Shown: in pieces, positions 1-64,000 of the stretch
How positions within the stretch are numbered: the stretch's first letter is position 1
How the letters are laid out: every line of letters begins with the position of its first letter
Source: a phage
Sequence record: PZ347661.1
Reading direction: 5' to 3' (one strand)
Length of the DNA stretch: 64,000 nt
Notes under the pieces: model-generated
Told to the model about the DNA's origin: nothing
What the model saw: only the letters and a program-made list of their open reading frames with translations
Databases searched by the model: none
Program-made: the position numbers and the translations under genes

Positions 1-34
1 GTGAGGGCTTTCTTGTATATATAGGAGAGTAAAA

Positions 35-349
35 ATGACCCAGAAATTACGTGTATGGCACATCCCCCAAGTGCCAATGAAGGCATTTCATGTAGAGACT
101 GATAGTCTTCAGGAAGCTGTTAAGATTAAGAATGCGCTAGCAGACTACGATCTATTCCAATATGAGAACAACGTCAAAGGCGATTATGCTAATGCTAACG
201 GTATTGAGATGTGGGATGAGTCCCTCACTGACCAAGACCTTATTGATATGGAATTGGATGACCGTTGGGTAGATTGGTATATTGAAACTGAAGAATATTT
301 CTTTGATGACCCAGAAGAGTATCTGAATTATCTAGCCAAGCAAGTATGA
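35..349 (+). CDS. hypothetical strongly acidic small protein
   Basis: 104-aa ORF; roughly 24 Asp/Glu against about 8 basic residues; terminator immediately downstream. Confidence 0.45.
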   Translation: MTQKLRVWHIPQVPMKAFHVETDSLQEAVKIKNALADYDLFQYENNVKGDYANANGIEMWDESLTDQDLIDMELDDRWVDWYIETEEYFFDDPEEYLNYLAKQV

Positions 350-395
350 TTGCTTTATTTGGGGCTATAAACCCTGAAATAAAACCCTCAAGTTT

Positions 396-425
396 GACCT
401 CCCTATTGAAGGGAGGTCTTTTTTT
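396..425 (+). terminator. rho-independent terminator
   Basis: GACCTCCC-tattgaa-GGGAGGTC stem-loop followed by a T7 run. Confidence 0.7.
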
Positions 426-450
426 GACTTAAACATCCTGGAGCCAGGAA

Positions 451-639
451 ATGTATAAAGAGATTGCATTTTTCTCATTCTTACTTGGTGGTTTAATAGG
501 TGCAGGAATTGTAGCTATTTCTAATACCTACTTTGGTTCTACTCCAAACTCTCTAACACAAACCCTCAAGCATGAATGTGAATTGAATATCCCTCGTAAT
601 CAAAACTGTGTAATGCAGTTCGTACCGGAGAAAAAATGA
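451..639 (+). CDS. small membrane protein (hypothetical)
   Basis: 62-aa ORF with one hydrophobic helix IAFFSFLLGGLIGAGIVAI. Confidence 0.35.
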   Translation: MYKEIAFFSFLLGGLIGAGIVAISNTYFGSTPNSLTQTLKHECELNIPRNQNCVMQFVPEKK

Positions 640-896
640 ATATTCATAACCTACGTTTGGTTGAAAAACTGTATGAAGAATACAACGACAACCGGCAGCA
701 ATTAGCTAGTTTGAAGAAGTCACCACATATGGTGAAAGTATCATTCAATGATACGGATTTAGGACTACAAGCCCGTACAAGAATACTTCCTGAACTACTG
801 TCCTTTTATCAAAAGAGGATTGCTGTTTTAGAAAAACGCTTTGAGCATTTAGGCGTAGATTTATCACCACTCCCAGATGAAGGAGAAGAAGAGTGA
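636..896 (+). CDS. hypothetical protein
   Basis: 86-aa ORF, start overlaps upstream stop, same-strand operon context. Confidence 0.4.
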   Translation: MNIHNLRLVEKLYEEYNDNRQQLASLKKSPHMVKVSFNDTDLGLQARTRILPELLSFYQKRIAVLEKRFEHLGVDLSPLPDEGEEE

Positions 897-1102
897 AAGT
901 AACAAATCGTTCTGAGAACAATGAGGTAACTTTCGGTGATGTAGAGCCTGCTAATGGTTTTATTTATAACCAGACAGTGTGTCTAAAGATTCACTTACCT
1001 GAAGGTAAACCTGCTGCTGTTGCTGTAGAAACTGGCAAATCATTCTATCTATCAGCAAATACATATGTAACACCAATAAACCTGGAAGGATATTACCTTT
1101 GA
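893..1102 (+). CDS. hypothetical protein
   Basis: 69-aa ORF, 4-nt overlap with upstream gene. Confidence 0.35.
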   Translation: MKVTNRSENNEVTFGDVEPANGFIYNQTVCLKIHLPEGKPAAVAVETGKSFYLSANTYVTPINLEGYYL

Positions 1103-1284
1103 AACTTACCCAGTCCCAAGCAATCTTCCTTCGTATGGTTCAAGGTGGTTCTGCCACCAGCAACCGTAATAACAAAACCGCACAGTCTCTTAAGAAGCTG
1201 GGCTTAGTACAGTTCAATACTGGTCTTGGGTGGTCATTAACCCCTATCGGTGTACTTCAACTTAACGAAATGAAAGGTAACTAA
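1099..1284 (+). CDS. hypothetical protein
   Basis: 61-aa ORF, 4-nt overlap with upstream gene. Confidence 0.35.
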   Translation: MKLTQSQAIFLRMVQGGSATSNRNNKTAQSLKKLGLVQFNTGLGWSLTPIGVLQLNEMKGN

Positions 1285-1614
1285 ATGAAAACTTTACTTA
1301 AAGGTATTGCAGTAGCCGCACTGATAGCTTTGGCCCCAAGTGCACAAGCAATTGAACCAGAACCAATTCTGGAAGGTGCTCAGGCTTATCTGGATGACAC
1401 CCGTGATGCGTTCGGGCAAGGATTCTTCATGGGCAGTATGATCTCTTATATCGAGAGTACAAATAATTGCGTTCCTGAAGGTGTTAAGTATTCAGTCATT
1501 CTGCCTAAGATTGTCAAAGTAGTTATTTATGACTCTGCAATTCTCAAATTGAAGAATACATCTCAAATTGTTGTGTACTCAGTACACAAGGCATATCCCT
1601 GCACTAAATCTTAA
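1285..1614 (+). CDS. secreted/periplasmic small protein (signal peptide)
   Basis: N-terminus MKTLLKGIAVAALIALAPSAQA has n/h/c regions and an AQA-I cleavage-like site; 109 aa. Confidence 0.45.
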   Translation: MKTLLKGIAVAALIALAPSAQAIEPEPILEGAQAYLDDTRDAFGQGFFMGSMISYIESTNNCVPEGVKYSVILPKIVKVVIYDSAILKLKNTSQIVVYSVHKAYPCTKS

Positions 1615-1648
1615 TCAGTAATTCCATTAGCTTTAGGAGAGTAAGTAA

Positions 1649-2701
1649 ATGGCAAGCATTGACTCCTTGACTGTATGTAATTCACGTCAAGCTCGTAACT
1701 TTATTATCCGTGCCCTGAAAGCAGGTAACGTACCATTCCTGACTTCATCACCGGGCATGGGTAAATCTGCAATCATTCGTTCTATTGCAGAAGAATTTGG
1801 TATGAAGCTGATAGACCATCGTCTGTCTACTTCTGCTCCAGAAGACCTTTCTGGCTTACCATTCCGCAATGGTGACCGTGCAGAGTTTATCCCATTCGCT
1901 GACTTATTTCCTATTGAAGGGGATGCTGTACCGAAGGGTTATAATGGCTGGCTCCTGTTCCTCGATGAGTTCAACTCAGCTAAGAAAGAAGTAGTAGCTG
2001 CTGCATACAAACTGATTCTCGACCGTATGACTGGTCAGAAAAAACTACATCCTAATGTGATGATTGTCTGTGCAGGTAACAAAGCTACTGACCGTGCCAT
2101 TGTTAACCCACTGGGTACTGCAATGCAGTCCCGTGTGGTTCACTTCGAAATGGAACTTAACTTCGACATCTTTGTTGAAGACGTAATGATTCCTCAGCAA
2201 TGGGATGAACGTCTGGTTGCATTCTTACATGCTAACCCCGGTTACCTGCATGACTTCGACCCGGCACATAAGAACAAAACATTCTGTTGTCCTCGTACCT
2301 GGGACTTTGTTAACAAAGACCTCAAGAACTTGCCAGAAGGTGCTCTGCCTGATGAAGATTCTATCTACTATGCAGGTCACGTTACTGCTGGTAAGGCTAC
2401 AGAATTTGTTCAGTTTACCCAGGTGTACAATCGTATCATTACGATTGAGAAGGTAGTCAAAGACCCACTGGGCTGTGCACTACCGGATGATAACAACCTG
2501 TGTTGGGCTACTGTTAACCATCTGGCTAACAAAACTACTGAAGAGAACTTTGTTGATGTTCTTCGGTATATTGAACGCTTTAAAACGTTCACCCATAGGA
2601 TTCTATACTTCCGTACAGTAGGCAATGCATTACCAGATCTTCAGGCTACCCCTGAATGGCGTAAGGCTGCTGCTAATATCTCTCGCTACATTCACGGATA
2701 A
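1649..2701 (+). CDS. MoxR-like AAA+ ATPase
   Basis: Walker A SPGMGKSAI, Walker B LLFLDEFN, MoxR/AAA_5-like length of 350 aa. Confidence 0.75.
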   Translation: MASIDSLTVCNSRQARNFIIRALKAGNVPFLTSSPGMGKSAIIRSIAEEFGMKLIDHRLSTSAPEDLSGLPFRNGDRAEFIPFADLFPIEGDAVPKGYNGWLLFLDEFNSAKKEVVAAAYKLILDRMTGQKKLHPNVMIVCAGNKATDRAIVNPLGTAMQSRVVHFEMELNFDIFVEDVMIPQQWDERLVAFLHANPGYLHDFDPAHKNKTFCCPRTWDFVNKDLKNLPEGALPDEDSIYYAGHVTAGKATEFVQFTQVYNRIITIEKVVKDPLGCALPDDNNLCWATVNHLANKTTEENFVDVLRYIERFKTFTHRILYFRTVGNALPDLQATPEWRKAAANISRYIHG

Positions 2702-2708
2702 TCACAAC

Positions 2709-3884
2709 ATGAACCAATTTCCTCAGCACACACTTAGTGATGAACAACTCATGCGTGAGTATGACCGTATTCAGGCCCAAGCCTTCCTGGGCAAGTCTGC
2801 TGCGTTCTTTGGTTCATTACTGTGTAGTCTTAAATTCTCATGGAAACGTGAGGATTGTCCCACTGCATGTACTGATGGGATAGAACTTCATTTCAACCCA
2901 GACTTCTTTATCTGGATGTGTCCAGATGTAAGAGAAACAGTATTAATGCACGAACTATGGCATGTAGCATATCTACATGACATCCGTCGTGGAAGCCGTG
3001 ACCCGGAAGTCTGGAACCAGGCATGTGACCACTTCATTAACCTTCAGTTAGAAGAGGATGGTTACAAGTTCACTGGTATCGACAAGGGCATTTGCAAAGA
3101 CCCTAAATATAAAGATTGGGTCGAAGAAGACATCTACGATGACCTGATGAAGAACCCTCAGAAAAGGCAGAAGCCGTCAGGGGGTGCTGGAGCAGGTCTT
3201 GCTGGCGACATGAAATCCCCTACTTCGGGGCAGTCCCAGGGTGCTGTCGTCAACAACGTAGTACGTGCAATGCAGAGCCAGAAGATGGCTGGTGGACAGA
3301 TGCCCGGTAAGGGTGCTGGTCGTATGGAAGAGGTTATTACCCAATTCCTTAAACCAGTAGTTCCCTGGCAGGAAGTTCTGATAAACTTCTTTACCGACAT
3401 TGATGACACCCATTATACGTGGGCCAGACCTAATCGTCGTTACACTGACATCTATCTACCTTCCATGGAAGATGATGAAGGACGCTTACGACACTTAGCC
3501 TACTTTGAGGATGTATCTGGTTCCATTAGTAGTGATGACTCTCTGCGTTTTAACTCAGAGGTTGCTTACGTTAAGAGCCAATTCAATCCTAAGAAGATGT
3601 CCTTAATTACCTTCGACGATGTTATCCAGGAAGAAATAGACATCACTGAAGAAGATACTTTCGAAGAGATTAAGATTACTGGTCGTGGTGGTACAAACCT
3701 GGAACCAGTACGCGAATGGATTATTAAGAATAAGCCAACCGCTGCAATCATATTCTCCGATATGTATGTTCGCCCAATGGAAGAATTACCATTTGATATC
3801 CCCATCATCTGGTGTGTTCTGAATAATCCCAATGCTACCGTACCTTTTGGGGAGGTAGTTCATATCCCTAAAGGAATGAAATAA
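2709..3884 (+). CDS. VWA-like protein with N-terminal HExxH (putative metallopeptidase-like) domain
   Basis: HELWH motif near N-terminus, Gly-rich linker, C-terminal VWA-like region; directly follows the MoxR ATPase; start moved to ATG 2709 to avoid overlap. Confidence 0.55.
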   Translation: MNQFPQHTLSDEQLMREYDRIQAQAFLGKSAAFFGSLLCSLKFSWKREDCPTACTDGIELHFNPDFFIWMCPDVRETVLMHELWHVAYLHDIRRGSRDPEVWNQACDHFINLQLEEDGYKFTGIDKGICKDPKYKDWVEEDIYDDLMKNPQKRQKPSGGAGAGLAGDMKSPTSGQSQGAVVNNVVRAMQSQKMAGGQMPGKGAGRMEEVITQFLKPVVPWQEVLINFFTDIDDTHYTWARPNRRYTDIYLPSMEDDEGRLRHLAYFEDVSGSISSDDSLRFNSEVAYVKSQFNPKKMSLITFDDVIQEEIDITEEDTFEEIKITGRGGTNLEPVREWIIKNKPTAAIIFSDMYVRPMEELPFDIPIIWCVLNNPNATVPFGEVVHIPKGMK

Positions 3885-4390
3885 TGGTTGTTAACGGTAA
3901 TTCTCTATATCGTTCCTCTCAGTTGCTGGATGTTCCAGACCATAAGGTATCTGAACACGGTGTAAGCTATGGATTAGGTGAAGCTGGTTATGATATTCGT
4001 ATCAAACAAGATATTACCTTCTATCGCTTATTTGGGTTGATTCCAATGGTGAAGGTCGTTGATGGAAATCAAGTATCACGCCATCTCGGTAAGTTCACAT
4101 TGGCTTCAGCAATTGAGAAGTTCAACATGTCCCCATCCTGTGTAGCTATCGTTCACGATAAGTCTACCTGGGCAAGACGTGCATTATCTGTGTTCAATAC
4201 CGTAATAGAACCAGGATGGAAAGGGTATCTTACCCTCGAACTGGTCTATCATGGTCGCAAGAAATTGCATATCCCAGCTGGTTCTGGGATAGCTCAAGTA
4301 TTATTTCATCTGGTTCAGGAACCTGCTAATTACAATGGCAAGTATATGAACCAGGAAAACAAACCAGTAGCTGCAAGAAGCAGCAAATAA
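3884..4390 (+). CDS. dCTP deaminase / dUTPase-superfamily protein
   Basis: Motifs NTVIEPGWKGYLTLEL and IAQVLFHLV...NYNGKYMNQ typical of the Dcd/dUTPase fold. Confidence 0.65.
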   Translation: MVVNGNSLYRSSQLLDVPDHKVSEHGVSYGLGEAGYDIRIKQDITFYRLFGLIPMVKVVDGNQVSRHLGKFTLASAIEKFNMSPSCVAIVHDKSTWARRALSVFNTVIEPGWKGYLTLELVYHGRKKLHIPAGSGIAQVLFHLVQEPANYNGKYMNQENKPVAARSSK

Positions 4391-4399
4391 GGAAACAAC

Positions 4400-4609
4400 A
4401 TGTCAGTATTTCAAGTAACTCATGCAACCTCAGATGTACGTTTAACCATTAATGCTGCAAATGTAATTGCAGTAGAACAGATTCCACAGTCTGACCATGC
4501 ACGCGTCATATTTGTAGATAATAACTATATAGAAACCAAAGAAACCTATCGTTCAGTACGCAATTACCTGAAGAAAGCTCTTGCTCCTGCAAGCAAAGAC
4601 GCTGAGTAA
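4400..4609 (+). CDS. hypothetical protein
   Basis: 69-aa ORF in operon context. Confidence 0.4.
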   Translation: MSVFQVTHATSDVRLTINAANVIAVEQIPQSDHARVIFVDNNYIETKETYRSVRNYLKKALAPASKDAE

Positions 4610-4682
4610 GTAGCTGCCTAAATAGCCCAACATAGTTGGGCTATTTGTGAAGAAACTAACTCAACCTCACATAGGAACCATC

Positions 4683-4925
4683 ATGGAATCTTTAGCAGCA
4701 ATCCTTGTTTTCTTATTCATATTGGCTGTATACCTTATCCCTACTATCATTGCTTTTTCACGAGGCCATGTCTCTAAGTGGGGCATTGGTGTACTCAATA
4801 TCGTATTAGGCTGGTCACTGGTATTCTGGGTAGTAGCACTGATTTGGTCACTGTCCAACAAAGGGCAGAACCAGGTTACAAATGTAACCGTTGTTCAAAC
4901 CAATGGTGGCAGTAAAACAGAGTAA
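4683..4925 (+). CDS. superinfection-immunity (Imm)-like two-TM membrane protein
   Basis: YLIPTIIAFSRGH...LNIVLGWSLVFWVVALIWSL resembles the Imm-family pattern; two TM helices; ATG 4683 chosen (GGA upstream). Confidence 0.5.
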   Translation: MESLAAILVFLFILAVYLIPTIIAFSRGHVSKWGIGVLNIVLGWSLVFWVVALIWSLSNKGQNQVTNVTVVQTNGGSKTE

Positions 4926-4997
4926 CTAATCGTAATAGTCTCATGAGGCTATTACTGGAAGTTACTTCCAGCTCATTGCTTATCCATCTCCTAATCC

Positions 4998-5026
4998 AAG
5001 CCCACCTAACCCGTGGGCTTTTTTAA
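4998..5026 (+). terminator. rho-independent terminator
   Basis: AAGCCCAC-ctaaccc-GTGGGCTT followed by TTTTTTAATT. Confidence 0.7.
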
Positions 5027-5040
5027 TTACAGGTACTCTT

Positions 5041-5421
5041 ATGTCAAACAGACGAAATGGTAAGTCTATCCTGCAAGGACTGGACTTCAGTAAGCTGGAA
5101 CAAACTGCAATGCTTGCTTTAGGTAAAACTATCCATGACCAAGTGGAGAGTAAAATTGAATTAGATCTTTATGCAACAATGCAGACTCTTATTCAGAAAA
5201 AATGGATTACTAGCAGACTTTTTCCTTCATACATTCCCCCAGAACCTCATCTGAAATCTAAGGTAGACCGAATCATAGATAAGTTCTGGCTTAACCCATA
5301 CGGGGATGATATGCAACTTTATCTGACTCAAATACAAAAGAATCCTCATACTAAGGATGTGTTCAAGGGTAAAAGTACTACCCATCACTACCCCTGGTAT
5401 AGAAGAGGTAGTAAATACTAA
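5041..5421 (+). CDS. hypothetical protein
   Basis: 126-aa ORF after terminator. Confidence 0.4.
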   Translation: MSNRRNGKSILQGLDFSKLEQTAMLALGKTIHDQVESKIELDLYATMQTLIQKKWITSRLFPSYIPPEPHLKSKVDRIIDKFWLNPYGDDMQLYLTQIQKNPHTKDVFKGKSTTHHYPWYRRGSKY

Positions 5422-5864
5422 TGCGTATCCCATTCCTAAGAAAAAGGGAACGAAATCCTGTTCTTTATAATAAAGGCATAGAGGATGAGTATGCACTCAA
5501 CAGTAAAGCTCGTTCCTACACAACAAAATTATTTATGGGGACTAAAAACCCTGATAGATTACTGGACTTTGTTTTTGAACAAGTCTTTATCATATACAGC
5601 TTAGCTATGACTGCTGGTTCACAAGAAGTAAGTGATAAGGCAAGAGATGCTCTCTGTATGCTCCGTAAAGAGTATGAAGCCCTCATGTATGAAGACTTGT
5701 ACTCCTTTAAAAAAGAAACCGCTGTAGCGTGTTCTGTGGCTCTTACTGAAGGTGTAGCAGTATTACAAGAACTACCTCGTAGTGAGTTTAAGCTGGTATA
5801 TGTTCAGGTTAAGAGAATCACAGAGACTAGAAGTGGTATCACCAACTATCTAAGGTCATTCTAA
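5421..5864 (+). CDS. hypothetical protein
   Basis: 147-aa ORF, start overlaps upstream stop. Confidence 0.4.
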   Translation: MRIPFLRKRERNPVLYNKGIEDEYALNSKARSYTTKLFMGTKNPDRLLDFVFEQVFIIYSLAMTAGSQEVSDKARDALCMLRKEYEALMYEDLYSFKKETAVACSVALTEGVAVLQELPRSEFKLVYVQVKRITETRSGITNYLRSF

Positions 5865-6808
5865 TGATTAAGGCATCAGTAATTGCAGATTCTGTTCATC
5901 CAGAAACAGGAACTCGTATAACAACCTTTGAATTGGTTTATCCCCGATTCATTCACAGTGAGTTTATGACTCACCGTGTATTCAACCGTAATGCTTCGAG
6001 CAGTCGTGCTATTCCTACCTCTAAGCTTATCGAACAGGTTCGTAATGAACCAGTGATGCCAAGTCACTGGGGCAAGAACCAGAAAGGTATGCAAGCAGAG
6101 GAAGAACTCACTCCTATGGAGATTGGGGATGCCAAGTTTATCTGGGATAACGCTGCATCTGCTGCTGCTGTGTACGCTGAACAACTACGCCGTGGTCAGG
6201 TACATAAGCAGATTGTTAACCGTATTCTGGAACCCTTCACGCATATTCGTGTAGTGGTAACTTCAACTAGCTGGGCTAATTTCTATGGACTGCGTGACCA
6301 CAAAGATGCACAACCAGAGATTCGTGAACTGGCTCAAGCAATGCGTAAGGCACATGAAGAAAGCACACCAAGAGCACTATCATATGGGCAATGGCATATG
6401 CCGTACATTACTCATATTGATCGTGTTGGGGCTTACAATTTCTGCAAACGCAATCGAGTTACACGCGATGAACCAAGTGATGCAGAAGTACATGGACTAC
6501 TTCTTAAAGTAAGTGCTGCACGCTGTGCTCGTGCTTCCTATAACAACTTTGAAGGGCGACCTTCTACTATCGAAGAAGACCTTGGCTTATTTGCTAAGTT
6601 AGTGGAAAACCAACCTATTCATGCTTCTCCAACGGAACATCAAGCTACGCCTATGAACCTTAGTGAGAAGTACGTGAATAACATGAACCCAGTTACATGG
6701 GAACAAGGTGTTACATCCATGGATAAAGAAGGGAATCTGTACTCAGGTAACCTGCTTCACTTTATCCAATTCCGTAAATTAATTCCTGGTGAGACTATTA
6801 CTGAATGA
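5864..6808 (+). CDS. thyX: flavin-dependent thymidylate synthase ThyX
   Basis: ThyX signature region THRVFNRNASSSR (RHR-x7-S-x-R-like); 314 aa. Confidence 0.7.
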   Translation: MIKASVIADSVHPETGTRITTFELVYPRFIHSEFMTHRVFNRNASSSRAIPTSKLIEQVRNEPVMPSHWGKNQKGMQAEEELTPMEIGDAKFIWDNAASAAAVYAEQLRRGQVHKQIVNRILEPFTHIRVVVTSTSWANFYGLRDHKDAQPEIRELAQAMRKAHEESTPRALSYGQWHMPYITHIDRVGAYNFCKRNRVTRDEPSDAEVHGLLLKVSAARCARASYNNFEGRPSTIEEDLGLFAKLVENQPIHASPTEHQATPMNLSEKYVNNMNPVTWEQGVTSMDKEGNLYSGNLLHFIQFRKLIPGETITE

Positions 6809-7044
6809 AAAAACTAGCTCTATACGCAATGCTAATTAGTACCTTACTTACACTAACCTACGCATACAAAGTTGCCTTTGTCGTAGAAACAGATATGCAG
6901 TTCATTCGAGCTAGTATTCTGTTCTTTGTAAGTGAAATTGGTTTATGGTGTGTCTACTACTTTGCTCGTGATTATGAAGCGATTCGTGAGCATGATGAAG
7001 CAAAGGAACGAATGAGACGCTTCATTGAAGAAAATAGTAAGTAA
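6805..7044 (+). CDS. small membrane protein (hypothetical)
   Basis: 79-aa ORF with two hydrophobic helices. Confidence 0.4.
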   Translation: MKKLALYAMLISTLLTLTYAYKVAFVVETDMQFIRASILFFVSEIGLWCVYYFARDYEAIREHDEAKERMRRFIEENSK

Positions 7045-7050
7045 ACTTAA

Positions 7051-7076
7051 GACCTCCTCCGGGAGGTCTTTTTTTT
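7051..7076 (+). terminator. rho-independent terminator
   Basis: GACCTCC-tccg-GGAGGTC followed by a T8 run. Confidence 0.75.
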
Positions 7077-7104
7077 GGTTTCAATAACTGTCCCAGGAGG
7101 ACTT

Positions 7105-7329
7105 ATGGCAAGTTGGTATGCAACTATGTTGGAGAAAGACTCCAATGGAATATACAGAGAATCCGCAGGCAGTTTTAAAAACATCTGTATAGATGGGCGT
7201 TTATGCAAAATTAATGCAATAGACACTGCGGAAGAAATCCTGTCTAAAGAATCAGGGTATGCAGGATTCAAGTTAGAAAAACTTAGTAAAGCCTGGGATT
7301 ACAGAAATCCCATTGTTATTAAAAAATAA
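7105..7329 (+). CDS. hypothetical protein
   Basis: ORF with AGGAGG RBS at 7094-7099 and ATG at 7105. Confidence 0.4.
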   Translation: MASWYATMLEKDSNGIYRESAGSFKNICIDGRLCKINAIDTAEEILSKESGYAGFKLEKLSKAWDYRNPIVIKK

Positions 7330-7338
7330 GGAAACAAT

Positions 7339-7551
7339 ATGCCTGCTAAATATCGTATTAAAGACACTCCCGTAATGTGTGAGGGAGAAAAGGGTGACAT
7401 TGTATATGCCTGTATCCAGGATGATTTCAATGCTGCTCTAATGTTAACCCAAATGACAAATACACTGCATGTATCAGTAACACTGGACCCTACCGGTGAC
7501 TATCCATGCTTCCCTATTCCTGCCCATAACCTGGAGCAAATTCATGATTAA
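7339..7551 (+). CDS. hypothetical protein
   Basis: 70-aa ORF. Confidence 0.35.
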   Translation: MPAKYRIKDTPVMCEGEKGDIVYACIQDDFNAALMLTQMTNTLHVSVTLDPTGDYPCFPIPAHNLEQIHD

Positions 7552-7858
7552 CCCTGAAGTAATTCATAGTAAAACCGGTAAGGCTGTCCCGCTTAGTGAG
7601 ATTGCAGTAACTGGTGATATTGCTGCTTGTCCAGCTAACATCGCTTCTCTATGTATGTGCATTGCTGCATTAGCAGAAGAACGTAAATTATGGCTGGAAC
7701 CAAGCAAGGAGATGGTACTGGCTGGTATGTCTGAACTGAATGCTCTTCTGAAAGAAATGTATGACGAGAATGGGCAATTAGTTGAACCTACTGATGACCA
7801 AATTTCAGACACTGTAGTATTTGTACTACAAGCAATGGCGGAGAAACGAAATGGCTAA
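7544..7858 (+). CDS. hypothetical protein
   Basis: ORF with ATG at 7544 overlapping upstream stop. Confidence 0.35.
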   Translation: MINPEVIHSKTGKAVPLSEIAVTGDIAACPANIASLCMCIAALAEERKLWLEPSKEMVLAGMSELNALLKEMYDENGQLVEPTDDQISDTVVFVLQAMAEKRNG

Positions 7859-8045
7859 CGCTACAGTAAAAAACAAAAAACAATTCTCCATCACTATTGA
7901 TGGTTTATCTGAAGAAGATTTACTAATTCTGGCTAGTTTTATGCAAAACAGTCCTTTTGGTTACAGTCCTCATGAGGAACCGGAAAAAGAACGGGAATTA
8001 CGTAAAGTAATCTTTGAAGCCTGTAAATCGGCATTAGATTCTTAA
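7851..8045 (+). CDS. hypothetical protein
   Basis: ATG at 7851 overlapping upstream stop; 64 aa. Confidence 0.3.
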   Translation: MANATVKNKKQFSITIDGLSEEDLLILASFMQNSPFGYSPHEEPEKERELRKVIFEACKSALDS

Positions 8046-8088
8046 TAGTCATAACCAAGAAGCAACATTTAATCTGGAGAGTAAATAA

Positions 8089-10653
8089 ATGTTAGTTGCA
8101 GATACTAATGAAGTAGCTACCTCAGCGACACTGGGTGGCAAAGAAACAATTGCCTTTGGCATCTCTGATGACCCGGCATTCTTCCATGTATTAAGTACTT
8201 CTCTGTATAACAATCCTACTCTGGCAGTAGTCCGTGAGACTATCTGTAACAGTTGGGATGCTCATATTGAAGCAGGTAAGACTAATACTCCTATTCGTAT
8301 CACCATTGATACAGACAACTTTATTACCTTCCGTGACTACGGTAACGGTATCCCAGATGAACTCATTGGTTCCATTTATGGTGTCTATGGTGCATCTACT
8401 AAGAAAGCCAACAGTAGTGTTACTGGTGGCTTTGGTCTGGGATGTAAATCCCCATTCGCTTATACGGATAGCTTCCAGGTTACTTCATGGAACCAGGGAA
8501 AGATGTCGGTATACAACGTAGCTAAGGCTGCGATTGAGAATGATGGTAAGCCAGGTATTGTTCCTATTGTTACTGGTATTCCTACTGAGGAATCTGGTCT
8601 GGAAGTTAAATTCCAGTTAGGCAAACATGATTTAAATACCTTTATTCATTACATCAAATCAATCGTGTTTAACGGTGAGATTAAAGCTGAGCTAAGTACC
8701 ACTAAACTCGTTAAAACAGAAGAGGGCATTAGTATTCAGCAAGGTGACTACACTCTACTGAATACATTGGGTATGTCATTTGAACCCGGTTCGTATGATA
8801 TGTCTGATAGCTGGTATCAGGGTTATATGGGTAACAGTAACATTTTCGTTCGTTACGGCAACGTAATGTACCCAATTGTATCCAGTCCTGCTAGTGAAGA
8901 AGCTGTAGGTCTTATTCTCAACTTTATGAATATCATTGGTGCTTCTAATTTAGTAGTTCAAGCTGCACCAGATACTCTGGCTATTGCTCCTAGTCGAGAA
9001 ACTCTGTCTAACCAGAAGTTAACCGACGATGGTATTACTACTCTATGTGTAGATTTAGTAGACCGTATGGAGAAAGAGATTAAGGCTAAAATTCCTGAAG
9101 CTATTAAGCAGGTTGAAGAATTCGCCTCTAAATCCTCTACTCGCTTTTGGGAATATCCTTCTTTCCTGTCTGCTGTTACAAACCCAATTGTTCAACGTTA
9201 TATGTCTTCTAGTTTGTGGGCTAAGCAACGTAAGCATCACATCAAGCACTGGCGTAACCTATCCAATAAAGCATTACTAGCTCGTCCTGAATATGCAGGT
9301 CTTAAGAAGCTGTATGGTAAAGCTATACGTGCTCTTAAGCATACGCGTACAGACAGCACCTATTTATTCCAGGATTTAGTATACCGTCACCTACACTTAC
9401 CCCAACTTGCTGCTCTAAAGGCTACTGGTATTAAGTGGTCTGGTTACATAGTGAACCAGGGTAGCTGTGTTGACTTAGTAAAAGGTAAGCTTACTGATTA
9501 CTTTAAGATGACTCATCTTAGTCATTTAGGTATCGGCATATTCACTACCAAGAACGTTGTAGTTACCCGACGTTTATCTGATTGTGCAGACTCTTTCTCA
9601 TACTTCCCTGAGTACAACCGAGGTGACTTGGAGCGTACAGCTTTTGTTCATGTCGTTGGTCCTAAGAAGGGTGCAGCAGAGGAAGCTGTAGCTAAGTTTA
9701 CTGTTATGGGTTATCGGGTAATTGACCTTACTCAATATAATGAGTGGGACAAACCAACTAACTTCCGTAGAGAACAAGCTAAGATGGCTGCTGAAAAACG
9801 GGCTAAGACAATAGCTGCCAATAAAACCAAAGCAGGAGGTAAAACCAATGCTCTGATTTCATTGAATGCAGTTCTTGATACTACCCGGGTACGGAATAAA
9901 AATGGTGATTGGGAACCCAAGCCCTATATCCAGAAGGAATTTGCTGACCCAAGTCGCCATGAGAAGTACGGTTTCGTTGAAGTGGAGCAACCTAAGTACT
10001 ACGTACTAGCCAATCAGGTTGGTTCAGGTAGCCCAGTAACAGCCAGTATTGGAACCATGTGGAAATGGTATGAGTTGTCCGATGAGATGAAAGCAGAGAC
10101 TGTTGTCTGCCGTAATCAAATCGAAGCTAACAAGGCCAAGCGACGTGGTGCTATCCACATTGATGATGTTCGCTTTATGGAACTGATGCCCGTAATTACT
10201 AGTAAAGGCTTCAAGAAGTATGTTACTGAACATCGCATCGGTATTCTGGAATACGTAGGACTGGATGACAGGGAATACTGGGAAATTCTAGACATACTGG
10301 GTCTAACCTTCAAACCATTACAGAATCTGATTTTTAAACCAGAGTATGAGTGGGCATATGACTTTCTACGGAATCGACCACATGACAACAAAGAAAAACT
10401 TGTTGAAATGGGTTGTATTAAGTCAGTGAGTGACTTAGAACCATATACAAAACTGGTTAATCCCCGTAATCATAAGTACTTTAAAATACTTAATGATTAC
10501 AAAGAATTATTCAGTTATAGCTGGGCTAAAAATGACATCCTACAGACGCTGGACTTAGGTAGTTTGGTCAAACACCTTAAGAAGAATCCAGAGGATATTC
10601 CTGGGTTTAAGTCCCTCTACCGTAATCGTCTAAATAAACTGAAAGGTAACTAA
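8089..10653 (+). CDS. rIIA: rIIA-like protein (GHKL-type ATPase N-domain)
   Basis: N-terminal Bergerat-fold motifs ETICNSWDA, RDYGNGIP and GGFGLGCKSPF; 854 aa; followed by rIIB-sized partner. Confidence 0.6.
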   Translation: MLVADTNEVATSATLGGKETIAFGISDDPAFFHVLSTSLYNNPTLAVVRETICNSWDAHIEAGKTNTPIRITIDTDNFITFRDYGNGIPDELIGSIYGVYGASTKKANSSVTGGFGLGCKSPFAYTDSFQVTSWNQGKMSVYNVAKAAIENDGKPGIVPIVTGIPTEESGLEVKFQLGKHDLNTFIHYIKSIVFNGEIKAELSTTKLVKTEEGISIQQGDYTLLNTLGMSFEPGSYDMSDSWYQGYMGNSNIFVRYGNVMYPIVSSPASEEAVGLILNFMNIIGASNLVVQAAPDTLAIAPSRETLSNQKLTDDGITTLCVDLVDRMEKEIKAKIPEAIKQVEEFASKSSTRFWEYPSFLSAVTNPIVQRYMSSSLWAKQRKHHIKHWRNLSNKALLARPEYAGLKKLYGKAIRALKHTRTDSTYLFQDLVYRHLHLPQLAALKATGIKWSGYIVNQGSCVDLVKGKLTDYFKMTHLSHLGIGIFTTKNVVVTRRLSDCADSFSYFPEYNRGDLERTAFVHVVGPKKGAAEEAVAKFTVMGYRVIDLTQYNEWDKPTNFRREQAKMAAEKRAKTIAANKTKAGGKTNALISLNAVLDTTRVRNKNGDWEPKPYIQKEFADPSRHEKYGFVEVEQPKYYVLANQVGSGSPVTASIGTMWKWYELSDEMKAETVVCRNQIEANKAKRRGAIHIDDVRFMELMPVITSKGFKKYVTEHRIGILEYVGLDDREYWEILDILGLTFKPLQNLIFKPEYEWAYDFLRNRPHDNKEKLVEMGCIKSVSDLEPYTKLVNPRNHKYFKILNDYKELFSYSWAKNDILQTLDLGSLVKHLKKNPEDIPGFKSLYRNRLNKLKGN

Positions 10654-10657
10654 TCTG

Positions 10658-12694
10658 ATGAAAATCGAACTGATTTCTATCATCGCACTGGCAGTTGACA
10701 GTCGTAACCTTACACTGTGGAAGCCCGATGGCTCCACGCTTATATATCCTCAGAGCGATCCACGGGTTGCTCGTATTGTATCTGAAGCACAAACCAAAGG
10801 TCTGGGAACTACCAAAGACCAAATAGAAGTGAATATTGCACCAGAAGTAAACCTGCGTACTGAATATCTGGAAGCAGAGAAGAACACTAATGGATTCGTC
10901 CGTTTCTTCAAGGTAGCTAAAGCTAAACTTATGGAGTTCTTTCAGGATGGTACAGGTGTTCCTCCTGCACGTATCGTCTCAGATATTAAGCTGGGTAACC
11001 CTACTAAGACGTTGGTATCTAAAGCCATGGATACCTTCCTGGCTGTACAAGCTAATGAACCAGAAGTAACTGTAACAGATGGTTTCTACGACAGACGAGA
11101 CAACCTGATGTGGGTTACTGGCTGGGATAAGGACCATAACCATCCTGCACTGGTTCGTTTTATCAATGACGTACTGCGTTGTGGTTATGACCATACCAAC
11201 CGTACTCTTGCACAGGAATGGCCTATTGCAATTCGTGCAGTATCCGATGATGAAATGGGTGAGTTTGCTAAACAAGCTCAGCACATCAAAGGAGTACACA
11301 TTGTATTTACCAGTCGTGATGTAACGCCATTTCCTTACGTAGAAGTAGTTAAAACTACGAACCAGGATAAGCTGGCTGCCGCTTCTGAGAAGCTGGCTGC
11401 ATTGGGGGCTATTAGTACTGATGATGCTAACTTCCACACTGATGTGAAGGAAGATGAAGTGGTTGTTGCTGTTACCAACAATGGGGTTATCCCTGGAGTT
11501 GAGAACCTGCATCGTCACTTGCGTCAATCTGCTCAGCTGAAAGACTACAAGGGCTTTACTAAGTTCCTTGAGCGTCTGGCTCCGGTTATTAAAGACCGTC
11601 TGCACTCAGTAGAAGACCTGATGAAGTTCATGGAGACTGCTGAACTGCCTATTGCCGATGATGGTTCAATCCTGTTCCTCAAACGCCTTAAGTCTAGTGG
11701 TATAGAAAACGGTAAACGTGTATTCGTTGACTGTCACTCAGGTAACATTCGTCAATGGGTAGGCTGTAAAGTGCAGGTACGTGAAGACCTGGTAGACCCT
11801 GACCGTCGTCAGGATTGTTCTAACGGTCTGCACGTAGCATCCATGAGCTATCTACGTGGCTTCGGTGGTAACGTAACTATCCTTGGTAAAGTAGCACCGG
11901 AAGATGTATTTGCTGTTCCTGAGTACAGCACTAATAAGATGCGTGTATCTGCATATCATATTATTGCTGAGCTACCCGAAGAGGAACGTAATAACGTTAA
12001 CAACGGTATCTATCTTTCTAAAACTGAAGTAGGTAAAAAGCTACTTAATGATGCCATCGTTGGGAACCATAGTTCACCTACCACACTTATTATGGTTGGT
12101 GGTCATTATGGTACTAACCTCAAATACACCAATCTATCTTCTGGTTCCGTAGAACAATTCCGTACAGTTGCTAGTAAAGAAGCACTGAATATGGAAGAGT
12201 CACTGAATGAAGCTGTAGCTGCTGAACCAGTGAAAGCTACTGACCTTAAACCTATTAGTAAGAAGGCTCCTACTGTGAAAGAACAAATCCAGGAACTGGT
12301 TAAAGAGTTCCTTAATGCAACAACCCCTGAAGATAAGTTAGCTGCTGCTGACCTTCTGGTAGAACTGCGTGGTAAAGCTCGTAAGCCCTGGGGTGCATTC
12401 GACGTAGGTAGTGATGTAGTAGACGCTATTGCTACTATCCGTAGTACTCGCATTCCTGCACCAAAAGCTAAACCGGTGAAGGTAAGCAAACCTATTAAAA
12501 CTGCCCCTAAACCAATTAATGGAACACACGCTGATAATCTGCGTAGCATCCTGAACGATACGACGTACTCCGACTATCAGAAAGGCCATGCTCTGCAAGA
12601 CTATAAGCGTCATGCTAAGAAGTCATTCACTGCAATGGGTTTGACTGAAGAAGAAGCTAAATTAGCTACCAAACTGGTCAAAGCTGTTAAGTAA
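10658..12694 (+). CDS. rIIB: rIIB-like protein (putative)
   Basis: 678-aa ORF immediately downstream of the rIIA-like gene; assignment by synteny only. Confidence 0.45.
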   Translation: MKIELISIIALAVDSRNLTLWKPDGSTLIYPQSDPRVARIVSEAQTKGLGTTKDQIEVNIAPEVNLRTEYLEAEKNTNGFVRFFKVAKAKLMEFFQDGTGVPPARIVSDIKLGNPTKTLVSKAMDTFLAVQANEPEVTVTDGFYDRRDNLMWVTGWDKDHNHPALVRFINDVLRCGYDHTNRTLAQEWPIAIRAVSDDEMGEFAKQAQHIKGVHIVFTSRDVTPFPYVEVVKTTNQDKLAAASEKLAALGAISTDDANFHTDVKEDEVVVAVTNNGVIPGVENLHRHLRQSAQLKDYKGFTKFLERLAPVIKDRLHSVEDLMKFMETAELPIADDGSILFLKRLKSSGIENGKRVFVDCHSGNIRQWVGCKVQVREDLVDPDRRQDCSNGLHVASMSYLRGFGGNVTILGKVAPEDVFAVPEYSTNKMRVSAYHIIAELPEEERNNVNNGIYLSKTEVGKKLLNDAIVGNHSSPTTLIMVGGHYGTNLKYTNLSSGSVEQFRTVASKEALNMEESLNEAVAAEPVKATDLKPISKKAPTVKEQIQELVKEFLNATTPEDKLAAADLLVELRGKARKPWGAFDVGSDVVDAIATIRSTRIPAPKAKPVKVSKPIKTAPKPINGTHADNLRSILNDTTYSDYQKGHALQDYKRHAKKSFTAMGLTEEEAKLATKLVKAVK

Positions 12695-12706
12695 TAGCCT
12701 GTTCAA

Positions 12707-12740
12707 ATAGCCTCACTTATAATAAAGTGAGGCTATCTTT
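12707..12740 (+). terminator. stem-loop terminator candidate
   Basis: 12-bp stem ATAGCCTCACTT / AAGTGAGGCTAT with 6-nt loop, then CTTT. Confidence 0.5.
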
Positions 12741-12756
12741 GAAGAGGAAATAAGCT

Positions 12757-13152
12757 ATGTCTAAAGTATTCAGAAGTAATCGCAAAGCAACTGATGAAGA
12801 CATCATTCGTATGAATGCTGTTGGTCTATCCCTCGCAACTATCGCTAAGACGTTGGGGGTTCACCCCACTACGGTTACTTTGCGATTGCGTTCTCTAAAC
12901 ATTGAACCAGCCGACACACGTCGGACGTTCATGGAAAACGTATTACGACCTTTACCAACCCATGTGGCTGATTGGCTATCGGAACAAGTTGGTCCTGCTT
13001 ATGAGATTCGCTCATATGTAAGAGACTTGATTCTGGAGGCATATAATAATCGCCACCTTAACCAAGAGAGTGAGCATGACAAGTTCATCCGTTTGTACGC
13101 TGGCAAATACGGAAGCCTGGTTCCGGAAAGCAGTACCAAATCCAACGAGTAA
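12757..13152 (+). CDS. helix-turn-helix DNA-binding protein
   Basis: HTH-like segment DEDIIRMNAVGLSLATIAKTLGVHPTTVTLRL. Confidence 0.45.
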   Translation: MSKVFRSNRKATDEDIIRMNAVGLSLATIAKTLGVHPTTVTLRLRSLNIEPADTRRTFMENVLRPLPTHVADWLSEQVGPAYEIRSYVRDLILEAYNNRHLNQESEHDKFIRLYAGKYGSLVPESSTKSNE

Positions 13153-13537
13153 GAACATTAGTACCCAGATTGGCTGCCATCTGGAAGAAGTATGTGAAAT
13201 GTTAGATGAGTTAACCCCATCCTGCGAGGATAGTATGCAAGTGTTAGCCGATGCACAGGCTGCTTTGGGTAAATTATCTCTGCTAATGAAATCAAACCAC
13301 ATGGCTATCTTCCCAGCGAATAGCAATCGCTTAGCTTTGCTGGATTCACTGGCAGACCAGATTGTTACAGCAACTGGCGTCGGTACTTTCCTTGGGATGA
13401 ATGTCTCTGGAGCATTGGCTGAAGTCAATCGCTCAAACTATTCTAAGTTTGAAGATGGAGAACCTGTCTTCAATGAGAACATGAAAGTTATGAAAGGGAA
13501 AGACTACACTCCCCCAGATTTAACGCCATATATCTGA
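13070..13537 (+). CDS. MazG-like nucleotide pyrophosphohydrolase (putative)
   Basis: Acidic EExxE-type motif HLEEVCEMLDEL and later LAEVNRSNYSKF; start uncertain, overlaps upstream gene in another frame. Confidence 0.35.
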   Translation: MSMTSSSVCTLANTEAWFRKAVPNPTSKNISTQIGCHLEEVCEMLDELTPSCEDSMQVLADAQAALGKLSLLMKSNHMAIFPANSNRLALLDSLADQIVTATGVGTFLGMNVSGALAEVNRSNYSKFEDGEPVFNENMKVMKGKDYTPPDLTPYI

Positions 13538-13544
13538 GGTACAT

Positions 13545-13679
13545 ATGACTGAAGATTTTCTGACATGGTTTGAAAAGACTTTTCCCGTGCATCTTTGGCC
13601 CTCTGAAGAGGAACGGGAGGAACTAAAAACCTACACCTGGCTTGCTTGGCGTGATGCCAAAAGAGTAACTACTTAAAAA
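13545..13679 (+). CDS. small hypothetical protein (44 aa)
   Basis: ATG 13545 preceded by GAGGT; ORF ends just before terminator 13681-13701; below the ORF-track size cutoff. Confidence 0.3.
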
Positions 13680-13680
13680 C

Positions 13681-13701
13681 AACCCTCTACGGAGGGTTTT
13701 T
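13681..13701 (+). terminator. rho-independent terminator
   Basis: AACCCTC-tacg-GAGGGTT followed by TTTTT. Confidence 0.7.
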
Positions 13702-13714
13702 ACTGGAGATTTTA

Positions 13715-15025
13715 ATGTTTTCCAAACCTACCAAAGCCCCGCTGAACAAGGGGCAAGAAGCGGTTGCGAAGGAGTTCTTCGACTTCCTGCTCAACCCTAA
13801 TGCTACCGAATTCAATATTAGTGGCCCAGGGGGAACTGGCAAGACATTCCTGATGTCGCACCTCATTGATGACACAATGCCTGCATATATGGAAACTTGC
13901 TCCCTTATGGGAACCAAGTCTCTGTATAACGAAGTTGTTATGACTGCGACCACGAACAAAGCTGCTGAAGTTCTGGCTCAGGCTACTGGACGTCCTACAT
14001 CTACTTATCATTCCTTCCAGGGATTGATTGTTAAGAATGACTTTAAGACTGGTGAGGCTAATGTCGTACCATCTAAATCATTCAATATTAAGAAGAACAA
14101 AATCATCTTCGTAGATGAAGCATCCATGATTGACCGTCAGTTACTTAAGTATGCCCGTGAAGGTACTCACCAGTGCAAACTGGTATTTGTAGGAGATGCT
14201 TCCCAGCTTCTGCCTGTTAAAGAGAATAAGTCTCCAGTGTATGCAGGTAATATCCCAACACACTATCTGACTGAACAGATGCGTACCGATGTACCGGAAC
14301 TCAAAGCATTGAACCAGCAATTGCGTGATACGGTAGAAGGTAAGACAGGCTTCCTGCCTATTAAGTGTATTCCAGGCATCATTGATTGGGTACAGGGGGA
14401 AGAGATGGAGAAACTGGTTCTCAGTCACTTCACTCAACCTACTAATAGCCGTATTGTTGCTTACACAAATGACCAGGTTATTAATTACAATAACTACATT
14501 CGTGAAGCTAATGGCTACGTGGGTGAGTACTCCATTGGTGAACAGCTAGTCTCTAACTCTGCTATTCGCTTAGGTGTGGATAATCGTCTGTCTATCGAAC
14601 AAGACGTAAAACTCATCGACCAGGATAGCAGTACTCGCATGATTAAGGTTACAGGTGACCTGGAACTGGAAGTTCGTGATAGTACTCTGGACCTTGGTTA
14701 TGGTGGTATTGTAAGTGAAGTTCCTGTTCCTACTGACCCAGACTACTTCAACCGTTTGGTTAAGTGGTTAGGTAAAGAGAAGAACTGGGAACCTTACTTC
14801 CGTCTTAAAGAAACCATTCCAGACCTGCGTGCTACTCATGCATGTACTGTCCATAAATCACAAGGCTCTACTTACGACACAATCTTCATTGATGCAGATG
14901 ACCTCTCAAGCTGTCGCCAACCTGATATGGTTGCTCGTCTGCTTTACGTCGCTGTGTCCCGTGCGCGTAAGCGAGTAGTGTTCTATGGCAATCTTGCCAG
15001 TAAGTATGGTGGTCTAACTTTCTAA
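13715..15025 (+). CDS. SF1 DNA helicase (Dda/RecD-like)
   Basis: Walker A GPGGTGKTF, Walker B IIFVDEASMI, C-terminal motif ATHACTVHKSQGSTYD. Confidence 0.75.
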   Translation: MFSKPTKAPLNKGQEAVAKEFFDFLLNPNATEFNISGPGGTGKTFLMSHLIDDTMPAYMETCSLMGTKSLYNEVVMTATTNKAAEVLAQATGRPTSTYHSFQGLIVKNDFKTGEANVVPSKSFNIKKNKIIFVDEASMIDRQLLKYAREGTHQCKLVFVGDASQLLPVKENKSPVYAGNIPTHYLTEQMRTDVPELKALNQQLRDTVEGKTGFLPIKCIPGIIDWVQGEEMEKLVLSHFTQPTNSRIVAYTNDQVINYNNYIREANGYVGEYSIGEQLVSNSAIRLGVDNRLSIEQDVKLIDQDSSTRMIKVTGDLELEVRDSTLDLGYGGIVSEVPVPTDPDYFNRLVKWLGKEKNWEPYFRLKETIPDLRATHACTVHKSQGSTYDTIFIDADDLSSCRQPDMVARLLYVAVSRARKRVVFYGNLASKYGGLTF

Positions 15026-15035
15026 GGGAGGGTAT

Positions 15036-15566
15036 ATGCCTCAGATTGGTTCAGCGACTATTGGTCAAGTTGCCAATAGCAGTGATATAGTCAAACACCT
15101 GTTCTTAGCAGAACTGGTTCGTCTTGATAGTGTGTTAAACGGTATCATTGATAAGAACGACCGTATCAATGGTATTGATGTATCGGCTGGATTCCTTTAT
15201 CAAGGGGAATTCTATCAGCGTTCTAATGCTGCCAGACCCCCAACCTACGGTGAGCGATTAACACTTAATCCAGAACTATGGCCTGCAATGGACAAGTATC
15301 TGAAAGCCTCCAGTCGCTTGATTATGGAAGTACACCTTGTGAACCAGACAGTATATCGTCTGGTTCGTGGTTGTATGTCTTATCAGGATGTACGTGATGC
15401 TTTACCTGAGTGCCTGGTAGCCCAGGACCAGACTGGTAAGTACAAGGAACTGCCACGTACTCGTGAAGCAGCCTGGACACTTGCTGGTGATCCTATGGCA
15501 ATAAAACAGTATGAGAAGATTCTTCCCTCTATTGAGTATTATGCAGCTTCCCATCTGATTTTCTAA
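15036..15566 (+). CDS. hypothetical protein
   Basis: 176-aa ORF between helicase and DNA polymerase. Confidence 0.45.
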   Translation: MPQIGSATIGQVANSSDIVKHLFLAELVRLDSVLNGIIDKNDRINGIDVSAGFLYQGEFYQRSNAARPPTYGERLTLNPELWPAMDKYLKASSRLIMEVHLVNQTVYRLVRGCMSYQDVRDALPECLVAQDQTGKYKELPRTREAAWTLAGDPMAIKQYEKILPSIEYYAASHLIF

Positions 15567-15575
15567 GGTAAAGCT

Positions 15576-18155
15576 ATGCGTTACATCACCTCTCAAGATA
15601 CGGGTAAGTATCCCATTGCTATCCTCGGTCATCAAATCCGAAGGGAGGAGATGATTAAAACCTACCTGCTGCCTAATGACTTAAGCATGGAAGATTTCAT
15701 CTTCATTGAGCTTCATTCTGCCCCAGGCAAGAAGAAGACTCCTGCAAGGGAAATTAAAGAGTTCATACAGCAGGAACTTCAACAAGTACTGGATGATGCA
15801 GAAACTCAATACATAATCTGTACCGATTCTGATTACTTCAAAATACTGACTAAAGAAGCTAAAGCAGAGGCTAACCTCGGCTATGTTTGTGACTCAATAT
15901 GGGGTAAGCAGAAGGTTATCTATGCACCTAGCTACAGGCAGGTCTTTTATGATCCTCCTGTAGTGAAATCCAAGATTGCTCAGGGTATGGATGCATTACT
16001 TAACCACATCCGTGGGCAGTATGCCGAACCAGGTCAGGGAATCATTGAGTTTGAAGCCTATCCAGATACACCAGAGAAGATTAAAGCCTGGTTAGACCAG
16101 TTGCTTGAGATGAATAAGCCACTGGCTATAGACATTGAAACATTCGGTTTAAAGCACTATAACGCCGAGGTAGGAACAATTACATTCTGTTGGAGTAAGA
16201 CACAAGGCATAGCCTTTAATGTGGACTACGAGCCGATTCCTGGGGCTACTGAAGCACCTTACGGGCGTATCAACAGAAATGATATTGTTCGAAATCTTCT
16301 CCGTGAGTTCTTCATTAAGTACACCCAACGGCAGATGTATCACAACATTAGCTATGACGTGTATGTGCTTATCTATCAGTTATTCATGGATAACCTGATT
16401 GATACAGAAGGCTTACTACATGGCATGGAAATCATGCTACGTAACTGGGATTGCACTAAGTTAATTACCTACCTGGCTACTAACAGTTGTGCCGGTAATC
16501 ACCTTAGTCTGAAAGATCAGGCTCAGGAGTATGCTGGTAACTATGCTCAGGATGATATTAAAGACATCTGTCTTATTCCTAATGAGCAGCTGTTACGCTA
16601 CAACCTCATTGACGGTTTGTGTACGTGGTACACCTATGAGAAGCACTGGGATACTCTCATTGCTGATAACCAATTGGATGTTTACAACAACATCTTTAAG
16701 CCAGCTTGTGAAGATATTATCCAGATGCAGTTAACCGGTATGCCCATGAATATGGATACCGTTAACCAAGTAGCTAAGGAGATGGAAACTGACAGGAACC
16801 AGGCTCTGAAAACTATTCGTGAGTCTAAGCTCATGAAGAACTTCACACTGATGCTTCGTCAGGAATGGGTAGACGATAAGAATGCTAAGCTGAAGAAGAA
16901 GCAAGTAACACTTGCTGACTGTGACATCGAGTTTAATCCAAACTCCGGTCCACAGCTACAGAAGCTGTTATTTGACTATATTGGCTTACCGGTTCTTGGT
17001 CTTACTAAGAGCAAGCAACCTGCTACTGATGGTGACACTATTAAAGCACTGCGTACCCATACGCAGAGTGAAGATGTTAAGGAACTGCTCAATGCACTTA
17101 TCGACTATAAGCTCGTGGATAAGATTATCACTAGCTTTATACCAGCTTTCAGGAATGCCCAACCGGGACCGGATGGCTGGCACTACCTATTCGGTAACCT
17201 CAATCTGGGAGGCACAGTCTCCGGTAGGCTATCGGCTTCAGAGCCAAATCTACAAACAATTCCATCCGGCTCTAAATATGCCAAGAAGATTAAGAAATGC
17301 TTCGAAGCTCCTCCAGGCTGGATATTTTGCGGCTTGGATTTCGCCTCGCTGGAAGACAGAATCTCTGCACTGACTACTAAAGACCCACAAAAGCTCAAGG
17401 TATATACCGACGGCTATGATGGTCACAGTCTACGTGCATATGCTTACTTCGGCGAGCAGATGCCAGACATAGAAGACACAGTAGAATCCATTAACTCCAT
17501 TCAGCATAAGTACAAATCATTACGTAGTGATTCGAAGGCTCCAACCTTCCTGCTTACCTATGGTGGTACTTATATGGGCTTAATGAAAAACTGTGGCTTC
17601 TCTGAAGAGAAGGCTAAAACTACAGAGAAACGTTATCACGATCTCTATGTAGTTAGTGACAGGTGGGTTCAGGCTAAGCTGGACGAAGCTGCCAAAACTG
17701 GCTATGTTACTGCCGCATTCGGTTTGAGAGTGCGTACTCCTTTACTGGCTCAGGTTTTACGTGGGACATGTAAGACTCCGTATGAAGCAGAAGCAGAAGG
17801 CAGAACTGCTGGTAATGCTTTAGGGCAAAGCTGGTGTCTACTGAATAACCGTGCTGGTTCAGAATTTATGCGTAAAGTCAGAGCCAGTGAGTTCAGATTA
17901 GATATTCGTCCTAGTATTCATATTCATGATGCTCAGTACTTCATGATTCGTGACAACATGGATACCTTGCAGTTTACGAACAAGCACTTGGTTGAAGCTG
18001 TTAACTGGCAAGACCATCCTGATATTGCTCATCCAGAAGTTGGCTTGGGTGGGGAACTATCCTTGTTTTACCCAACGTGGGCTAACGAGATTGAAATTCC
18101 AAATCACGCTACCCCAGAAGAAGTTCATCAAATAATTCAAAAGGCATTCGCATGA
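15576..18155 (+). CDS. family A DNA polymerase with 3'-5' exonuclease domain
   Basis: Exo motif LAIDIETFGL; polymerase motifs GLDFASLEDRISA, RSDSKAPTFLLTYGGTYMGL and IHIHDAQYF; 859 aa. Confidence 0.85.
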   Translation: MRYITSQDTGKYPIAILGHQIRREEMIKTYLLPNDLSMEDFIFIELHSAPGKKKTPAREIKEFIQQELQQVLDDAETQYIICTDSDYFKILTKEAKAEANLGYVCDSIWGKQKVIYAPSYRQVFYDPPVVKSKIAQGMDALLNHIRGQYAEPGQGIIEFEAYPDTPEKIKAWLDQLLEMNKPLAIDIETFGLKHYNAEVGTITFCWSKTQGIAFNVDYEPIPGATEAPYGRINRNDIVRNLLREFFIKYTQRQMYHNISYDVYVLIYQLFMDNLIDTEGLLHGMEIMLRNWDCTKLITYLATNSCAGNHLSLKDQAQEYAGNYAQDDIKDICLIPNEQLLRYNLIDGLCTWYTYEKHWDTLIADNQLDVYNNIFKPACEDIIQMQLTGMPMNMDTVNQVAKEMETDRNQALKTIRESKLMKNFTLMLRQEWVDDKNAKLKKKQVTLADCDIEFNPNSGPQLQKLLFDYIGLPVLGLTKSKQPATDGDTIKALRTHTQSEDVKELLNALIDYKLVDKIITSFIPAFRNAQPGPDGWHYLFGNLNLGGTVSGRLSASEPNLQTIPSGSKYAKKIKKCFEAPPGWIFCGLDFASLEDRISALTTKDPQKLKVYTDGYDGHSLRAYAYFGEQMPDIEDTVESINSIQHKYKSLRSDSKAPTFLLTYGGTYMGLMKNCGFSEEKAKTTEKRYHDLYVVSDRWVQAKLDEAAKTGYVTAAFGLRVRTPLLAQVLRGTCKTPYEAEAEGRTAGNALGQSWCLLNNRAGSEFMRKVRASEFRLDIRPSIHIHDAQYFMIRDNMDTLQFTNKHLVEAVNWQDHPDIAHPEVGLGGELSLFYPTWANEIEIPNHATPEEVHQIIQKAFA

Positions 18156-18457
18156 CCAAAAGTACTAAAGAAACTGTAGTCAGAAAATATCATTGGATGG
18201 TGGCAGCACAAGTAGTCTTCCAGCTTCCTAAAGTGGATGATGGTTCCCTGCTTACCATGAACACAATGTTGCTCACTGATGAACCTTATGTGACCTATAA
18301 AGATTTGGCCCGTGCCAATCATTCCCTGAAGATTAGTCTGGACCAGCGTTTCGACACTTCGGTTGACCTGAAAGACATTGTTTATCTGTCTCTTAGTAAC
18401 CTGGGTCTGATGTCTGAACCAGAGTTCCAGGCAAACATGATTCCAAAGGATAAATAA
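18152..18457 (+). CDS. hypothetical protein
   Basis: 101-aa ORF with ATGA overlap to polymerase stop. Confidence 0.4.
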   Translation: MTKSTKETVVRKYHWMVAAQVVFQLPKVDDGSLLTMNTMLLTDEPYVTYKDLARANHSLKISLDQRFDTSVDLKDIVYLSLSNLGLMSEPEFQANMIPKDK

Positions 18458-18741
18458 TGACTAAGCTCTCCGGTGGATTGAATAACTGGTATGTAGTACC
18501 AGTTAAGCACCCTCAACGGAAAGAGCAAGAGCCATACCAAGCAGAGTGTGAGGATATTATCCAAGCACTGGGCATGACCTTCGATGAAGGTTGTGCCTTT
18601 AAAGCTCTGTGGCGAAATGCTGCTGCCCGTATGGGTAATGGTAAACCTGGAAACTCTTCAGTGTACGACTCAGAGAAGATTGTGCACTATGCCAACCGTA
18701 TATTAAAAAAGGCTTACAATGAAGATAACCAACAATCATGA
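18457..18741 (+). CDS. hypothetical protein
   Basis: 94-aa ORF. Confidence 0.4.
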   Translation: MTKLSGGLNNWYVVPVKHPQRKEQEPYQAECEDIIQALGMTFDEGCAFKALWRNAAARMGNGKPGNSSVYDSEKIVHYANRILKKAYNEDNQQS

Positions 18742-19699
18742 TGTCTCACTGGCTCTGGCTGTATGGCTACTACATGATGAGTATGATTACGTAGACAATC
18801 CTAAGTATCTGTCTGTTACTACATTGCTTAAGCCTATTAAGCAAATCGTCATGAAACATCGTGTAGATCTCAGTGACCAGTCAATTGATGTTATGGATTT
18901 TGTCTCCACATCAATGGGTACTGGCTTACATGACTCTATCGAGAAAGCCTGGAAGCTGGGTCATAAGACTGCATTGAAGAAGCTAGGTTATCCTCAGCGC
19001 GTAATTGATGCAGTAGTCATTAATCCAACCGAAGCAGACTTTGATGCTAACCCTGACCTTATCCCAATCTACATTGAACAACGTGGAACCAGGGTAGTTA
19101 AGGGTTGGACTATCGGTGGTAAGTTCGACATCGTAACAGAAGGTCTGTTGCAGGACTTTAAGTCCACTTCAACCTATTCCTGGGTTGCTGGTTCCCGTGA
19201 TGATGAACACAAGATGCAAGGTAGCTTATATCGTTGGATTCACAACGACATCATTACCGAGGATGTAATCCGTATTAACTACATCTTCACTGACTTCATG
19301 AAGCATATGGCCAATAGCAATCCGAACTATCCTGCTAATCGTATTATGCACAAGGATATTCCGTTGCTATCTGTCGATAAGACTGAACGTTGGGTAGAAG
19401 AGAAGATTCACCTCATTGAGAAGTACTGGAATGCACCTGAAGAGGAAATTCCTGAATGTACTGACGAGGAGTTGTGGCGAACAGAGCCACAGTTCAAATA
19501 CTTCTCTGATGCTTCTAAGGTAGATGTACCTGGAGCCAGAAGTACCAAAAACTTTGACGATATGGCATCTGCTCGTATCTTCATGGCTGAAAAAGGTGGC
19601 AAGGGTGCTATCAAGGTCGTGGAGGGGCAGGTTAAGCGTTGTCTATACTGCCCTGTCGCGTCCATTTGCAAACAAAGAGAGAGATATTTTCCATCATGA
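18719..19699 (+). CDS. PD-(D/E)xK-type nuclease with C-terminal Cys cluster (putative)
   Basis: GKFDIVTEG...LQDFKST resembles the PD-(D/E)xK core; four Cys near C-terminus (PECT, RCLYCPVASIC). Confidence 0.4.
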   Translation: MKITNNHDVSLALAVWLLHDEYDYVDNPKYLSVTTLLKPIKQIVMKHRVDLSDQSIDVMDFVSTSMGTGLHDSIEKAWKLGHKTALKKLGYPQRVIDAVVINPTEADFDANPDLIPIYIEQRGTRVVKGWTIGGKFDIVTEGLLQDFKSTSTYSWVAGSRDDEHKMQGSLYRWIHNDIITEDVIRINYIFTDFMKHMANSNPNYPANRIMHKDIPLLSVDKTERWVEEKIHLIEKYWNAPEEEIPECTDEELWRTEPQFKYFSDASKVDVPGARSTKNFDDMASARIFMAEKGGKGAIKVVEGQVKRCLYCPVASICKQRERYFPS

Positions 19700-20211
19700 G
19701 TAAGCTGACCCAGCAACGTCTGAAAGAATTACTGCATTATGATGCTCAAACTGGCATCTTCACTCGTCGTATATCTCTCAGTAATCGCACACCAGTAGGT
19801 AGCATTGCTGGGTCAGTTAACAAGAGTGACGGCTATATCTATATAACTGTTGATGCCAAACGGGAAGCTGCTCACAGATTAGCTTGGTTCTATGTATATG
19901 GGGTATGGCCAGAAGGTCTTTTAGACCATAAGGACACTATTAAAACCCATAACTGGATAGACAATCTGAGAGAAGCCGATAAAAGTACTAACGGAGCTAA
20001 CCGTGGACTGAATAAAAACAACACTACAGGTTTTATGGGTGTTACAAAATTCAGGAGTGGATACCGAGCAGCAATTAAGGTAAACCACAAATCACATTTT
20101 CTAGGTGTATTCCCAGATGTAGTAGAGGCAGCTAAGGTATACGACAAAGCTGCATTAGAACATTTTGGGGAATTTGCCGTTACTAACATGAGCTTAGGAT
20201 TATTTAAATGA
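19696..20211 (+). CDS. HNH-AP2 homing endonuclease
   Basis: HNH_3-like AHRLAWFYVYG...DHKD...NWIDNLR plus AP2-like GVTKFRSGYRAAIKVNHKSHFLGVFPDVVEAAKVYDKAALEHFG; ATGA overlaps at both ends. Confidence 0.7.
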   Translation: MSKLTQQRLKELLHYDAQTGIFTRRISLSNRTPVGSIAGSVNKSDGYIYITVDAKREAAHRLAWFYVYGVWPEGLLDHKDTIKTHNWIDNLREADKSTNGANRGLNKNNTTGFMGVTKFRSGYRAAIKVNHKSHFLGVFPDVVEAAKVYDKAALEHFGEFAVTNMSLGLFK

Positions 20212-22361
20212 GTATTGACCTTACTGGCATAAGTCACCACCCTGCAATTGAAGAAATTGTAGACGTGCTGTGTAACAAGACACAAAACAACGACAGAGGA
20301 TTCTTCCGTGTCGAAGTAGCCTACTTCCTGGCTAAAATGGCATCCTGTATGGGTGCAACCATTGTCACTAAAGACCGTGGTGACTTACCAGTCAACATTT
20401 ACGCTATGGCATTAGCAACGTCTGGCTTCGGTAAAGGTCACTCGGTAAATATTATTGAAGACGGATTTATGACTGGCTTCCGTAAACGCTTTATGGAAGA
20501 CACCATGCCCGTCATTGCAAATGACCGTTTATGGAAGATTGCTAACGAACGTGCTGCTCGTCAGGGTACAGACCAGAATGATGAGTTTGATAAAGTTGAG
20601 GCAGAGTATAAGCGTGCTGGAGCATATCCGTTTACGTTTGACTCAGGTACTCCACCAGCAGTTAAACAATTACGTCACAAGCTGTTAATGGCTGGGTGTG
20701 GTTCAATCAACCTTCAGATTGATGAGATTGGTTCAAACCTGTTAGCTAACACAGATGTATTAACCCTGTTCCTGGAGCTATATGACCAGGGTAAGGTTAA
20801 GCAGAAGCTAACCAAAAACACTGCTGAAAGTGTTCGTGGAGAAGAACTGGATGGTAAGACTCCAGCTAACCTGTTGTTGTTTGGTACACCAAGTAAGCTA
20901 CTGGATGGTGGTCAGACCGAAGATCAGTTCTATGACTTCCTCGATACAGGGTATGCACGTCGCTGTCTGTTTGCCATTGGGCATTTAGACAAACGAGCAC
21001 ATGCAACAATGTCTCCGGAAGAAATCTACCGTAACCTGATTAAACAGGATAACGTGCAGTCTCTTGGCAAGTGGGCTAATCATTTCCATAGTCTGGCTGA
21101 CCCAAACCTGTTTGGTTTTAAAATGGTTGTGGAAGATGCTGTGGGGATTGCTCTGATTACTTACAAGATTGATTGTGAGAAACAGGCAGAGGCTATGGCT
21201 GACCACGAAGAGATTCGTAAGGCTGAAATTTCACACCGTTACTTCAAAGCTCTTAAGCTGGCAGGAGCACTGGCATTTGTTGACCAGAGTTCATTCATTG
21301 AGATGTCCCATCTTAAACAAGCAATCCTGCTTGTAGAGGAATCTGGAGCAGCATTCCAGGGTATTCTCAATCGTGAGAAAGCCTATGTGAAGCTGGCTAA
21401 GTACATTGCCTCTGTAGGTAAAGAAGTAACTCATGCTGACTTGCTGGAGTCATTGCCTTTCTATAAGAGCGGTAATGCAGCTCGTAATGAGATGATGACT
21501 CTTGCTACAGCATGGGGTTACAAACAGCACATCATCATTAAGAAAACCTTCAATGAAGGTATTGAGTTCTTCCGTGGTGAGACTCTGAAAGAAACTGACA
21601 TCAATGAGATGATAGTGGCATATAGTGATAGCTTTGCTTATGACTACATTGGTGAACGTGTACCGTTCGACCAGTTGCATGTATTAACCCAAGCTCCCGG
21701 TATGCACTGGGTAAACCATCATATGAAGAATGGGCATCGTTCTGAAGAGAACGTTATTCCAGGATTTAACATGATTGTTATTGACTGTGATGGTGGAGTA
21801 CCACTGCATATGTGCCATGAACTGATGAAGGAATATAAGTTCATGACCTATACCACTAAACGTCATTCTGATGAAGAGAACCGATTCCGACTGATTATTC
21901 CAATGAACTATGAGTTACACCTCGACACTGAGGAATACAAAGAGTTCATGAATAACGTTATGTCTTGGCTACCGTTCGAAACGGATGAGTCTGCTAATCA
22001 GCGAGCCAAGAAGTGGATGTCCTGCGAGATTGGTTCCTATCATTACAATCTTGAAGCAAATCTGTTGGATGTGCGTGACTTTATTCCTCGTACTAGTAAG
22101 AACGAGCAGTTCCGGAACCAGATGAAGGAAGTACAGTCGTTGGATAATCTGGAGCGTTGGTTCGCTAGTCGTATTGCTACCGGTAATCGTAATAATCAAA
22201 TGATTAAGTACGCACTGGCATTGGTTGACAGTGGTTGGGATTTTGCCCAAGTACAGCAAGCCGTCCACTCATTCAATAAGAAACTGGTTAATCCATTGCC
22301 AGATGATGAATTGAATGCAACCGTAATGGTCACCGTGGCTAAACGCTTCGCTGGCAAGTAA
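20208..22361 (+). CDS. primase-like replication protein (putative)
   Basis: 717 aa; IVIDCDGG acidic motif and C-terminal helical region; position between nuclease and recombination genes. Confidence 0.4.
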   Translation: MSIDLTGISHHPAIEEIVDVLCNKTQNNDRGFFRVEVAYFLAKMASCMGATIVTKDRGDLPVNIYAMALATSGFGKGHSVNIIEDGFMTGFRKRFMEDTMPVIANDRLWKIANERAARQGTDQNDEFDKVEAEYKRAGAYPFTFDSGTPPAVKQLRHKLLMAGCGSINLQIDEIGSNLLANTDVLTLFLELYDQGKVKQKLTKNTAESVRGEELDGKTPANLLLFGTPSKLLDGGQTEDQFYDFLDTGYARRCLFAIGHLDKRAHATMSPEEIYRNLIKQDNVQSLGKWANHFHSLADPNLFGFKMVVEDAVGIALITYKIDCEKQAEAMADHEEIRKAEISHRYFKALKLAGALAFVDQSSFIEMSHLKQAILLVEESGAAFQGILNREKAYVKLAKYIASVGKEVTHADLLESLPFYKSGNAARNEMMTLATAWGYKQHIIIKKTFNEGIEFFRGETLKETDINEMIVAYSDSFAYDYIGERVPFDQLHVLTQAPGMHWVNHHMKNGHRSEENVIPGFNMIVIDCDGGVPLHMCHELMKEYKFMTYTTKRHSDEENRFRLIIPMNYELHLDTEEYKEFMNNVMSWLPFETDESANQRAKKWMSCEIGSYHYNLEANLLDVRDFIPRTSKNEQFRNQMKEVQSLDNLERWFASRIATGNRNNQMIKYALALVDSGWDFAQVQQAVHSFNKKLVNPLPDDELNATVMVTVAKRFAGK

Positions 22362-22417
22362 GCAAACAGGAGTCTTTCTTTGGTTTGAAGGACTCCTAAA
22401 TTAAATGAGGAAAAATA

Positions 22418-23170
22418 ATGTCCGAAGTAATTCCCAATGATATGAACACTCAGCTAATCCTGATTGCAGGATTCTCAGCGAGCGGTAAATCAGCATCACT
22501 GCGTAACATCCGGAACCAGGAACGCTGGCTCTATCTGAACACTGAAGCAGGTAAACGTCTGCCTTTCCGTAACAAATTCAATACCTACAACATCGAAGAC
22601 CCATATCAGATTTGGGAAGCATTTGATGTTGCATCTCCTGGTGGAGAAATGGCAGATGATGTTGATGGTATCATCATTGACTCAGCAACCTTTATGATGG
22701 ATATGCTGGAATCCCAGTATGTATTGCCCTCTGCAAACACACAAAAGGCATGGGGTGATTTTGCACAGTTCTTTAAGATACTGCTGCAACAGAAAGTTGT
22801 TAAGTTTGGTAAGCCAGTAATCATTACTGCTCATGCTAAAGACGAACTGGATGAAGCTGCTGGTGTGATGAAAACATTCATCCCAGTGAAAGGTTCTCTT
22901 AAGAATAACGGGCTTGAAGCCTACTTCTCTACAGTGGTTTACGCAGAACGTGTAGACATTAAAGAACTGGAGAAGTATGGGAACAAGATGCTTGAAATTA
23001 CGGAAGAAGAACGTGACTTAGGGTATAAGCACGTATTCCAGACCCGTCCAACCAAGAAGTCAGTAGGTAAACGACTTCGTTCCCCAATGGGTATGTTTGA
23101 TAAGTCCGAGACTTATATCGACAATGATGCCCAGAAACTCTTAGACCACCTGGCTGAATACTACGCTTAA
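22418..23170 (+). CDS. AAA_24-type (Sak4-like) ATPase
   Basis: N-terminal P-loop LILIAGFSASGKSAS followed by NTEAG; 250 aa. Confidence 0.5.
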   Translation: MSEVIPNDMNTQLILIAGFSASGKSASLRNIRNQERWLYLNTEAGKRLPFRNKFNTYNIEDPYQIWEAFDVASPGGEMADDVDGIIIDSATFMMDMLESQYVLPSANTQKAWGDFAQFFKILLQQKVVKFGKPVIITAHAKDELDEAAGVMKTFIPVKGSLKNNGLEAYFSTVVYAERVDIKELEKYGNKMLEITEEERDLGYKHVFQTRPTKKSVGKRLRSPMGMFDKSETYIDNDAQKLLDHLAEYYA

Positions 23171-23209
23171 GCGTTTGTCTGGTTGTTAATCACTTATTAG
23201 GAAAATCAT

Positions 23210-24013
23210 ATGTCATTGTTCAGTAATCTGAAAGAAAAAACCAAAAACGTTGAAGCTGCTAAAGACTCCCTGGGTGGGGGTGGCTTCGGTGCAAAAGAAA
23301 CCGATATCTACACCGGTACTGTAAAAGTAGCTTACGTAGGCAAAGCTGACTCTGGTGCAGACTGGATGCAGTTAATCATTGAAGACCTGAAGAACTCTGA
23401 TGGCGTACCTGCTGGTGAGTTCCGTGCTCAGGTGTACTTCACTTCTGGTAATGCTAAAGGTAACAAGCCAACTTACGAGAAGAATGGCAAAGAATACTTC
23501 TTGCCTGGCTACACTGTCATTAACGACATGATGCTGATGGCTACCGGTACTGAACTGCCTGAAGCAGACTTCGAAGAGAAGATTGTTAAGGTCTATGACT
23601 TCGATGCTAAAGCAGAGGTTAATAAATCCGTCATGGTTCCAGTTGACCTGGTTGGTCAGACTGTTACCTTCGCTCTGGAAAAAGTTCTGGAATCTAAGCA
23701 GGTTAAAGGTGACAACGGCTACGTTGACTCCGGTGAAACTCGTGAAGTAAACGAGATCCAGAAAGTGTTTCATCCGGAACTGCTGGTCACAGTCGTCGAG
23801 GCTCAGGAAGCAGAGAAGGCTGAGAAAGAACTGACCCCAGAACTGGCTGTATTCTATGCAGCATGGCTGGAAAAGAACAAAGGCAAGACTCGTGATAAGA
23901 CCAAGGGTTCTGCTGGTGGTAATGGTAAAGGTGGCTTGCCTCCTAAACCAGGTGCAGGTGCTGGCACGGGTACTACTCCTGCTGGTGGTAAATCACTGTT
24001 CGGTAAACGTTAA
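23210..24013 (+). CDS. single-stranded DNA-binding protein (N4 SSB-like, by synteny and size)
   Basis: 267 aa with Gly-rich C-terminal tail; located between ATPase and resolvase. Confidence 0.45.
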   Translation: MSLFSNLKEKTKNVEAAKDSLGGGGFGAKETDIYTGTVKVAYVGKADSGADWMQLIIEDLKNSDGVPAGEFRAQVYFTSGNAKGNKPTYEKNGKEYFLPGYTVINDMMLMATGTELPEADFEEKIVKVYDFDAKAEVNKSVMVPVDLVGQTVTFALEKVLESKQVKGDNGYVDSGETREVNEIQKVFHPELLVTVVEAQEAEKAEKELTPELAVFYAAWLEKNKGKTRDKTKGSAGGNGKGGLPPKPGAGAGTGTTPAGGKSLFGKR

Positions 24014-24567
24014 TGAAAATCCCAATTGTTGGTGCAGACATTAGTCTCCGCAATTGGGGTTTAGCTCGTGGGATGCTGGACATTGAGTCCGGCGTCTTCG
24101 AGCAGGTCGAACTTAAACTGGTTCAAACTGAAGTTGACCACAACAAACAAGTTCGAACCAACTCCAAAGATATACAAGCCGCTCACGATTTGTTTCTTGG
24201 TTGTGAGGAATGGTTACGGTCTGCTAAAGCAGTATTCGTAGAAGTACCAGTAGGCTCTCAGTCTGCTAACGGTATGAAATCCTATGGAGTATGCGTAGGA
24301 TTAATCGGTGCATTTCGTGCATTGGGTTGTCCAATCTTTGAAGTATCCCCAATTGAAAACAAACTTGCACTGGTCGGTGATAAAACTGCATCTAAGGACA
24401 CGATGATTCGTGCTGCTCATGCCATTTATCCTGAAGCCAACTGGCTCACAGATAAGAAGGGCAAACTTCTGAATAAGAATGAGCACTTAGCAGATGCAAT
24501 CGGTGCAATCCATGCTGGTGTAAATCTCCCAGCTTTCCAGAACCTCATTAAGTTATTAAAGGCGTAA
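24013..24567 (+). CDS. RuvC-like Holliday junction resolvase
   Basis: N-terminal IVGADIS, EVPVGSQSANG and C-terminal HLADAIGAIHAG resemble RuvC catalytic motifs. Confidence 0.55.
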   Translation: MKIPIVGADISLRNWGLARGMLDIESGVFEQVELKLVQTEVDHNKQVRTNSKDIQAAHDLFLGCEEWLRSAKAVFVEVPVGSQSANGMKSYGVCVGLIGAFRALGCPIFEVSPIENKLALVGDKTASKDTMIRAAHAIYPEANWLTDKKGKLLNKNEHLADAIGAIHAGVNLPAFQNLIKLLKA

Positions 24568-24568
24568 T

Positions 24569-25021
24569 ATGCAAATCATTTTGAACCAGTCCGAAGTAGA
24601 AGCTGCTGTACAGGCTTATGTTGATGATCAAATCAATCTTGCTGGTGACATTAATATTGTCATCAATGCAGATGGTACAGCCTCCGTTGGTATCAACGAA
24701 GAGGTTCACGAAGATACTCCACCCGTGGGAGTAGAGAAGAAAACTCGTCGTTCTCGCAAAAATCCACAGGAAGCTAAACATCGTCCGGTAGAACCAGAGC
24801 CGGAAGAAGCTGTTGAAGAGGTAAAGGTAGAAGAAACCCAGACCTCTACTGGTGGTCCGAACGGGAATTCTACGCCGGAACCTGAAGAAGAAGCAGTAAC
24901 TGAACCAGTAGCACAAGAAGAAGTTGTGCAGGAAGAGGCCAAGAAAGAAGATCGTGAGCTTCCTCCGGAAGAACGACCGGTAACGAAGCCTTCACTGTTC
25001 GCTGGCCTTAAACGTAGTTAA
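24569..25021 (+). CDS. acidic Pro/Glu-rich hypothetical protein
   Basis: 150-aa low-complexity ORF. Confidence 0.35.
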   Translation: MQIILNQSEVEAAVQAYVDDQINLAGDINIVINADGTASVGINEEVHEDTPPVGVEKKTRRSRKNPQEAKHRPVEPEPEEAVEEVKVEETQTSTGGPNGNSTPEPEEEAVTEPVAQEEVVQEEAKKEDRELPPEERPVTKPSLFAGLKRS

Positions 25022-25845
25022 TCTGGTAGGTGGCTCAGAAGCTGCTGCTATTTGTGGTAGTGTTCATAATTCTGATGCTATTGCTTATCAGGATTCTGGA
25101 CGTGTCGGCTCCATACATAGCATTTATCATCACTGTGCTTATACTTTGGAAACTCAGTGATAAAAACGGTGGTGACAAGCCGCCAGACTAACAACAACCG
25201 AACCAGTGTGCAGGAATACTCTCCCCTGTGCATTGGTTCAACTGAGACTAATATGAACAAATTTACTATTCACTGGCTCAATGGAAAGGTTAGTTCTTTC
25301 ATGGGTGGAGAACCTGTTGAAGGAAAGAAAGCATTTCACATTGAATCAGAAGGCTGCAAAATCTTAATACCATACGCTTGGTATAAAGATGGTGAAGTAG
25401 AAGCATTAAAAAAGAGTAGTTAATATCGTGAAGGGTTCTGTTAGAATCCTTTGAGATAGGAACTCCTATCATAACCTTTCTTAACTTAATCTTTGCCGTA
25501 TGGCACTGACGCTAGGGGTGGCCCCCCATCCGTCAGGTAGACTATTTTAAGAATGGGTTATCACAGCAAATGTAAAGCAACATTCGGGTTAATCAATGGC
25601 CTCTCCCTATAGGGGCCATTTCTGAATCTTAGGCTATATCCCAAAGGTTAATATCTTTGGGATAAGGCTTCAGATCCCTTATCAACTAACCGCTCAATGT
25701 TGAGCATTTTAATCACATAAGCCCCTATATGGGCTGGGTTAAATGTCGGATAGCATAGCTACCTACAGCATCGAATTGTTAGGTCTTACATGCAAACTAA
25801 ATCATAGGGTAAAGAGGGACTCGTCCTCCCTCCCCTATTATAATG

Positions 25846-25915
25846 GTCGGGGTAGCGCGTAGGCATGTGCAGAAGGTCGCTACTTCTCTCGCTGGTTCGA
25901 ATCCAGCCCCCGACC
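25846..25915 (+). tRNA. tRNA-like gene, 70 nt, isotype uncertain
   Basis: Acceptor GTCGGGG/CCCCGAC 7 bp; T-arm GCTGG-TTCGAAT-CCAGC; D-stem GCGC/GTGC; anticodon stem AGAAG/CTTCT with loop GTCGCTA (possible CGC); short variable loop. Confidence 0.4.
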
Positions 25916-26466
25916 TACTGACATCCTATCAATGAGTACATTAGGCTAACGTGCGGAGGTTTACACTGTAGCCGGTGTAGGTGGAGAAGACGGCAGGATA
26001 GCTACCTGTGCTTAGTGTACTCTTTGATAGTTTTCGTAAGCGATTATGCGGTTTTTTAGAAACGAACCAATAACATAAATGCAAACGATGATGTTGTTCT
26101 GATGGCGGCGTAATAGCCTATAAGTCAGCAAGGTCTTCCGATTCCTTGTAAACAAATTCGGCGCAGTGGCCCGCTGTGATTAATAATGGGCACACAACAG
26201 GTAAGAGCATTTAGGCTACTGAGAAATCATCCGAGGCAATCAGACCTATCTTCTGTTAAGTGCTCTTTCCGTTGTGGTGAATGTGCAGGCTGATGCGCAG
26301 TGGGACGTGGCTGACTCACGAGGATGGCTCAAGCGAATAAGCAAGCTCGACGCCGCCGAATAAGCGCCTTATGCCGGAGATCAGTACCGGCCACCACAAC
26401 AAGTCCAGACGATATCTGAGTGACTATAAAAACAGATGGAGCCAGGTGGAATCCCTGGCAACTAAT

Positions 26467-26532
26467 TCCGGTGTAGGTACTAGTGTCGTGCACGGCATGA
26501 GTGTTCTGGTTCGAGTCCAGACGCCGGAACCA
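26467..26532 (+). ncRNA. tRNA-like minihelix element with encoded CCA
   Basis: TCCGGTG pairs with CGCCGGA; T-arm TCTGG-TTCGAGT-CCAGA; discriminator A then CCA; body only about 63 nt, too short for a full cloverleaf. Confidence 0.3.
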
Positions 26533-26534
26533 AT

Positions 26535-26658
26535 TACCAGTTGCACGAGATGGCTTGATATGTTCAAGTTTGGACTAAGTGTGACACCGCTAGATTGGAG
26601 AGCTGCTGCGGTAAGCTATAGACTCCAACCGGGGGTTCGAATCCCTCACTGGTAACCA
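26535..26658 (+). ncRNA. tRNA-like element with oversized body and encoded CCA
   Basis: TACCAGT pairs perfectly with ACTGGTA; T-arm GGGGG-TTCGAAT-CCCTC; discriminator A then CCA; about 121 nt between acceptor strands with internal hairpins. Confidence 0.3.
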
Positions 26659-27102
26659 ATTCAAAGTAGCATTGCACTAATCCATCCCGGAGTTCAAAGG
26701 CCAAACATGGAGCAGTGCTACTTTGAATTAGAAAGATTATGGGGGTAAGTCGTAACCATACGACGGCGTAAGTACCAGATGAGACTTCTGGACGCCCCTA
26801 CCAGATTTGGGGTGTAACAGTTAGATCCAGTTGCCGGAAGTGCTATTCTAGATACGCTGCCAATGTGTGAACGGTAAGGCTGTACAGGACTCGGACTCCC
26901 ACCTCAAACCAAAGTCGCCAGGTACTTATGGCAAACGGGTAGTAACGAACTAGTCATTCGTCAAACGCCCAACCTATTATGAGTCAGCAAGAACGCCTTC
27001 ACTTAAACTTAAACAAAAAAGCTTAACGCAATAATTATGTAGGGGTATGTAAGGATTGCGAAGAAGGAGCCAGTTAAAGTCTGGCATGGCTCAACCTATT
27101 AT

Positions 27103-27176
27103 GCCCACTTAGCTTAGACAGGGAAAGCAACCGACTAATAATCGGAAGGTCACTGGTTCAAATCCAGTAGTGGGTA
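27103..27176 (+). tRNA. tRNA gene, canonical cloverleaf, anticodon loop CTAATAA
   Basis: Acceptor GCCCACT/AGTGGGT; T8 A9; D-stem GCTT/AAGC with 9-nt loop containing GGG; anticodon stem CCGA/TCGG; 5-nt variable loop; T-arm ACTGG-TTCAAAT-CCAGT; 74 nt. Confidence 0.55.
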
Positions 27177-27491
27177 CTTATTTGCTGCAATATTCCCATA
27201 GGGAATGGTGCCGTATACGCCACCTAGTTTCTGGTGAAACTCCAGATGCAGCAATCCATTCAGCAGTAACATAGTCCTGATTGCATTGCACTCTAAAGAC
27301 AACACTGGTAAGACAGTCCAGTGACTGCTAATGTACTGTTATTCCCCTCGACGGGAATTTCGCTAGTGAAGGTAACACTTAAAAATCCAAACCTACGTCT
27401 TACTACTATCGGGCTATCAACCCACAGTCGCTTAACACACTAGTGGTAGTAGTTTGACGGCCTAGCCTCGTTAGCTGCGTTAAAGCTACTA

Positions 27492-27517
27492 AGTCCCTCT
27501 TCGGAGGGACTTTTTTA
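27492..27517 (+). terminator. rho-independent terminator
   Basis: AGTCCCTC-ttcg-GAGGGACT followed by TTTTTT. Confidence 0.75.
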
Positions 27518-27687
27518 TTTGAGTATTAATAAATGGATATTCAGGATGATTGACCTAATTTCTACTCCGTATGCCTATGAGGTAACGGATAACCGAGGAC
27601 ATAAGTACTTGGTATTTGCAGGTAGCGTAGCCTATAACAACGCAGTAATGTTTAAGTACAAACTCAAACCACTCTATGAGGCTAATA

Positions 27688-28068
27688 ATGGCAACAGTAA
27701 GTAAAGAAGCAATCGAAGCTAAGATTAAGAGCATTTACTTTTTCAATGGTGCTGACGCAGTGAAGTCTGCATTCGTTGATCCATCTGCACTTCCAGCAGA
27801 TGATTTGGCTAACCTGGGTCTGACAACTCATTGCATTATCATCCTGGAAAATGGATTCAAAGTTGAAGGCGTATCCGCCTGCGTAGACCCGGCTATCTAT
27901 GATGAGCAAAAAGGTCGTCAGTATGCATATGAAAATGCATTCAATAAGATTTGGGAATTAGAAGGTTATCTGCTACGTCAGGCACTGCATGAGAAAGAAG
28001 AGACTGCTAAAGCTCTGGCTTCCTTTGCAGAAAACAATACCTGTGATGGTGGTGGTTGTACAATCTGA
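27688..28068 (+). CDS. hypothetical protein
   Basis: ORF with start at MATVSKE (27688); 126 aa. Confidence 0.4.
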   Translation: MATVSKEAIEAKIKSIYFFNGADAVKSAFVDPSALPADDLANLGLTTHCIIILENGFKVEGVSACVDPAIYDEQKGRQYAYENAFNKIWELEGYLLRQALHEKEETAKALASFAENNTCDGGGCTI

Positions 28069-28187
28069 TTCAAAGGTGTATGGTAGTTTTTACCGAAAGG
28101 TACTGAACTACCCGACAAAGTAGTAAGGCTCAAGAAGCCAAAACAAAACAAGCCCTCCTAGCGAGGGCTTTATCATTTGAGGTAGTT

Positions 28188-28679
28188 ATGTCAGAAGAAA
28201 TTAAAGTCCATTTCACCAATTATATCGGAACCAAGTGTGTAAATGGTTTCCCGATGAACAAAGAAACATACTGCAAACTTCGTGGCTGGAATGTACCTGC
28301 TAAAGAAGACCCACTAGAAGAAGGTTATTTAGTCGAGTACCCAGACTCTAAGTCCAACCATCCTCAGTTCCGTGGCTATATTAGCTGGTCACCTAAAGCT
28401 GCATTCGAAGCTGCATACCATGACGTAGAAAAAGGTTGTACCTTTGGTCATACAGTAGAGCTTCTCAAATCAGGCTTCAGAATGACCCGTAAAGGTTGGA
28501 ACGGAAAAGGAATGTATATCACCTTAGTATCTGGTGAAAATTGGGCCATGGATAAACATGAAAATACCGTTTGTGAGAAACGGGATTGGCTGGGTATTAA
28601 AACCGTTGATAACCAGTTTATGCCATGGGTTCCATCTCAATCAGATGTATTAGCAGAAGATTGGGTGTTAGCTCAGTAA
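28188..28679 (+). CDS. two-domain protein with C-terminal DUF2829 (Tad2-like) domain (putative)
   Basis: C-terminal TFGHTVELLKSGFRMTRKGWNGKGMYITLV ... PWVPSQSDVLAEDWVLAQ matches the DUF2829 pattern as recalled; N-terminal ~80 aa has no recognised motif. Confidence 0.45.
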   Translation: MSEEIKVHFTNYIGTKCVNGFPMNKETYCKLRGWNVPAKEDPLEEGYLVEYPDSKSNHPQFRGYISWSPKAAFEAAYHDVEKGCTFGHTVELLKSGFRMTRKGWNGKGMYITLVSGENWAMDKHENTVCEKRDWLGIKTVDNQFMPWVPSQSDVLAEDWVLAQ

Positions 28680-28685
28680 AAAGAT

Positions 28686-28710
28686 AAGCCCCTCATTAGA
28701 GGGGCTTTTT
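28686..28710. terminator. bidirectional rho-independent terminator between convergent genes
   Basis: AAGCCCCTC-atta-GAGGGGCTT with T-run on + strand and A-run upstream, so a U-run on - strand; lies between + gene end 28679 and - gene end 28714. Confidence 0.7.
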
Positions 28711-28713
28711 CAT

Positions 28714-31700
28714 TTAGTTAGTGAGGTTGAGCCAAGGGTTCAGGTTATGAGCACGTAAGCCTTGACCGAAACCGAAGGAGTAACCAAGGTTGCCTTGTGC
28801 AGCAATGCTAAAGATGTTGTCCTGAATAGGCAGGCCAACGTTACCAAACATAGTAGGAGTTGGAGCCAGCATAGCCATAGCAGCATGTACAGGGTTGTTA
28901 CGAATCATGGACACTGCAACTTTTGCGGAACGAATCTTAAAGTTGTAGAACCACATAAGACCAACGCTTTCCATATAACCACGGAAGCGTCCTGGCAAAC
29001 GGTCATAGTTAATGAACTCTTCCGTCACACGTCCAAGTGCTTCTTCACGGGTTTTACCTTTACGCTTAGTCAGTTCATCATAGATGATCGCTTTAGCAAT
29101 AAAGTCAGAGTACTCAACCGTCTTCTGGATACCCTGGAAGAGAGCAGTATCCTTAGTGATAAGTGCATAACGACCTGCATTGCGTACAGACTTAGGCAGC
29201 TTATCAGCCAGCTTATCCATGTATTCGTGGAGTTTGCCCTCAGTAATCAGGATGTCATCACGTCCAATACCAGCATCTGCAATTGAGGAGAACTCACCTG
29301 CTTCTAGCAGAGGCCAGATACTCAAACGCTTATGACTATCCGTGATGGACTGAATCTCAGCTTTCAACTTACGAATCTGGTTCGGGTTAGTAGCTGCACG
29401 TAATTCTGCTTCTGCATCTACCTGACGTAAACGAGATTTCAGATACTGGTTAATCTCAGCAGTCTTCTGTGGAATGCTCTTAGCAATGTTCTTAACGGGT
29501 ACACCACGAGCAACCATCTGATAAAGGTTAGCCAGGAAGTTAACAGCAGGTACGACTACTGACTTAACTACAATCAGAGTCTTAGCTTCTTTAACTAAGT
29601 TTTGAACCAGGTTCTCACCACCCATTACATACTTGTAGGCACGGTTGCCGAATACACCCAACATAGCCTTCTTGAAGGTATCCAGCGTTTCTGGGGACCA
29701 ACGAGAATTACCAGACCAGGCATCACCAACGGAAGCTGCACGATAACCAAGAGCATCATTAAGCATGTCACGACGTACCCACAGCTCACCTGGGCCAAAC
29801 AGACTTTCTGCTTTCTGACGTGTTTCACTGTTCATCAGTTTAAGAGCATCGGCAGTTACTGGGTCCAGTTTAGAACCAAGAAGGTTAACGTACTGAGACT
29901 TATTAGAAGCAGACATCTTAATGTCGTTCTCATACATGCTATACAGATTCTCAATTAGCATATCGTTGAAACGCTGGGCCTTGGCCTCTTCTACCTGACG
30001 ACCACGCCATACACCAATTGCACGAGCAAGATGGTTCTCACCCTCAATGTGCTTCAGCATGTTAGGGTCAATGGATTGCTCATAAGCAACCACATTACCA
30101 TTGGCATCATATACAGGCAGAAGTGGTTCATTACCTCGTTCACCACGAGCCAGTGCTTTGGTGATACGGTCCACGGAAGGCTTGTCAGTAATACGACCTG
30201 CTACCATGGTTCCCATCGTAAAGCCTGTACCAAGGTCTACACCACCAGCAGTATTACGAACGTTCTGTAAGATACCCTGTGAGAATGGAGCCTGTGACTG
30301 TACTGGTGCAAAGTAGTAGCTACGTGCTGGACCACGATTAGCAGAGCTACCCTGATAAGTACCCAGACGTACATAAGACTTCTCAATCAAATCAGCAAAT
30401 TGATTATCTTCAGCAACAATCAGGTTAACACCTTGTTTGTTCTCACCAGGGATATACCCTTTGTACTGGTTCAAGGTTGCACGCGAATCAGACTTGGCTT
30501 TAGCCATTTCATCCTTACGTTGACCAACCAGGTAAGAAGTAGCAAAGTCCATACCTTCAATTTCTGTCTGAGCCAGTAAAGATAACATCTCACGGTCAGA
30601 TTTATTCATTGCTTCCAGTGCATACAGGGTAATGAGTTTATCCAGTTGAGCTACATCAACAACAGAGCGTGTAGTCTTACGCTCACCCAGCAAGCGTGAA
30701 ATTGCAGTAGCATTACGCAACAAGTTATTTCCGACTGTACCATTAATCATGTACTGAGCCAGTTGCTTAGATTTACGGCTAATCAGATGCCAGTTACGTC
30801 CTGCTTGTTTCTGCAAATCTGCTTCCAGTTTATTAACCTCACGGTCAACAATCTTCTGGTCAGACAACAGGTCACGAATTTCAGCCAGAGACATAGTGTC
30901 ACGCAGGACAGCTAAGTCAGTTTTACCCATACCGGTATGCATTGCTTTCCACTCAACATTAGTCAGCTTACGGCTGAACTTAGATGCGATAGTGGTAGGC
31001 AGGTGTTCACGGAACTGTTGACGGTCAGCCTGTACCTGTGCACGTACTGCTTTAATCAAATCATATACAGAAGCATTACTCTTAGTACGACCGATTATGT
31101 CATTAACCAGGTCATGGAACGGTTGCCATACTTTACCCTGGTTCATTGCAGCCATAACACCTTCAGCTACGATTGAACCATTCTTCTCTGTAGCAATAGC
31201 AGCTACCAGTTGTGCAGCATGAGCAGCACCTTTAACCAATGGGTTCTTGGTATTAGCTGCAACTTCACGAGCACCTTCCAAAGCACGGGTAGACAGTACA
31301 TCAATAGAATCCACCAGATACTGGTTAGCACGGTCAATAGCATTACCGGTAGGAGTAGCAACGGAATCATAGAAGGACTCTGCATTAAGACTGGTCTGCA
31401 TAATTGTCTGAGCTAGTGCATCCATACCTTCTTGTACGTTAGTGGCTTTAGTATCGCCTGCTACACGGGCATTCAGACTAGCCATTGCAGCAGTACCGAT
31501 GTTAGTCAGCATTGCATCAACAGTATTGCCTGACTTCTTATCTGCTTTCATAACAGGAATATCAGCCAGTACTTTACGTACCTCTTCACTTACCATTGCC
31601 AGACCAACAAAGGTAGGCAGCAAGGAAGAACGACCCTGTGCATCAAACTCAATGTTGTTAGCACCCATGATGGTATCGAACTTCTGCTGTGCATAGTAAC

Positions 31701-34700
31701 GGTCAGCAGGGTTAGTACTATCTGGGTCAGCCATGAACGATTCAACAGTTAGGTTCTTAGTAACGTGTGTGTAGTATTCCTGTGCACGAGCCATGGCAGC
31801 TGGGTTAATAGCAGCCTCGGTAGCCAGTGCAGCAACAATGTTAGTGAAGAGACGCTGTTCCTGCATATTCATGGTGAAGCCATGAGCCTGAACATCACGA
31901 GTTACTTTAGTTGCATTCACTACTGCATCAGAGAACTTACCTTTACGAATTACTTGCTGTACTGGTTCTGAACCAATGTAGTCAGTAATCAGTTTATCGA
32001 AGGTTTTTCCTAACTCTTCCAGACGAGTATTGTTACCGTATGCTTTGTTATGGAACAGGGTAGTGTCCTTAGCTACAGCAGCAGTAGGAGCCTGTCCACG
32101 CATAACTACAGCAGAGTTAAACAGTAAGCCAGAGAACATATCATCTGCATTAGACGGAGCTTTCTTACGTCCAAATACCAGGCGTTTGATTGCTTCATAT
32201 ACAGCCTGAGCCATAGCTTTAAGTGCAGTGGTTTTCTTCTGCTTACCAATCAGTTCACGGTTAGTTAAGCCCCAAGCCATGTACTCATTCAATGCAGCAG
32301 CTTTAGCCATTGCTGGTTCAATGAAGCCATTGGACAAGTGACCATTAATGGTATTCAGTGCATCAGCATATGCTTCACGTACTACCGGAGATTCATCCTT
32401 AACATCCAGAGTACGGAATTGGTTCATCAGGTCTTCAATATTCTGGACAGCTTCATTAGGAGTACCCTCATAGTGAGCCAGTACAGATTCAAAAGTAGAG
32501 GCATGTACTAATTCATGAACCAGAGTCTCTAAGGAAGGGGTAACTAAGTAGATGGTCTTATCTTCAAAGTTAGTCCAGCCATATGCATTACCAGCTTCAG
32601 CAGCTTCAATATCTTCCGGTGCAGGGCGAGTAATATTCTTCTCAATAGCGTAGGCATCCAGTTGAGAAGGTGTACCGTAAACAACCTTATAGTCTTTAGC
32701 AGCAAGAGATTTCTGTATTTCTTTCAATACTGCTTGCTGTTCAGGAGACATCTCTTTAGCCAGCTTAGTGATAGCAGTATTAGACAGCAGACGTACACCA
32801 GACTTCAGTACACGACCTACCTTCTCCATAGCTGGTACAACTTTCACCGGCACTTCCTTCACTGGTTCTGCCTTCGTTGGTTCCGCTTTAGCAGCACGTA
32901 CTGCTTCACGACGCTTGTTTAGTTCAGCATCAAACAGCTCGTTCAGCTTAGCTACTTGCTGGTCTACAGTCAGACCTTCCAGAGAGATTTTACCGTTGTT
33001 CACATAAGGAGCACCTACAGCAGCCATCTGGTCAACAGTGACCTGTACCTGGTCCATTACCTTGTGACGAATATCTACACCCAAAGCAATGTTACGCAGG
33101 TTACGCTCAATCAGTGCAATACCAGAATCTCTAATCATAGAAATTTTATAATCTCTATCACCATCTACTCTGGCAATATGAGCACGTTGCTCAAAGTCTA
33201 AAGCAGACTTTGCAATAGCATCTATTGCTGAATCGGACAGCTTATTTAAATCAACATTCTTAACAAACTTAGAGAAAGACTCATATACATTCTTGATAGG
33301 GTTACCCTGCCAGGAAGTATATACAGCCTCATTAGCTTTACGGCTTGCATCAGTAATGTCATTAATACCAATGTTCATACCATCAAAGATTTTCAGGGTA
33401 TTCTTCGGAGCACCTTTCATAGTAGAAAGAGTCTGCATCATCATGCCATCACCAGTACCGATGGTCATAAATGGAATACCTGCAACACCTGCTTGCGAAG
33501 GAGCATAGATGCTCATTGGCACACGCATACGGTCATCTAAGTTGGTGGCCAGTACTTGGTTAGCAACATCAGTGTTTTCACTACCAGCAATGTAGAAAGT
33601 CTGTGAGCCAGTCTTAATCATTGGAGCCAGTGGTGCTAAGCTATTCTGGATTTCATTCAGTTCTTTCTGTGTTAAGAAATCGCCTTTTTTCCATGTTGGG
33701 TCTTTTTCTTTTTCTGCCAGCTTAGCCTGTACTGCCTGTTGGAACATATCCTGCAATACCAGAGATTGTATCTGAGTAGCCTTCTGCAAGTTCTCAGTAG
33801 AGTGCATCAACCCTTCACCAACAGTAAATCGGATACCTTGTCTCATTGGCTCAACAAAGAAATGCAGCATATTCTCTTGTAAGTTCTTCAGAGCATCCCC
33901 GGATACGGTAAACTCCTGAGGATTTAACTCACCAGTCAGAACACCATCTACTTCCTTAATAAATAACCTACCTTTGCGTTTGGCTGGAATCTTGCCAGTC
34001 AATGCTTCCATAGAAGTAAGGAAGGTATCCAGCATAGCCTGAGCATCAGCTTCAGAAGCAGCCTCCTTACCAAACATCGCCATAGCTGGGGAAATGCTAG
34101 GGTCAGCAGCACGGGCTTTTAGAACGTCGCTTAAGCGTTCATAGATGGCGTCAGTAATTGCACTTACCATCTTGCCTGCAATACCGCGAGCACCAGAACC
34201 ATAAATGGTAATAGTCAGTGGGTTTTTAGCGATACCACGCTTCAGGTCCAGAGTACCATCTTCATTAAGATTGAAGTCTTTGATGAACAGGTCCATTAAC
34301 TTCTGGAGATGGTCCATCTGATTTATAATAGGAATATTTTTGCTGTAAGTATTGCGTAGTTCATTCAGATGGAATTGCAGACTATTGGTAGATGCTTCAT
34401 ACAGGTCAACATTATCATCCTGAGTATGATGCTCATTCATAGTCTTACCGGCTTTACCGAAGAACAAACCACCTTTAGCAGTATTCTTAATCCAGTTTGG
34501 GGTGAACTTACCACCAGTCATTAATACCATTGCGTTGATTGGCCCGTTGGTTACACCATCGGCTTCAACGTACAGTGGGGTATTAAAGTTGGCTCGGTCA
34601 TCACTGTTAAGGTAACGGGCATATTCCATAAGAGCCATGAGAGCTACAAATGATTTATCATTACCCAGAGATGTTCTCAGGATATCCACTGCGTCAGCAG

Positions 34701-37700
34701 GCAAGTATCCAGACTTATCAAACTCAACCATCATATCTACAGCAGGCTTCAGTTTACCTTCCAGAGCCTTGGTAAGTTCTTCTGACATAGTTTCACGAGT
34801 CATTTTATGAACTTTGATACCCAATGCCTGAGCCAGACCTAACTGGAAGCCAGAGAAGTCTTCATTGTTTTGGTTCGATAAATCCAGAGTAGCTTTAGTA
34901 GGTAAGATAGCCTCACGAACCAGCTTAGCTGATTGAGGATTGTATTTGCCCAACATCTGCATACGACCAACACGGGTCATATTGTAAGCATAGTGAATAG
35001 GTACAGAAGAAATGTCTTCACTCTGTGCTCTCACCTGTTCAATAACAGAGAACAGTTGGTTGTAAGAATCTTCTACAGAACGATTCTTACCTTCCAGAGA
35101 TTTAGCATGGTTCTTATTAAGTAAATCCTTATCCAGAGTACCTGCACCCATCAGTTCAAGGATACGGTCTTTACCTAATGCTTCATAGAACTGAACCATT
35201 GGAGTATGTACAAAGAACTCAGTAGCCTGTTCTGCTTTAAGAGCAGCTTTCTGTTCTGGAGTATTACGGACAGCAGGGTTACGTAACTGAGTAGGAGCCA
35301 CTGAAGGAATATCATCACCCAGGTACAATTTCTCTTCTGGTTCTACGAGGACAGCTTCCTCGATAGCAGTAGGGAATTTGTTAATGGCATCGTTATCATC
35401 CAGTTTCTCAATGGTATACAGACCAATAGTCTTATTAGATTCTGGGTCAATTTCAGACACATCAAGCATAGACTCTTTAACTTCACCCATCTCAATGAGA
35501 GAAGACAGAATCTCTGTAGCCATTGCCATTGGAATACCTTTGGTATAACCCAATGGTGCATCAGCATTACGATTAAGTCCCCAATAAGATTCAATCTTTT
35601 GAGCCAGTGAGTTAGTAGCTTCTACTAAGGTTTGTGCATTCTCAAATTCTGCGAGGATGCCCTCTGGTAACAAGGAAGCATTTACACCAGTAATTGCAGC
35701 CACATCCTGCATGTCTTTAATAGCAGCATTCTGTGTAGCAGTAAGTCGCCATTGCAGACCAGCAAGTACAGCAGTCTCTAATAACTGGTCATTGAACTTA
35801 AAGGTATCACCATCTTTCTCTACGATGTTAAGCAGTTTGCCACCTACCCAACGGTTAGCCTCAGTACCCTCTGCAAAACGTTTACCAACATTCTTGTTAG
35901 CAAGGAACTTAGCCAGACGATCAGACAGAGTAGTCTTCAGAGTTTCACCAAAATCAAATAAGTCCTGGTAACGCTTAATCACATCACTTGTGAGAGCGTT
36001 ATTTTCTCTTTGAGTGAATGCTTCAAAACGAGCAGCAGAAGACAATGCTTTCTTAACATCAGTCAAAGGAGATTCAGAACCAATGGTACGAGACTTAGGT
36101 TCTTCTGGAAGAGAAAATGCTTTAAGGAACTGGTTCGGTGTCTTGTCGTTGTTATAGACAGGGAACACTGTTTCTATTCCCGATAGAGGTTTACCGCCAA
36201 CGGTATAGTCTGCTTTCAGTTGAGCCAGTGATACTTCTTCCTTCTCGACGTTATTGGTATTAAGCCCAGATGTATCTACACCAATCTGAATCAGTGCATT
36301 GTTTGCTTCTACGAATGATTGAACAGTATTAAATTGTTCCGGGGTCAGCTTCTGGTTATCAAACAGTTGCAAAGATACAAATGGTTGTTCACTACCTTTG
36401 TAGAAGGTAGAGCGAATAGCACCAGTATCTAAAGACATATCACGATAACCATCATGACCAAATACATCAGACAGACTGATATGGTCACCATTAGAACCAA
36501 CAACAGTACCATCAGCAAAGAGCCATGGACTTTCCCTACGGTCACCATACTTATTAAGAGTATCTTGTGAAATAGTATTCTCTTTCACATAAGAATCTCT
36601 TTCAGATTCAGTAGGCTGTTCAACGGTATCCTGTTTTTCAGACTGGTTCTCAGGTTCTTTTACAGTCTGTGGTTTAGACTCTTTATTAGTAGGTTCTGTT
36701 TTAACAGCTTCACTAACAGAGGGTTTAGTCTGTACAGTAGGGGTAACTGGTTCCTGTTTCGTAACAGGAGTTTCATCAACCTGATTCACTGGTTCATTGG
36801 TCTGTTGGGATTGAGCAGCATCAAGATTGCCCTGACGGAACTCTTTAACTACCTGGGCAGCAGGCTTGTCCAGACGTGAATCCAATGGGGTAACTTTCAC
36901 ATGAGAAACATTAAGCTCCGGGTAAGCCGTAGCAAGTGCGTTAGCAATATCAGCTACGGTCTTGGCTTCCAGTCCTACTTGCTGGGCAAACTTAACAGAC
37001 TTGGTATCATACGGATTGACACCGAGGCCAGTACGACTACGTACCCATTCACGCGAGGGAGTAAGAGCCTGATAATGGACAGACTTATTCTTATCCGCAT
37101 TCCCAGAAATCAGATGCTCATTCAACGCTCCGACCTTATTCTGCATGTGCTGGGCGAACTTCATAAAGTCGTCGAGATAAGCGGAAGCCAAATCGAAGTT
37201 ACCAGAGTTGTACGCAGAACGAATGCGTTTAGCATGTTGCAACGCAGAGTACTGGCCTTCATTAGAACGAGATTCGTCGGTTTTAATTTGTTTACTAACA
37301 ATGTCTTGAGGACGTAAGCCTAGTTCTTCTGCTTTAGCGTCAAATTCTCGTGCTCCTTGCAATAGAGCAGCAGCAGATTGCAGGGCAGCACGCTGACGAT
37401 TCCCCAGTGTAATCTTACCTTCACTCGCATGTTTCAGAACCATGTTCACTGAATCTGCATCCAGTACTTCTGGAGACACATCAGCAGCCATAGCAATATT
37501 GTTTGCCTGGGCTTGGTTAGCTTCTTCAGTAGCTTTCAGTTTACCTGCTTCAGCCTGTTCCTGAATCATGGAATGAATGGCACGGAATGCACGGAGTACT
37601 TTCGGTGTATTCTGAACATTAGCCATCAGGCCGGAGAACTGGTCAACGATATTAGCAGCAGGAGAACCCTGTTCCAGATTAGCTAATGCACCTGGGTCAC

Positions 37701-39531
37701 GGTTAATGAAGCTATCCATAGACATGATGTTGTCATACATCTGGATTGCAGCTTCCATTTGAACGTTAGGGTCTTCAGCAGTATTAACCAGGTCAGCCAT
37801 CTTCTGAATAGCTTCAACACGGTTAGTGGAACCAGAAACAGCTTCACGGATTGCAGGACTAGCTTGTTCCAGTTCTACTGGGTCAAACTTCATTGCCTGA
37901 GTTAAGTCAGCAGCATACTGAGTAGCAGCAGCTTTCTCTTCAGGAGAAATATCCATTGCATCTACTGCTTCCTGAACAGTTGCTTGTGCTTGTTCTGCCT
38001 GAGCAGTAGCTTCCTGTGCAGCAGCGTTAACTGTAGCATCTGATACAGGGGATGCTTGTTCATTACGCTTAGCAACTTCTTCTCCACGTTGAACCAGAAT
38101 GTTAGTAATAGGTGAAGCTACTTTTGCTAATGCCTTACCAGCCAGAGAAGCACCAGCCAAGGTAGTACGTACAGCAGGACCAACGGCAGCACCAGCAGCC
38201 TTAACAGTTGCACCAGGAGCTTGAGCAACTCCAGCAGAACCGAAGCCGTACAGTGCACCCAGACCTGCTTGCTCACCAACACCTTTGAGGATGTCACGAG
38301 ATGCATCAACATTACCTTGGATTGCCTTGTTCTGTGCAAACTGACTTGTACCAGACTGGATACCTTCTTCTACAGTCTCACGCAGCATGTTGGAACCAGC
38401 ACCAGCCAGTGAACCTACCTTAAGTGGATTAAGTTCAAACTTGGATACCAATGGAGCAGTAAGAGCAGCAACTGGAGCAGTTAAACCAGCAGCAGTGATA
38501 CCTGTTTCAGATGCAGTCTGACGTCGTGCCTCTTCAGGAGTTAAGCCGTCTTTAATGTGTTGTTGGTATACAGGAGATTTAGCAGCCAGTTCACTGAATG
38601 GCATTTCCATAATTTCATTGGCAGTCTGTTGATATGCACCACCAGCTTCCATACCACCAATTGCTATAGCAGGTGCAGCAATACGACCAGCAGTCTGTGC
38701 AATCCGTGCAGGACGTGAACCTAACTCAGCAGCTAAGGTAATACCCTTAACAGCTTTGTCCCCACCTACCATTACTTTACCAAGTGCGGATACACCACGG
38801 ATAAGTGGACCACCAGTGAAGAGAGAACCAACGCCTTCAGCCAGACCATCTGTAGCAGCCATGCCATTGGACAAGGTATTAGCAACAGAATCATAAGCAT
38901 CCCGACCAATTCGAGACAGAGAAGCAACGAGTTCACTTTCTCCTTTAGCAATATCCTGCTTATAGAGTTTCTCATTTTCCTGTGCAGATATTACGTTCTG
39001 GTTCTGTACTACATTACGACGAGCATTCAGTGCATCAGACTGTAGGTTGTGTACACCTTTATTCAACCAGTCAAGACCGGAAGCAATGGATGCCCCGGCA
39101 TTATCATTGACCAAGCCTGTGCCAAGAGCAGCAATGCCCCCAAGGGTATTAGCAACACCAAGACCAACACCAGAAAGGGTATCACCAAGTGCTTCACCAT
39201 ATGTGCGACTCTTAGTTAAATCACGACGAACAGCATTAGCTGCATTGACACGAGCATTGAGAATGTCCATTCCTTGCTCATTGCCATACTTGTTTACGAT
39301 TTCAAGAGGGGAGGCATTAGTAAAATCTGCCTGAATAGAACCTGGGTCAAATGCACCAGCACCTAAGTCACCGGCACGTCCTGCCTGTAATTGGTAAGCG
39401 TTCTGAGAAGTTAATTGGAAAGGGTTTTGCCCTTGTTCAGCTTGTTTCCGAGAGGTTGCAGTAGAGACATCGACTTGCTTAGCAGTAGTGATGCTGTCTG
39501 CGAAACCTGCCAGACGGTCAAATGTTGACAT
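28714..39531 (-). CDS. virion-encapsidated RNA polymerase (N4 vRNAP-like giant protein)
   Basis: About 3600-aa ORF at the head of the late block; central region has single-subunit RNAP-like motifs (VEADGVTNG, KNPLTITIYGSGARG, KIFDGMN); ATG at 39531 with AGGA RBS, alternative TTG at 39549. Confidence 0.85.
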   Translation of the reverse strand: MSTFDRLAGFADSITTAKQVDVSTATSRKQAEQGQNPFQLTSQNAYQLQAGRAGDLGAGAFDPGSIQADFTNASPLEIVNKYGNEQGMDILNARVNAANAVRRDLTKSRTYGEALGDTLSGVGLGVANTLGGIAALGTGLVNDNAGASIASGLDWLNKGVHNLQSDALNARRNVVQNQNVISAQENEKLYKQDIAKGESELVASLSRIGRDAYDSVANTLSNGMAATDGLAEGVGSLFTGGPLIRGVSALGKVMVGGDKAVKGITLAAELGSRPARIAQTAGRIAAPAIAIGGMEAGGAYQQTANEIMEMPFSELAAKSPVYQQHIKDGLTPEEARRQTASETGITAAGLTAPVAALTAPLVSKFELNPLKVGSLAGAGSNMLRETVEEGIQSGTSQFAQNKAIQGNVDASRDILKGVGEQAGLGALYGFGSAGVAQAPGATVKAAGAAVGPAVRTTLAGASLAGKALAKVASPITNILVQRGEEVAKRNEQASPVSDATVNAAAQEATAQAEQAQATVQEAVDAMDISPEEKAAATQYAADLTQAMKFDPVELEQASPAIREAVSGSTNRVEAIQKMADLVNTAEDPNVQMEAAIQMYDNIMSMDSFINRDPGALANLEQGSPAANIVDQFSGLMANVQNTPKVLRAFRAIHSMIQEQAEAGKLKATEEANQAQANNIAMAADVSPEVLDADSVNMVLKHASEGKITLGNRQRAALQSAAALLQGAREFDAKAEELGLRPQDIVSKQIKTDESRSNEGQYSALQHAKRIRSAYNSGNFDLASAYLDDFMKFAQHMQNKVGALNEHLISGNADKNKSVHYQALTPSREWVRSRTGLGVNPYDTKSVKFAQQVGLEAKTVADIANALATAYPELNVSHVKVTPLDSRLDKPAAQVVKEFRQGNLDAAQSQQTNEPVNQVDETPVTKQEPVTPTVQTKPSVSEAVKTEPTNKESKPQTVKEPENQSEKQDTVEQPTESERDSYVKENTISQDTLNKYGDRRESPWLFADGTVVGSNGDHISLSDVFGHDGYRDMSLDTGAIRSTFYKGSEQPFVSLQLFDNQKLTPEQFNTVQSFVEANNALIQIGVDTSGLNTNNVEKEEVSLAQLKADYTVGGKPLSGIETVFPVYNNDKTPNQFLKAFSLPEEPKSRTIGSESPLTDVKKALSSAARFEAFTQRENNALTSDVIKRYQDLFDFGETLKTTLSDRLAKFLANKNVGKRFAEGTEANRWVGGKLLNIVEKDGDTFKFNDQLLETAVLAGLQWRLTATQNAAIKDMQDVAAITGVNASLLPEGILAEFENAQTLVEATNSLAQKIESYWGLNRNADAPLGYTKGIPMAMATEILSSLIEMGEVKESMLDVSEIDPESNKTIGLYTIEKLDDNDAINKFPTAIEEAVLVEPEEKLYLGDDIPSVAPTQLRNPAVRNTPEQKAALKAEQATEFFVHTPMVQFYEALGKDRILELMGAGTLDKDLLNKNHAKSLEGKNRSVEDSYNQLFSVIEQVRAQSEDISSVPIHYAYNMTRVGRMQMLGKYNPQSAKLVREAILPTKATLDLSNQNNEDFSGFQLGLAQALGIKVHKMTRETMSEELTKALEGKLKPAVDMMVEFDKSGYLPADAVDILRTSLGNDKSFVALMALMEYARYLNSDDRANFNTPLYVEADGVTNGPINAMVLMTGGKFTPNWIKNTAKGGLFFGKAGKTMNEHHTQDDNVDLYEASTNSLQFHLNELRNTYSKNIPIINQMDHLQKLMDLFIKDFNLNEDGTLDLKRGIAKNPLTITIYGSGARGIAGKMVSAITDAIYERLSDVLKARAADPSISPAMAMFGKEAASEADAQAMLDTFLTSMEALTGKIPAKRKGRLFIKEVDGVLTGELNPQEFTVSGDALKNLQENMLHFFVEPMRQGIRFTVGEGLMHSTENLQKATQIQSLVLQDMFQQAVQAKLAEKEKDPTWKKGDFLTQKELNEIQNSLAPLAPMIKTGSQTFYIAGSENTDVANQVLATNLDDRMRVPMSIYAPSQAGVAGIPFMTIGTGDGMMMQTLSTMKGAPKNTLKIFDGMNIGINDITDASRKANEAVYTSWQGNPIKNVYESFSKFVKNVDLNKLSDSAIDAIAKSALDFEQRAHIARVDGDRDYKISMIRDSGIALIERNLRNIALGVDIRHKVMDQVQVTVDQMAAVGAPYVNNGKISLEGLTVDQQVAKLNELFDAELNKRREAVRAAKAEPTKAEPVKEVPVKVVPAMEKVGRVLKSGVRLLSNTAITKLAKEMSPEQQAVLKEIQKSLAAKDYKVVYGTPSQLDAYAIEKNITRPAPEDIEAAEAGNAYGWTNFEDKTIYLVTPSLETLVHELVHASTFESVLAHYEGTPNEAVQNIEDLMNQFRTLDVKDESPVVREAYADALNTINGHLSNGFIEPAMAKAAALNEYMAWGLTNRELIGKQKKTTALKAMAQAVYEAIKRLVFGRKKAPSNADDMFSGLLFNSAVVMRGQAPTAAVAKDTTLFHNKAYGNNTRLEELGKTFDKLITDYIGSEPVQQVIRKGKFSDAVVNATKVTRDVQAHGFTMNMQEQRLFTNIVAALATEAAINPAAMARAQEYYTHVTKNLTVESFMADPDSTNPADRYYAQQKFDTIMGANNIEFDAQGRSSLLPTFVGLAMVSEEVRKVLADIPVMKADKKSGNTVDAMLTNIGTAAMASLNARVAGDTKATNVQEGMDALAQTIMQTSLNAESFYDSVATPTGNAIDRANQYLVDSIDVLSTRALEGAREVAANTKNPLVKGAAHAAQLVAAIATEKNGSIVAEGVMAAMNQGKVWQPFHDLVNDIIGRTKSNASVYDLIKAVRAQVQADRQQFREHLPTTIASKFSRKLTNVEWKAMHTGMGKTDLAVLRDTMSLAEIRDLLSDQKIVDREVNKLEADLQKQAGRNWHLISRKSKQLAQYMINGTVGNNLLRNATAISRLLGERKTTRSVVDVAQLDKLITLYALEAMNKSDREMLSLLAQTEIEGMDFATSYLVGQRKDEMAKAKSDSRATLNQYKGYIPGENKQGVNLIVAEDNQFADLIEKSYVRLGTYQGSSANRGPARSYYFAPVQSQAPFSQGILQNVRNTAGGVDLGTGFTMGTMVAGRITDKPSVDRITKALARGERGNEPLLPVYDANGNVVAYEQSIDPNMLKHIEGENHLARAIGVWRGRQVEEAKAQRFNDMLIENLYSMYENDIKMSASNKSQYVNLLGSKLDPVTADALKLMNSETRQKAESLFGPGELWVRRDMLNDALGYRAASVGDAWSGNSRWSPETLDTFKKAMLGVFGNRAYKYVMGGENLVQNLVKEAKTLIVVKSVVVPAVNFLANLYQMVARGVPVKNIAKSIPQKTAEINQYLKSRLRQVDAEAELRAATNPNQIRKLKAEIQSITDSHKRLSIWPLLEAGEFSSIADAGIGRDDILITEGKLHEYMDKLADKLPKSVRNAGRYALITKDTALFQGIQKTVEYSDFIAKAIIYDELTKRKGKTREEALGRVTEEFINYDRLPGRFRGYMESVGLMWFYNFKIRSAKVAVSMIRNNPVHAAMAMLAPTPTMFGNVGLPIQDNIFSIAAQGNLGYSFGFGQGLRAHNLNPWLNLTN

Positions 39532-39597
39532 AGCATGATTCCTGTTCAAACTTATATCGTATAAGAAGATTCACTGTACAGTAAGTGAATGTAAGAG

Positions 39598-39617
39598 AAA
39601 AGCCCCGGATGGGGCTT
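39598..39617 (-). terminator. intra-operon stem-loop (attenuator/terminator candidate)
   Basis: AAAGCCCC-ggat-GGGGCTTT palindrome between the 648-aa gene and the vRNAP gene; T-rich on the - strand downstream. Confidence 0.45.
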
Positions 39618-39634
39618 TATTAGTATGTAAGATT

Positions 39635-41581
39635 TTATCGAGGTTGCATATAGGGAGGTAAACCCTCTGCTAATTTTAGGTAACGTTTAGCACGTTCTTC
39701 ATCTTCACGACTACGTTCACGCTCTACTGAAGCATTAGAACGGAAGTTCTGTGGAACCAGGTTTCCTTGGTCAGCCACTACAGTATTGACAGCAGCATCT
39801 AGTGCAGCCCGTGCTCTTGCTAACTCAGCTTCACGAGCAGGGATAGTAGCAGCAAGCCCACTTTGCCCAGCAGCTACACGACGACGAGTATCAGCAAGTA
39901 AGGCTTCTGCTTGTGTTACCTGGTTCTGGGCATTAGCAATATTACCCTGTACCTGGGTAAGAACATTATCACGAGCAGTAGCTTCAATACCTTCCCCACG
40001 TCGTACCGAACGTGCCAGTTCTCTGGCAACGGTATCGTCAATACGAATTCCATTACCACCTTCCGGTGATTTCCCTGGTGTAAGCGCATCCCAGGTACGA
40101 CCGAGGATACCTTCCGGTACGTTGGTAATAGACTGCTTAAGAATCTCAGCAGCTACAGCAGGAGACTGTCCGGATTCCTGCATAACTTTATTCAGTCGAG
40201 CTATCATCCATCCTTTCTCAGAACCTTTGAAAGCATCCTTAAGAAGACGGTCTGCCACTTCACCAATGGTAGAATTATCACGCAATGCACGAGCATAGTT
40301 AGCAGTAATGGTTCCAGTATTATCTTCCGACTGACGTGCAGCAACTGTATTGCCTGCCATGTTTGAAACTACTTGCTGGGTCTGTAGCTGGTCAATAGGT
40401 GCACCTACTTCTGCCTGTGCAATTAACTGACGTGCTTCACTCCATGGCATGTCCTTATAACCACCCACACCCAAGTCAGGCAATGCTGCCCAAGTCTTGG
40501 AAAGGTTACCATTCTTACGGTCATTGAAGATTGCTTCAGCTATTTTGTCCTGTACTTCAGGAGTCATTTGCTGATTACGCCAACCTGAACCAAGTACTTT
40601 GGGGGCATAGTCTTCCAGAGTAGCTTTATTAATCTGGAATGCACCTACAGGAGAATGACCTTGTGATGGGTTATTAATCATAGTTTGCTGATGATTAGTA
40701 ACCTCTCCCAGTGTCATCTCGGTAATAGGCTTATCAGTAGCAGCAAAGGTATATGTTGCATCATAAGGGGAACCAGAACGAGTACCAGCAGTTCCTGGAG
40801 CAGAGCCAGAAGAAGACGTAGCATAAGTACCAGGGAATCTCTGGTTCACACCTCGCATGATTGCAGCACGTACACCAGGAGAAGCATTCTGCATAGCAGA
40901 CTCTGCCAGTGTAAGAGCATCCATAGGTGTGGAAGCACTACGGAAAATATCAGTCAGTATACCGGATGCAGCTTGCGAATCAGCATCATTACGCTGAGCC
41001 ACACCCAAATCAAAGCGGTTCTGTGCTTGGTTAATAGCCTGACCACCCTGACCTTGAAGACGACTCAGCATATCCAGTTGTTGGTCAGCAGGAAGTGCAG
41101 ACAGTGCCTCACGAGTCTGATTCAATGCAGCATTAACACGGTTCTGGTCACCAGACTGATAAGCCTCAGATAATAAACGGATAGCTGGGGATGCATTATC
41201 TAATGCAGAATCAGTATTCTGTAAACGATCAAAACGATATGCATTGTAATCATTAATTCCCTGCTGACCTTGTTGAGTCAGAAGAGTACCTGCTCGCTCA
41301 TCCAGATTCTGGAGGGTATGTTGGTTTACCAGTGATGGGTCAACTCCCTGGAACAATGCACCAGATGCCAAAGCATTGCGATACTCAGTAGGGTCTTGAT
41401 ACTGCATAGCATTCATCATGACGGCATTGCCAGCCTCCTGCTTGGCAGCGTTCTGGAAGTTACCCAGTGCATCACTTAAGCCGGAGGTGGCGTTACCAAT
41501 CATGCTTCCAAATGTGCGAATGCTGTCACCAACTCCAGAAAAGTTAGGTGCATCAACATTACGCCATGTAATCTGAGCCAT
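39635..41581 (-). CDS. virion internal protein (gp51-like position)
   Basis: 648-aa Q/N/A-rich ORF immediately upstream of vRNAP in the late operon. Confidence 0.45.
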   Translation of the reverse strand: MAQITWRNVDAPNFSGVGDSIRTFGSMIGNATSGLSDALGNFQNAAKQEAGNAVMMNAMQYQDPTEYRNALASGALFQGVDPSLVNQHTLQNLDERAGTLLTQQGQQGINDYNAYRFDRLQNTDSALDNASPAIRLLSEAYQSGDQNRVNAALNQTREALSALPADQQLDMLSRLQGQGGQAINQAQNRFDLGVAQRNDADSQAASGILTDIFRSASTPMDALTLAESAMQNASPGVRAAIMRGVNQRFPGTYATSSSGSAPGTAGTRSGSPYDATYTFAATDKPITEMTLGEVTNHQQTMINNPSQGHSPVGAFQINKATLEDYAPKVLGSGWRNQQMTPEVQDKIAEAIFNDRKNGNLSKTWAALPDLGVGGYKDMPWSEARQLIAQAEVGAPIDQLQTQQVVSNMAGNTVAARQSEDNTGTITANYARALRDNSTIGEVADRLLKDAFKGSEKGWMIARLNKVMQESGQSPAVAAEILKQSITNVPEGILGRTWDALTPGKSPEGGNGIRIDDTVARELARSVRRGEGIEATARDNVLTQVQGNIANAQNQVTQAEALLADTRRRVAAGQSGLAATIPAREAELARARAALDAAVNTVVADQGNLVPQNFRSNASVERERSREDEERAKRYLKLAEGLPPYMQPR

Positions 41582-41593
41582 GATGGTTTCCTA

Positions 41594-42037
41594 TTAACGG
41601 GTTAATTTATTAGCTGCAATATAAGCATCAGCAGTAGACTGGTCACGGTTCTCTGCAACAGCACGACTACGAGCACGGTCTTCCAGTGCAGTGTTATAAG
41701 ACTTAATCTGGTTATTCAGGTTAGTGTTAGTAACACTCTTAGCAAAGTTCAACTGGTCTTTGGCTAACTTATTGGCCTGGAAACCACTATAGATATTAGC
41801 TAATGAACCAAGTGCACCCAGTCCTAACTGAAATGTGGGTACGTTCATACCCAACTGATTGGCCGAACCAGACATGAACGAAGTAGGGGCAGATGCACCC
41901 AAATTCGTACCCATACCAATAGCTGCACCTGGGTTATAGTTCATAGCCGGGGTATTAAAGTTCTGATTGTTATTAGACATCCAAGACATAGCTGCTGGCT
42001 GTGGGGTTTGGTTGCCTGTTAAGAATGACAAATCCAT
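41594..42037 (-). CDS. virion protein (gp52-like position)
   Basis: 147-aa ORF, synteny. Confidence 0.4.
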   Translation of the reverse strand: MDLSFLTGNQTPQPAAMSWMSNNNQNFNTPAMNYNPGAAIGMGTNLGASAPTSFMSGSANQLGMNVPTFQLGLGALGSLANIYSGFQANKLAKDQLNFAKSVTNTNLNNQIKSYNTALEDRARSRAVAENRDQSTADAYIAANKLTR

Positions 42038-42050
42038 GGGGATTCTCCTG

Positions 42051-44693
42051 TTAAACTAAGTCAGTATTAAGGGTCATGTCAGAGTAGTTACCTATCATGT
42101 CTAAAGACAGGTCGGCTATATCTGAACCAGTCATGAGAGTACGTGATAAGAATGAATCCAGTGACTCCATTGACACGAATTGCATTGGGTCAATTACACC
42201 CTGTCCAGCAGTACCAAACATTTCTTCATACTGCTTATTGATTTCCATCATATCAGTATTGTACTGCTGCATTACTTTCTCTGCTTTCTGAATAGTAGCA
42301 GCCGTAGATGCATTAATATACTGGCTAATACCATTACCTACTGAACTGGTAAGCTGCATGATGTTTTGGGCATTCATCATTTCACTTGCCAGAGCAGACA
42401 GAGATGTACCAGTAGACATAGCAGTACCAACATTCATAGCTACCATCGAAGCAACGGCTGCAATGATAAAGCCCAGTTTGTCTCCGAACAGTGCAGCAGA
42501 TACTTTAGTGATAATGGATACCAGAATCATTCCAGCAATAGCGTTTGCTACAGCACCGACTATCACAGCAGCTAATCCAACAAAACCCAGAGATGCACCA
42601 ACTGCACCATATGCACCAAGTATACCTGCACCACCAGCACCAGCTGTAAATACAGAGATAACCACAGCGACCACTACAACAACAATCTTAAATGCCCCAG
42701 TCTGATACCACTTCTGCTTAACCTTCTTATATGAGTTCATCACTAAGTAGGAGCAGGCAGTAGATAACTGAGTACTTCGAACTAGTGACATGGAACGATA
42801 GATGTTGGTGTGCAGTGGGATAATGAACCCACTCTCTTCTGCATCACCCATTGCTTCGGCTACATCAATGTGCACTGACTTATTTTTGTATACCCTGTTA
42901 TTGTGGTTTAGGCCCAGTACCCTGAGTTTACGGTAAGTGTCATTACCATCCTGCCAGAGTAACTCATACTCCTGCATAGAGTAGAATGTAGTGGTAACTT
43001 CCAGTTTGTTGTTAGTACCAGTGCGTATGTTCTTACGAGTAAGAGTTATATCCCCTGCATATCTGGATCGAAGTTGCCCTTGCTTAGCACCAGACCATGC
43101 TTGCCCCGAATGAGTAGTTTCAGATACATAGTTCCAGCCAATAGTCATGTCGTACTTGTACTGCTTATTGCTATGTACCCTAAACTCTCGCTTAGGTATA
43201 ACTGGGTATTCCGGCAGTGGAGGAGGTGTTCCAACAATCTGACCTTCCTGCCTGTTCCACCATTCTACATATGCATCAACTGCATCATTAGCTGCCTGAT
43301 AACCTGCAATTACTGCTTCCAAAGTCGGGTAGGTTGGGTCAGGTGGGAATGCTTCAGTAGCCATCTGAAAGAAACGATAGATATATTCCTTAGCAGTGTC
43401 TTCTGGAGTATTAAGAGATACACCGAATGTGCCGTAAATGTACTGAATATCTCCTATGTCATCATTCTTCTTAAGCTCTGTCACCACCTTATCAATTTTC
43501 CCACCAGTAGCTTTATAAAGAGCTTTCTTACAGTGTGGGTAGATTGAGTCATTCTCTACCCATTGCTTGTCATTCCTGATTGGAATGAATGGATAGAATC
43601 GGTTATCAGTAGCTTCGGTATTAAACAGTGAATCTAGTGCAACATTACCAGAGTTTTGCTTATAGATAAGCAATTTAGGTGTACCAACAGCAGTCATCTC
43701 AGTATCTGTACGGGTAGTCTGGGATGAGTACTTACGAACCAGTGTCTCTGTGGTTGTAGTAATTGTGTCAGTACGTGTAACACCACCACCTATATCAACT
43801 ACATTGGTAGTTACAGTAGTACTGGATTGAACCTCACCAAACTTTTTGTGGGTCATTACTCTGTCAGATACAACTACAGTCACATCATCAGGTTTCTCTG
43901 TAAATCCTCTACGATAAACCTTAACGTAAGAATTCCAGTTATCCACACTTGGTTCAGTGACAGTACTATCTTCATCCGGTCTGCCATCAGAGTAGACAGA
44001 ATGAGTATGTGTAGTCTTAGTAAGATTAGTTGTATTAGCTGTTGTATCACTTGATACAGTAGTCCATAACAAAGTGGAGGGTAAGTCACCCTCATTGTCA
44101 TAGACAGTAGTCGGCCCTACTACCGGAGGATTAGTATTAGGGGACTTGTAAAATGAGTAATAAGCATAGAGATATAAAGCACCTGGTTCAAAGTTAGTAG
44201 GTGTGAATTTAATAGTGGAACCTCCATCTAAGGAGGTCATAGTAATTTCATTGGTATCTTCATCAATATCTATGTCGAATCGTTCCATGATTCGACTTGG
44301 AGCATTCTCATAAAGATACTGGTCACACCATTGTTCAAAGTCAGCAAAGCCAATCTCTGCTGCCTGAACATAGACAGACTCTCCAGTAGGAGGTGTAATT
44401 TGACCCTCTATAACAGTAGGGTCAATCTTAGCCAACACACCTAATGAAGAACCAGCCATACCAACTTTTGAATCATAGTGATTCTTACTCCAGCTGGAGA
44501 ACAGTCGCATACGAATACCCGGCCCATTCAGATAACTATCAGAGATAGTGTCTGCCATAGTGAATCCTGTATTGGAAACAATGTTACCAATGACCACAGT
44601 TTTCATATAGTTAGGACGTTTATGTATATCCCCTGCCATGTTATAGACAGAGGATGCTACGTATACTTTGGTCTTCCCACTGAATAAGCCCAT
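42051..44693 (-). CDS. large virion protein with Gly/Ala-rich multi-helix hydrophobic segment (gp53-like position)
   Basis: 880 aa; C-terminal about 120 residues of GxxxG/AxxxA-rich hydrophobic sequence. Confidence 0.45.
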   Translation of the reverse strand: MGLFSGKTKVYVASSVYNMAGDIHKRPNYMKTVVIGNIVSNTGFTMADTISDSYLNGPGIRMRLFSSWSKNHYDSKVGMAGSSLGVLAKIDPTVIEGQITPPTGESVYVQAAEIGFADFEQWCDQYLYENAPSRIMERFDIDIDEDTNEITMTSLDGGSTIKFTPTNFEPGALYLYAYYSFYKSPNTNPPVVGPTTVYDNEGDLPSTLLWTTVSSDTTANTTNLTKTTHTHSVYSDGRPDEDSTVTEPSVDNWNSYVKVYRRGFTEKPDDVTVVVSDRVMTHKKFGEVQSSTTVTTNVVDIGGGVTRTDTITTTTETLVRKYSSQTTRTDTEMTAVGTPKLLIYKQNSGNVALDSLFNTEATDNRFYPFIPIRNDKQWVENDSIYPHCKKALYKATGGKIDKVVTELKKNDDIGDIQYIYGTFGVSLNTPEDTAKEYIYRFFQMATEAFPPDPTYPTLEAVIAGYQAANDAVDAYVEWWNRQEGQIVGTPPPLPEYPVIPKREFRVHSNKQYKYDMTIGWNYVSETTHSGQAWSGAKQGQLRSRYAGDITLTRKNIRTGTNNKLEVTTTFYSMQEYELLWQDGNDTYRKLRVLGLNHNNRVYKNKSVHIDVAEAMGDAEESGFIIPLHTNIYRSMSLVRSTQLSTACSYLVMNSYKKVKQKWYQTGAFKIVVVVVAVVISVFTAGAGGAGILGAYGAVGASLGFVGLAAVIVGAVANAIAGMILVSIITKVSAALFGDKLGFIIAAVASMVAMNVGTAMSTGTSLSALASEMMNAQNIMQLTSSVGNGISQYINASTAATIQKAEKVMQQYNTDMMEINKQYEEMFGTAGQGVIDPMQFVSMESLDSFLSRTLMTGSDIADLSLDMIGNYSDMTLNTDLV

Positions 44694-44694
44694 A

Positions 44695-45537
44695 TTAGTT
44701 CAGCCCGTTGTTAGACTTCAGCTTGGTCAGAATGGTGTCAATACTTGCGTTAGTGAAGCCATTCGGTGGGTTCAAGCCTTCATCAATAGTCTTCTGTGTA
44801 ATCCATGCATCAGTAAACAGCTTAGATGCTTTAACTTCTGCATCACGTTGATAAGAAGTAATCTGTTGGGAGTACAACTCTTTCTGTTTACCTACAGAAC
44901 CAGTAACAGTAGCACCATCACTACGGGTATCCAGTGTCTGTGCACGTTGTGCTTCGGTCTGCTCAGTAACCAGCTTAAGCTGTTGAGGTAACATCTGACT
45001 AGCATTAAACAATGCAGCACAGTATGTCTCAGACTCAGTAGCAATTTTCATCTTAGTAAGAGCATATTCACTCTTAGCAGATATTGCCTGAATCTTAGCC
45101 AGTACAAACTGAGCTTTAGAAGTAGCTAATGTAACGCGTGCAGTAACTGCCTGAATCTGTGCCAGTGCAGCAGCCCAGTATGCCTGGTCACGACCAAGTA
45201 AGAACTGAACAGCATTACTCATGCATGATTCCATCATAGCAATGTATGCTTTGGTATATTCACCACCTGTAATACGGTTAGCCTTAAACTCAGCTTTAAG
45301 GTGATTATGTGCAGACTCCATTAATGCATCAAACGTACCACTACCACCTACTTCACGGGTAGTAAGGGATTCATTGGTTACTTTAGAAATAGCACCAAAG
45401 ATTGGAGAACCATCTCCACCTGGGATATCCCATTCAGGGCCGGACATATCAATATCAGGAAGGGTAAAGTCATCACCCTTAGTTAACTCTTCTAGAAGTC
45501 GGTTAGCTTCTACCTCAGCAGAACAAGACATAATCAT
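44695..45537 (-). CDS. virion protein (gp54-like position)
   Basis: 280-aa ORF, synteny. Confidence 0.4.
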
Positions 45538-45607
45538 TCCTCTTGGTTCAAAAAGAAACGGCCCACGGAGTTACCCCAGTGAGCCGTGTTGAACTGTAGC
45601 TTATACG

Positions 45608-46246
45608 TTAATCGTTAAGGCTACCAGCAGCAATCTGTGCTTGAGCCAGTTGAGCTAATTCAGCTTCAGTCAACGGAGGCAGTACTTCAATGGAGAACTC
45701 ACGTGCTTCTGTTGCACGGATGTCCGGTAAGCCATTCTTACCTTTACGAGTAGTAATGTTAATGAACTTACGTTCTTTAAGAAACTCGTAGATACAGTAC
45801 GGAATATGATAACCATTGTCGGTCACTTCACCGAATGGAACAAACTTACGTACAGTACCCATATATTCGTTAGCTACGGTGATAATCTCACCTGGCAGGT
45901 CTTTCTTCTTCGGATCAAGGTTCTGGATACGTACACGAATCAGTCGAGTCTGTTCTGCACGAATCTTCTGACCCAGGGTCATCTTCTTAACACCAGATTC
46001 TTGGTTAGCACCCAGTGGGTTAACAGCAGCTTCTACTACTGGTTCATCTTTTACTTGTGCAGCTTCAATCTTCTCGCGAAGCTTCTCAACGGAAATGTTG
46101 TTAGAGAACTTGATATTCATCAACGTTGCACGTTGCTTAAGAACTTCAAGTTCGCTAGGCATTGCAATATCGTTAACGGTATCTTCGTTGCCCTGTACGT
46201 TCACTTCTACGTCAGTGGTCGGTTTATCGTTAATGCTCATGTTCAT
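45608..46246 (-). CDS. hypothetical structural-module protein
   Basis: 212-aa ORF downstream of the capsid gene. Confidence 0.4.
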   Translation of the reverse strand: MNMSINDKPTTDVEVNVQGNEDTVNDIAMPSELEVLKQRATLMNIKFSNNISVEKLREKIEAAQVKDEPVVEAAVNPLGANQESGVKKMTLGQKIRAEQTRLIRVRIQNLDPKKKDLPGEIITVANEYMGTVRKFVPFGEVTDNGYHIPYCIYEFLKERKFINITTRKGKNGLPDIRATEAREFSIEVLPPLTEAELAQLAQAQIAAGSLND

Positions 46247-46276
46247 ATTTCCTGTGGTTCATTTAGTTTTATTAAG

Positions 46277-46296
46277 AGGGGGACTTATGTCCCCCT
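46277..46296 (-). terminator. stem-loop downstream of capsid gene (attenuator candidate)
   Basis: AGGGGGAC-ttat-GTCCCCCT GC-rich hairpin in the 67-nt gap after the major capsid gene. Confidence 0.4.
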
Positions 46297-46313
46297 TGTT
46301 TTATTTCGGACTA

Positions 46314-47516
46314 TTACAGAGGAGCAACAGTCTTAATCAGAGCCAGACGTTCTGGGCGTTTAACCAGGATACCATAGTACCACTTGATAGAACTGAAGCC
46401 AGTTTCACCATACGGGTCATTACGGTCAGCAGTTTCTTTACCAGGCATCTTAGTCATGATGGTGAACTTAACAGACTTACCATCAGTCTGGAAGCCAATG
46501 GTAGAGAAGGAGTCATCACCAACTACCAGCATTGGGAATACGTCGTAGTGCTCCTGACCAGATACCATAGAAGTACGGTAACCCGGGTTAGTAGTAACCT
46601 GAGCACCAGCACCTGCCCAATGCAGCATCTCAGGAACCTGAATGATACGGAACTTATCAATACAACCGATTTCACCATTCATCAGAGTACCAGCATCAGC
46701 ATAGTGCTGAACTTCGATGAATGCTTTATTACCGAACAGGTCTTTCATCGCTTTCAGTTCTGGAACCAGTTCAGAACCAACGTACATTACACGAGTACCA
46801 CCAAGTACTTTGGTATCTGTCAGTTTAGAACCAGTGATGATAGTAGTCTGGGTCGGAGTACGGTTCTCAGTAAGAATCTGGTCAAGACGCATCAGGTTCT
46901 TATAAGAAACTACAGACGGGGTAGCACCTTCACCTGTGATGGTAGCATCAGAGACAGCAGCACCTGCATACAGTACAGTACCAGCAGCAGCCAGCAGGTC
47001 TTTCTGGAGAACAGCTTCAGTCAACTGCACAGCACCGTTCATCAGTTCACGAGACAGGTGTTCTTTCAGTTGGTCATCAGAATCAAAGTCCAGAGACTCT
47101 TGGGTAAATTCATAGAAGAAACCGAACTTATGAATAGAGCCTTCACGAGCAATACGAGTAAAGCCTACACGGTTAACACGACCACCGTTCTCTGACAGCA
47201 GAGGCAGTTTAGAAGTGATGTTACCTACGTCTTTGGAAGAACCGTACAGGTTACCATTAACGATGGTAGCACCATTAGCATCAATACCCTGGTCGTTAAT
47301 GTTCTTATCGTCGAGCAGAGGAACGTACTCATACACCTTAACAGTCTTACCGTAGTTCTTCGGCATGTTAACGGTGTTAGCCAGAGGCATAAAATACTGG
47401 TCTTTACGGGACTGAATAATAGCCTTCTTCAGCCAGTAATAGGTATTCATCTGGTCGGAACCAGCACCATCAATGCTAGATTTCTGACCGTCAATTGGAG
47501 CGTTATAGTTTAACAT
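46314..47516 (-). CDS. major capsid protein
   Basis: 400 aa, matching N4 gp56 in size and position relative to portal and scaffold-like genes. Confidence 0.65.
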
Positions 47517-47532
47517 ATCATCTCATTCCTGT

Positions 47533-48753
47533 TTAAAGACTACCCGGTACTGGGAGTTTAGCGAAATCTTCATCACTCATAGCGAGTGGGTTTACAATAG
47601 GCGTTGCTTTACGTGTAGCAGCCCGATTAAGGGAAGCTGCTTTAGCTTGCTCACTGTTAGCCAGAGTCTGCTTAGGTCGTGCTACACGCACTACCGGCTG
47701 AACTGCTGGTTTAACTGCTTGTACCGGTTCAGGCTTAGCCACTTGGTTAAATGCACCCTGCTGTGCAAGGAGATTACCAACGTAGTTATAAGCCTGAATG
47801 AACGGAGTACCTACCGGAATCTGACCTAACACCTGAAGACGATTCACTTCGTTAGCAATGGTGTCATAAATACCATTCTCACGCTGTTCGTGAATGGTGT
47901 GGAGTAAGCCACGATTCTGATAAAGAGCATCTTTACTGGCAGCATCCCATGTCGAGCTAATAACACCTAATGTAGCTTGTCCTTCTTGAGTAGACTTTAA
48001 GTCGTCAATTTCGGTTGCAAAATCTGCTTCGGTGTCTGTAACACGGTGTTTGCCACCCTGGTAGTTAATTTCCTCATCAGGATTAAAGTCCAGAGGATCT
48101 GTACCAGAGTCTTTTAACAACTTTTTAATGGCTTCAGGATTCTTTTTATCCAGGTCAATCAGGAAAGAAAGTTTTTCCTCATCCATTAAACCGTTGTTCT
48201 GTAGCATCAGCATTACCTTACGGTACGGCTGAAGTTCTTGCATCTTACGAGTATAGTTAGCACCCATCTGCATCAGGCTAATGGCCTCCTCCGGTGAACG
48301 GGGAGTAATCATTTTGCCGTTAGCTTTAAAAGGAGCCATCAACTTCTCGTAACCTTCCTTATAGTTGAAGTCAGCAGGCAGACCTTCAGACTGTTTGCCT
48401 TCTTCTTTCTGTTCCTGGCCTGGTTCAGTAGTAGAAGGTTCAGCTTTAGTAATCGGCTCACCGTTACTATCAACTTCTGTGTCAACAACTTTATCATCAA
48501 CTTTATCAGAAGTTAAAGAATTTGCTGAATCATCTTCAACTGGCTCAGTTTCAGGGGAGGTTTCTTCGGTTGGTAGGTCTTCAACAGCAGAGGGGTCAAC
48601 TTCTTCATCAGGAGTCTGTACGCCGTTGGTTTCTGGGTTGTTCTGAGTGGAAGTATCTTCCTCAGCAATAATTGCTGGGGCTTCCATATTCAGAATCTCA
48701 TCATCCGACATTGCGAGAATGTCGGAAGCTGTGGTTGCAGCTTCCGTAGTCAT
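47533..48753 (-). CDS. head assembly / scaffolding-like protein (putative)
   Basis: 406 aa with strongly acidic low-complexity N-terminal third; immediately upstream of the capsid gene. Confidence 0.4.
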   Translation of the reverse strand: MTTEAATTASDILAMSDDEILNMEAPAIIAEEDTSTQNNPETNGVQTPDEEVDPSAVEDLPTEETSPETEPVEDDSANSLTSDKVDDKVVDTEVDSNGEPITKAEPSTTEPGQEQKEEGKQSEGLPADFNYKEGYEKLMAPFKANGKMITPRSPEEAISLMQMGANYTRKMQELQPYRKVMLMLQNNGLMDEEKLSFLIDLDKKNPEAIKKLLKDSGTDPLDFNPDEEINYQGGKHRVTDTEADFATEIDDLKSTQEGQATLGVISSTWDAASKDALYQNRGLLHTIHEQRENGIYDTIANEVNRLQVLGQIPVGTPFIQAYNYVGNLLAQQGAFNQVAKPEPVQAVKPAVQPVVRVARPKQTLANSEQAKAASLNRAATRKATPIVNPLAMSDEDFAKLPVPGSL

Positions 48754-48772
48754 AGGAAATATCTCCGGTTAA

Positions 48773-49117
48773 TTATTCGTCTTCAGGTTCAGCACGAACT
48801 GCATCGAGTTCTTCTTCTACCTGAAGAATAACGTCAGCTTCATTTTCACCCATACGAATGGCGAGGTCGAGCCAACGACGTAAGTGACCAGCAGCTTGAG
48901 CCATGTTGAGTGCATCTGCACGGTTATTCGGTTCAAGCAGTGGATCACCAGACTCTTGTACGTAACGTGCACAATCTTCCACACAGAACTGACGAAGGAT
49001 TACTTTACGGAACAGTGGATTCTCCAGAAGTTTACGTACATCTTCTGCATGTGCAACTGCACCTTTAGCAGCTTCCAGTCGATGTTCCAGTCCTGCGATT
49101 GTTGATTCTTTACTCAT
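48773..49117 (-). CDS. hypothetical protein
   Basis: 114-aa ORF between portal and scaffold-like genes. Confidence 0.4.
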   Translation of the reverse strand: MSKESTIAGLEHRLEAAKGAVAHAEDVRKLLENPLFRKVILRQFCVEDCARYVQESGDPLLEPNNRADALNMAQAAGHLRRWLDLAIRMGENEADVILQVEEELDAVRAEPEDE

Positions 49118-49130
49118 GTGAAGGTCTGCC

Positions 49131-51401
49131 TTATAAGTTCATACCAAGAGCCGATGCTGGGTCTTGGCTAGGGTCATAAAACTGGGAACTAAGTGAATAA
49201 GTCGGATCTTGCTGTGCAGCTAAGTCACGTTCCTGTAAAGAGTTCCCGTTAGTCAAAGCGTTATATCCGACAGCAGCAGATATGTTGGGGGTAGTTTCAC
49301 CTTCTTTAGTAGGTGTTGTCAACGCCTTAGTTATTTGAAGGTTCTGGTTTCCTTGAGATTGTGCTTTTTGTTTTTCCATATCACGGGCATGTTTAGTACC
49401 AGATTCTTGTTCCAGATAATCCAGGTCTTTAAGGTCACCGCTAGAAATAGCTTCTTTAGCCTTAGCATTATTGAGTGCAATCTTACTTTTCAACTCCTCA
49501 TTCTCAAGCTGTGCTTTCTGAATTGCTAATTGCTTAAGCTGTTCTTCCATAGGGTCTGGTTGTGGTTTCCAGGTACGTAACTCATGTGCAAGGTCTGGCA
49601 TACGTTTAAGTTCTGCAATCTTAGCTACAAGAGATAACGTAATAGTCTGGTCAACTGTATTACCTAATGTTTGAACCATGAAGCTCAAATCCTGGGACTT
49701 CTGGTTATCAATTTCAGCAGTATTAATATCAACCTCAATGTCGAAGTTACCTTTAAGGTCTTCACGGTTAATTTCTACATACTGCTCATTAGTAATACGT
49801 ACCACTTCCTTTTCAGATAAGAACACAGCATTCATTGCACAAATCTTAGTACCAATGTCTGCCATACCCTTAGCTAATCGACGAAGGATTGCCATCTCAC
49901 GTTTGGATGCTGCATCGAGTGCACCACGAATACCAGCAGCTACATCCCCATAAGCTGCACCAGTTACACCACCAGAAAATGCTTTAACACCAGTTAGTGC
50001 TTCTGCTTCCTGGTTCTGCATCTGAGTCATTACTATTGCCGACTGAGGTAATTCCGGGAACTTATGTTCCATAATGGCCTGACTAGGATTACCCTGCATT
50101 GGGTTATATTCATAGTCTTGCCCATCATCATATCGACGACGGTTAAGGGTATCTAACATCCCCTTGGGATATCCACGCTGCCCATTTGCACTTCGGCCTA
50201 ACAGGTCAATCATCCCACGCATAGTTGCACCAAGAATTGCTTGGTTATCCCCTAACAGTTCAGCATCAGCCTCACCATAGAGTTCACGTTTACGTGGCAT
50301 ATAAGGAACAACTACCAAAGGTAGCTTACCATCCGGGAATGGGTTCTTTTCCATACGGATAAGAGTAGAACCAATCCAGGTAGCAACAATTGGTTCCAGT
50401 GAACCATCGTCGTTAATGTCGTAGAATCCCCAGTATTCATAGGCAATGACTTTCTTACGAAGTGCATCCTTAAACTGGAAATCGCCAGGGGTTTTACTTT
50501 CATGGTCTGGGTCAGTCATAGGACTGGAACTTTCCCAGTCAATCTTATCCAGATTGTGGTAACGGTCCTTGTTCTTCATAAGGTCTGCTTTGCAAGTCTC
50601 AAATGAGATAACTGCATACAGAGCCTTATCCAAATCACCATTACAGCTTGGGTCAATAACTACGTTATTGGGGTTAAGCATTTCAACAGTAGGCCTGTTA
50701 ACCAGTGCCTTCTCTACCTCTACCTCAGTAACACCAGTCTGGATTGCATAGGTAGCTTCCCCAGTTTCATTGAAGTAGTTAACAGCTTCCTTAATATCTT
50801 CTGGCATTGTTTCGTCATATTCACGAGGATTTTCTGCCTGAAGCTGCAAAGCCTGCTGAAGAATATCTGCTTGCTCTTGGTTCTCAATTGGATACAACTG
50901 GAAGACTGGTGTTTCTGTTTTAATCTTAACAGTCTTACGTTCCCAACCAATACGAGCAATACCAGTACCGTCATCTACGACACTGTGTACGTAATCATCT
51001 ACCAGTTTTACTTTATTAAGCTGGGTACGGAATTGGTAGTTAAGAACTAATTCATTCTGACGTGCAGCTAACTCATCTTCAAAAGTAACAGGGGTTACTT
51101 TAAAGAGTTTGTTAGACGAGAGGAATGGTTCTGACAATGGTGCATAACGCCACTCTGCCTGACGGCGAACCAGTCTAGGTTGGACTTGTGATCGTCCCTT
51201 AACCTTTGGGGGTTTAGCCTTACCCTTAACTTCCATTAAGTCATTCCACTCACGAATCTGAGCCATGATTGCATCGTGAGCAGGCTTAGCTGATTCCAAA
51301 TCACCCTTGAGTAATTGGATACTTGGTTCCTTCTTCCAGTCCGTTAACTTCTCTGATTGAGTCGGGTCTGGTAAAGGCTTAAAAGTGTCTTGGTGTTCCA
51401 T
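49131..51401 (-). CDS. portal protein
   Basis: 756 aa, size and position match N4 gp59-like portal. Confidence 0.65.
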
Positions 51402-51403
51402 AG

Positions 51404-51910
51404 TTATTCCTGTTCAAAAAGTTTACGGTCAGCCTGAATCTGTTTACCCAACTCAATTAGTTGGCTGTCACGGAGTCTAACAGTTGCCCTGAGTTCTTCA
51501 ACCAAACGTCTGCCTTCTTCAAGACTGTTGTCGAGTCTGGCTGCATGGCTTGCAAGACTTCTGCACTCAAAGGTTCCGGCTTCGGCTTTACGTTTATATA
51601 CCGATGCTCGTCTTTCAGACTGTTGCATCCGGCTGTCGTAATCACTGCTAACGCGAGCAAGCTCGCTTGCGTAATTACTCTCAGCCGTCTGCAACCGGGA
51701 AGTGAGTAACCCGACTTCATAACTATGGTTTCTTTGGAGAGCATTGTATTTGTCCTGTAATTTTTGTGTTGCCTTTTGATCTTCAATCTTTTGGTCATCC
51801 CACTTCTTTTGAACAGTAGACTGTCCATTGGAATTACCCCAAAAGTAAATGGTGGCCCCTAGGACCACCACCAGAAGATAAGGCCAACCTTTAGAGATTA
51901 GCATCTTCAT
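51404..51910 (-). CDS. i-spanin (Rz-like)
   Basis: N-terminal TM helix [16 protein letters not shown] then long coiled-coil periplasmic domain; downstream of endolysin; contains embedded +1-frame lipoprotein ORF. Confidence 0.5.
51457..51720 (-). CDS. o-spanin (Rz1-like lipoprotein) embedded in i-spanin gene
   Basis: Signal peptide with lipobox-like ...[12 protein letters not shown], short Pro-rich mature region; wholly inside the Rz-like ORF in another frame. Confidence 0.45.
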   Translation of the reverse strand: MKSGYSLPGCRRLRVITQASLLALAVITTAGCNSLKDEHRYINVKPKPEPLSAEVLQAMQPDSTTVLKKADVWLKNSGQLLDSVTAN

Positions 51911-52526
51911 TACATGCCTCCAGTGGCACATTGCCTATTCGGTTAGCTACCCAACCATACGTAAAGTCTGGCATGTTTAATGAGGTGTAGTGGTTCAGTT
52001 GTTTGGCATCAAGTAACTTAATCATTACCTGACATGCTGCAACTTTGCCTCGTTTTTTCTGCAATGCTTTATATGCATTAACAGTACTTGTACCGACTTT
52101 ACCATCAACCTGTATTTTAGGGTAGTCTTTGCCATTGCGAGACATTTCATTAAGAGATAACTGCAACCATTTAGCAGGACGAGTTACACCAGTGTTAACA
52201 CCAGCATCTACCAGCTTGTGTGTTACAGCAGGAGATATATCAGCGAAGGCTACGAAGTTAGGCTTAAGTACGTAGTCATCAATGTATATCTCAGCAGCCA
52301 TCTCTTTAGATAAACCTTTCATAGAACCATCCCAACCATACTCAGTAGCCAGAACTTCTTTATGAGATTTAGCTACAGATTGGGTAATACCATAATTAGT
52401 TTCCCCACCTGGGTCACGAGGATTGTTTACATATCCCCCTTCCATATAGAACACTGCCCCCAGGATAGCAGCGACAACTCCTCCCACTGCACCACCTTTC
52501 GCAGCAAGTTTCTGTTTAGCTTTCAT
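51891..52526 (-). CDS. GH108-family N-acetylmuramidase endolysin with N-terminal SAR-like segment
   Basis: EGGYVNNPRDPGGETNYGIT motif of the GH108 family; Gly/Ala-rich N-terminal hydrophobic stretch GGAVGGVVAAILGAVFYM. Confidence 0.75.
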   Translation of the reverse strand: MKAKQKLAAKGGAVGGVVAAILGAVFYMEGGYVNNPRDPGGETNYGITQSVAKSHKEVLATEYGWDGSMKGLSKEMAAEIYIDDYVLKPNFVAFADISPAVTHKLVDAGVNTGVTRPAKWLQLSLNEMSRNGKDYPKIQVDGKVGTSTVNAYKALQKKRGKVAACQVMIKLLDAKQLNHYTSLNMPDFTYGWVANRIGNVPLEACNEDANL

Positions 52527-52776
52527 GTGAATCTTCCTTTGGTCGGAATCGTATTAATCTGCCTACGATGTTTAAGGCAAACAGTGCAATTGCAATATTG
52601 GAACCATGGGGAATATCTTCCAGGATGTGACGAGGTAATCCTGTCAGCATTGGTTGAATGATATCTATGGCAGAAAACATAATTAACCCAAAAGTACTAA
52701 TCTGAATGGATGCCCACTTCCAGCATCTTTTCCAATTAGGTACTAACTCAATCTTTCTTCTTAACCTGCGAACCAT
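52516..52776 (-). CDS. holin-like two-TM membrane protein
   Basis: Two hydrophobic helices (ISTFGLIMFSAIDII, IAIALFALNIVGRLI), immediately upstream of endolysin. Confidence 0.45.
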   Translation of the reverse strand: MVRRLRRKIELVPNWKRCWKWASIQISTFGLIMFSAIDIIQPMLTGLPRHILEDIPHGSNIAIALFALNIVGRLIRFRPKEDSHES

Positions 52777-53090
52777 GCGAATATCTCCCGTCTTGCAGCA
52801 GCCAATACACCAATGATTGCACCTGCCCCAGCCCACACCCACTTACCAAAAATCCCAGCACCAACAACTTTATGTTTAATGGTAATGAACTCTTCAATAG
52901 TAGGTTCATTCTTAGCTAAACTATCCTCCACGTTTTTCAGTCTATTACCTATGTCATTGATTGAATCCCGTAGCTCCACCAGAGTTTCCTCCAGTTTCTC
53001 ACGATCCTGTCTTTCTCTTGTCTGGTTCTCAAACAGAGTCTTCAATCGTTCCTCCAGCCTGACTAGGAGTAGTTCACCCGATTCATTCAT
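52761..53090 (-). CDS. membrane-anchored coiled-coil protein (holin/antiholin candidate)
   Basis: Charged helical N-terminus, C-terminal TM VVGAGIFGKWVWAGAGAIIGVLAAA; first gene of the lysis cluster. Confidence 0.4.
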   Translation of the reverse strand: MNESGELLLVRLEERLKTLFENQTRERQDREKLEETLVELRDSINDIGNRLKNVEDSLAKNEPTIEEFITIKHKVVGAGIFGKWVWAGAGAIIGVLAAARREIFAWFAG

Positions 53091-53324
53091 AATATTACCG
53101 TAGTTGTGTAGTTAGAATCCCCAATAGGGTCATATCATAAGATGACTCATAGATAATACTTAGTATGATGAGGTACATCCAGACATAGTGTCTGGTATCA
53201 ACACATGGTAGATAGCGTTCAGTTGGGTATGTTTAATATCTCAAGGCAAGTAATTACCTTAACAGCAGTATCAGTTAGGGTAATGCAAACAGTGAACTCT
53301 ATATAAAAAGTATCATTAGTAGGT

Positions 53325-53354
53325 AAAACTAACCCCGCCGAAGCGGGGTTTTTG
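53325..53354. terminator. rho-independent terminator
   Basis: AACCCCGC-cgaa-GCGGGGTT with T-runs on both sides; directly after the 699-aa tailspike gene. Confidence 0.65.
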
Positions 53355-55454
53355 TTATGGCATTCTTATGATTCCAGTTATGTTATTAGGGGTTGCTGGC
53401 AAGGCTGTACCGCTGAATGTCAACTTCAAGAGTCCACCATTATTTGACGGTGTTATAGTTAAATTAGGTGCCGTCCCGTCTAAGTAAACAGCATCGTTAT
53501 ATACGCGACCCCGCACCCGAATACCTTCAACCGTCAAGTTGATTAGAACAATCATATGCGGTCTAAAAGTAATGGCGGTATAGATAGCCCGGGTCGCAAC
53601 ACCCTCATTAATCTGAGAGCAGAACGGTATAGTTGTGGAAGCATCACCTTGGTCACCACTAAACGGCAAATCTACTTTACCGCCGGTGAAGTTCTGACGT
53701 GCAATGAAATTACCAGACCCATCAAGCGCCACAGCAGGAAATACTATTTTCTCGAAACCAGAGAATGTCCACCCAGACGGAACCCCCGGCAGAGTGTTAA
53801 CCGATACCGCAGCAGGAGGAATGTTGACCGTTAAGCCATTCAGGTTTCCAGCATCAGTATTGAATTTGGTGGTGCAGTTCAGGAAGTACGTATTCTCACC
53901 GAATACACCAGAGCTTAACTGGTTGCCGTAGAAACAAGTATTTACGTTGTTAAAGAATCCACCAATTTTAACGGCTCTATGCGCTTGCGCCGCACCCATG
54001 TCAATGGCTACATCGGTGATATCTTCGTAGTAACCGTAAATTTCCAACGGCATTACTTCCCCGGTGAATACTAGCCCTTTATCACAGCTTTCAGCGTTCA
54101 CGAATTCAAGGCGCTGCCCGTTTATAGCGCCGTCAAAACGATACGCAAGTTTGCGCTGTGTAACGTTAATGTTATGGATGTTCTGCGAGTTGATATAGGT
54201 ATCAAACAAGAACGCCGGTTGTGTATGCGTTTTTGGTGCCGTCAGGTTTCGGGAAGTCATAGTATGGAACGCACCATACCAGCTTGACTTAGCAATTAGG
54301 TTTTGAGCACAATCCACGAACGTAATAGAGTGTAATTCGCTTGCCTCTGCAAAGTTCCGTACGCTAAAACCAATCCCTGCATTTCTTACGATGAAATTTC
54401 TAATCTTGGTTCCAGTTACGCGATAAGTATTATCTGCGAGGGCCACATTGCTCTCTAACACCCCTGTTGATGGGTTAAACCCACCAGTAACAAACATAGT
54501 ATTTGTACCATTTCCGACTAGTTCAGCGCCGTTCAGGTCGATGTCTACCATGGCAGGAATGATGATGGGGGAGCTGCCGATTACGTTAAATCGACCACCC
54601 CTTGATGATACTTTGCGGATGCCTTGTTTCATAGCATCAGCGTAGACATCGCCACTTATTCCATTACCAGCAGCTTTAACTGCATCAGCAATAGCTTGTG
54701 TATTATCCGTTGCCGTTGTATATGCGCCAAAATCCTCTATATACAGGATACTGCATTCTCGAATCCAACGACCAGGACCGGATATGGCGGTTGGTTTGAT
54801 GACCACACCATTGTCATCATCCCTGGTATTCGCTGAATCCCATACAAAAATACCACCACCGCCGGATACGCCAGTGCGGTAAGCTTTAACCTGAATTCGC
54901 TGATTAGAAACACTACCGGTAACTCCGCGAAGCGCAACAATCGAATCTACGGCACCTACTAACTTAAGACCATCCTGCGCGGATAAATCAGTTCGTAATG
55001 TTGGGTCAGTCTGCGGCTTCCAGTCAGCGTTACCAACTGGGTTAGTTCCTGAGGGAATAGTTACAGGTAAAGAACCTAAGTAGGTGTAACCCATGCCATT
55101 GTGAAATAATAATTCATTTCTGGTATTTACAACTAAACCAGTAACAAACGAGTCGGACAGGCTTACGAATTCTCTACGTGTAGCAGCCAGTTCACCTAAA
55201 TCAATAGTACCAGCTGAATGAACCAGGACTGCTTGCTCACTGAGACTTACAGCAGTGGTTCCTACTGGGAGTACGGGTAATGAGTAAGCACGTTGAGTAG
55301 TCTTATCATAAATAACTTTGTAACCACCTAAGTCTACACCTACAGAAAAGTAGACTACTTCATTCTGCTTAACACCAAACTTACGGGCAATGGCCTGCTT
55401 ATTGGTAAGAATACCAGTAGAACCTCTACCACCTTGTGAGAACATCTCGTTCAT
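53355..55454 (-). CDS. tailspike / tail fiber with beta-helix (pectate-lyase-like) domain
   Basis: 699 aa; IEDFGAYTTATDNTQAIADAV resembles the N-terminal cap motif of right-handed beta-helix depolymerases. Confidence 0.55.
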   Translation of the reverse strand: MNEMFSQGGRGSTGILTNKQAIARKFGVKQNEVVYFSVGVDLGGYKVIYDKTTQRAYSLPVLPVGTTAVSLSEQAVLVHSAGTIDLGELAATRREFVSLSDSFVTGLVVNTRNELLFHNGMGYTYLGSLPVTIPSGTNPVGNADWKPQTDPTLRTDLSAQDGLKLVGAVDSIVALRGVTGSVSNQRIQVKAYRTGVSGGGGIFVWDSANTRDDDNGVVIKPTAISGPGRWIRECSILYIEDFGAYTTATDNTQAIADAVKAAGNGISGDVYADAMKQGIRKVSSRGGRFNVIGSSPIIIPAMVDIDLNGAELVGNGTNTMFVTGGFNPSTGVLESNVALADNTYRVTGTKIRNFIVRNAGIGFSVRNFAEASELHSITFVDCAQNLIAKSSWYGAFHTMTSRNLTAPKTHTQPAFLFDTYINSQNIHNINVTQRKLAYRFDGAINGQRLEFVNAESCDKGLVFTGEVMPLEIYGYYEDITDVAIDMGAAQAHRAVKIGGFFNNVNTCFYGNQLSSGVFGENTYFLNCTTKFNTDAGNLNGLTVNIPPAAVSVNTLPGVPSGWTFSGFEKIVFPAVALDGSGNFIARQNFTGGKVDLPFSGDQGDASTTIPFCSQINEGVATRAIYTAITFRPHMIVLINLTVEGIRVRGRVYNDAVYLDGTAPNLTITPSNNGGLLKLTFSGTALPATPNNITGIIRMP

Positions 55455-55476
55455 AAGTACCTCTTTGTTTTTCTGG

Positions 55477-55500
55477 AAAACCCCTCCGAAGAGGGGATAT
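55477..55500 (-). terminator. stem-loop terminator between tailspike genes
   Basis: CCCCTC-cgaa-GAGGGG with U-run on the - strand. Confidence 0.5.
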
Positions 55501-55511
55501 GTTAATTATTA

Positions 55512-58253
55512 CTACATACGCTGAATACGCCATCTACGCGTAGTGCTGGATATACCAGATTCTACATATACACCAGTGAGGGTATATAGGGTATTACCTA
55601 ATCGTGTAGCATCAGCAACTGCATGAGAGATGGTATATGCAACACTATCAGTAGCAGCATCATACCCATTGACTGTAACTGTAAATGCAGGAGTTGCCAG
55701 TAAAGTTGCACCACTACTAGCTTCGCCAATGACTTTAGTTACTAGTACGCCAGTACCCGCTGTACTAGCCTCTGGTAGCGTAATACCTATTAAATATTGT
55801 TCATTACCTTGTATATAGTTTTCAGATACTGCTTTCGTTAAAGCATTAATCTGTAGGTGCATCATACGGGGGTTGCCACTACCTGCCGGGATATAAACCT
55901 TAAATACAGCAACAGGAGAAGTAGATGCATGGTTCTTAAAGTTTACCATTGCGGGGATAATAGAGTTCCAATCCCTAACATCCATTGGGCGTGCTTCTAC
56001 ATACATAGATGCTGTGTGCATTGCACTCCCATCGTAATCCCCAGTTCTTCCATAATCTGGTGCATCCGAGAATGTACCTAAGTATCTGTATTTAGATAAG
56101 ACTATCTTAGTGCCATTACCTTGTAGTGAAACGTTGGGTGAGTTAGACCATCCGCCATTAATATAAATAGTAATATTCTTACCTAGTGAGCTGACTGTGT
56201 TTCCTAAACGGAACATGCAATCGTTACAGGTTATTACCTGGTTTACAGTCTGCCCTTCTACCAAATATGGATAAGACGAGGATTCTACATCCCCCTCGAT
56301 ATAGCAAGAATTGAGGGTAAACGTGTTTACCGATGCCATAGTAGCAAAATAAATACGAGACTGTCCTTTGGTTTCAAAAGAACACTCGTTCCACGTTAAC
56401 ACCTGAGTTGGGCAGTGCACTGATACCGCATGGGTCTGTTGCTCTGCCATCCATATATTTGAGAAGTTAACGTTGTTAACTTCCTCTGTTGGTTGATTGT
56501 AGCCAATTCGGATATGTGATCCTGTTAGCACCACAGATGAACTACTACGACGGAAACGGATATTTTGGTACACGGAATACCAACATTTATCAATATCAAT
56601 GCCGTAGTGGAAGTCTTCAAGTATTGCGTCTACAACCCCACCATTATCCGTGTTATACGTACTAGAAATGCCCCTAAGGTTGGCATTACTCGCATTCCCT
56701 TTTAAGCGTAGTGTTTCTAGACGTGCTCCAAATCCTACCAGGGTTACTAAATATCCTGAATTGGTATTATTCGAGGCGTCGATTATTGTGAATAAATCTT
56801 CCCCGCAAATAGTGGTCCCACTCGGCAGAGTGATACCCGCCCCATTGTAGATATATGTACCATGCGGTAAGTACAGTCTACGGAAGTTAGTGACTAAACT
56901 GGTTCCTGTTAATGCTGCACACGCGGCGTCGATGGCATTGGTGTCATCTGTTACACCGTCCCCTTTTGCACCCCAATCCTTAACACTTATATAATCTGCG
57001 TTGAAATCATGTTGTGTACGCATTACAGCAGTAATGTGATTAACCTTGGTGCCAATATGCCCACTACCACTTTCACTTCCTAATCGGTTTTCTAAGTCAG
57101 AAACCTGGGCACTGGGAACGGGAACCAATGCTACGGTAATATTGCCTGGATTATAAGTTAGCTGCCCATTGTTTACAGAGTCGATGTAAACGTTGGTTGG
57201 TAACGTAGGTAACCCATATGCCTTCTGTTCACTAACAGAATAAATAATCTTCTTACCATTAAGTACTTGGGAATTATCCGTACTAAGGATTACCTCAGAA
57301 TCTTTTACATTAGCAGCACGGGCAACTTCCTGAAGAGTATGGTCTGATGTTTCCAGTACCTGTGTCTCTCCGCCAATCTGAACAATCAGACGATCATTAG
57401 TTGCCAGTGGCTCAGTAAGAAGGATACGCTGGTTATCTGGGTCAGCAGTATATGACTCAGTAGTTAGTCCTTTATACAAACGAAGACCATTCTTATACAC
57501 AGCAGGAACAGACTGGAAGGTATAAGGAATAGCAATAACCTGCTCACCACCCACAGCAGCACCATTGTTGTATAACCAGTTAATCTGAACCCAGTCATTA
57601 ACGTTAGGGTTGTCTGGTACAGCAGGAACACCAGTCAGCAAGAATACAACTTCATCACCTTCTTCCAGAGGCTGAGCCAGAGTCACGGACAGATTCTCTA
57701 CGTTAAACTCAAAGCCACGACCTACATACTGCATGTCACCATTAATAATGATAAATGGTACACCTACTGTACCATCCGGTACGTTGATTGTGGTTTCCCC
57801 ACCAGTAGCAGAACCATTGCTATATACCCAAGGAATGTATGCACCCTCACCAGAGGAAGTACCACCTCCATTGGAACCGGTAGTAGCAACAGTAATCCAC
57901 GAACCAGTTGATTCTGGGTCATCTGGGATAATACCGGTACGATCACCTTCTACGTATAAGTAGTCAGTTACCTGACGGTCACCTGCACGGGAGAAGCCAT
58001 AAATACGTGCATACTTAGCTTTGGTTGTTAGAGCCTTAAGTTCTGCCTCAGACTGTACGCCAAGTACCATCCCATACTGATTCAAGAAGTCATAAATCAG
58101 TTTAAGGTTACCCAGGTTGCAGTACACAGTACGAACCACGTGGTAAGCATTACCAAGTAGTGCATCTACCATTGGGTCATTGGAACTGTTCTGGCAGTAA
58201 GGATTAGTCCAATCCTGATTTGCATCAAAGGGGGTATGTGCGTTCATCGCCAT
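55512..58253 (-). CDS. tailspike with pectate-lyase-superfamily beta-helix domain
   Basis: 913 aa; SVKDWGAKGDGVTDDTNAIDAACAAL is the classic beta-helix tailspike/depolymerase motif. Confidence 0.65.
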   Translation of the reverse strand: MAMNAHTPFDANQDWTNPYCQNSSNDPMVDALLGNAYHVVRTVYCNLGNLKLIYDFLNQYGMVLGVQSEAELKALTTKAKYARIYGFSRAGDRQVTDYLYVEGDRTGIIPDDPESTGSWITVATTGSNGGGTSSGEGAYIPWVYSNGSATGGETTINVPDGTVGVPFIIINGDMQYVGRGFEFNVENLSVTLAQPLEEGDEVVFLLTGVPAVPDNPNVNDWVQINWLYNNGAAVGGEQVIAIPYTFQSVPAVYKNGLRLYKGLTTESYTADPDNQRILLTEPLATNDRLIVQIGGETQVLETSDHTLQEVARAANVKDSEVILSTDNSQVLNGKKIIYSVSEQKAYGLPTLPTNVYIDSVNNGQLTYNPGNITVALVPVPSAQVSDLENRLGSESGSGHIGTKVNHITAVMRTQHDFNADYISVKDWGAKGDGVTDDTNAIDAACAALTGTSLVTNFRRLYLPHGTYIYNGAGITLPSGTTICGEDLFTIIDASNNTNSGYLVTLVGFGARLETLRLKGNASNANLRGISSTYNTDNGGVVDAILEDFHYGIDIDKCWYSVYQNIRFRRSSSSVVLTGSHIRIGYNQPTEEVNNVNFSNIWMAEQQTHAVSVHCPTQVLTWNECSFETKGQSRIYFATMASVNTFTLNSCYIEGDVESSSYPYLVEGQTVNQVITCNDCMFRLGNTVSSLGKNITIYINGGWSNSPNVSLQGNGTKIVLSKYRYLGTFSDAPDYGRTGDYDGSAMHTASMYVEARPMDVRDWNSIIPAMVNFKNHASTSPVAVFKVYIPAGSGNPRMMHLQINALTKAVSENYIQGNEQYLIGITLPEASTAGTGVLVTKVIGEASSGATLLATPAFTVTVNGYDAATDSVAYTISHAVADATRLGNTLYTLTGVYVESGISSTTRRWRIQRM

Positions 58254-58954
58254 CCTCGTTGTTCAAATTTAGTTTCGGTAATTGAAATACTTCCATTAGC
58301 CAGGTCGTAATCAACAACCTCACCACAGATGCTTTCATACGTTTGCAGATACTCTGCTGCTTTAGCATTAGCTTCAGGAGTATTCAAACCGGTGTGGTAA
58401 CGATAGCCCACCCAGTTATGAAGTGCCGTCATTAGCGTATCAGCTAAATCAACTTCCTGTTCTTCATCACCCGTAAGTACAGGGTGCTTAGCTTGATAAG
58501 TTACGTTAAGTGCCTCGAAGTGTCGAGGTCGCATACACTGAATAGTATCAGGCCGAGGAGTAAAAATTGCATGAGGGTCTGAATCGTCGTTAAGTCTACG
58601 TCGATTCCCTGAGTTATCAAACACATTTAGGATTTTAATAACATCATCCTGGAAAGGCTTCATGAACCCATCCATGATATATGGATATTGAATCTCAAGA
58701 GTAGGCTTAGTAAATCTGGAATAGGCATATTTGGATTGAAGGGGATAATCAGTACGACCTTCCTTCATTTCCACAATACAGCTGTTAGTCCTAAGAGGGA
58801 AACGACTATGTAGTCGTACCAGTCCCTCATTAATAGCAGCTAATATCTCAGGCTTACTCTCTGGTTCAATATCTAATCTGTCATCAGTGATTGCACCAGT
58901 ACCCTTCAGAGTACTTAGTGCCAAGCCACGATATACTTCCGATAATTTCTGCAT
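58244..58954 (-). CDS. virion / tail-associated protein (gp67-like position)
   Basis: 236-aa ORF between terminase and tailspike genes. Confidence 0.4.
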   Translation of the reverse strand: MQKLSEVYRGLALSTLKGTGAITDDRLDIEPESKPEILAAINEGLVRLHSRFPLRTNSCIVEMKEGRTDYPLQSKYAYSRFTKPTLEIQYPYIMDGFMKPFQDDVIKILNVFDNSGNRRRLNDDSDPHAIFTPRPDTIQCMRPRHFEALNVTYQAKHPVLTGDEEQEVDLADTLMTALHNWVGYRYHTGLNTPEANAKAAEYLQTYESICGEVVDYDLANGSISITETKFEQRGWR

Positions 58955-58960
58955 GGTTCC

Positions 58961-60550
58961 TCACACAATATATGAACGTAGTGGGTTAACACTATCTTCT
59001 TCTTCGTCATCCCACATTGGGTCGCCTTTGTTATCCACCATAGTCATACCTGCTTGTGGTTTCCAAGGATTGAGATAACCCAGCATGGAGATAGTATCAA
59101 TACAGTCATCCTTGCCTTTAATTCCATTAATGGTAGCTAGTTTAATCTGGCCCATGAACAGACCCATAATAGTTGAATCTCTCAACTCTTCCGGGAAGTA
59201 CATTTTACCAGCCTTGAACCATGGAACTACCAGGTTAAAGCGTGACAGCTTAGAGGTTACAGGACGTATGCCTGGCTTACCACCCTCAGAGGATGCAAAG
59301 TTAAAGAAGACATTACGGTTAATCATTTCTTTCTGAAGGAGTGAGATGAATCCATTCTGCTGTCCTGTGATTTCGACCCCAACGTTTTGCGGTTGGTATT
59401 CCTGAACCAGACGGAACAGGTCGTCAAAGTTTTTATCCATAAGCTGACGATTAGCCACACCATCAACCCAGAACCAATCTCCATTAGAACTATAAGCCCA
59501 AACTGATATGACACTGTAGTCACTGGTCTGTTTCTCCGATGTAGCAAAGTCGGTTGTAATATAATAGTTGTAGCAAGACTTCATCCTTAACAGCTGCTGT
59601 CTGCTATACCATCTTATTTCACTATCCTGAACCAGTCTCTCATCCTCAGAACTAATACGAAGCATTAGTTCCTGGTAGAAGCCAGCCAACTTACCAGTCT
59701 TAACTGCCATGTCATATTGGGCTTTGATGTAGTCATAAGAGAAACGGTCATCCCATGCACCCTGAAATTCTTCTCTGCTACAAGGGAACTTCTCACACAC
59801 AGGCCATACGTTGACATCCCATGCACCAGACTCAACAGCTTCAATGATAATGTCTTCCTTATTAAAGGGAGTACCATTGAAGATTACTTTACGACGAGTA
59901 GGGTCAAGAGCATGGTTCACACCTTTATAGACAGTATCTTTAATAGCTTCCATACTCGTCTTGGAGTTAGCATCACCATCACTAATCAAGTCATCCAGTA
60001 CACAGAGTGTTGGACGTTTACCATATATCTTTGTACCACGAAGACCTGTCTTAGCACCAAACAGCTTAACACCAAGTCGATGTCCTTCTACATTACGAAA
60101 CTCTAATAGGTTATCCGTAAAGGTAGCTTCAGGTATCCATTGCTGGAGGAACTCACTATTCTTGTAACGGAACTCAATGTTCTTACGTGCAGACTTAGCA
60201 CCGTTATCCATTGAGTCAGATACGTAAATCATTCCTTCTACTTTACCCAGGCTAGGTAAGTGACCAAACACTGCCAGGAACAAAGTAAAGTATTCCATGA
60301 ACACAGCAGTCTTGCCTGCACCACGGAAGCACAGGTTAACCACATACTGGTTCGGGCTAATCATCTTATCCAGCATCTTCAAGTGAACTGGAGGTGTTTT
60401 GTTGGATTCACCCTCTTTGCCATTAACCAACTTAATAAAGTTGGCAAAGGTAAGAGCAAACTGACTAGGAACATAGTTAGAAGAATTAAGGTGGGAGTAA
60501 TCCACCTGGTCTAGCCATTCATCCAGTTCCTGTTTAATTAACTCAGACAT
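58961..60550 (-). CDS. terminase large subunit
   Basis: Walker A CFRGAGKT, Walker B LCVLDD, nuclease-domain motifs ITTDFATS and DDCIDT; ATG 60550 overlaps upstream stop. Confidence 0.8.
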   Translation of the reverse strand: MSELIKQELDEWLDQVDYSHLNSSNYVPSQFALTFANFIKLVNGKEGESNKTPPVHLKMLDKMISPNQYVVNLCFRGAGKTAVFMEYFTLFLAVFGHLPSLGKVEGMIYVSDSMDNGAKSARKNIEFRYKNSEFLQQWIPEATFTDNLLEFRNVEGHRLGVKLFGAKTGLRGTKIYGKRPTLCVLDDLISDGDANSKTSMEAIKDTVYKGVNHALDPTRRKVIFNGTPFNKEDIIIEAVESGAWDVNVWPVCEKFPCSREEFQGAWDDRFSYDYIKAQYDMAVKTGKLAGFYQELMLRISSEDERLVQDSEIRWYSRQQLLRMKSCYNYYITTDFATSEKQTSDYSVISVWAYSSNGDWFWVDGVANRQLMDKNFDDLFRLVQEYQPQNVGVEITGQQNGFISLLQKEMINRNVFFNFASSEGGKPGIRPVTSKLSRFNLVVPWFKAGKMYFPEELRDSTIMGLFMGQIKLATINGIKGKDDCIDTISMLGYLNPWKPQAGMTMVDNKGDPMWDDEEEDSVNPLRSYIV

Positions 60551-61232
60551 CTGTAATGTCCTCATCTGCACGTACTAGTTTAGAACCAGCAACCTCTTTG
60601 GTAGGTACACCACTATTGATTGCATTAATTTGCTGCTCAGCCAATGCAGCGAGTGTTGCCTTGAGGTCGGTTAATCCAGAGTTCTCTCTCAAGTCCAGAT
60701 TGATATTTGTTACCTGGTCCTTTGGTTTAGCTAAGTGAGTAAGGATAGAGTTAGCTGCATCACATCTTACCTTCTCGCTTGCTGCCGAAGTCATCAGTTC
60801 AACCTGAACATTGATTGCCTTCTGATAGTTGTCCTGGTTCACAATCCACACTGGAACCAAACTTTGTTCCATGATGAGGTTAACTAACTTACCTCTGTGG
60901 TAAGCAGATACATAAGCACTAATATCTTTCTCACTGGTTCCTCGTGCAACAAGTTCTGCTTGTCGGTTAGGGAATGTTTTAAAGTAGGCTTCCTTATTTG
61001 AGTAACCCATATGTTTGTAAGTCACATACTGAACTGCATTCATGTAGTCCTGTGTCTTAAACTTACCTTCCTTCATTACACCAGAGTAGGAGATAAAGTT
61101 TTCACGAAAGGACTCAGCAACCAGTTGGTCTTGGGTTATGTTGTTAATCGTGTCTACCAATTCCTGGGTAACACTGTTTTTGAAGTTAGCAGGTAAGGCA
61201 TTAATAATCTGCTGCTTAGTTAGTTCACTCAT
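60543..61232 (-). CDS. terminase small subunit-like protein (putative)
   Basis: 229-aa ORF immediately upstream of and overlapping the large terminase; first gene of the late strand block. Confidence 0.4.
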   Translation of the reverse strand: MSELTKQQIINALPANFKNSVTQELVDTINNITQDQLVAESFRENFISYSGVMKEGKFKTQDYMNAVQYVTYKHMGYSNKEAYFKTFPNRQAELVARGTSEKDISAYVSAYHRGKLVNLIMEQSLVPVWIVNQDNYQKAINVQVELMTSAASEKVRCDAANSILTHLAKPKDQVTNINLDLRENSGLTDLKATLAALAEQQINAINSGVPTKEVAGSKLVRADEDITDV

Positions 61233-61403
61233 ACTTATCTCGCTACAAAGTTATTTCTATTAAAGAAGATTTTTTTCTTGGGGTGAGTTACCCCTTGAAG
61301 AAACGATACCATACAGTTACACTTTAGTCATGATATAGAAAAAGTTCATGATACTAAATAGTATGTAATGTTCCGATGACCCTATTCCCAAAAGGAGTAA
61401 CCT

Positions 61404-61694
61404 TTGAGAATCTATATGAAAGTCTCAGACTCTAAAGATGAATACAAGGAGCTAGACCACACTAAGGCTGGTTTTCTTTCAGGTGATGTCATTATTACCC
61501 ATAATGAAGATACCTACCATGAATTAGCTGGGATGATGCTTTTAGAGAATCGTCCGGGCATTAAAATCTTAGAACCAAGAGAAACTTACTCTTTAGAAAA
61601 ACGCCCTTCAGCTCTTGTGTTCTTCACAAAATTACCTCATAGTGTCTCCGTCAGGCGAAGCAAAGACAGTGTTCGGATGACGGTGACGATGTGA
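61404..61694 (+). CDS. small protein, paralog family member A
   Basis: TTG start after AAGGAG; motif VIITHNEDTYHELAGMMLLENRPGIKILEP shared with neighbours. Confidence 0.4.
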   Translation: MRIYMKVSDSKDEYKELDHTKAGFLSGDVIITHNEDTYHELAGMMLLENRPGIKILEPRETYSLEKRPSALVFFTKLPHSVSVRRSKDSVRMTVTM

Positions 61695-61894
61695 TTAGTC
61701 ATGCCGCCTAGTAGACAGTGGCGGTACTCGTAAAGAGTTAATAACTTCTACAGTCAGGGTTGCCCGGCTCCTTTCCTACCTAGTAGGCTAACGATACACA
61801 TGTATCTAGGGTGATGAACTGACCCGTGATTGAAAACGGTAAGGGGTAGAGTCGAGAGGCTCTACCCCATTTCTTTTTCAGGAGGTATGCAACT

Positions 61895-62290
61895 ATGAGC
61901 ATCTACGCTTTTGATATTGATATTACCGGTGTACTTCGTAAGCAGGAACCCTACTACCTTGGGGAACCAGAGATGGTTAGTAAGTTCTTGTCTAAACATG
62001 TAGTCTTCCTACCAGACTGTGAAGAATCTCATGAGATAGTTGGTTCATTTTTCCTAAGTAACCTACAAATAAATACACGTATACTTACTGAACCAGTTGT
62101 GTATGACCTTACTGAGTATGCAGACTTCGAAACATTCTTCCCAGGAGTCAGATTCTATAAAGTACCCGGCTGGGAAATGATAGCTGACCATAACGTCTTT
62201 AATAAAACACTTTCCATTTACTTCAGACCTATTCCTAAAGGAAGGAAAATCCATCATGAAATTCATAATGACCATCCCCAGTTTTGCTGA
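61895..62290 (+). CDS. small protein, paralog family member B
   Basis: Motif VVFLPDCEESHEIVGSFFLSN...RILTEP. Confidence 0.4.
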   Translation: MSIYAFDIDITGVLRKQEPYYLGEPEMVSKFLSKHVVFLPDCEESHEIVGSFFLSNLQINTRILTEPVVYDLTEYADFETFFPGVRFYKVPGWEMIADHNVFNKTLSIYFRPIPKGRKIHHEIHNDHPQFC

Positions 62291-62570
62291 AAGGGAATCT
62301 ATGTATACAACTGACTTCACTTTAGAAGAAGTCATGAACAGCAACCCCCAGCAAGTAATCCTGGTTCCTACTTTAGAGGACTACCATGAGGTAAGGGGTC
62401 AACTCTTCTTAGCAGGTAATGACCGTAAGGTTGTATGTATTGTTCCTCCATCTGTCTATACCAACTTTAACTCCGGGGAACCTATCCCATACATGATGGT
62501 GTCTGATGATTACCAATGGGATTGTCGCTATGAGGATGGTGAATCCCGTTACTACTATGTAAGGAAGTAA
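62256..62570 (+). CDS. small protein, paralog family member C
   Basis: Motif VILVPTLEDYHEVRGQLFLAGNDRKVVCIVPP; start overlaps upstream gene. Confidence 0.4.
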   Translation: MKFIMTIPSFAERESMYTTDFTLEEVMNSNPQQVILVPTLEDYHEVRGQLFLAGNDRKVVCIVPPSVYTNFNSGEPIPYMMVSDDYQWDCRYEDGESRYYYVRK

Positions 62571-62573
62571 GGT

Positions 62574-62891
62574 ATGCGCTTCTATGGTTTGAGTTATCGT
62601 AGTACCAGTCCCCTTAATCTGGGGGTAGGTAAATCTCACTGGATTAGAATAAGCACGCCTATGACCATGTACTACGAACAATGCGAAAAAGCAGATGAGT
62701 TCATCGGAACTTGTCTCTTGTTGGGTGTACCCATTACCTTTATTAAAATAGACACTTCCATTGAAGTTCCAGAGAATGTAGTTGTGTATATCTATTCCTC
62801 CAGTGAACCTATGGTAGTTACTACCCTTACAGGTAGACTTATTACCCTCTATCCTTCTACCTCATATTTATCTAGCGACGAGAGCTATTAA
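62574..62891 (+). CDS. small protein, possible divergent paralog D
   Basis: Weaker resemblance (EFIGTCLLLG...IEVPE); 105 aa. Confidence 0.35.
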   Translation: MRFYGLSYRSTSPLNLGVGKSHWIRISTPMTMYYEQCEKADEFIGTCLLLGVPITFIKIDTSIEVPENVVVYIYSSSEPMVVTTLTGRLITLYPSTSYLSSDESY

Positions 62892-63175
62892 TGGTTATCA
62901 GTAAAATTTATTCAGAGCTACCATGGGATGAATACACCCACCATAAAAAAGTAGCTAACCTAGATGCTGATGTACTTATCCTGGTTCCAGACGAGCAGTC
63001 CTTGCATGAACTACAGGGATTGCTTTTCTTATACAATAAGAAAGCAGAAGTACATCTACTTGAACCAGGAACACCTATGTCCTGGCAGGGTAGCTTTAGT
63101 CCTTGGCATCTTAATACAGACAAGTACATTCTATCCTTCGAGGACAACACCCCAATCTATAAGGAAAGGTACTGA
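62891..63175 (+). CDS. small protein, paralog family member E
   Basis: Motif VLILVPDEQSLHELQGLLFLYNKKAEVHLLEP. Confidence 0.4.
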   Translation: MVISKIYSELPWDEYTHHKKVANLDADVLILVPDEQSLHELQGLLFLYNKKAEVHLLEPGTPMSWQGSFSPWHLNTDKYILSFEDNTPIYKERY

Positions 63176-63178
63176 AGT

Positions 63179-63583
63179 ATGAACGTTAAACTCTTAGGGA
63201 TGAAAGGTACAGACTTACTGCACTATTCCTCTGAACCAGAGAAAGCCATCATCCATGCTATGTCCTATGGGGATTCTACGCTAATAATGGAACCAGGGGA
63301 GTTAGCAGATTTTGCACAGGGGCATAGACTTCTCACTAACAGCAAAGCAAAGATAGTTACCCTCAATGAAGGAGATACTTACCTTGCACCAGAAGGGGAT
63401 TACTTCCATATCTTCCTACCGGTAACAGTAAAAACCAGTATGGTAAGAGAAGGTAACTCTTTCAGGTCTATAAGAATACTTGAGTCTAGAAAGATATTTC
63501 CTTGGGATATTAATTTGTCACAACCTTGGGACGTAAACACAGGTGATTATAGTATGCCCTTTGGTATCACAGATAGCTACTAA
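63179..63583 (+). CDS. small protein, possible divergent paralog F
   Basis: 134 aa; weak similarity (LIMEPGELADFAQGHRLL...KIVTLNEG). Confidence 0.35.
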   Translation: MNVKLLGMKGTDLLHYSSEPEKAIIHAMSYGDSTLIMEPGELADFAQGHRLLTNSKAKIVTLNEGDTYLAPEGDYFHIFLPVTVKTSMVREGNSFRSIRILESRKIFPWDINLSQPWDVNTGDYSMPFGITDSY

Positions 63584-64000
63584 CCACTTCCTCCTATTTA
63601 ACTGCTTATAAGGATTAATATGTGGTATATAACAGTAAAAGGCTTACTTGAACCAGTGATAGTACATAGCCTAGCTTTCGTAGAAGTAGGTGGACCATTG
63701 CTTGTAAAGGGTAAGCTATACGAGGTTTTAGGTATTAAACGCTACGATGAGTAGGGGATAGATAGTTATCCCCTATAGTATTTATAAATAAGGTAGAACC
63801 AGTGACAAGATTACAATACCTATGAATCCTACAATGCAAGCACAGGCAATGAAGTGAAGCCAATTCTCAGGGTCTGTAGGATTGTAGTTACCCCATCCAT
63901 CTTTCATGTTAGTACCTCAAAGTTATCTGCTTATAGAGATAGTGCCTATAATATTTTTGCATGTCAAAATTGTGATAGCTATGTACAGCCATAGTGGTGT

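Follow-up and report, generated by a model that had tools for sequence, protein, structure and literature searches.

A small hairpin upstream of the lysis cassette of a Gamaleyavirus coliphage as a possible vestige of the 5' stem-loop of a lost divergent gene

In the gap upstream of the lysis cassette of a Gamaleyavirus coliphage lies a small perfect hairpin that we tentatively read as the 5'-terminal stem-loop of a rightward orf14 mRNA, vestigial in the stretch of DNA analyzed here, a window of 64,000 nucleotides (sequence record PZ347661.1). Most likely, it is an element of an ordinary kind, the promoter-proximal stem-loop of a lost gene, and reveals no new mechanism. The phage is a G7C/Bp4-like and N4-related member of the Enquatrovirinae within the Schitoviridae with 82-95% identity to Gamaleyavirus genomes, and its late genes run leftward on the minus strand, comprising two tailspikes, a gp63-like gene, holin, muramidase, Rz with embedded Rz1, and portal. 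The lysis block opens with the gp63-like gene (52761-53090, minus strand; 109 aa, phrog_5211, function unknown), which is followed by a gene matching phrog_1356 (holin), the muramidase, and Rz/Rz1, where a 123-aa ORF (51457-51828) is nested out of frame in a 175-aa Rz-like gene (51404-51931) in the arrangement usual for these proteins. On the other side of the gap lie a gp63.1-like tailspike gene (53355-55454, minus strand; 699 aa) and a second tailspike gene (55512-58253, minus strand). The preliminary description had placed the hairpin in a gap of 260 nt upstream of the lysis cassette, bounded by a tailspike terminator and the only sizeable one of the late block, and this layout was borne out: the gap between the gp63-like gene and the tailspike measures 264 nt and is the largest of the leftward late block, all others being at most 85 nt long, and beyond the tailspike stop comes a terminator-like stem (53331-53350).

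The hairpin itself, CCAGACA-TAG-TGTCTGG, was correctly described as a perfect stem of 7 bp with a 3-nt loop, though its coordinates had been set one base too far left (53178-53194) and are 53179-53195. The stem has exactly seven pairs, the next pair outward being T/T, and folds as single-stranded DNA with -6.3 kcal/mol on the plus strand and -6.4 kcal/mol on the minus strand (z of about -3.2). Perfect hairpins of this 7/3 geometry are about 2.7-fold over-represented across the window, with 13 found against 4.8 +/- 2.2 in 200 dinucleotide-preserving shuffles, none of which reached 13; longer stems and loops of 4-5 nt are likewise above naive expectation. While the class is thus enriched as a whole, any single member still has a prior of roughly one in three of being noise. 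Three of the 13 are non-coding (those at 4625, 4955, and 53179), and simple arithmetic from the shuffle counts gives about 0.02 perfect 7/3 hairpins expected by chance in the 264-nt gap. The related motif CAGACA-N3-TGTCTG, searched with up to two mismatches, showed no enrichment in the window (seven matches against 3.55 +/- 1.84 expected), and its near-copies at 971 and 44540, both located within ORFs, were taken as chance. Among Rfam families searched at a permissive E-value, the best scores reached at most 18 bits against thresholds of at least 41, most of them on or around the terminator and none over the hairpin. We also rejected the hairpin as a Rho-independent terminator, given that a terminator scan did not report it and that it is followed by TATCAAC (plus strand) or ATGTACC (minus strand) without any T-run.

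Read from left to right, the gap comprises a conserved block in which two sigma-70-like -10 boxes stand back-to-back, then the hairpin, the 33 final codons of orf14, and a bidirectional terminator. The first of these, a divergent control block at 53091-53178 supported by its column conservation profile, extends from the gp63 start codon to the hairpin and is 78-99% identical to relatives. Thirty nucleotides upstream of the gp63 start it carries a small stem-loop of 3-4 pairs (53120-53130, CCCC-AAT-AGGG), whose counterparts are CCCC-TAT-GGGG in U1G and CCTT-AAT-AAGG in HK2, with two pairs changed on both sides; in the G7C group, CCC-ATA-GGG stands directly before the start codon. BLAST splits the gap in two, of which the left part (53091 to about 53202) is common only to Bp4-like Gamaleyaviruses and the right part (53204-53352) to Bp4-like phages and to non-coding DNA between the tailspike genes of Aglimvirinae. 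At 53205-53306 on the plus strand, the right part begins with the last 33 codons and stop of an orf14-family gene (MVDSVQLGMFNISRQVITLTAVSVRVMQTVNSI), a remnant that shares 85-88% identity with the C-terminal parts of Bp4 orf14 and pSb-1 gp17 and has no Shine-Dalgarno sequence ahead of it, so that the "intergenic gap" is largely a gene remnant. The deletion junction falls near 53203-53204, about 535 nt are missing compared with Bp4, and the remnant is the least conserved segment of the gap (83-89% identity to relatives).

Intact orf14 (Bp4 orf14, at 3125-3751 of locus L001, equivalent to pSb-1 gp17 and to phrog_17779) encodes a decoration-protein-like product of 208 aa on the plus strand. Bp4, pSb-1, nithesis, and UE-S5a possess the intact gene and carry the identical hairpin about 30 nt before its ATG, in the order hairpin, 10-11 nt, GAGG, 5 nt, ATG; in these four and in the related phages PD38, Uz-1, and UE-M3/M6/S5b, the two parts of the gap are about 535 nt apart, and the entire stretch codes for the 208-aa protein. 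It is convergent with the tailspike gene, and the bidirectional terminator is common to both. The N-terminus of the family (about 45 residues) is homologous to the 99-aa protein gp45 of Shigella phage B2 (PDB 9d82, E = 1.3e-7), a capsid decoration/head-fiber protein (PMC11654681), and to the neighboring 99-aa "head protein" (E = 4e-8), which in Ithacaviruses is encoded just upstream (1109-1408 and 1486-2121 of L031). The C-terminal ca. 150 residues of the family recur at the ends of Aeromonas phage collagen-like proteins and in Klebsiella podophages. Pfam returned nothing for orf14, and PHROGs only a family of unknown function. As judged from these homologies, orf14 is probably a dispensable late structural accessory, which would fit both a late host-polymerase promoter and frequent loss of the gene.

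A consensus scan of the control block detected a sigma-70-like promoter on the plus strand at 53142-53169 ("P_right"; -35 ATGACT, 16-nt spacer, -10 TATGAT; 9/12 matches), from which we infer a transcription start 6-8 nt past the -10 box, near 53175-53177 and 2-4 nt before the hairpin, which would then occupy about +3 to +19. Positions T1, A2, and T6 of this -10 box are kept in all 18 genomes compared (see below), and the 5 nt between it and the hairpin vary freely among them. The core of P_right, the 12-mer TTAGTATSATGA, has exactly two copies in the window, the second of which is found on the minus strand at 61346-61357, 114 nt ahead of the gene that opens the leftward late block, and marks a putative paralogous late-type promoter region; a local alignment of the gap (plus strand) with 61233-61403 (minus strand) scores 31, compared with a maximum of 28 in 300 shuffles. 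On the opposite strand, the -10-like hexamer TATTAT at 53153-53158 ("P_left") is the best candidate for the lysis-cassette promoter: GATAATACT is invariant in 18/18 Bp4-like genomes, and AGTATTATC is retained in G7C-like loci (L012-L017), which lack orf14. Probably, a separate minus-strand promoter drives the lysis cassette, with its -10 box (53158-53153) back-to-back with that of the plus strand; each -10 box sits within the spacer of the opposite promoter, and both are conserved. At the -35 position of P_left we find TGGATG (53181-53176), which has only 3/6 matches and overlaps the left arm of the hairpin, and relative to this predicted promoter the hairpin lies at about -33 to -49. A few nucleotides after the predicted minus-strand start, another stem-loop at 53134-53144 reads TCAT-AAG-ATGA in Bp4-like genomes and TCAGA-AGAG-TCTGA in loci L012-L017, and the lysis mRNA may therefore also begin with a 5' hairpin. 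Our search of the open literature returned no transcript map for any Gamaleyavirus and no N4 late-promoter sequences.

An argument for a link between the hairpin and orf14 comes from a comparison of 18 Bp4-like genomes, i.e., the window and 17 relatives, of which five carry a full-length and 13 a truncated orf14 locus. Ten of these 17 relatives carry the identical hairpin sequence. It is perfect wherever the locus is full-length (5/5: Bp4, nithesis, pSb-1, UE-S5a, and VTCCBPA_322, the last being counted here with its ORF annotated in two pieces). Among the 13 truncated loci, it is perfect in five (the window, ZQ2, ECBP1, PD205, and PE007) and degraded in eight: PW8 has one mismatch, a metagenomic contig (L036) has two changes in the right arm, St11Ph5 has lost the outermost pair at the junction, the junction of EC1-UPM falls within the right arm, U1G and PGN829.1 have the right arm replaced, HK2 combines one compensatory pair (C-G to T-A) with one adjacent mismatch, and PBM-3 has lost the hairpin. 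By our own arithmetic, which ignores phylogeny, the one-sided Fisher value for this association is about 0.03. All changes in the P_right hexamers likewise fall in genomes with truncated orf14. The same gp63/holin/lysin lysis cassette is kept in every genome, with gp63 coding sequences 92-95% identical (93-95% in the eight genomes with a degraded hairpin), and since the hairpin is lost or damaged while the cassette stays, the cassette does not need the hairpin. From the aligned sequences, then, the hairpin decays after orf14 loss. It had initially been proposed as a candidate late regulatory element; the region indeed looks regulatory in view of the invariant P_left -10 box and its retention in G7C-like loci, but the hairpin tracks the divergent orf14 and not the lysis cassette.

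Within the hairpin, conservation is much higher in the left arm and loop than in the right arm. Twelve collinear genomes show three singleton changes in its 17 columns, all of them in the right arm, and most columns of the flanks (5 nt before and 8 nt after) vary. The hairpin is invariant among close relatives, with no evidence of covariation, and is confined to the Bp4-like subgroup. At least five different rearrangement junctions lie within about 25 nt of it. Scanning metagenome and IMG/VR contigs with a conserved 18-mer added a single new relative (L036), the other matches being unrelated sequences that contain the 18-mer.

Taken as a model, the 264-nt gap would consist of a compact divergent control region and, after it, a decayed gene. 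P_right would start a plus-strand transcript just ahead of the hairpin, and the orf14 mRNA would present, in this order, a 5'-terminal stem-loop, the GAGG ribosome-binding site, and the ATG; the stem-loop would most likely shield the 5' end of this transcript against 5'-end-dependent decay or adjust its expression in some other way. An ancestral deletion of about 535 nt would have taken the ribosome-binding site together with the start codon and some 175 codons and left the promoter, hairpin, 33-codon remnant, and terminator, where the vestigial hairpin would at most head a non-coding plus-strand RNA of about 175 nt. RNA folding of the predicted transcripts of Bp4 and the window renders the hairpin as an independent 5' element with two unpaired 5' nucleotides. 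5'-terminal stem-loops are known to stabilize mRNA in the leaders of E. coli ompA and of T7 late transcripts, and by analogy the hairpin most likely works like these: it is a short perfect stem-loop predicted 2-4 nt from the 5' end and upstream of a late-gene ribosome-binding site, and its distribution, perfect with all five full-length orf14 loci and degraded with 8/13 truncated ones, shows the linkage to a downstream translated gene that a 5' stabilizer should have. It has no sequence relationship to these leaders, its position at a 5' end is a predicted one, and the downstream gene is gone in the window.

Several observations count against an orf14 leader, namely the five orf14-less genomes with a perfect hairpin, the compensatory pair in HK2, which has no orf14 either, and the distant orf14 homologs of Jgk1, Ithacavirus, and Triduovirus, upstream of which we found no equivalent hairpin. 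In addition, genomes that have lost the right arm still have the left one, suggesting a sequence-level role of the left arm, e.g., in the minus-strand promoter. If the model of a divergent control region followed by a decayed orf14 holds, the practical gains would be modest: the lysis-cassette promoter of G7C/Bp4-like therapeutic coliphages would be placed in an 88-nt conserved block, the "spacer" beside the exchangeable tailspike would be a decayed decoration-protein-like gene that could be removed or replaced, and the natural cassette of promoter, 5' stem-loop, and terminator could be reused for engineering G7C/Bp4-like phages.

Conservation of the left arm also bears on the possibility that the palindrome acts as DNA on the leftward lysis promoter, either as a site for a dimeric regulator that overlaps or lies upstream of the -35 position or as a cruciform that modulates promoter use. 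This would make the initial idea of a late regulatory element concrete, and we regard it as unlikely. The minus-strand -10 box that it would serve is the one found invariant in 18/18 genomes and in G7C-like loci, genomes that have neither orf14 nor the right arm retain the left arm CATCCAGACA, at least five independent rearrangement junctions fall in the interval from the loop to 10 nt beyond the hairpin as if the DNA leftward of them must stay, and a perfect 17-bp palindrome has the typical shape of an operator. However, the right arm is absent or damaged in 8/13 truncated-orf14 genomes with the same lysis cassette, G7C-like phages with the same -10 box have a terminator at the position of the -35 box and hairpin, and the -35 match is poor (3/6). 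We know of no operator consensus that could be recognized in the palindrome. What keeps this explanation alive is left-arm conservation and the clustering of junctions, though both are also expected if the left block must simply be kept.

It is similarly doubtful that the hairpin has no present function at all and represents an inverted repeat that arose by chance or hitch-hiked in a decaying region and owes its conservation only to close kinship. The ca. 4.8 perfect 7/3 hairpins expected per window by chance would allow for this, as would the lack of covariation among close relatives, the decay in several lineages, the missing hairpin upstream of distant orf14 homologs, and the poor conservation of the adjoining remnant (83-89%). 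Against it stand the merely ca. 0.02 such hairpins expected in the gap itself, the three singleton changes in 17 columns compared with the variable flanks in the 12 collinear genomes, and the fact that the hairpin is perfect wherever orf14 is full-length.

Far less probable is the idea that promoter, 5' hairpin, remnant, and terminator (about 53177-53352, plus strand) have been kept after orf14 loss as a structured non-coding RNA of about 175 nt, which, being convergent with the tailspike, could insulate the lysis cassette from read-through or time it, or alternatively that the hairpin belongs to a non-N4 class of hairpin promoters for isolated Gamaleyavirus genes. The predicted fold of the ca. 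175-nt plus-strand RNA has -49.1 kcal/mol (z = -3.7). Long-range pairing in a predicted plus-strand RNA of 180 nt was rejected as a structure because the spacer that it involves exists only in the window and in YX22/AV101 and therefore cannot be conserved in deletion-type relatives.

The bidirectional intrinsic terminator at 53331-53350, AACCCCGC-CGAA-GCGGGGTT, scores on both strands; it ends the tailspike transcript on the minus strand, as far as can be predicted, and would also end the P_right/orf14 transcript on the plus strand. Near-identical copies are found downstream of tailspike genes in Aglimvirinae phages and in more than 100 Salmonella phages, and the terminator with its flank (53324-53359) is 97-100% identical to non-coding DNA in more than 100 Salmonella phages of ca. 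45 kb, such that the right half of the gap is common to Gamaleyavirus, Aglimvirinae, and Salmonella phages. The body of the tailspike gene (53360-54400) has no near match in the phage collection. Between the tailspike genes of YX22, AV101, and SKML-39 (Aglimvirinae in the Ackermannviridae, ca. 150 kb), longer or shorter 3' remnants of orf14 stand with the same terminator (53205-53352 in the window; 2290-2670 in L026, 2280-2610 in L027, and 2190-2645 in L028). Tailspike cassettes appear to carry the orf14 pseudogene tail with them from one phage family to another. Together with its flank, the terminator corresponds to the "motif three" reported downstream of receptor-binding-protein genes (PMC10408124), but the hairpin lies outside this shared segment, and the Ackermannviridae copies, which match from 53204 onward, do not contain it.

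The hairpin could also mark a hotspot of recombination or deletion at the border of the exchangeable tailspike module, which we consider quite improbable. It would account for the junctions (at least five different ones within about 25 nt) and for the DNA right of the hairpin being common to Ackermannviridae tailspike loci, and recombination hotspots have been suggested to lie in the conserved sequences that flank receptor-binding genes (PMC10408124). Nevertheless, clustering is expected anyway since only about 40 nt separate a promoter block that must be kept from a dispensable orf14, and the type A junction, which is the most frequent, falls 8-10 nt away from the hairpin. A stem of 7 bp is also short for structure-specific cleavage or slippage.

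In N4, virion-polymerase promoters have stems of 5-7 bp with 3-nt loops and are confined to the left, first-injected genome end upstream of early genes (PMC4496689). The middle promoters of phage LUZ7, mapped by ONT-cappable-seq, have stems of at least 6 bp and loops of 3-4 nt about 15 bp upstream of the start, and those of N4 are sequence motifs, not hairpins (PMC9163698). The window hairpin has a geometry that fits both N4 and LUZ7 hairpins, belongs to an N4-like phage of the same family as N4 (Schitoviridae, Enquatrovirinae), and could extrude from supercoiled DNA, so a single-stranded DNA hairpin promoter for a phage-encoded RNA polymerase, of the N4 early or LUZ7 middle type, could be imagined to drive orf14 rightward or the lysis genes leftward. 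N4-type promoters have a purine at the loop center of the template and a purine start 11 nt downstream; read leftward, the loop center here is a purine (A), and counting to +11 gives a G start at 53176, whereas read rightward, it is a pyrimidine (T at -11), and +1 is T. Like the GC-rich heptamer centered at -11, the bases contacted in N4 (-8G, -9C, -10G, -11G, -12A) are absent, the leftward template reading -8C, -9A, -10T, -11A, -12G, whereas N4 promoters P1-P3, taken from the left end of N4, all carry GC-T[TC]C-GC on the non-template strand. The N4 core GCGRAGC matches the window at chance level and nowhere near the hairpin. Compared with N4 P1-P3, the hairpin moreover lies in the late region and is not conserved among relatives, many of which have lost the right arm; compared with LUZ7, whose hairpins are GC-rich and come from a distant genus, it has three G-C pairs in seven. 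We thus rejected an N4-type virion-polymerase promoter, with the conserved bases absent and the hairpin located inside the leftward late block instead of at the left end, and hold any hairpin promoter for a phage-encoded RNA polymerase to be the least credible explanation of all. Judged by G7C coordinates, some 8.7 kb of the genome precede the window, which therefore probably does not include the true early promoters.

The hairpin at 4955-4971, which the preliminary description had assigned to the same class, shares the geometry of that at 53179-53195, but the two sequences are unrelated (CTGGAAG-TTA-CTTCCAG as opposed to CCAGACA-TAG-TGTCTGG) and their depth of conservation differs. It is kept in G7C as TGGAAG-TTG-CTTCCA with six pairs and reshaped in Klebsiella phage KP8 to TGGAG-GTTA-CTCCA with five pairs and a 4-nt loop. 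In every case a (C)ATT(G/A)CTTA motif and a terminator come next, both of them conserved, and it is at this hairpin (query position 97) that several phages start to be homologous to the window. Given its retention in G7C and KP8, it is a stronger candidate than the hairpin at 53179 for a conserved element with a function. Among the rightward genes, hairpins at 738-754 (GTATCAT-TCA-ATGATAC) and 1571-1589 (TTGTGTAC-TCA-GTACACAA) have a TCA loop in common, the latter located 60 nt before a 350-aa ORF at 1649, and a perfect 12-bp stem with a 3-nt loop (AAATAGCCCAAC-ATA-GTTGGGCTATTT) occupies 4620-4646 in a 37-nt gap between rightward ORFs. In G7C-type phages without orf14 (L018-L021), the stretch from the tailspike terminator to gp63 contains a different 5-bp/3-nt hairpin, GACTG-AAA-CAGTC, about 55 nt ahead of gp63; chance alone often produces hairpins of this size, at about one per 600 nt.

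Follow-up and report, generated by a model that had tools for sequence, protein, structure and literature searches.

Genomic Context of the Tailspike Locus

The window analyzed here, a stretch of phage DNA of 64,000 nucleotides (record PZ347661.1), comes from a Gamaleyavirus, a G7C-like phage of the Schitoviridae (N4-family podophages) infecting E. coli. Its DNA is about 94% identical to that of the phages ZQ2 and St11Ph5, and the comparison with the Gamaleyavirus ZQ2 gave 94.7% DNA identity across 25 kb. The gene order is that of G7C: terminase, gp67, gp66, gp63.1, gp63, holin, muramidase, and spanins.

Two open reading frames (ORFs) of 699 aa (53355..55454 (-)) and 913 aa (55512..58253 (-)) lie in tandem, as the original prediction stated. 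They are the usual tailspike pair of a G7C-like phage and form the adsorption locus by which the genus Gamaleyavirus is defined. The 913-aa ORF is of the gp66 type and lies between the gp67 adaptor gene and the gp63.1-type gene of 699 aa. The gp67-type gene encodes a tail adaptor of 236 aa (58244..58954 (-)), recognized by PHROG 2125 (E 9e-92) and by synteny with G7C gp67; the Pfam SU10_adaptor score on this gene is 27.0 bits, exactly the cut-off. Its stop codon and the start codon of the primary spike gene overlap (ATGA).

Sequence comparison of the 913-aa and 699-aa proteins revealed one similar stretch of 45 residues with 42% identity, located at residues 20–63 of the 699-aa protein and 308–352 of the 913-aa protein. 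No other similarity between them was detectable, in keeping with the claim that the two sequences diverge outside their shared motif.

Primary Spike (gp66 Type)

The gp66-type primary tailspike gene was identified from the ORF list and from homology to G7C gp66. The predicted size of 913 aa holds for the longest ORF, but the likely product has 911 aa and probably starts at the second ATG (58247). The GAGG ribosome-binding site (RBS) abuts the first ATG and lies 6 nt ahead of the second; the second ATG shares the sequence ATGA with the stop codon of the preceding gene; G7C gp66 begins, in the alignment, at Met3 of the 913-aa protein; and the homologue P0025, 98% identical, has a length of 911 aa. 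The 911-aa product is likelier for these four reasons.

Residues 3–377 of the 913-aa protein are 76% identical to residues 1–375 of G7C gp66. The protein matches Moo19 gp82 (PDB 9d80, E 1e-156) and B2 gp49 (9d83, E 6e-142) across residues 1–403. It belongs to PHROG 12242, 'tail protein' (E 2e-287), and its PHROG matches fall in two stretches.

Three regions can be distinguished in this protein. Residues 3–79 (58017..58247 (-)) form a virion-anchor domain, which matched residues 1–73 of the N4 '60 kDa protein' (chain 9lc0/9yf4) in phmmer with E 3e-5. In the cryo-EM map of the N4 tail, residues ~1–80 of gp66 are the portion of the appendage trimer that was modelled on the tail (PMC13434306). Residues ~91–377 (57123..57983 (-)) form a conserved branching region, which matches CBA120 TSP4-N (7rej, residues 91–210, E 5e-14) and CBA120 TSP2 (6w4q, residues 139–415, E 6.5e-31). 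By homology, this region would comprise two T4 gp10-like XD domains and a TSP-head-like domain, and it is presumed to be the docking site for the second spike. Residues 385–913 (55515..57101 (-)) form the C-terminal receptor-binding module, a presumed depolymerase according to Pfam, AF2, and Foldseek. In the alignment this module is unrelated to G7C gp66, and homology is confined to residues 3–377.

Secondary Spike (gp63.1 Type)

The gp63.1-type secondary tailspike of 699 aa matched PHROG tail spike families with E values from 6e-84 to 1e-54. Its RBS, AAAGAGG (55460..55466 (-)), lies within the conserved block AGAAAAACAAAGAGGT. Residues 1–158 (54981..55454 (-)) form an N-terminal docking domain of the G7C gp63.1/CBA120 TSP1 type, with 60% identity to residues 1–164 of G7C gp63.1. 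The PDB matches of this domain are 4qnl (E 1.5e-54) and 4oj5 (E 1.8e-54) over residues 1–157/167, and B2 Gp48 (9d84) matches the 699-aa protein with E 1e-53. The Pfam score for PF18668 is 16.8 bits, under the 25-bit cut-off, while the PDB sequence matches are strong; homologues of the protein bear PF18668 and PF27114 Phage_tail_beta.

Residues 159–699 (53358..54980 (-)) form the C-terminal receptor-binding module, likewise a presumed depolymerase. The alignment showed no similarity to G7C gp63.1 past residue 158, and the model of this part is a beta-helix. An SGNH esterase (deacetylase) head like that of G7C gp63.1 was considered for the 699-aa protein and rejected for both reasons.

Beta-Helix Heads

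The predicted cap motifs were found in both heads. The sequence EDFGAYTTATDNTQAI lies at residues 240–255 of the 699-aa protein (nt 54690–54737) and contains the DFGA cap motif (54723–54734), while DWGAKGDGVTDDTNAI lies at residues 426–441 of the 913-aa protein (nt 56931–56978) and contains the DWGAKGDG cap motif (56955–56978). A six-frame translation of the 64-kb window contains the pattern D[FW]GA at two places only, one in each spike gene.

The AF2 models of the C-terminal modules, calculated as monomers, had mean pLDDT values of 84.0 (699-aa protein) and 83.7 (913-aa protein). The best structural matches of both modules are right-handed parallel beta-helix tailspike depolymerases; for the 913-aa module, Foldseek gave E values of 1e-9 to 1e-7 against Acinetobacter, Klebsiella, and Sf6 tailspikes. 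Pfam PF12708 was detected at residues 421–631 of the same protein with 47.6 bits (cut-off 27, E 2.3e-12). Each head is thus predicted to be a right-handed parallel beta-helix followed by a C-terminal beta-sandwich, and the fold originally proposed for the two proteins is upheld by these confident models.

Many acidic residues of the helices are at least 95% conserved among homologues and are candidates for catalysis. These are D306, E311, E370, D381, D441, E450, E455, E466, and E477 in the 699-aa protein, and E485, D553, D555, E591, E604, E627, E653, and E666 in the 913-aa protein. At the 10–17% identity of the structure matches, these positions could not be mapped onto known active sites, and catalytic residues were not assignable.

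The literature holds no activity or receptor that we could find for G7C gp66, and the authors of the Moo19 study called the function of its gp66-like protein unclear (PMC11654681); therefore, a second active specificity is not guaranteed. One head, most plausibly that of the gp66 type, could be a non-catalytic adhesin or a vestigial structural scaffold, leaving one working specificity only. We consider this unlikely, since the 913-aa head passes the Pfam threshold of the glycosidase/lyase-type family PF12708 and its closest structural matches are active depolymerases. Many of its acidic residues are conserved in 34 homologues, down to 48% identity. The same head is also the sole spike of P22-like prophage tailspikes (PF09008 + PF12708), where it must be functional. 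We favor two heads that both work on surface glycans.

Hairpins Behind the Two Genes

A hairpin lies between the two genes (CCCCTC-UUCG-GAGGGG + UUUU, 55477..55496 (-)), recognized from sequence, fold, and conservation. The stem-loop spans 55496..55481 (-), begins 15 nt past the TAG stop codon, and is followed by UUUUCC. Its stem has 6 bp with 5 G-C pairs, closed by a UUCG loop, and its energy is -11.4 kcal/mol, no better than that of shuffled sequence (z = -0.48). As the shuffle test was not significant, conservation across phages was used as evidence for the hairpin. It stands upstream of a conserved RBS and start in 12/12 entries (11 distinct, with G7C present twice), with compensatory changes in the stem.

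The original prediction called this element a stem-loop terminator. The stem-loop is real, and the role in termination is putative. The terminator scan, whose criterion is 5 T in 8, did not call it, as only UUUU is present before CC; in relatives the tract after the stem is UUUC, UUUA, or AUUUUUUU.

A second terminator-like hairpin, AACCCCGC-UUCG-GCGGGGUU (53331..53350 (-)), was called by the scan just past the stop of the 699-aa gene. Its energy is -15.6 kcal/mol (z = -3.06), and this 35-bp element recurs in over 100 further phage records, one of which annotates it as 'terminator'. A set of 108 Salmonella-phage matches (95–99%) was considered as a possible shared module and rejected; these are matches of 30–36 bp to this common terminator hairpin.

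The intergenic hairpin marks the boundary of the swapped module, and C-terminal swapping together with a stem-loop has already been described for G7C-like phages (bioRxiv 10.1101/542787). We speculate that this hairpin may mainly be a 3′ mRNA-stabilizing structure, or a recombination boundary favoring exchange of tailspike heads, rather than a terminator; this is a serious possibility, if not the one we would choose. Besides its four U, the missed scan call, and the shuffle result, the position of the hairpin speaks for it. Both genes are needed together, and the downstream one begins 26 nt past the hairpin behind its own strong RBS, so full termination at this point would be counter-productive. 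The homology of the gp66 alleles stops at the hairpin, the hairpin–RBS–start block is also present in ~150-kb phage contigs, and a recombination role was proposed by the authors of bioRxiv 10.1101/542787. On the other hand, the stem sequence varies freely with its pairing kept, and the ECBP1-type locus L005 has a wholly different stem, pointing to the structure of the RNA or DNA, and not a nuclease recognition sequence, as the target of selection. The similar hairpin after the second gene, moreover, behaves as an ordinary terminator. A terminator function of the intergenic hairpin is the reading we retain, conditionally.

Distribution and Reassortment of the Heads

A 699-type head of 93% identity adjoins a different gp66 of 1018 aa in a 68-kb Gamaleyavirus contig, and a 98%-identical gp66 of 911 aa was found in another contig. 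The sequences of these contigs show the two heads to reassort independently. In Enterobacter, Cronobacter, E. albertii, and E. coli sequences, these heads also follow anchors of the P22 type (PF09008) and the TSP1 type (PF18668).

The 913-aa head has 78% amino acid identity to an ORF of Klebsiella phage vB_kpnM_D1 and 77% identity to an E. albertii prophage tailspike. Its DNA matched one Klebsiella phage among the deposited phages, with 88% identity over about half its length. The DNA of the 699-aa head had no match among the deposited phages, which also held no counterpart of this head above 29%. No protein from any Escherichia N4-like phage matched it at E ≤ 1e-5. Both heads were searched against 5,426 complete E. 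coli genomes, where prophage tailspikes could point to the target O-serotype. No match was obtained, and no receptor is proposed for this reason.

The hairpin, the RBS, and the start of the docking domain might form a portable cassette boundary common to N4-family podophages and ~150-kb Ackermannviridae-like phages, with hairpins that actively promote moves of whole beta-helix heads between phage families. Such moves would have led here to a pair of heads for which the nearest named or annotated relatives lie in elements of Klebsiella, Enterobacter, Cronobacter, and E. albertii, and to a cross-genus dual host range. We regard this extended proposal as speculative and quite improbable.

Proposed Branched Adsorption Apparatus

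G7C gp66 and gp63.1 form a two-branched complex (Prokhorov et al. 2017, as cited in PMC8825819), and binding of G7C gp63.1 requires the XD3 domain of gp66 (PMC8825819). [quoted passage not shown] We consider it very likely that the locus is a G7C-like adsorption locus with an anchored spike of the gp66 type, a docked spike of the gp63.1 type, and two unrelated beta-helix heads.

The first ~80 residues of the gp66-type protein would anchor the trimer on the tail, residues ~90–380 with their T4 gp10-like XD domains would serve as the conserved branching region, and residues ~385–913 would form an exchangeable right-handed beta-helix head. The first ~158 residues of the gp63.1-type protein would dock on the branching region of the primary spike, and residues ~159–699 would form the second, unrelated beta-helix head. 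Two different polysaccharide-recognizing heads would then be present on every virion appendage, and they most likely cleave O-antigens or capsules that differ from one another. With two cleaving heads, the phage could penetrate the surface glycans of one or two types of host. Modular recombination probably supplied the heads, with breakpoints where the conserved N-terminal parts end and at the hairpins just past each stop codon.

The interaction of the two spikes is one that we infer, and some podophages have two separately anchored receptor-binding proteins, so each spike might attach at its own tail site with no branching. This arrangement is very improbable in our view. The 699-aa protein has no counterpart of the tail-anchor segment (residues 3–79 of the 913-aa protein) and starts with a gp63.1/TSP1-type domain, whose G7C counterpart attaches to XD3 of gp66. 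In phage B2, a domain of this type co-purifies in the gp48/gp49 complex (PMC11654681), and both B2 partners match proteins of the window, Gp48 the secondary and Gp49 the primary spike. Docking of the secondary spike on the primary one is the reading that we adopt.

The arrangement itself is already known: earlier publications on G7C-like phages describe the branched gp66/gp63.1 complex, the stem-loop, and the exchange of C-terminal modules, and our understanding of N4-family phage adsorption is unchanged for this reason. What appears new, judging from the searches, is the allele combination, with both heads absent at the DNA level from deposited phage genomes save for the half-length Klebsiella phage match of the 913-aa head. 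The result is chiefly of use in annotating the phage and predicting its host range. The two largest 'tail' ORFs receive roles as an anchor-and-branch spike and a docked spike, which bears on the choice or engineering of phages against given O- or K-antigen types.

Comparison with Known Systems

The comparison with G7C suggested in the original prediction was apt. Escherichia phage G7C (Prokhorov et al. 2017, Mol Microbiol 105:385, as cited in PMC8825819) has the same genus-level backbone and gene order. Its gp66 anchor and branching part is 76% identical and its gp63.1 docking domain 60% identical to those here, and a hairpin lies between the two genes in both phages. Neither C-terminal head here, in contrast, is related to its G7C counterpart: the 699-aa protein is predicted to carry a beta-helix head of the depolymerase type, where G7C gp63.1 acts as an O-antigen deacetylase (esterase).

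Phage Alt63 is a G7C-like phage in which the gp63.1 esterase is replaced by an O-antigen depolymerase, gp63.1A (bioRxiv 10.1101/542787, PMC10743462). It resembles the present case in the fusion of a conserved gp63.1 N-terminus to a classical depolymerase head and in the stem-loop-bounded allelic swapping. The 699-aa head appears to be a different allele from that of Alt63, according to the search of Escherichia N4-like phages.

The branched complex TSP1–TSP4 of Kuttervirus CBA120 belongs to a myovirus with four spikes on the baseplate, whereas the phage here would have two spikes on a podovirus tail and an N4 gp66-type anchor domain. Among solved structures, those of the Shigella phages Moo19 (gp82, 9d80) and B2 (gp48/gp49, 9d83/9d84; PMC11654681) come closest to the conserved N-terminal parts. 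B2 gp48/gp49 is a co-purified two-protein spike complex, in which gp49 is a stem of 410 aa only, without a head of its own. The heads of Moo19 and B2 have esterase activity (PMC11654681), whereas both heads described here are predicted beta-helices.

Two Tailspike Genes in Tandem

The 699-aa spike ORF (53355..55454) and the 913-aa spike ORF (55512..58253) lie in tandem on the minus strand. The DFGA/DWGAKGDG-type motifs attributed to both proteins were located at residues 240–255 of the 699-aa protein (EDFGAYTTATDNTQAI) and residues 426–441 of the 913-aa protein (DWGAKGDGVTDDTNAI). With all six reading frames of the 64-kb window translated, the pattern D[FW]GA appeared just two times, once per spike gene. 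As noted, the remaining sequences were divergent. The sole similar stretch was 45 residues long with 42% identity (residues 20–63 of the 699-aa protein, residues 308–352 of the 913-aa protein), and no sequence similarity was detectable outside it.

The 913-aa ORF is present at that size, but its product probably has 911 aa, the mechanical ORF beginning two codons early. This is because a GAGG ribosome-binding site touches the first ATG and lies 6 nt upstream of the second (58247), the second ATG overlaps the stop of the preceding gp67-like gene as ATGA (58244–58253), G7C gp66 starts opposite Met3 in the alignment, and the 98%-identical homologue P0025 has 911 aa.

Genomic Context

Window 28001–53000 showed 94.7% identity to Escherichia phage vB_EcoP-ZQ2 (across 98% of that stretch) and 94.4% to St11Ph5, both members of Gamaleyavirus, the G7C-like genus of Schitoviridae (N4 family). 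Window 53000–59000 was at most 45% covered by any deposited phage, and similarity there was limited to the 5′ parts of both spike genes and their flanks. The genes of the locus run in the same order as in the G7C and ZQ2 annotations: terminase, gp67, gp66, gp63.1, gp63, holin, muramidase, and spanins. Upstream of both spike genes lie the gene for the large terminase subunit (58961..60571) and a gp67-like gene of 236 aa (58244..58954); the lysis cassette (51404..53090) lies downstream.

In the spanin locus, a 123-aa ORF (51457..51828) is nested in a different reading frame inside a 175-aa ORF (51404..51931), and the two match the G7C-annotated Rz/Rz1-like pair gp60/gp60′. A 264-nt non-coding gap (53091–53354) separates the 699-aa gene from the gp63-like gene. 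This region differed at 2 of 291 positions from L004, a 68-kb Gamaleyavirus contig, whereas the adjoining spike had only ~93% protein identity. The gap may contain a promoter or another regulatory element. On the plus strand, six or more small ORFs (94–134 aa) stand in tandem at 61404–63583. A recurring E(D/E)xxHE(L/V)xGxxFL-type motif occurs in five of them (61404, 61895, 62256, 62891, 63179) and is absent from ORF 62574. The ORFs resemble a family of paralogues, and the array occupies the position of G7C gp70 to gp71.2, annotated as hypothetical.

Hairpins of the Locus

A stem-loop terminator had been proposed between the two genes. The stem-loop is present and conserved, but the terminator scan made no call, because only four T residues follow the stem. 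The hairpin CCCCTC-UUCG-GAGGGG (55496..55481) lies 15 nt past the TAG of the upstream gene. Downstream of it come UUUUCC, the block AGAAAAACAAAGAGGT, and then the start codon (ATG) of the 699-aa gene. Its energy of −11.4 kcal/mol was unremarkable taken alone (z = −0.48 vs. shuffles). A viral contig collection was searched with a pattern of ribosome-binding site and start codon that was blind to the hairpin, and the 70 nt upstream were then inspected. A hairpin stood at the same place in 12/12 sequences (11 distinct, G7C twice). The stems varied with pairing kept (CCCCTC/GAGGGG, CCCCGC/GCGGGG, GCCCCTC/GAGGGGC), and an ECBP1-type locus had an entirely different paired stem, AAAGGTCAC/GTGACCTTT. 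Since the stems differ yet pair in all 12, there is good evidence from sequence comparison that the hairpin is a selected structure. It may serve in termination, attenuation, mRNA stabilisation, or as a recombination boundary. In G7C-like phages, the same stem-loop between genes 63.1 and 66 is already described; it is called terminator-like, and recombination exchanges in g66 are reported to stop at it (bioRxiv 10.1101/542787).

A second, stronger, terminator-like hairpin, AAAAACCCCGCTTCGGCGGGGTTAG (53350..53331; −15.6 kcal/mol, z = −3.06), lies 3′ of the 699-aa gene. The element (53325–53360) gave 30–36 bp matches of 97–100% identity in many unrelated phage records, one of which labels it "terminator" beside a tail fibre gene. 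The search containing it returned 152 records, including 110 Salmonella phages; this wide sharing explains the many Salmonella matches of the first search.

Conserved N-Terminal Parts

Comparison with G7C showed that the likeness is confined to the N-terminal parts. Residues 1–377 of the 913-aa protein had 76% identity to G7C gp66 residues 1–375, where the similarity ends. Among solved structures, residues 1–403 matched Moo19 gp82 (9d80, E 1e-156) and B2 gp49 (9d83, E 6e-142), residues 139–415 CBA120 TSP2 (6w4q), residues 91–210 the CBA120 TSP4 N-terminal assembly fragment (7rej), and residues 3–79 the N-terminus of the N4 "60 kDa protein" (9lc0/9yf4). Of the appendage trimer, the cryo-EM model of the N4 tail shows gp66 residues ~1–80 on the tail (PMC13434306). 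Given this and the homology of residues 3–79, residues ~1–80 are best read as a virion anchor.

Residues 1–158 of the 699-aa protein had 60% identity to G7C gp63.1, and the protein is unrelated to gp63.1 beyond them. This stretch matched the G7C gp63.1 structure (4qnl, E 1.5e-54), CBA120 TSP1 (4oj5), B2 gp48 (9d84), and CBA120 TSP3 and TSP4. In G7C, gp66 associates stably with gp63.1 in a two-branched complex, and this binding requires XD3, a T4 gp10-like domain of gp66 (Prokhorov et al. 2017, as cited in PMC8825819). B2 gp48/gp49 co-purify as a complex (PMC11654681). Homology to these pairs supports the proposed branched receptor-binding apparatus, and the lack of a separate anchor segment in the 699-aa protein makes this a strong inference.

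The block made up of the hairpin, the ribosome-binding site, and the initial ~500 nt of the gene for the secondary spike (54950–55520) had 85–89% DNA identity to the ~150-kb E. coli phages A221, RPN242, and PC3. The block also occurs in 149–157-kb viral contigs (L006, L011), which points to a docking-domain cassette common to N4-family podophages and large phages (Ackermannviridae-like by size).

C-Terminal Heads

The heads (residues 159–699 and 385–913) were aligned with relatives before structure prediction (n = 24 in A1, n = 38 in A2). The models were of good quality (mean pLDDT 84.0 for the 699-aa head, 83.7 for the 913-aa head), each with a beta-sandwich after a long run of short beta-strands. 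Both heads are thus predicted to be beta-helices, as originally proposed. The 913-aa head matched Pfam PF12708 (pectate-lyase-like beta-helix of rhamnogalacturonase A, GH55; 47.6 vs. a threshold of 27 bits) and, in Foldseek, depolymerases of the tailspike type (E 1e-9 to 1e-7). Many acidic residues within the helix were at least 95% conserved in each head family, compatible with catalysis by putative depolymerase heads.

In the DNA search of deposited phages, the 699-aa head had no match and the 913-aa head a single partial match (88%), to Klebsiella phage vB_kpnM_D1, whose ORF had 78% protein identity. The best phage protein match of the 699-aa head was an Iodobacter phage tail fibre (29%). 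In a large protein collection, the 699-aa head had 90–94%-identical proteins in metagenome-derived assemblies and relatives in Enterobacter asburiae and an E. coli tailspike (63–73%), and the 913-aa head had a 98%-identical protein in another assembly. Relatives of the 913-aa head in E. albertii, Enterobacter hormaechei, and Cronobacter (52–77%) are probably prophage tailspikes. A search of complete E. coli genomes, made to infer the serotype, found no prophage copy of either head. The N-terminal anchors of the head relatives differ (PF18668 TSP1-type vs. PF09008 P22 head-binding type), a pattern typical of modular tailspikes.

On L004, a 704-aa spike with a head 93% identical to that of the 699-aa protein adjoins a different, 1018-aa gp66 allele (2582–5638). 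Another contig, L003, carries the 911-aa gp66 allele; its stop-to-hairpin stretch is identical to that of the window and the 5′ end of its gp63.1 gene is slightly different. Because L004 pairs the 699-type head with another gp66 and L003 carries the 911-aa allele, the two heads are exchanged separately. The two were found together in no other sequence examined.

Comparison with G7C-Like Phages

Overall, the original prediction was confirmed in its observation and supported in its interpretation. The gp66 and gp63.1 pair of G7C-like phages is already published as a branched tailspike pair (PMC8825819), and the window has the same pair. Conserved N-termini with unrelated, swapped C-termini from prophage-like sources are likewise known from these phages (bioRxiv 10.1101/542787). 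In Alt63, the G7C esterase head is replaced by a classical depolymerase (bioRxiv 10.1101/542787, PMC10743462), and this too has its counterpart here. Every element of the locus, including the intergenic stem-loop, corresponds to a published Gamaleyavirus feature. What is particular to this phage is the specific pair of heads. Phage matches to the 699-aa head do not exceed 29%, and for the 913-aa head there is a single ORF, in a Klebsiella phage, at 78%.

Follow-up and report, generated by a model that had tools for sequence, protein, structure and literature searches.

A family of paralogous genes at the right genome end

We analysed a window of 64,000 nucleotides of phage DNA (PZ347661.1), which is from a Gamaleyavirus, an N4-like member of the Schitoviridae. 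Six consecutive plus-strand open reading frames (ORFs A to F, 61404–63583) were confirmed where an earlier note had placed a tandem array of small paralogous proteins. They are preceded by a divergent control region, interrupted by a structured RNA element and followed by a seventh gene, G, and a terminator-like hairpin:

61233–61403, no strand assigned: divergent control region, between the small-terminase gene (60543–61232, minus strand) and A
61404–61694, plus strand: gene A, 96 aa, TTG start; N4 gp70 orthologue, phrog_7213
61695–61894, plus strand: structured RNA element, the 200-nt 'gap' between A and B, with hairpins, a three-way junction and an intrinsic terminator
61895–62290, plus strand: gene B, 131 aa; N4 gp71 orthologue, phrog_9160
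62256–62570, plus strand: gene C, 104 aa; phrog_11661, the family's most canonical representative
62574–62891, plus strand: gene D, 105 aa; phrog_12099, a divergent member with DE in place of HE
62891–63175, plus strand: gene E, 94 aa; phrog_16338, the family hub in sequence comparisons
63179–63583, plus strand: gene F, 134 aa; a chimera of two paralogue types
63620–63754, plus strand: gene G, 44 aa; N4 gp72 orthologue, phrog_19797, the conserved last gene of the locus
63751–63776, plus strand: terminator-like hairpin, which ends the rightward transcription unit shortly ahead of the terminal-repeat region

The window ORFs matched their own PHROGs at 1e-40 to 1e-66. Reciprocal similarity and a shared slot after gp69, reading rightward at the right end, identify the orthologues of N4 gp70, gp71 and gp72, with 32% identity (E 7e-22) between A and gp70 and 71% identity (E 6e-21) between G and gp72; G lies outside the paralogue family. 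The TTG start of A is backed by the spacing of its Shine–Dalgarno sequence (AAGGAG, 6 nt 5′ of the TTG) and by the N4 N-terminus MRLF. The first 35 nt of C overlap the end of B. In F, residues 1–100 are of F-type (phrog_12606) and residues 97–133 correspond to the C-terminal part of an E-type paralogue, a chimera that probably arose by deletion between adjacent cassettes; the F stretch could not be aligned to PE007, the closest relative.

The module has a recurring frame of A, the RNA, B, a variable number of paralogues (here C, D, E and the chimeric F), G and a terminator, and the family fills the same slot in KP8, in distant metagenomic relatives and in Achromobacter phage JWDelta. Detectable family copies varied from one to six among related phages and reached six or more in some genera, with two in N4 and six in the present phage. 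The local expansion of one small-protein family that had been proposed is thereby borne out, and its extent differs between relatives.

All six ORFs belong to one superfamily

The tandem ORFs carry the motif strings that had been quoted for them, and their similarity exceeds chance in both BLASTP and profile–profile comparison. BLASTP within the set linked C to E (5.5e-6), B to C (2e-4) and B to E (2e-3), and PHROG cross-matches connected A, C, E, B and the tail of F. Profile–profile comparison of orthologue sets from 11 phages gave matches that were all in register on the motif (C–E 1.5e-8, A–E 8e-7, B–C 1.9e-4 and B–E 9e-4), while none of about 70 control pairs fell below P = 0.019. A, B, C and E are thus clearly related (P 1e-8 to 1e-3 versus negative controls of at least 0.016), and A, C and E merged into one cluster when more diverse sequences were used (BLAST single linkage at 1e-6).

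Two neighbours had been described as weaker matches. D and F are indeed divergent, yet they are full members: homology between the two extends over 87 columns (P 7.7e-7), and intermediates tie them to the rest through D–I (2.2e-6), ACE–F (9.5e-5) and B–D (3.1e-4), in a test of 153 pairs for which the negative controls, alternative-frame ORFs, gave P of at least 0.016. These links make all six ORFs, and not only four, members of one superfamily as judged by sequence comparison, every one of them connected at values that the controls (at least 0.016) did not reach. Cassette H, which is absent from the window, was rejected as a seventh type (best P 0.07).

Databases keep the corresponding PHROG families separate and without function; on our comparisons six of these separate 'unknown' families unite as one superfamily with, by prediction, one fold. 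An exhaustive profile search of 1.84 billion proteins returned only 21 clusters at 50% identity, marking a narrow family, and the matches from three word-index protein searches were for the most part close orthologues of B and E. By these searches the family is restricted to N4-like phages.

The shared motif itself needs qualification. Its strings are present in the array, but across the wider family it is a glycine, and to a lesser extent a proline, that is near-invariant; the H and E of 'HE' are substituted in many members, and no polar residue was found to be invariant across the family. That the members are small enzymes using the conserved His–Glu pair is for this reason very improbable, as catalytic residues would be expected not to vary in this way.

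Predicted fold and selection

A Pfam scan of the seven ORFs gave no match at E ≤ 1, precomputed Pfam annotations were empty for all homologues, and the matching PHROG families are all annotated 'unknown function'. We found no solved structure related to the family, and no characterised anti-defence protein similar to it in sequence or structure. The earlier statement that this is not a described family therefore holds.

AlphaFold models were obtained for C (pLDDT 85.4, pTM 0.79) and B (pLDDT 82.6, pTM 0.79); these are predictions from shallow alignments, mostly of close orthologues. In the two models the secondary-structure elements are predicted to occur in the same order, and B appears to consist of the family fold plus a C-terminal extension. 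BFVD matches were to E-type proteins of PhAPEC5 and PhAPEC7 (TM 0.65–0.75) and also to a 108-aa KP8 protein, the length of which fits an F-type gene. The paralogues, most of them acidic, are predicted to be small, soluble alpha/beta proteins of a single domain, and they have no conserved catalytic residues. The isoelectric points of B to F are 4.5–5.6, and A (8.0) is the sole basic member of the family.

The values of dN/dS among orthologues (0.20–0.37) show purifying selection and thus mark the ORFs as real coding genes. They do not agree with the diversifying selection that had been suggested, at least gene-wide, and are better described as purifying though relaxed: the adjacent small terminase gave 0.025, so that constraint on the array genes is about ten times more relaxed. 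Fast divergence is accompanied by gain, loss and fusion of cassettes among related phages.

The locus lies at the last-entering genome end

In related records the locus comes after the terminase genes, at the very right end of the genome, and the right terminus lay within about 2.5 kb of the module in every phage examined. N4 injects its left end first and has its early promoters only there, and injection is completed only once middle-gene products have been made (PMC4496689). Gamaleyaviruses have 401-bp direct terminal repeats (PMC11927229, PMC11640937).

We searched the 64-kb window for the N4-type early hairpin promoter of the virion RNA polymerase (vRNAP), defined by the GC-rich heptamer GCTCCGC, a 5–7-bp stem and then T(A)TGGA, and found zero matches to the GCTCCGC core on either strand. 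The left-end loci of relatives gave two to four matches each. The first of these hairpins (P1) is downstream of the array, beside gp1, and the window ends at a point that maps about 90 nt before it.

These observations bear on the proposal that the array lies in an early, host-takeover region and encodes takeover or anti-defence factors made immediately after injection. The array genes do share their direction with early and middle genes, collapsed or circular assemblies place them immediately before gp1/gp2, and small, acidic, fast-evolving proteins of variable copy number are typical of anti-defence loci. Between the array and gp1, nevertheless, lie the 401-bp repeat and the physical ends of the genome, the left end that enters first holds all early promoters, the first vRNAP hairpin is beyond the array and outside the window, and the proteins have no structural likeness to any solved anti-defence protein. 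We consider early expression of this kind improbable and do not retain the assignment to an early region. As the locus enters last and has no early promoter, the array would instead be expressed in the middle or late phase of infection, or from replicated DNA.

The control region upstream of A is very highly conserved, N4 included (91% mean column identity in a 10-phage alignment), and holds an invariant ACTTTAG and a hairpin, GGGGT-gagtt-ACCCC, at about 61281–61295. A sigma-70 promoter scan gave no consensus above chance, with fewer matches than in shuffles, and no promoter was identified for A or for the RNA element. Two repeated sequences considered as promoter motifs were suggestive, though neither had a general promoter-like distribution: GTATGTAA, for which four of four plus-strand copies were intergenic by a crude gene call and one lay inside an ORF, and TTAGTCAT, which occurs at 61324 and 61695.

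A conserved structured RNA with a terminator precedes B

The 200-nt interval between A and B is predicted to fold into the following elements:

61703–61708/61720–61725: helix H1
61726–61729/61735–61738: helix H2
61753–61757/61819–61823: helix H3, which with H4 closes the three-way junction
61759–61765/61809–61815: helix H4, which with H3 closes the three-way junction
61775–61779/61783–61787: hairpin H5, within the three-way junction
61793–61797/61802–61806: hairpin H6, within the three-way junction
61824–61827/61836–61839: helix H7
61843–61853/61858–61868: intrinsic terminator, with its U-run at 61870–61878
61880–61885: Shine–Dalgarno sequence of B, whose ATG is at 61895, directly 3′ of the terminator

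The fold had a z score of −3.3. RNAalifold on an unfitted MAFFT alignment gave 52 pairs, 20 of them with compensatory changes. Plain MAFFT mis-registered the N4/KP8 group, and covariance-model alignments were used instead; in these, compensatory changes were seen in 41 of 47 pairs, a count that is biased towards the structure as the alignments were fitted to the model. Pairing was 91.5%, versus about 40% in slid controls (0/500 shuffles). Across subfamilies, the AGUAG loop, which is single-stranded, and the UUAAUAAC...UCUACAG junction sequences were kept. G.U pairs are abundant and, together with the U-run terminator, point to an RNA transcribed from the plus strand.

The element was present in at least five genera of two subfamilies, N4 included, and the phages that carry it infect Escherichia, Shigella, Klebsiella and Achromobacter. 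Each genome had one copy, invariably on the gene strand and directly upstream of the next array gene, which was B-type in all but two related loci; gene B in turn always came after the element. The distance from the terminator to the ATG of B is 17 nt here and 17–25 nt across all genera. The six weakest matches (26–35 bits), in distant schitoviruses, had no recognisable family genes nearby and are tentative. Against 4,227 Rfam families, the window, N4, KP8 and JWDelta versions gave no relevant match at E ≤ 1. The element is a previously undescribed RNA that is present in N4 itself. A mir-279 match was a chance one on the other strand (61300–61379), outside the element, and identity as a tRNA or tmRNA was rejected for want of a match.

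A role in genome-end biology, such as terminal-repeat generation, packaging, end protection or replication priming, would make the proteins DNA- or terminase-associated and the 'RNA' a structured DNA or primer element. In its favour, all phages examined have the module beside the terminase genes and no more than about 2.5 kb from the right terminus; A, the RNA, B and gp72 persist across subfamilies, and DNA hairpins are used in N4 biology. Core packaging factors would not be expected to vary so freely in copy number and cassettes or to evolve ten times faster than terminase, however; the G.U pairs and U-run speak for a plus-strand RNA, and the proteins have neither a DNA-binding signature nor a Pfam match. 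We regard such a role as unlikely.

A proposed attenuator-gated accessory module

The element combines a covarying structured domain with a terminator directly upstream of an ORF, as an attenuating leader does. No promoter has room between the terminator and B, so B and the genes after it would be expressed only by read-through, and from this requirement the RNA would gate the array. We propose, with about even confidence, that the locus is a conserved right-end accessory module of N4-like genomes in which binding paralogues are gated by an attenuator RNA. The paralogues may be non-enzymatic proteins that bind partners from the phage or from the host, possibly its defences, with a surface that has diverged from copy to copy; they may have an anti-defence or host-directed function. 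The RNA would most likely act in cis, as an attenuator or riboregulator.

The same binding proteins could instead accompany a free-standing small RNA that acts in trans or binds a protein or polymerase, its terminator merely ending the A/RNA transcript while B to G are reached by unregulated, leaky read-through. The element is compact with a strong terminator at its end, and its conserved AGUAG loop and junction sequences would suit a binding or base-pairing surface. Truncated folding found no anti-terminator conserved across genera, the partners differing between them, and the weaker matches in distant schitoviruses occur away from recognisable family genes. RNAalifold suggested a possible CUUCU/AGGAG pairing to the Shine–Dalgarno sequence of B. 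Against a free-standing RNA, in every well-supported case the terminator stands 17–25 nt before the ribosome-binding site of the next array gene, with no space for a promoter, which is the anatomy of a leader. We therefore consider the free-standing RNA a less probable though serious alternative to gating in cis. It is also conceivable that phage RNA polymerase II might ignore the terminator or obey it only partly.

A more specific form of the gating proposal, which we advance tentatively, is that the gp70–gp71 element represents a new class of phage riboregulator (a riboswitch or protein-responsive attenuator) that releases host- or defence-binding paralogues late in infection. The signal that it senses would come from the host or from the infection itself, with the basic gp70-like protein, whose gene immediately precedes the element, as a possible effector.

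Relation to known systems

The direct orthologues and family matches of the locus are N4 gp70–72 and PHROGs 7213, 9160, 11661, 12099, 16338, 12606 and 19797. N4 is a classical model of phage transcription, and its right-end genes gp70–72 have no assigned role; our literature search returned nothing on their role, on their functional genomics or on structured RNAs in N4-like phages.

The early 0.3 region of T7 and the pre-early region of T5 are anti-defence or accessory clusters at the first-entering end that are transcribed immediately. The present array resembles them in having small, fast-evolving, non-essential-looking genes near a genome end, with content that varies between close relatives. 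It differs in lying at the last-entering end without early promoters, a position that points to a middle or late accessory function, and in consisting of paralogues of a single predicted fold with no similarity to solved anti-defence proteins.

Like attenuating leaders (riboswitches, protein-binding leaders and T-box-like elements), the RNA has a multi-helix covarying domain with a three-way junction, and its intrinsic terminator immediately precedes the ribosome-binding site of the putatively regulated gene. Unlike known leaders, it has no Rfam match and no conserved anti-terminator was found, and the genes on either side of it are paralogues in a lytic phage. It is a testable candidate for a new regulatory RNA and a route to the function of the proteins that it apparently controls; if the riboregulator reading is true, a conserved and previously unseen regulatory circuit would operate in N4 and across the Schitoviridae. 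N4-like phages are used in therapy cocktails, where modules that may affect host range or counter-defence are of practical relevance, and N4, G7C-like and KP8-like phages are all cultivable.

Genome position and composition of the array

The stretch 61200-64000 matched about 59 phage records at 84-93% identity in a sequence search, all from the genus Gamaleyavirus (Schitoviridae, Enquatrovirinae), whether N4-like coliphages or Shigella phages, with PE007 the closest at 93%. In these records the aligned stretch is the extreme right genome end, directly past the large and small terminase genes. Direct terminal repeats of gamaleyavirus genomes measure 401 bp (PMC11927229, PMC11640937), which places the array in unique sequence immediately inside the right repeat. 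PhAPEC5 annotation and direct comparison identified ORFs A and B as the counterparts of N4 gp70 and gp71.

Features at the right end of the window
58961-60571, minus strand, large terminase gene
60543-61232, minus strand, small terminase gene
61404-61694, plus strand, ORF A
61695-61894, plus strand, RNA element
61895-62290, plus strand, ORF B
62256-62570, plus strand, ORF C
62574-62891, plus strand, ORF D
62891-63175, plus strand, ORF E
63179-63583, plus strand, ORF F
63620-63754, plus strand, gene G (44 aa)
63782-63907, minus strand, 41-aa ORF; GAGGT, a good Shine-Dalgarno sequence, stands 7 nt ahead of its ATG, and the C-terminal half is hydrophobic

The unit ends with the gp72-like gene G and then a terminator, and the N4 end is likewise gp72. 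G is 71% identical to N4 gp72, far above the adjacent gp70 and gp71 orthologues (about 31-32%), so it is a strongly constrained micro-protein closing the locus. The 41-aa minus-strand ORF, near the terminal-repeat region, may encode a small membrane protein.

The six ORFs form one protein superfamily by profile comparison

The six tandem ORFs described in an earlier note on this DNA were found as described, and profiles widened the family from the four clear members to all six. Within the array, pairwise BLASTP linked C-E (5.5e-6), B-C (2e-4) and B-E (2e-3); each ORF has its own PHROG of unknown function, and cross-hits connect these PHROGs. The multiple alignment and profile comparison suggested in that note used orthologues gathered from eleven phage records and grouped; the group profiles aligned in register on the motif (P values: C-E 1.5e-8, A-E 8e-7, B-C 1.9e-4, B-E 9e-4), while none of about 70 control pairs with unrelated or antisense ORF clusters fell below 0.019. 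When KP8, two metagenomic relatives and distant representatives were added, A, C and E were fused by BLAST single linkage alone, and a profile network of 153 tested pairs joined the weak members D and F (D-F 7.7e-7 over 87 columns), with further links D-I (I being a further group) at 2.2e-6, ACE-F at 9.5e-5 and B-D at 3.1e-4; negative-control pairs with alternative-frame ORFs gave at least 0.016. Taken together, the BLASTP, PHROG, profile and network similarities place all six ORFs in one superfamily. Cassette H, found in some relatives and absent from the window, was considered as a member and found to be unrelated.

That the family was not a recognised one also held, with no Pfam match for the array proteins. 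Searched exhaustively with a profile, 1.84 billion representative proteins yielded only 21 clusters, all of 54-132 aa, and those with readable context occupy the same slot in N4-like genomes. The family core reads [VI]-I-L-V-P-[DT]-x-E-x-Y-H-E-[VL]-x-G-x-L-F-L-x-N ... V-x-C-L-x-P-P-S-x-Y ... P-Y ... Y-Y-F-x-K. The motif histidine and glutamate are substituted in many members and only the glycine and, less strictly, the proline are nearly invariant, which argues against an enzyme.

Structure prediction, another check put forward earlier, gave AlphaFold models of C (pLDDT 85.4, pTM 0.79) and B (82.6, 0.79) with a common predicted element order, beta-beta-alpha-beta-alpha-beta5. Foldseek against predicted viral structures matched nothing but small, uncharacterised N4-like phage proteins, from Gamaleyavirus, Klebsiella KP8 (four proteins), Achromobacter JWAlpha, JWDelta and Axy, Pseudomonas Zuri (four), OLB145 and IME11. 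The KP8 matches agree in length with that phage's own right-end array genes, and the JWDelta right-end genes JJJA_0084 and JJJA_0087 score 9e-6 and 6.5e-5 against the family profiles.

Among gamaleyavirus orthologues dN/dS was 0.20-0.37, against 0.025 for the neighbouring small terminase, a range that indicates relaxed purifying selection rather than the diversifying selection previously proposed. B-F have acidic pI values (4.5-5.6), A a basic one (8.0). Several features suggest that these proteins are binding modules rather than enzymes, with surfaces that diverge and partners that would belong to the host (possibly its defences) or to the phage: they have no invariant polar residue, they are small and mostly acidic, purifying selection on them is relaxed, and cassettes turn over.

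In public assemblies, a 2.76-Mb contig carries an E-type protein labelled 'Enterococcus faecium' and a 168-kb contig carries a B-type one, probably through contamination by, or misassembly of, N4-like phage DNA.

A covarying RNA element precedes B

Between A and B lies a 200-nt element whose conservation exceeds that of the flanking genes and which is recognisable in N4 and KP8. RNAalifold predicts, in order:

61695-61894, plus strand, whole element: a 5' hairpin whose AGUAG loop is conserved; next a helix tolerating large insertions; then a pair of long-range helices that close a three-way junction carrying two hairpins; then one more hairpin
61843-61868, plus strand, intrinsic terminator, with its U-run

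The ATG of B, preceded by its Shine-Dalgarno sequence, follows 17 nt after the terminator and U-run. In 20 of the 52 predicted pairs both partners have changed and pairing is retained. With a covariance model of this alignment, gamaleyaviruses, N4, Kaypoctavirus phages, Moovirus Moo19 and two metagenomic relatives each gave a single copy, always lying on the gene strand immediately 5' of a B-type gene. In model-fitted alignments, from which the covariation counts derive, 91.7% of cells in this first set were paired compared with 35-45% for slid partners (the control), 27 of 47 pairs were compensatory compared with 3-9, and 0 of 500 shuffles attained the observed score; in a wider set 41 of 47 pairs were compensatory and 91.5% of cells paired, compared with about 40% when slid. 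Many pairs are G.U, which fixes the plus-strand RNA as the structured species.

The element occupies the same slot in Achromobacter phage JWDelta (Rothmandenesvirinae; 47.7 bits, E 7e-11), where compensatory changes preserve every helix, and occurred in 26 of 80 diverse schitovirus loci retrieved with the small terminase as anchor, with constant relative orientation and side. The six weakest matches (26-35 bits), in distant environmental schitoviruses, have the expected orientation and terminase side and no recognisable family genes flanking them. We regard them as tentative: the RNA may predate the protein family or reach beyond it, and partial or false matches are the other possibility. None of the versions searched against Rfam 15 (window, N4, KP8, JWDelta) had a match, ARAGORN found nothing in the element, and a literature search found no published description.

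Wherever the proteins are detectable, an A-type gene comes first, the RNA and terminator second, and further family members, most often a B-type gene, follow. The terminator-to-B spacing is 17-25 nt, in which no promoter fits, so B and later genes would depend on read-through of the element. On this ground we infer that it is most likely a cis-acting attenuator, riboswitch-like or protein-responsive, which would gate B onward; the basic A protein, encoded just upstream, is an obvious candidate regulator. A free-standing small RNA is a serious rival, as a conserved anti-terminator was sought and not found, and it is the dependence on read-through that argues for the attenuator. Anatomically the element is like known attenuator leaders, yet it is in no described family.

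The array genes themselves belong to existing, uncharacterised groupings (N4 gp70/71/72 and seven PHROGs). As far as our searches show, what is new is that six groupings probably make up one fold family confined to N4-like phages, that this family holds a conserved frame at the last-entering genome end, and that a covarying RNA leader lies inside that frame. We consider the RNA element the most interesting result, through which the function of the N4 right-end genes becomes experimentally approachable.

Timing and candidate control sequences

In N4 the left end enters first, virion-polymerase promoters are limited to that end, and injection finishes only once the middle machinery is made (PMC4496689). 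From the annotated KP8 early promoters, together with those that N4 shows, we derived an early-promoter hairpin motif in which a GCTCCGC core and a 5-7 bp stem are followed by T(A)TGGA. Every left-end locus had two to four copies of it, and neither strand of the 64-kb window had any. P1, the first hairpin copy in relatives, is downstream of the array just before gp1, and in KP8 the first copy is in the terminal repeat, past the last array gene. Placement of the array in the early region is thus not supported; given its right-end position and the lack of an early hairpin promoter, we predict that its expression must be middle or late, or else come from replicated DNA. Paralogy and an unknown family survive from the earlier interpretation; early placement and diversifying selection do not.

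Consensus scans and motif searches for an array promoter were not decisive. The divergent region 61233-61403, between the small-terminase gene and A, is conserved above coding sequence (91% mean column identity in 10 phages including N4), holds a conserved GGGGT...ACCCC hairpin and an invariant ACTTTAG, and is presumably a control region for the late terminase operon and/or A. The octamer TTAGTCAT stands upstream of A (61324-61331) and at the 5' edge of the RNA element (61695-61702), both sites being conserved; it might mark transcription starts or processing sites, and had no general promoter-like distribution in the window. GTATGTAA has four plus-strand copies (1673, 27045, 39623 and 61361), all four intergenic by a crude gene call (intergenic fraction 8.5%), although the copy at 1673 is really just inside an ORF; that at 39623 directly follows a terminator-like hairpin. 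A promoter for rightward genes may include this motif.

Cassette turnover

Comparison of copy number across related phages, also proposed earlier, showed that cassette order and number vary: N4 has only A and B, the window six, and others different sets. F is an in-frame chimera in which residues 1-100 are F-type and the final ~37 match the C-terminal third of an E-type paralogue. This stretch is not alignable to PE007, the closest relative, so F is probably the product of a deletion between adjacent cassettes, and the fusion is evidence that recombination or deletion among tandem paralogues remodels the array. The 35-nt overlap of B and C in different frames (62256-62290) is kept in relatives with a 132-aa B. 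Its variability likens the module to accessory or anti-defence clusters in other virulent phages; position, predicted timing and a probable single-fold composition set it apart from them.

The KP8 right-end array holds, at locus positions 7798-8855, a second set of small paralogues, 60-75 aa long and linked to one another at profile P 7e-7 to 2e-5. This set has no relation to the main family, and one of its members is annotated as a transmembrane protein.
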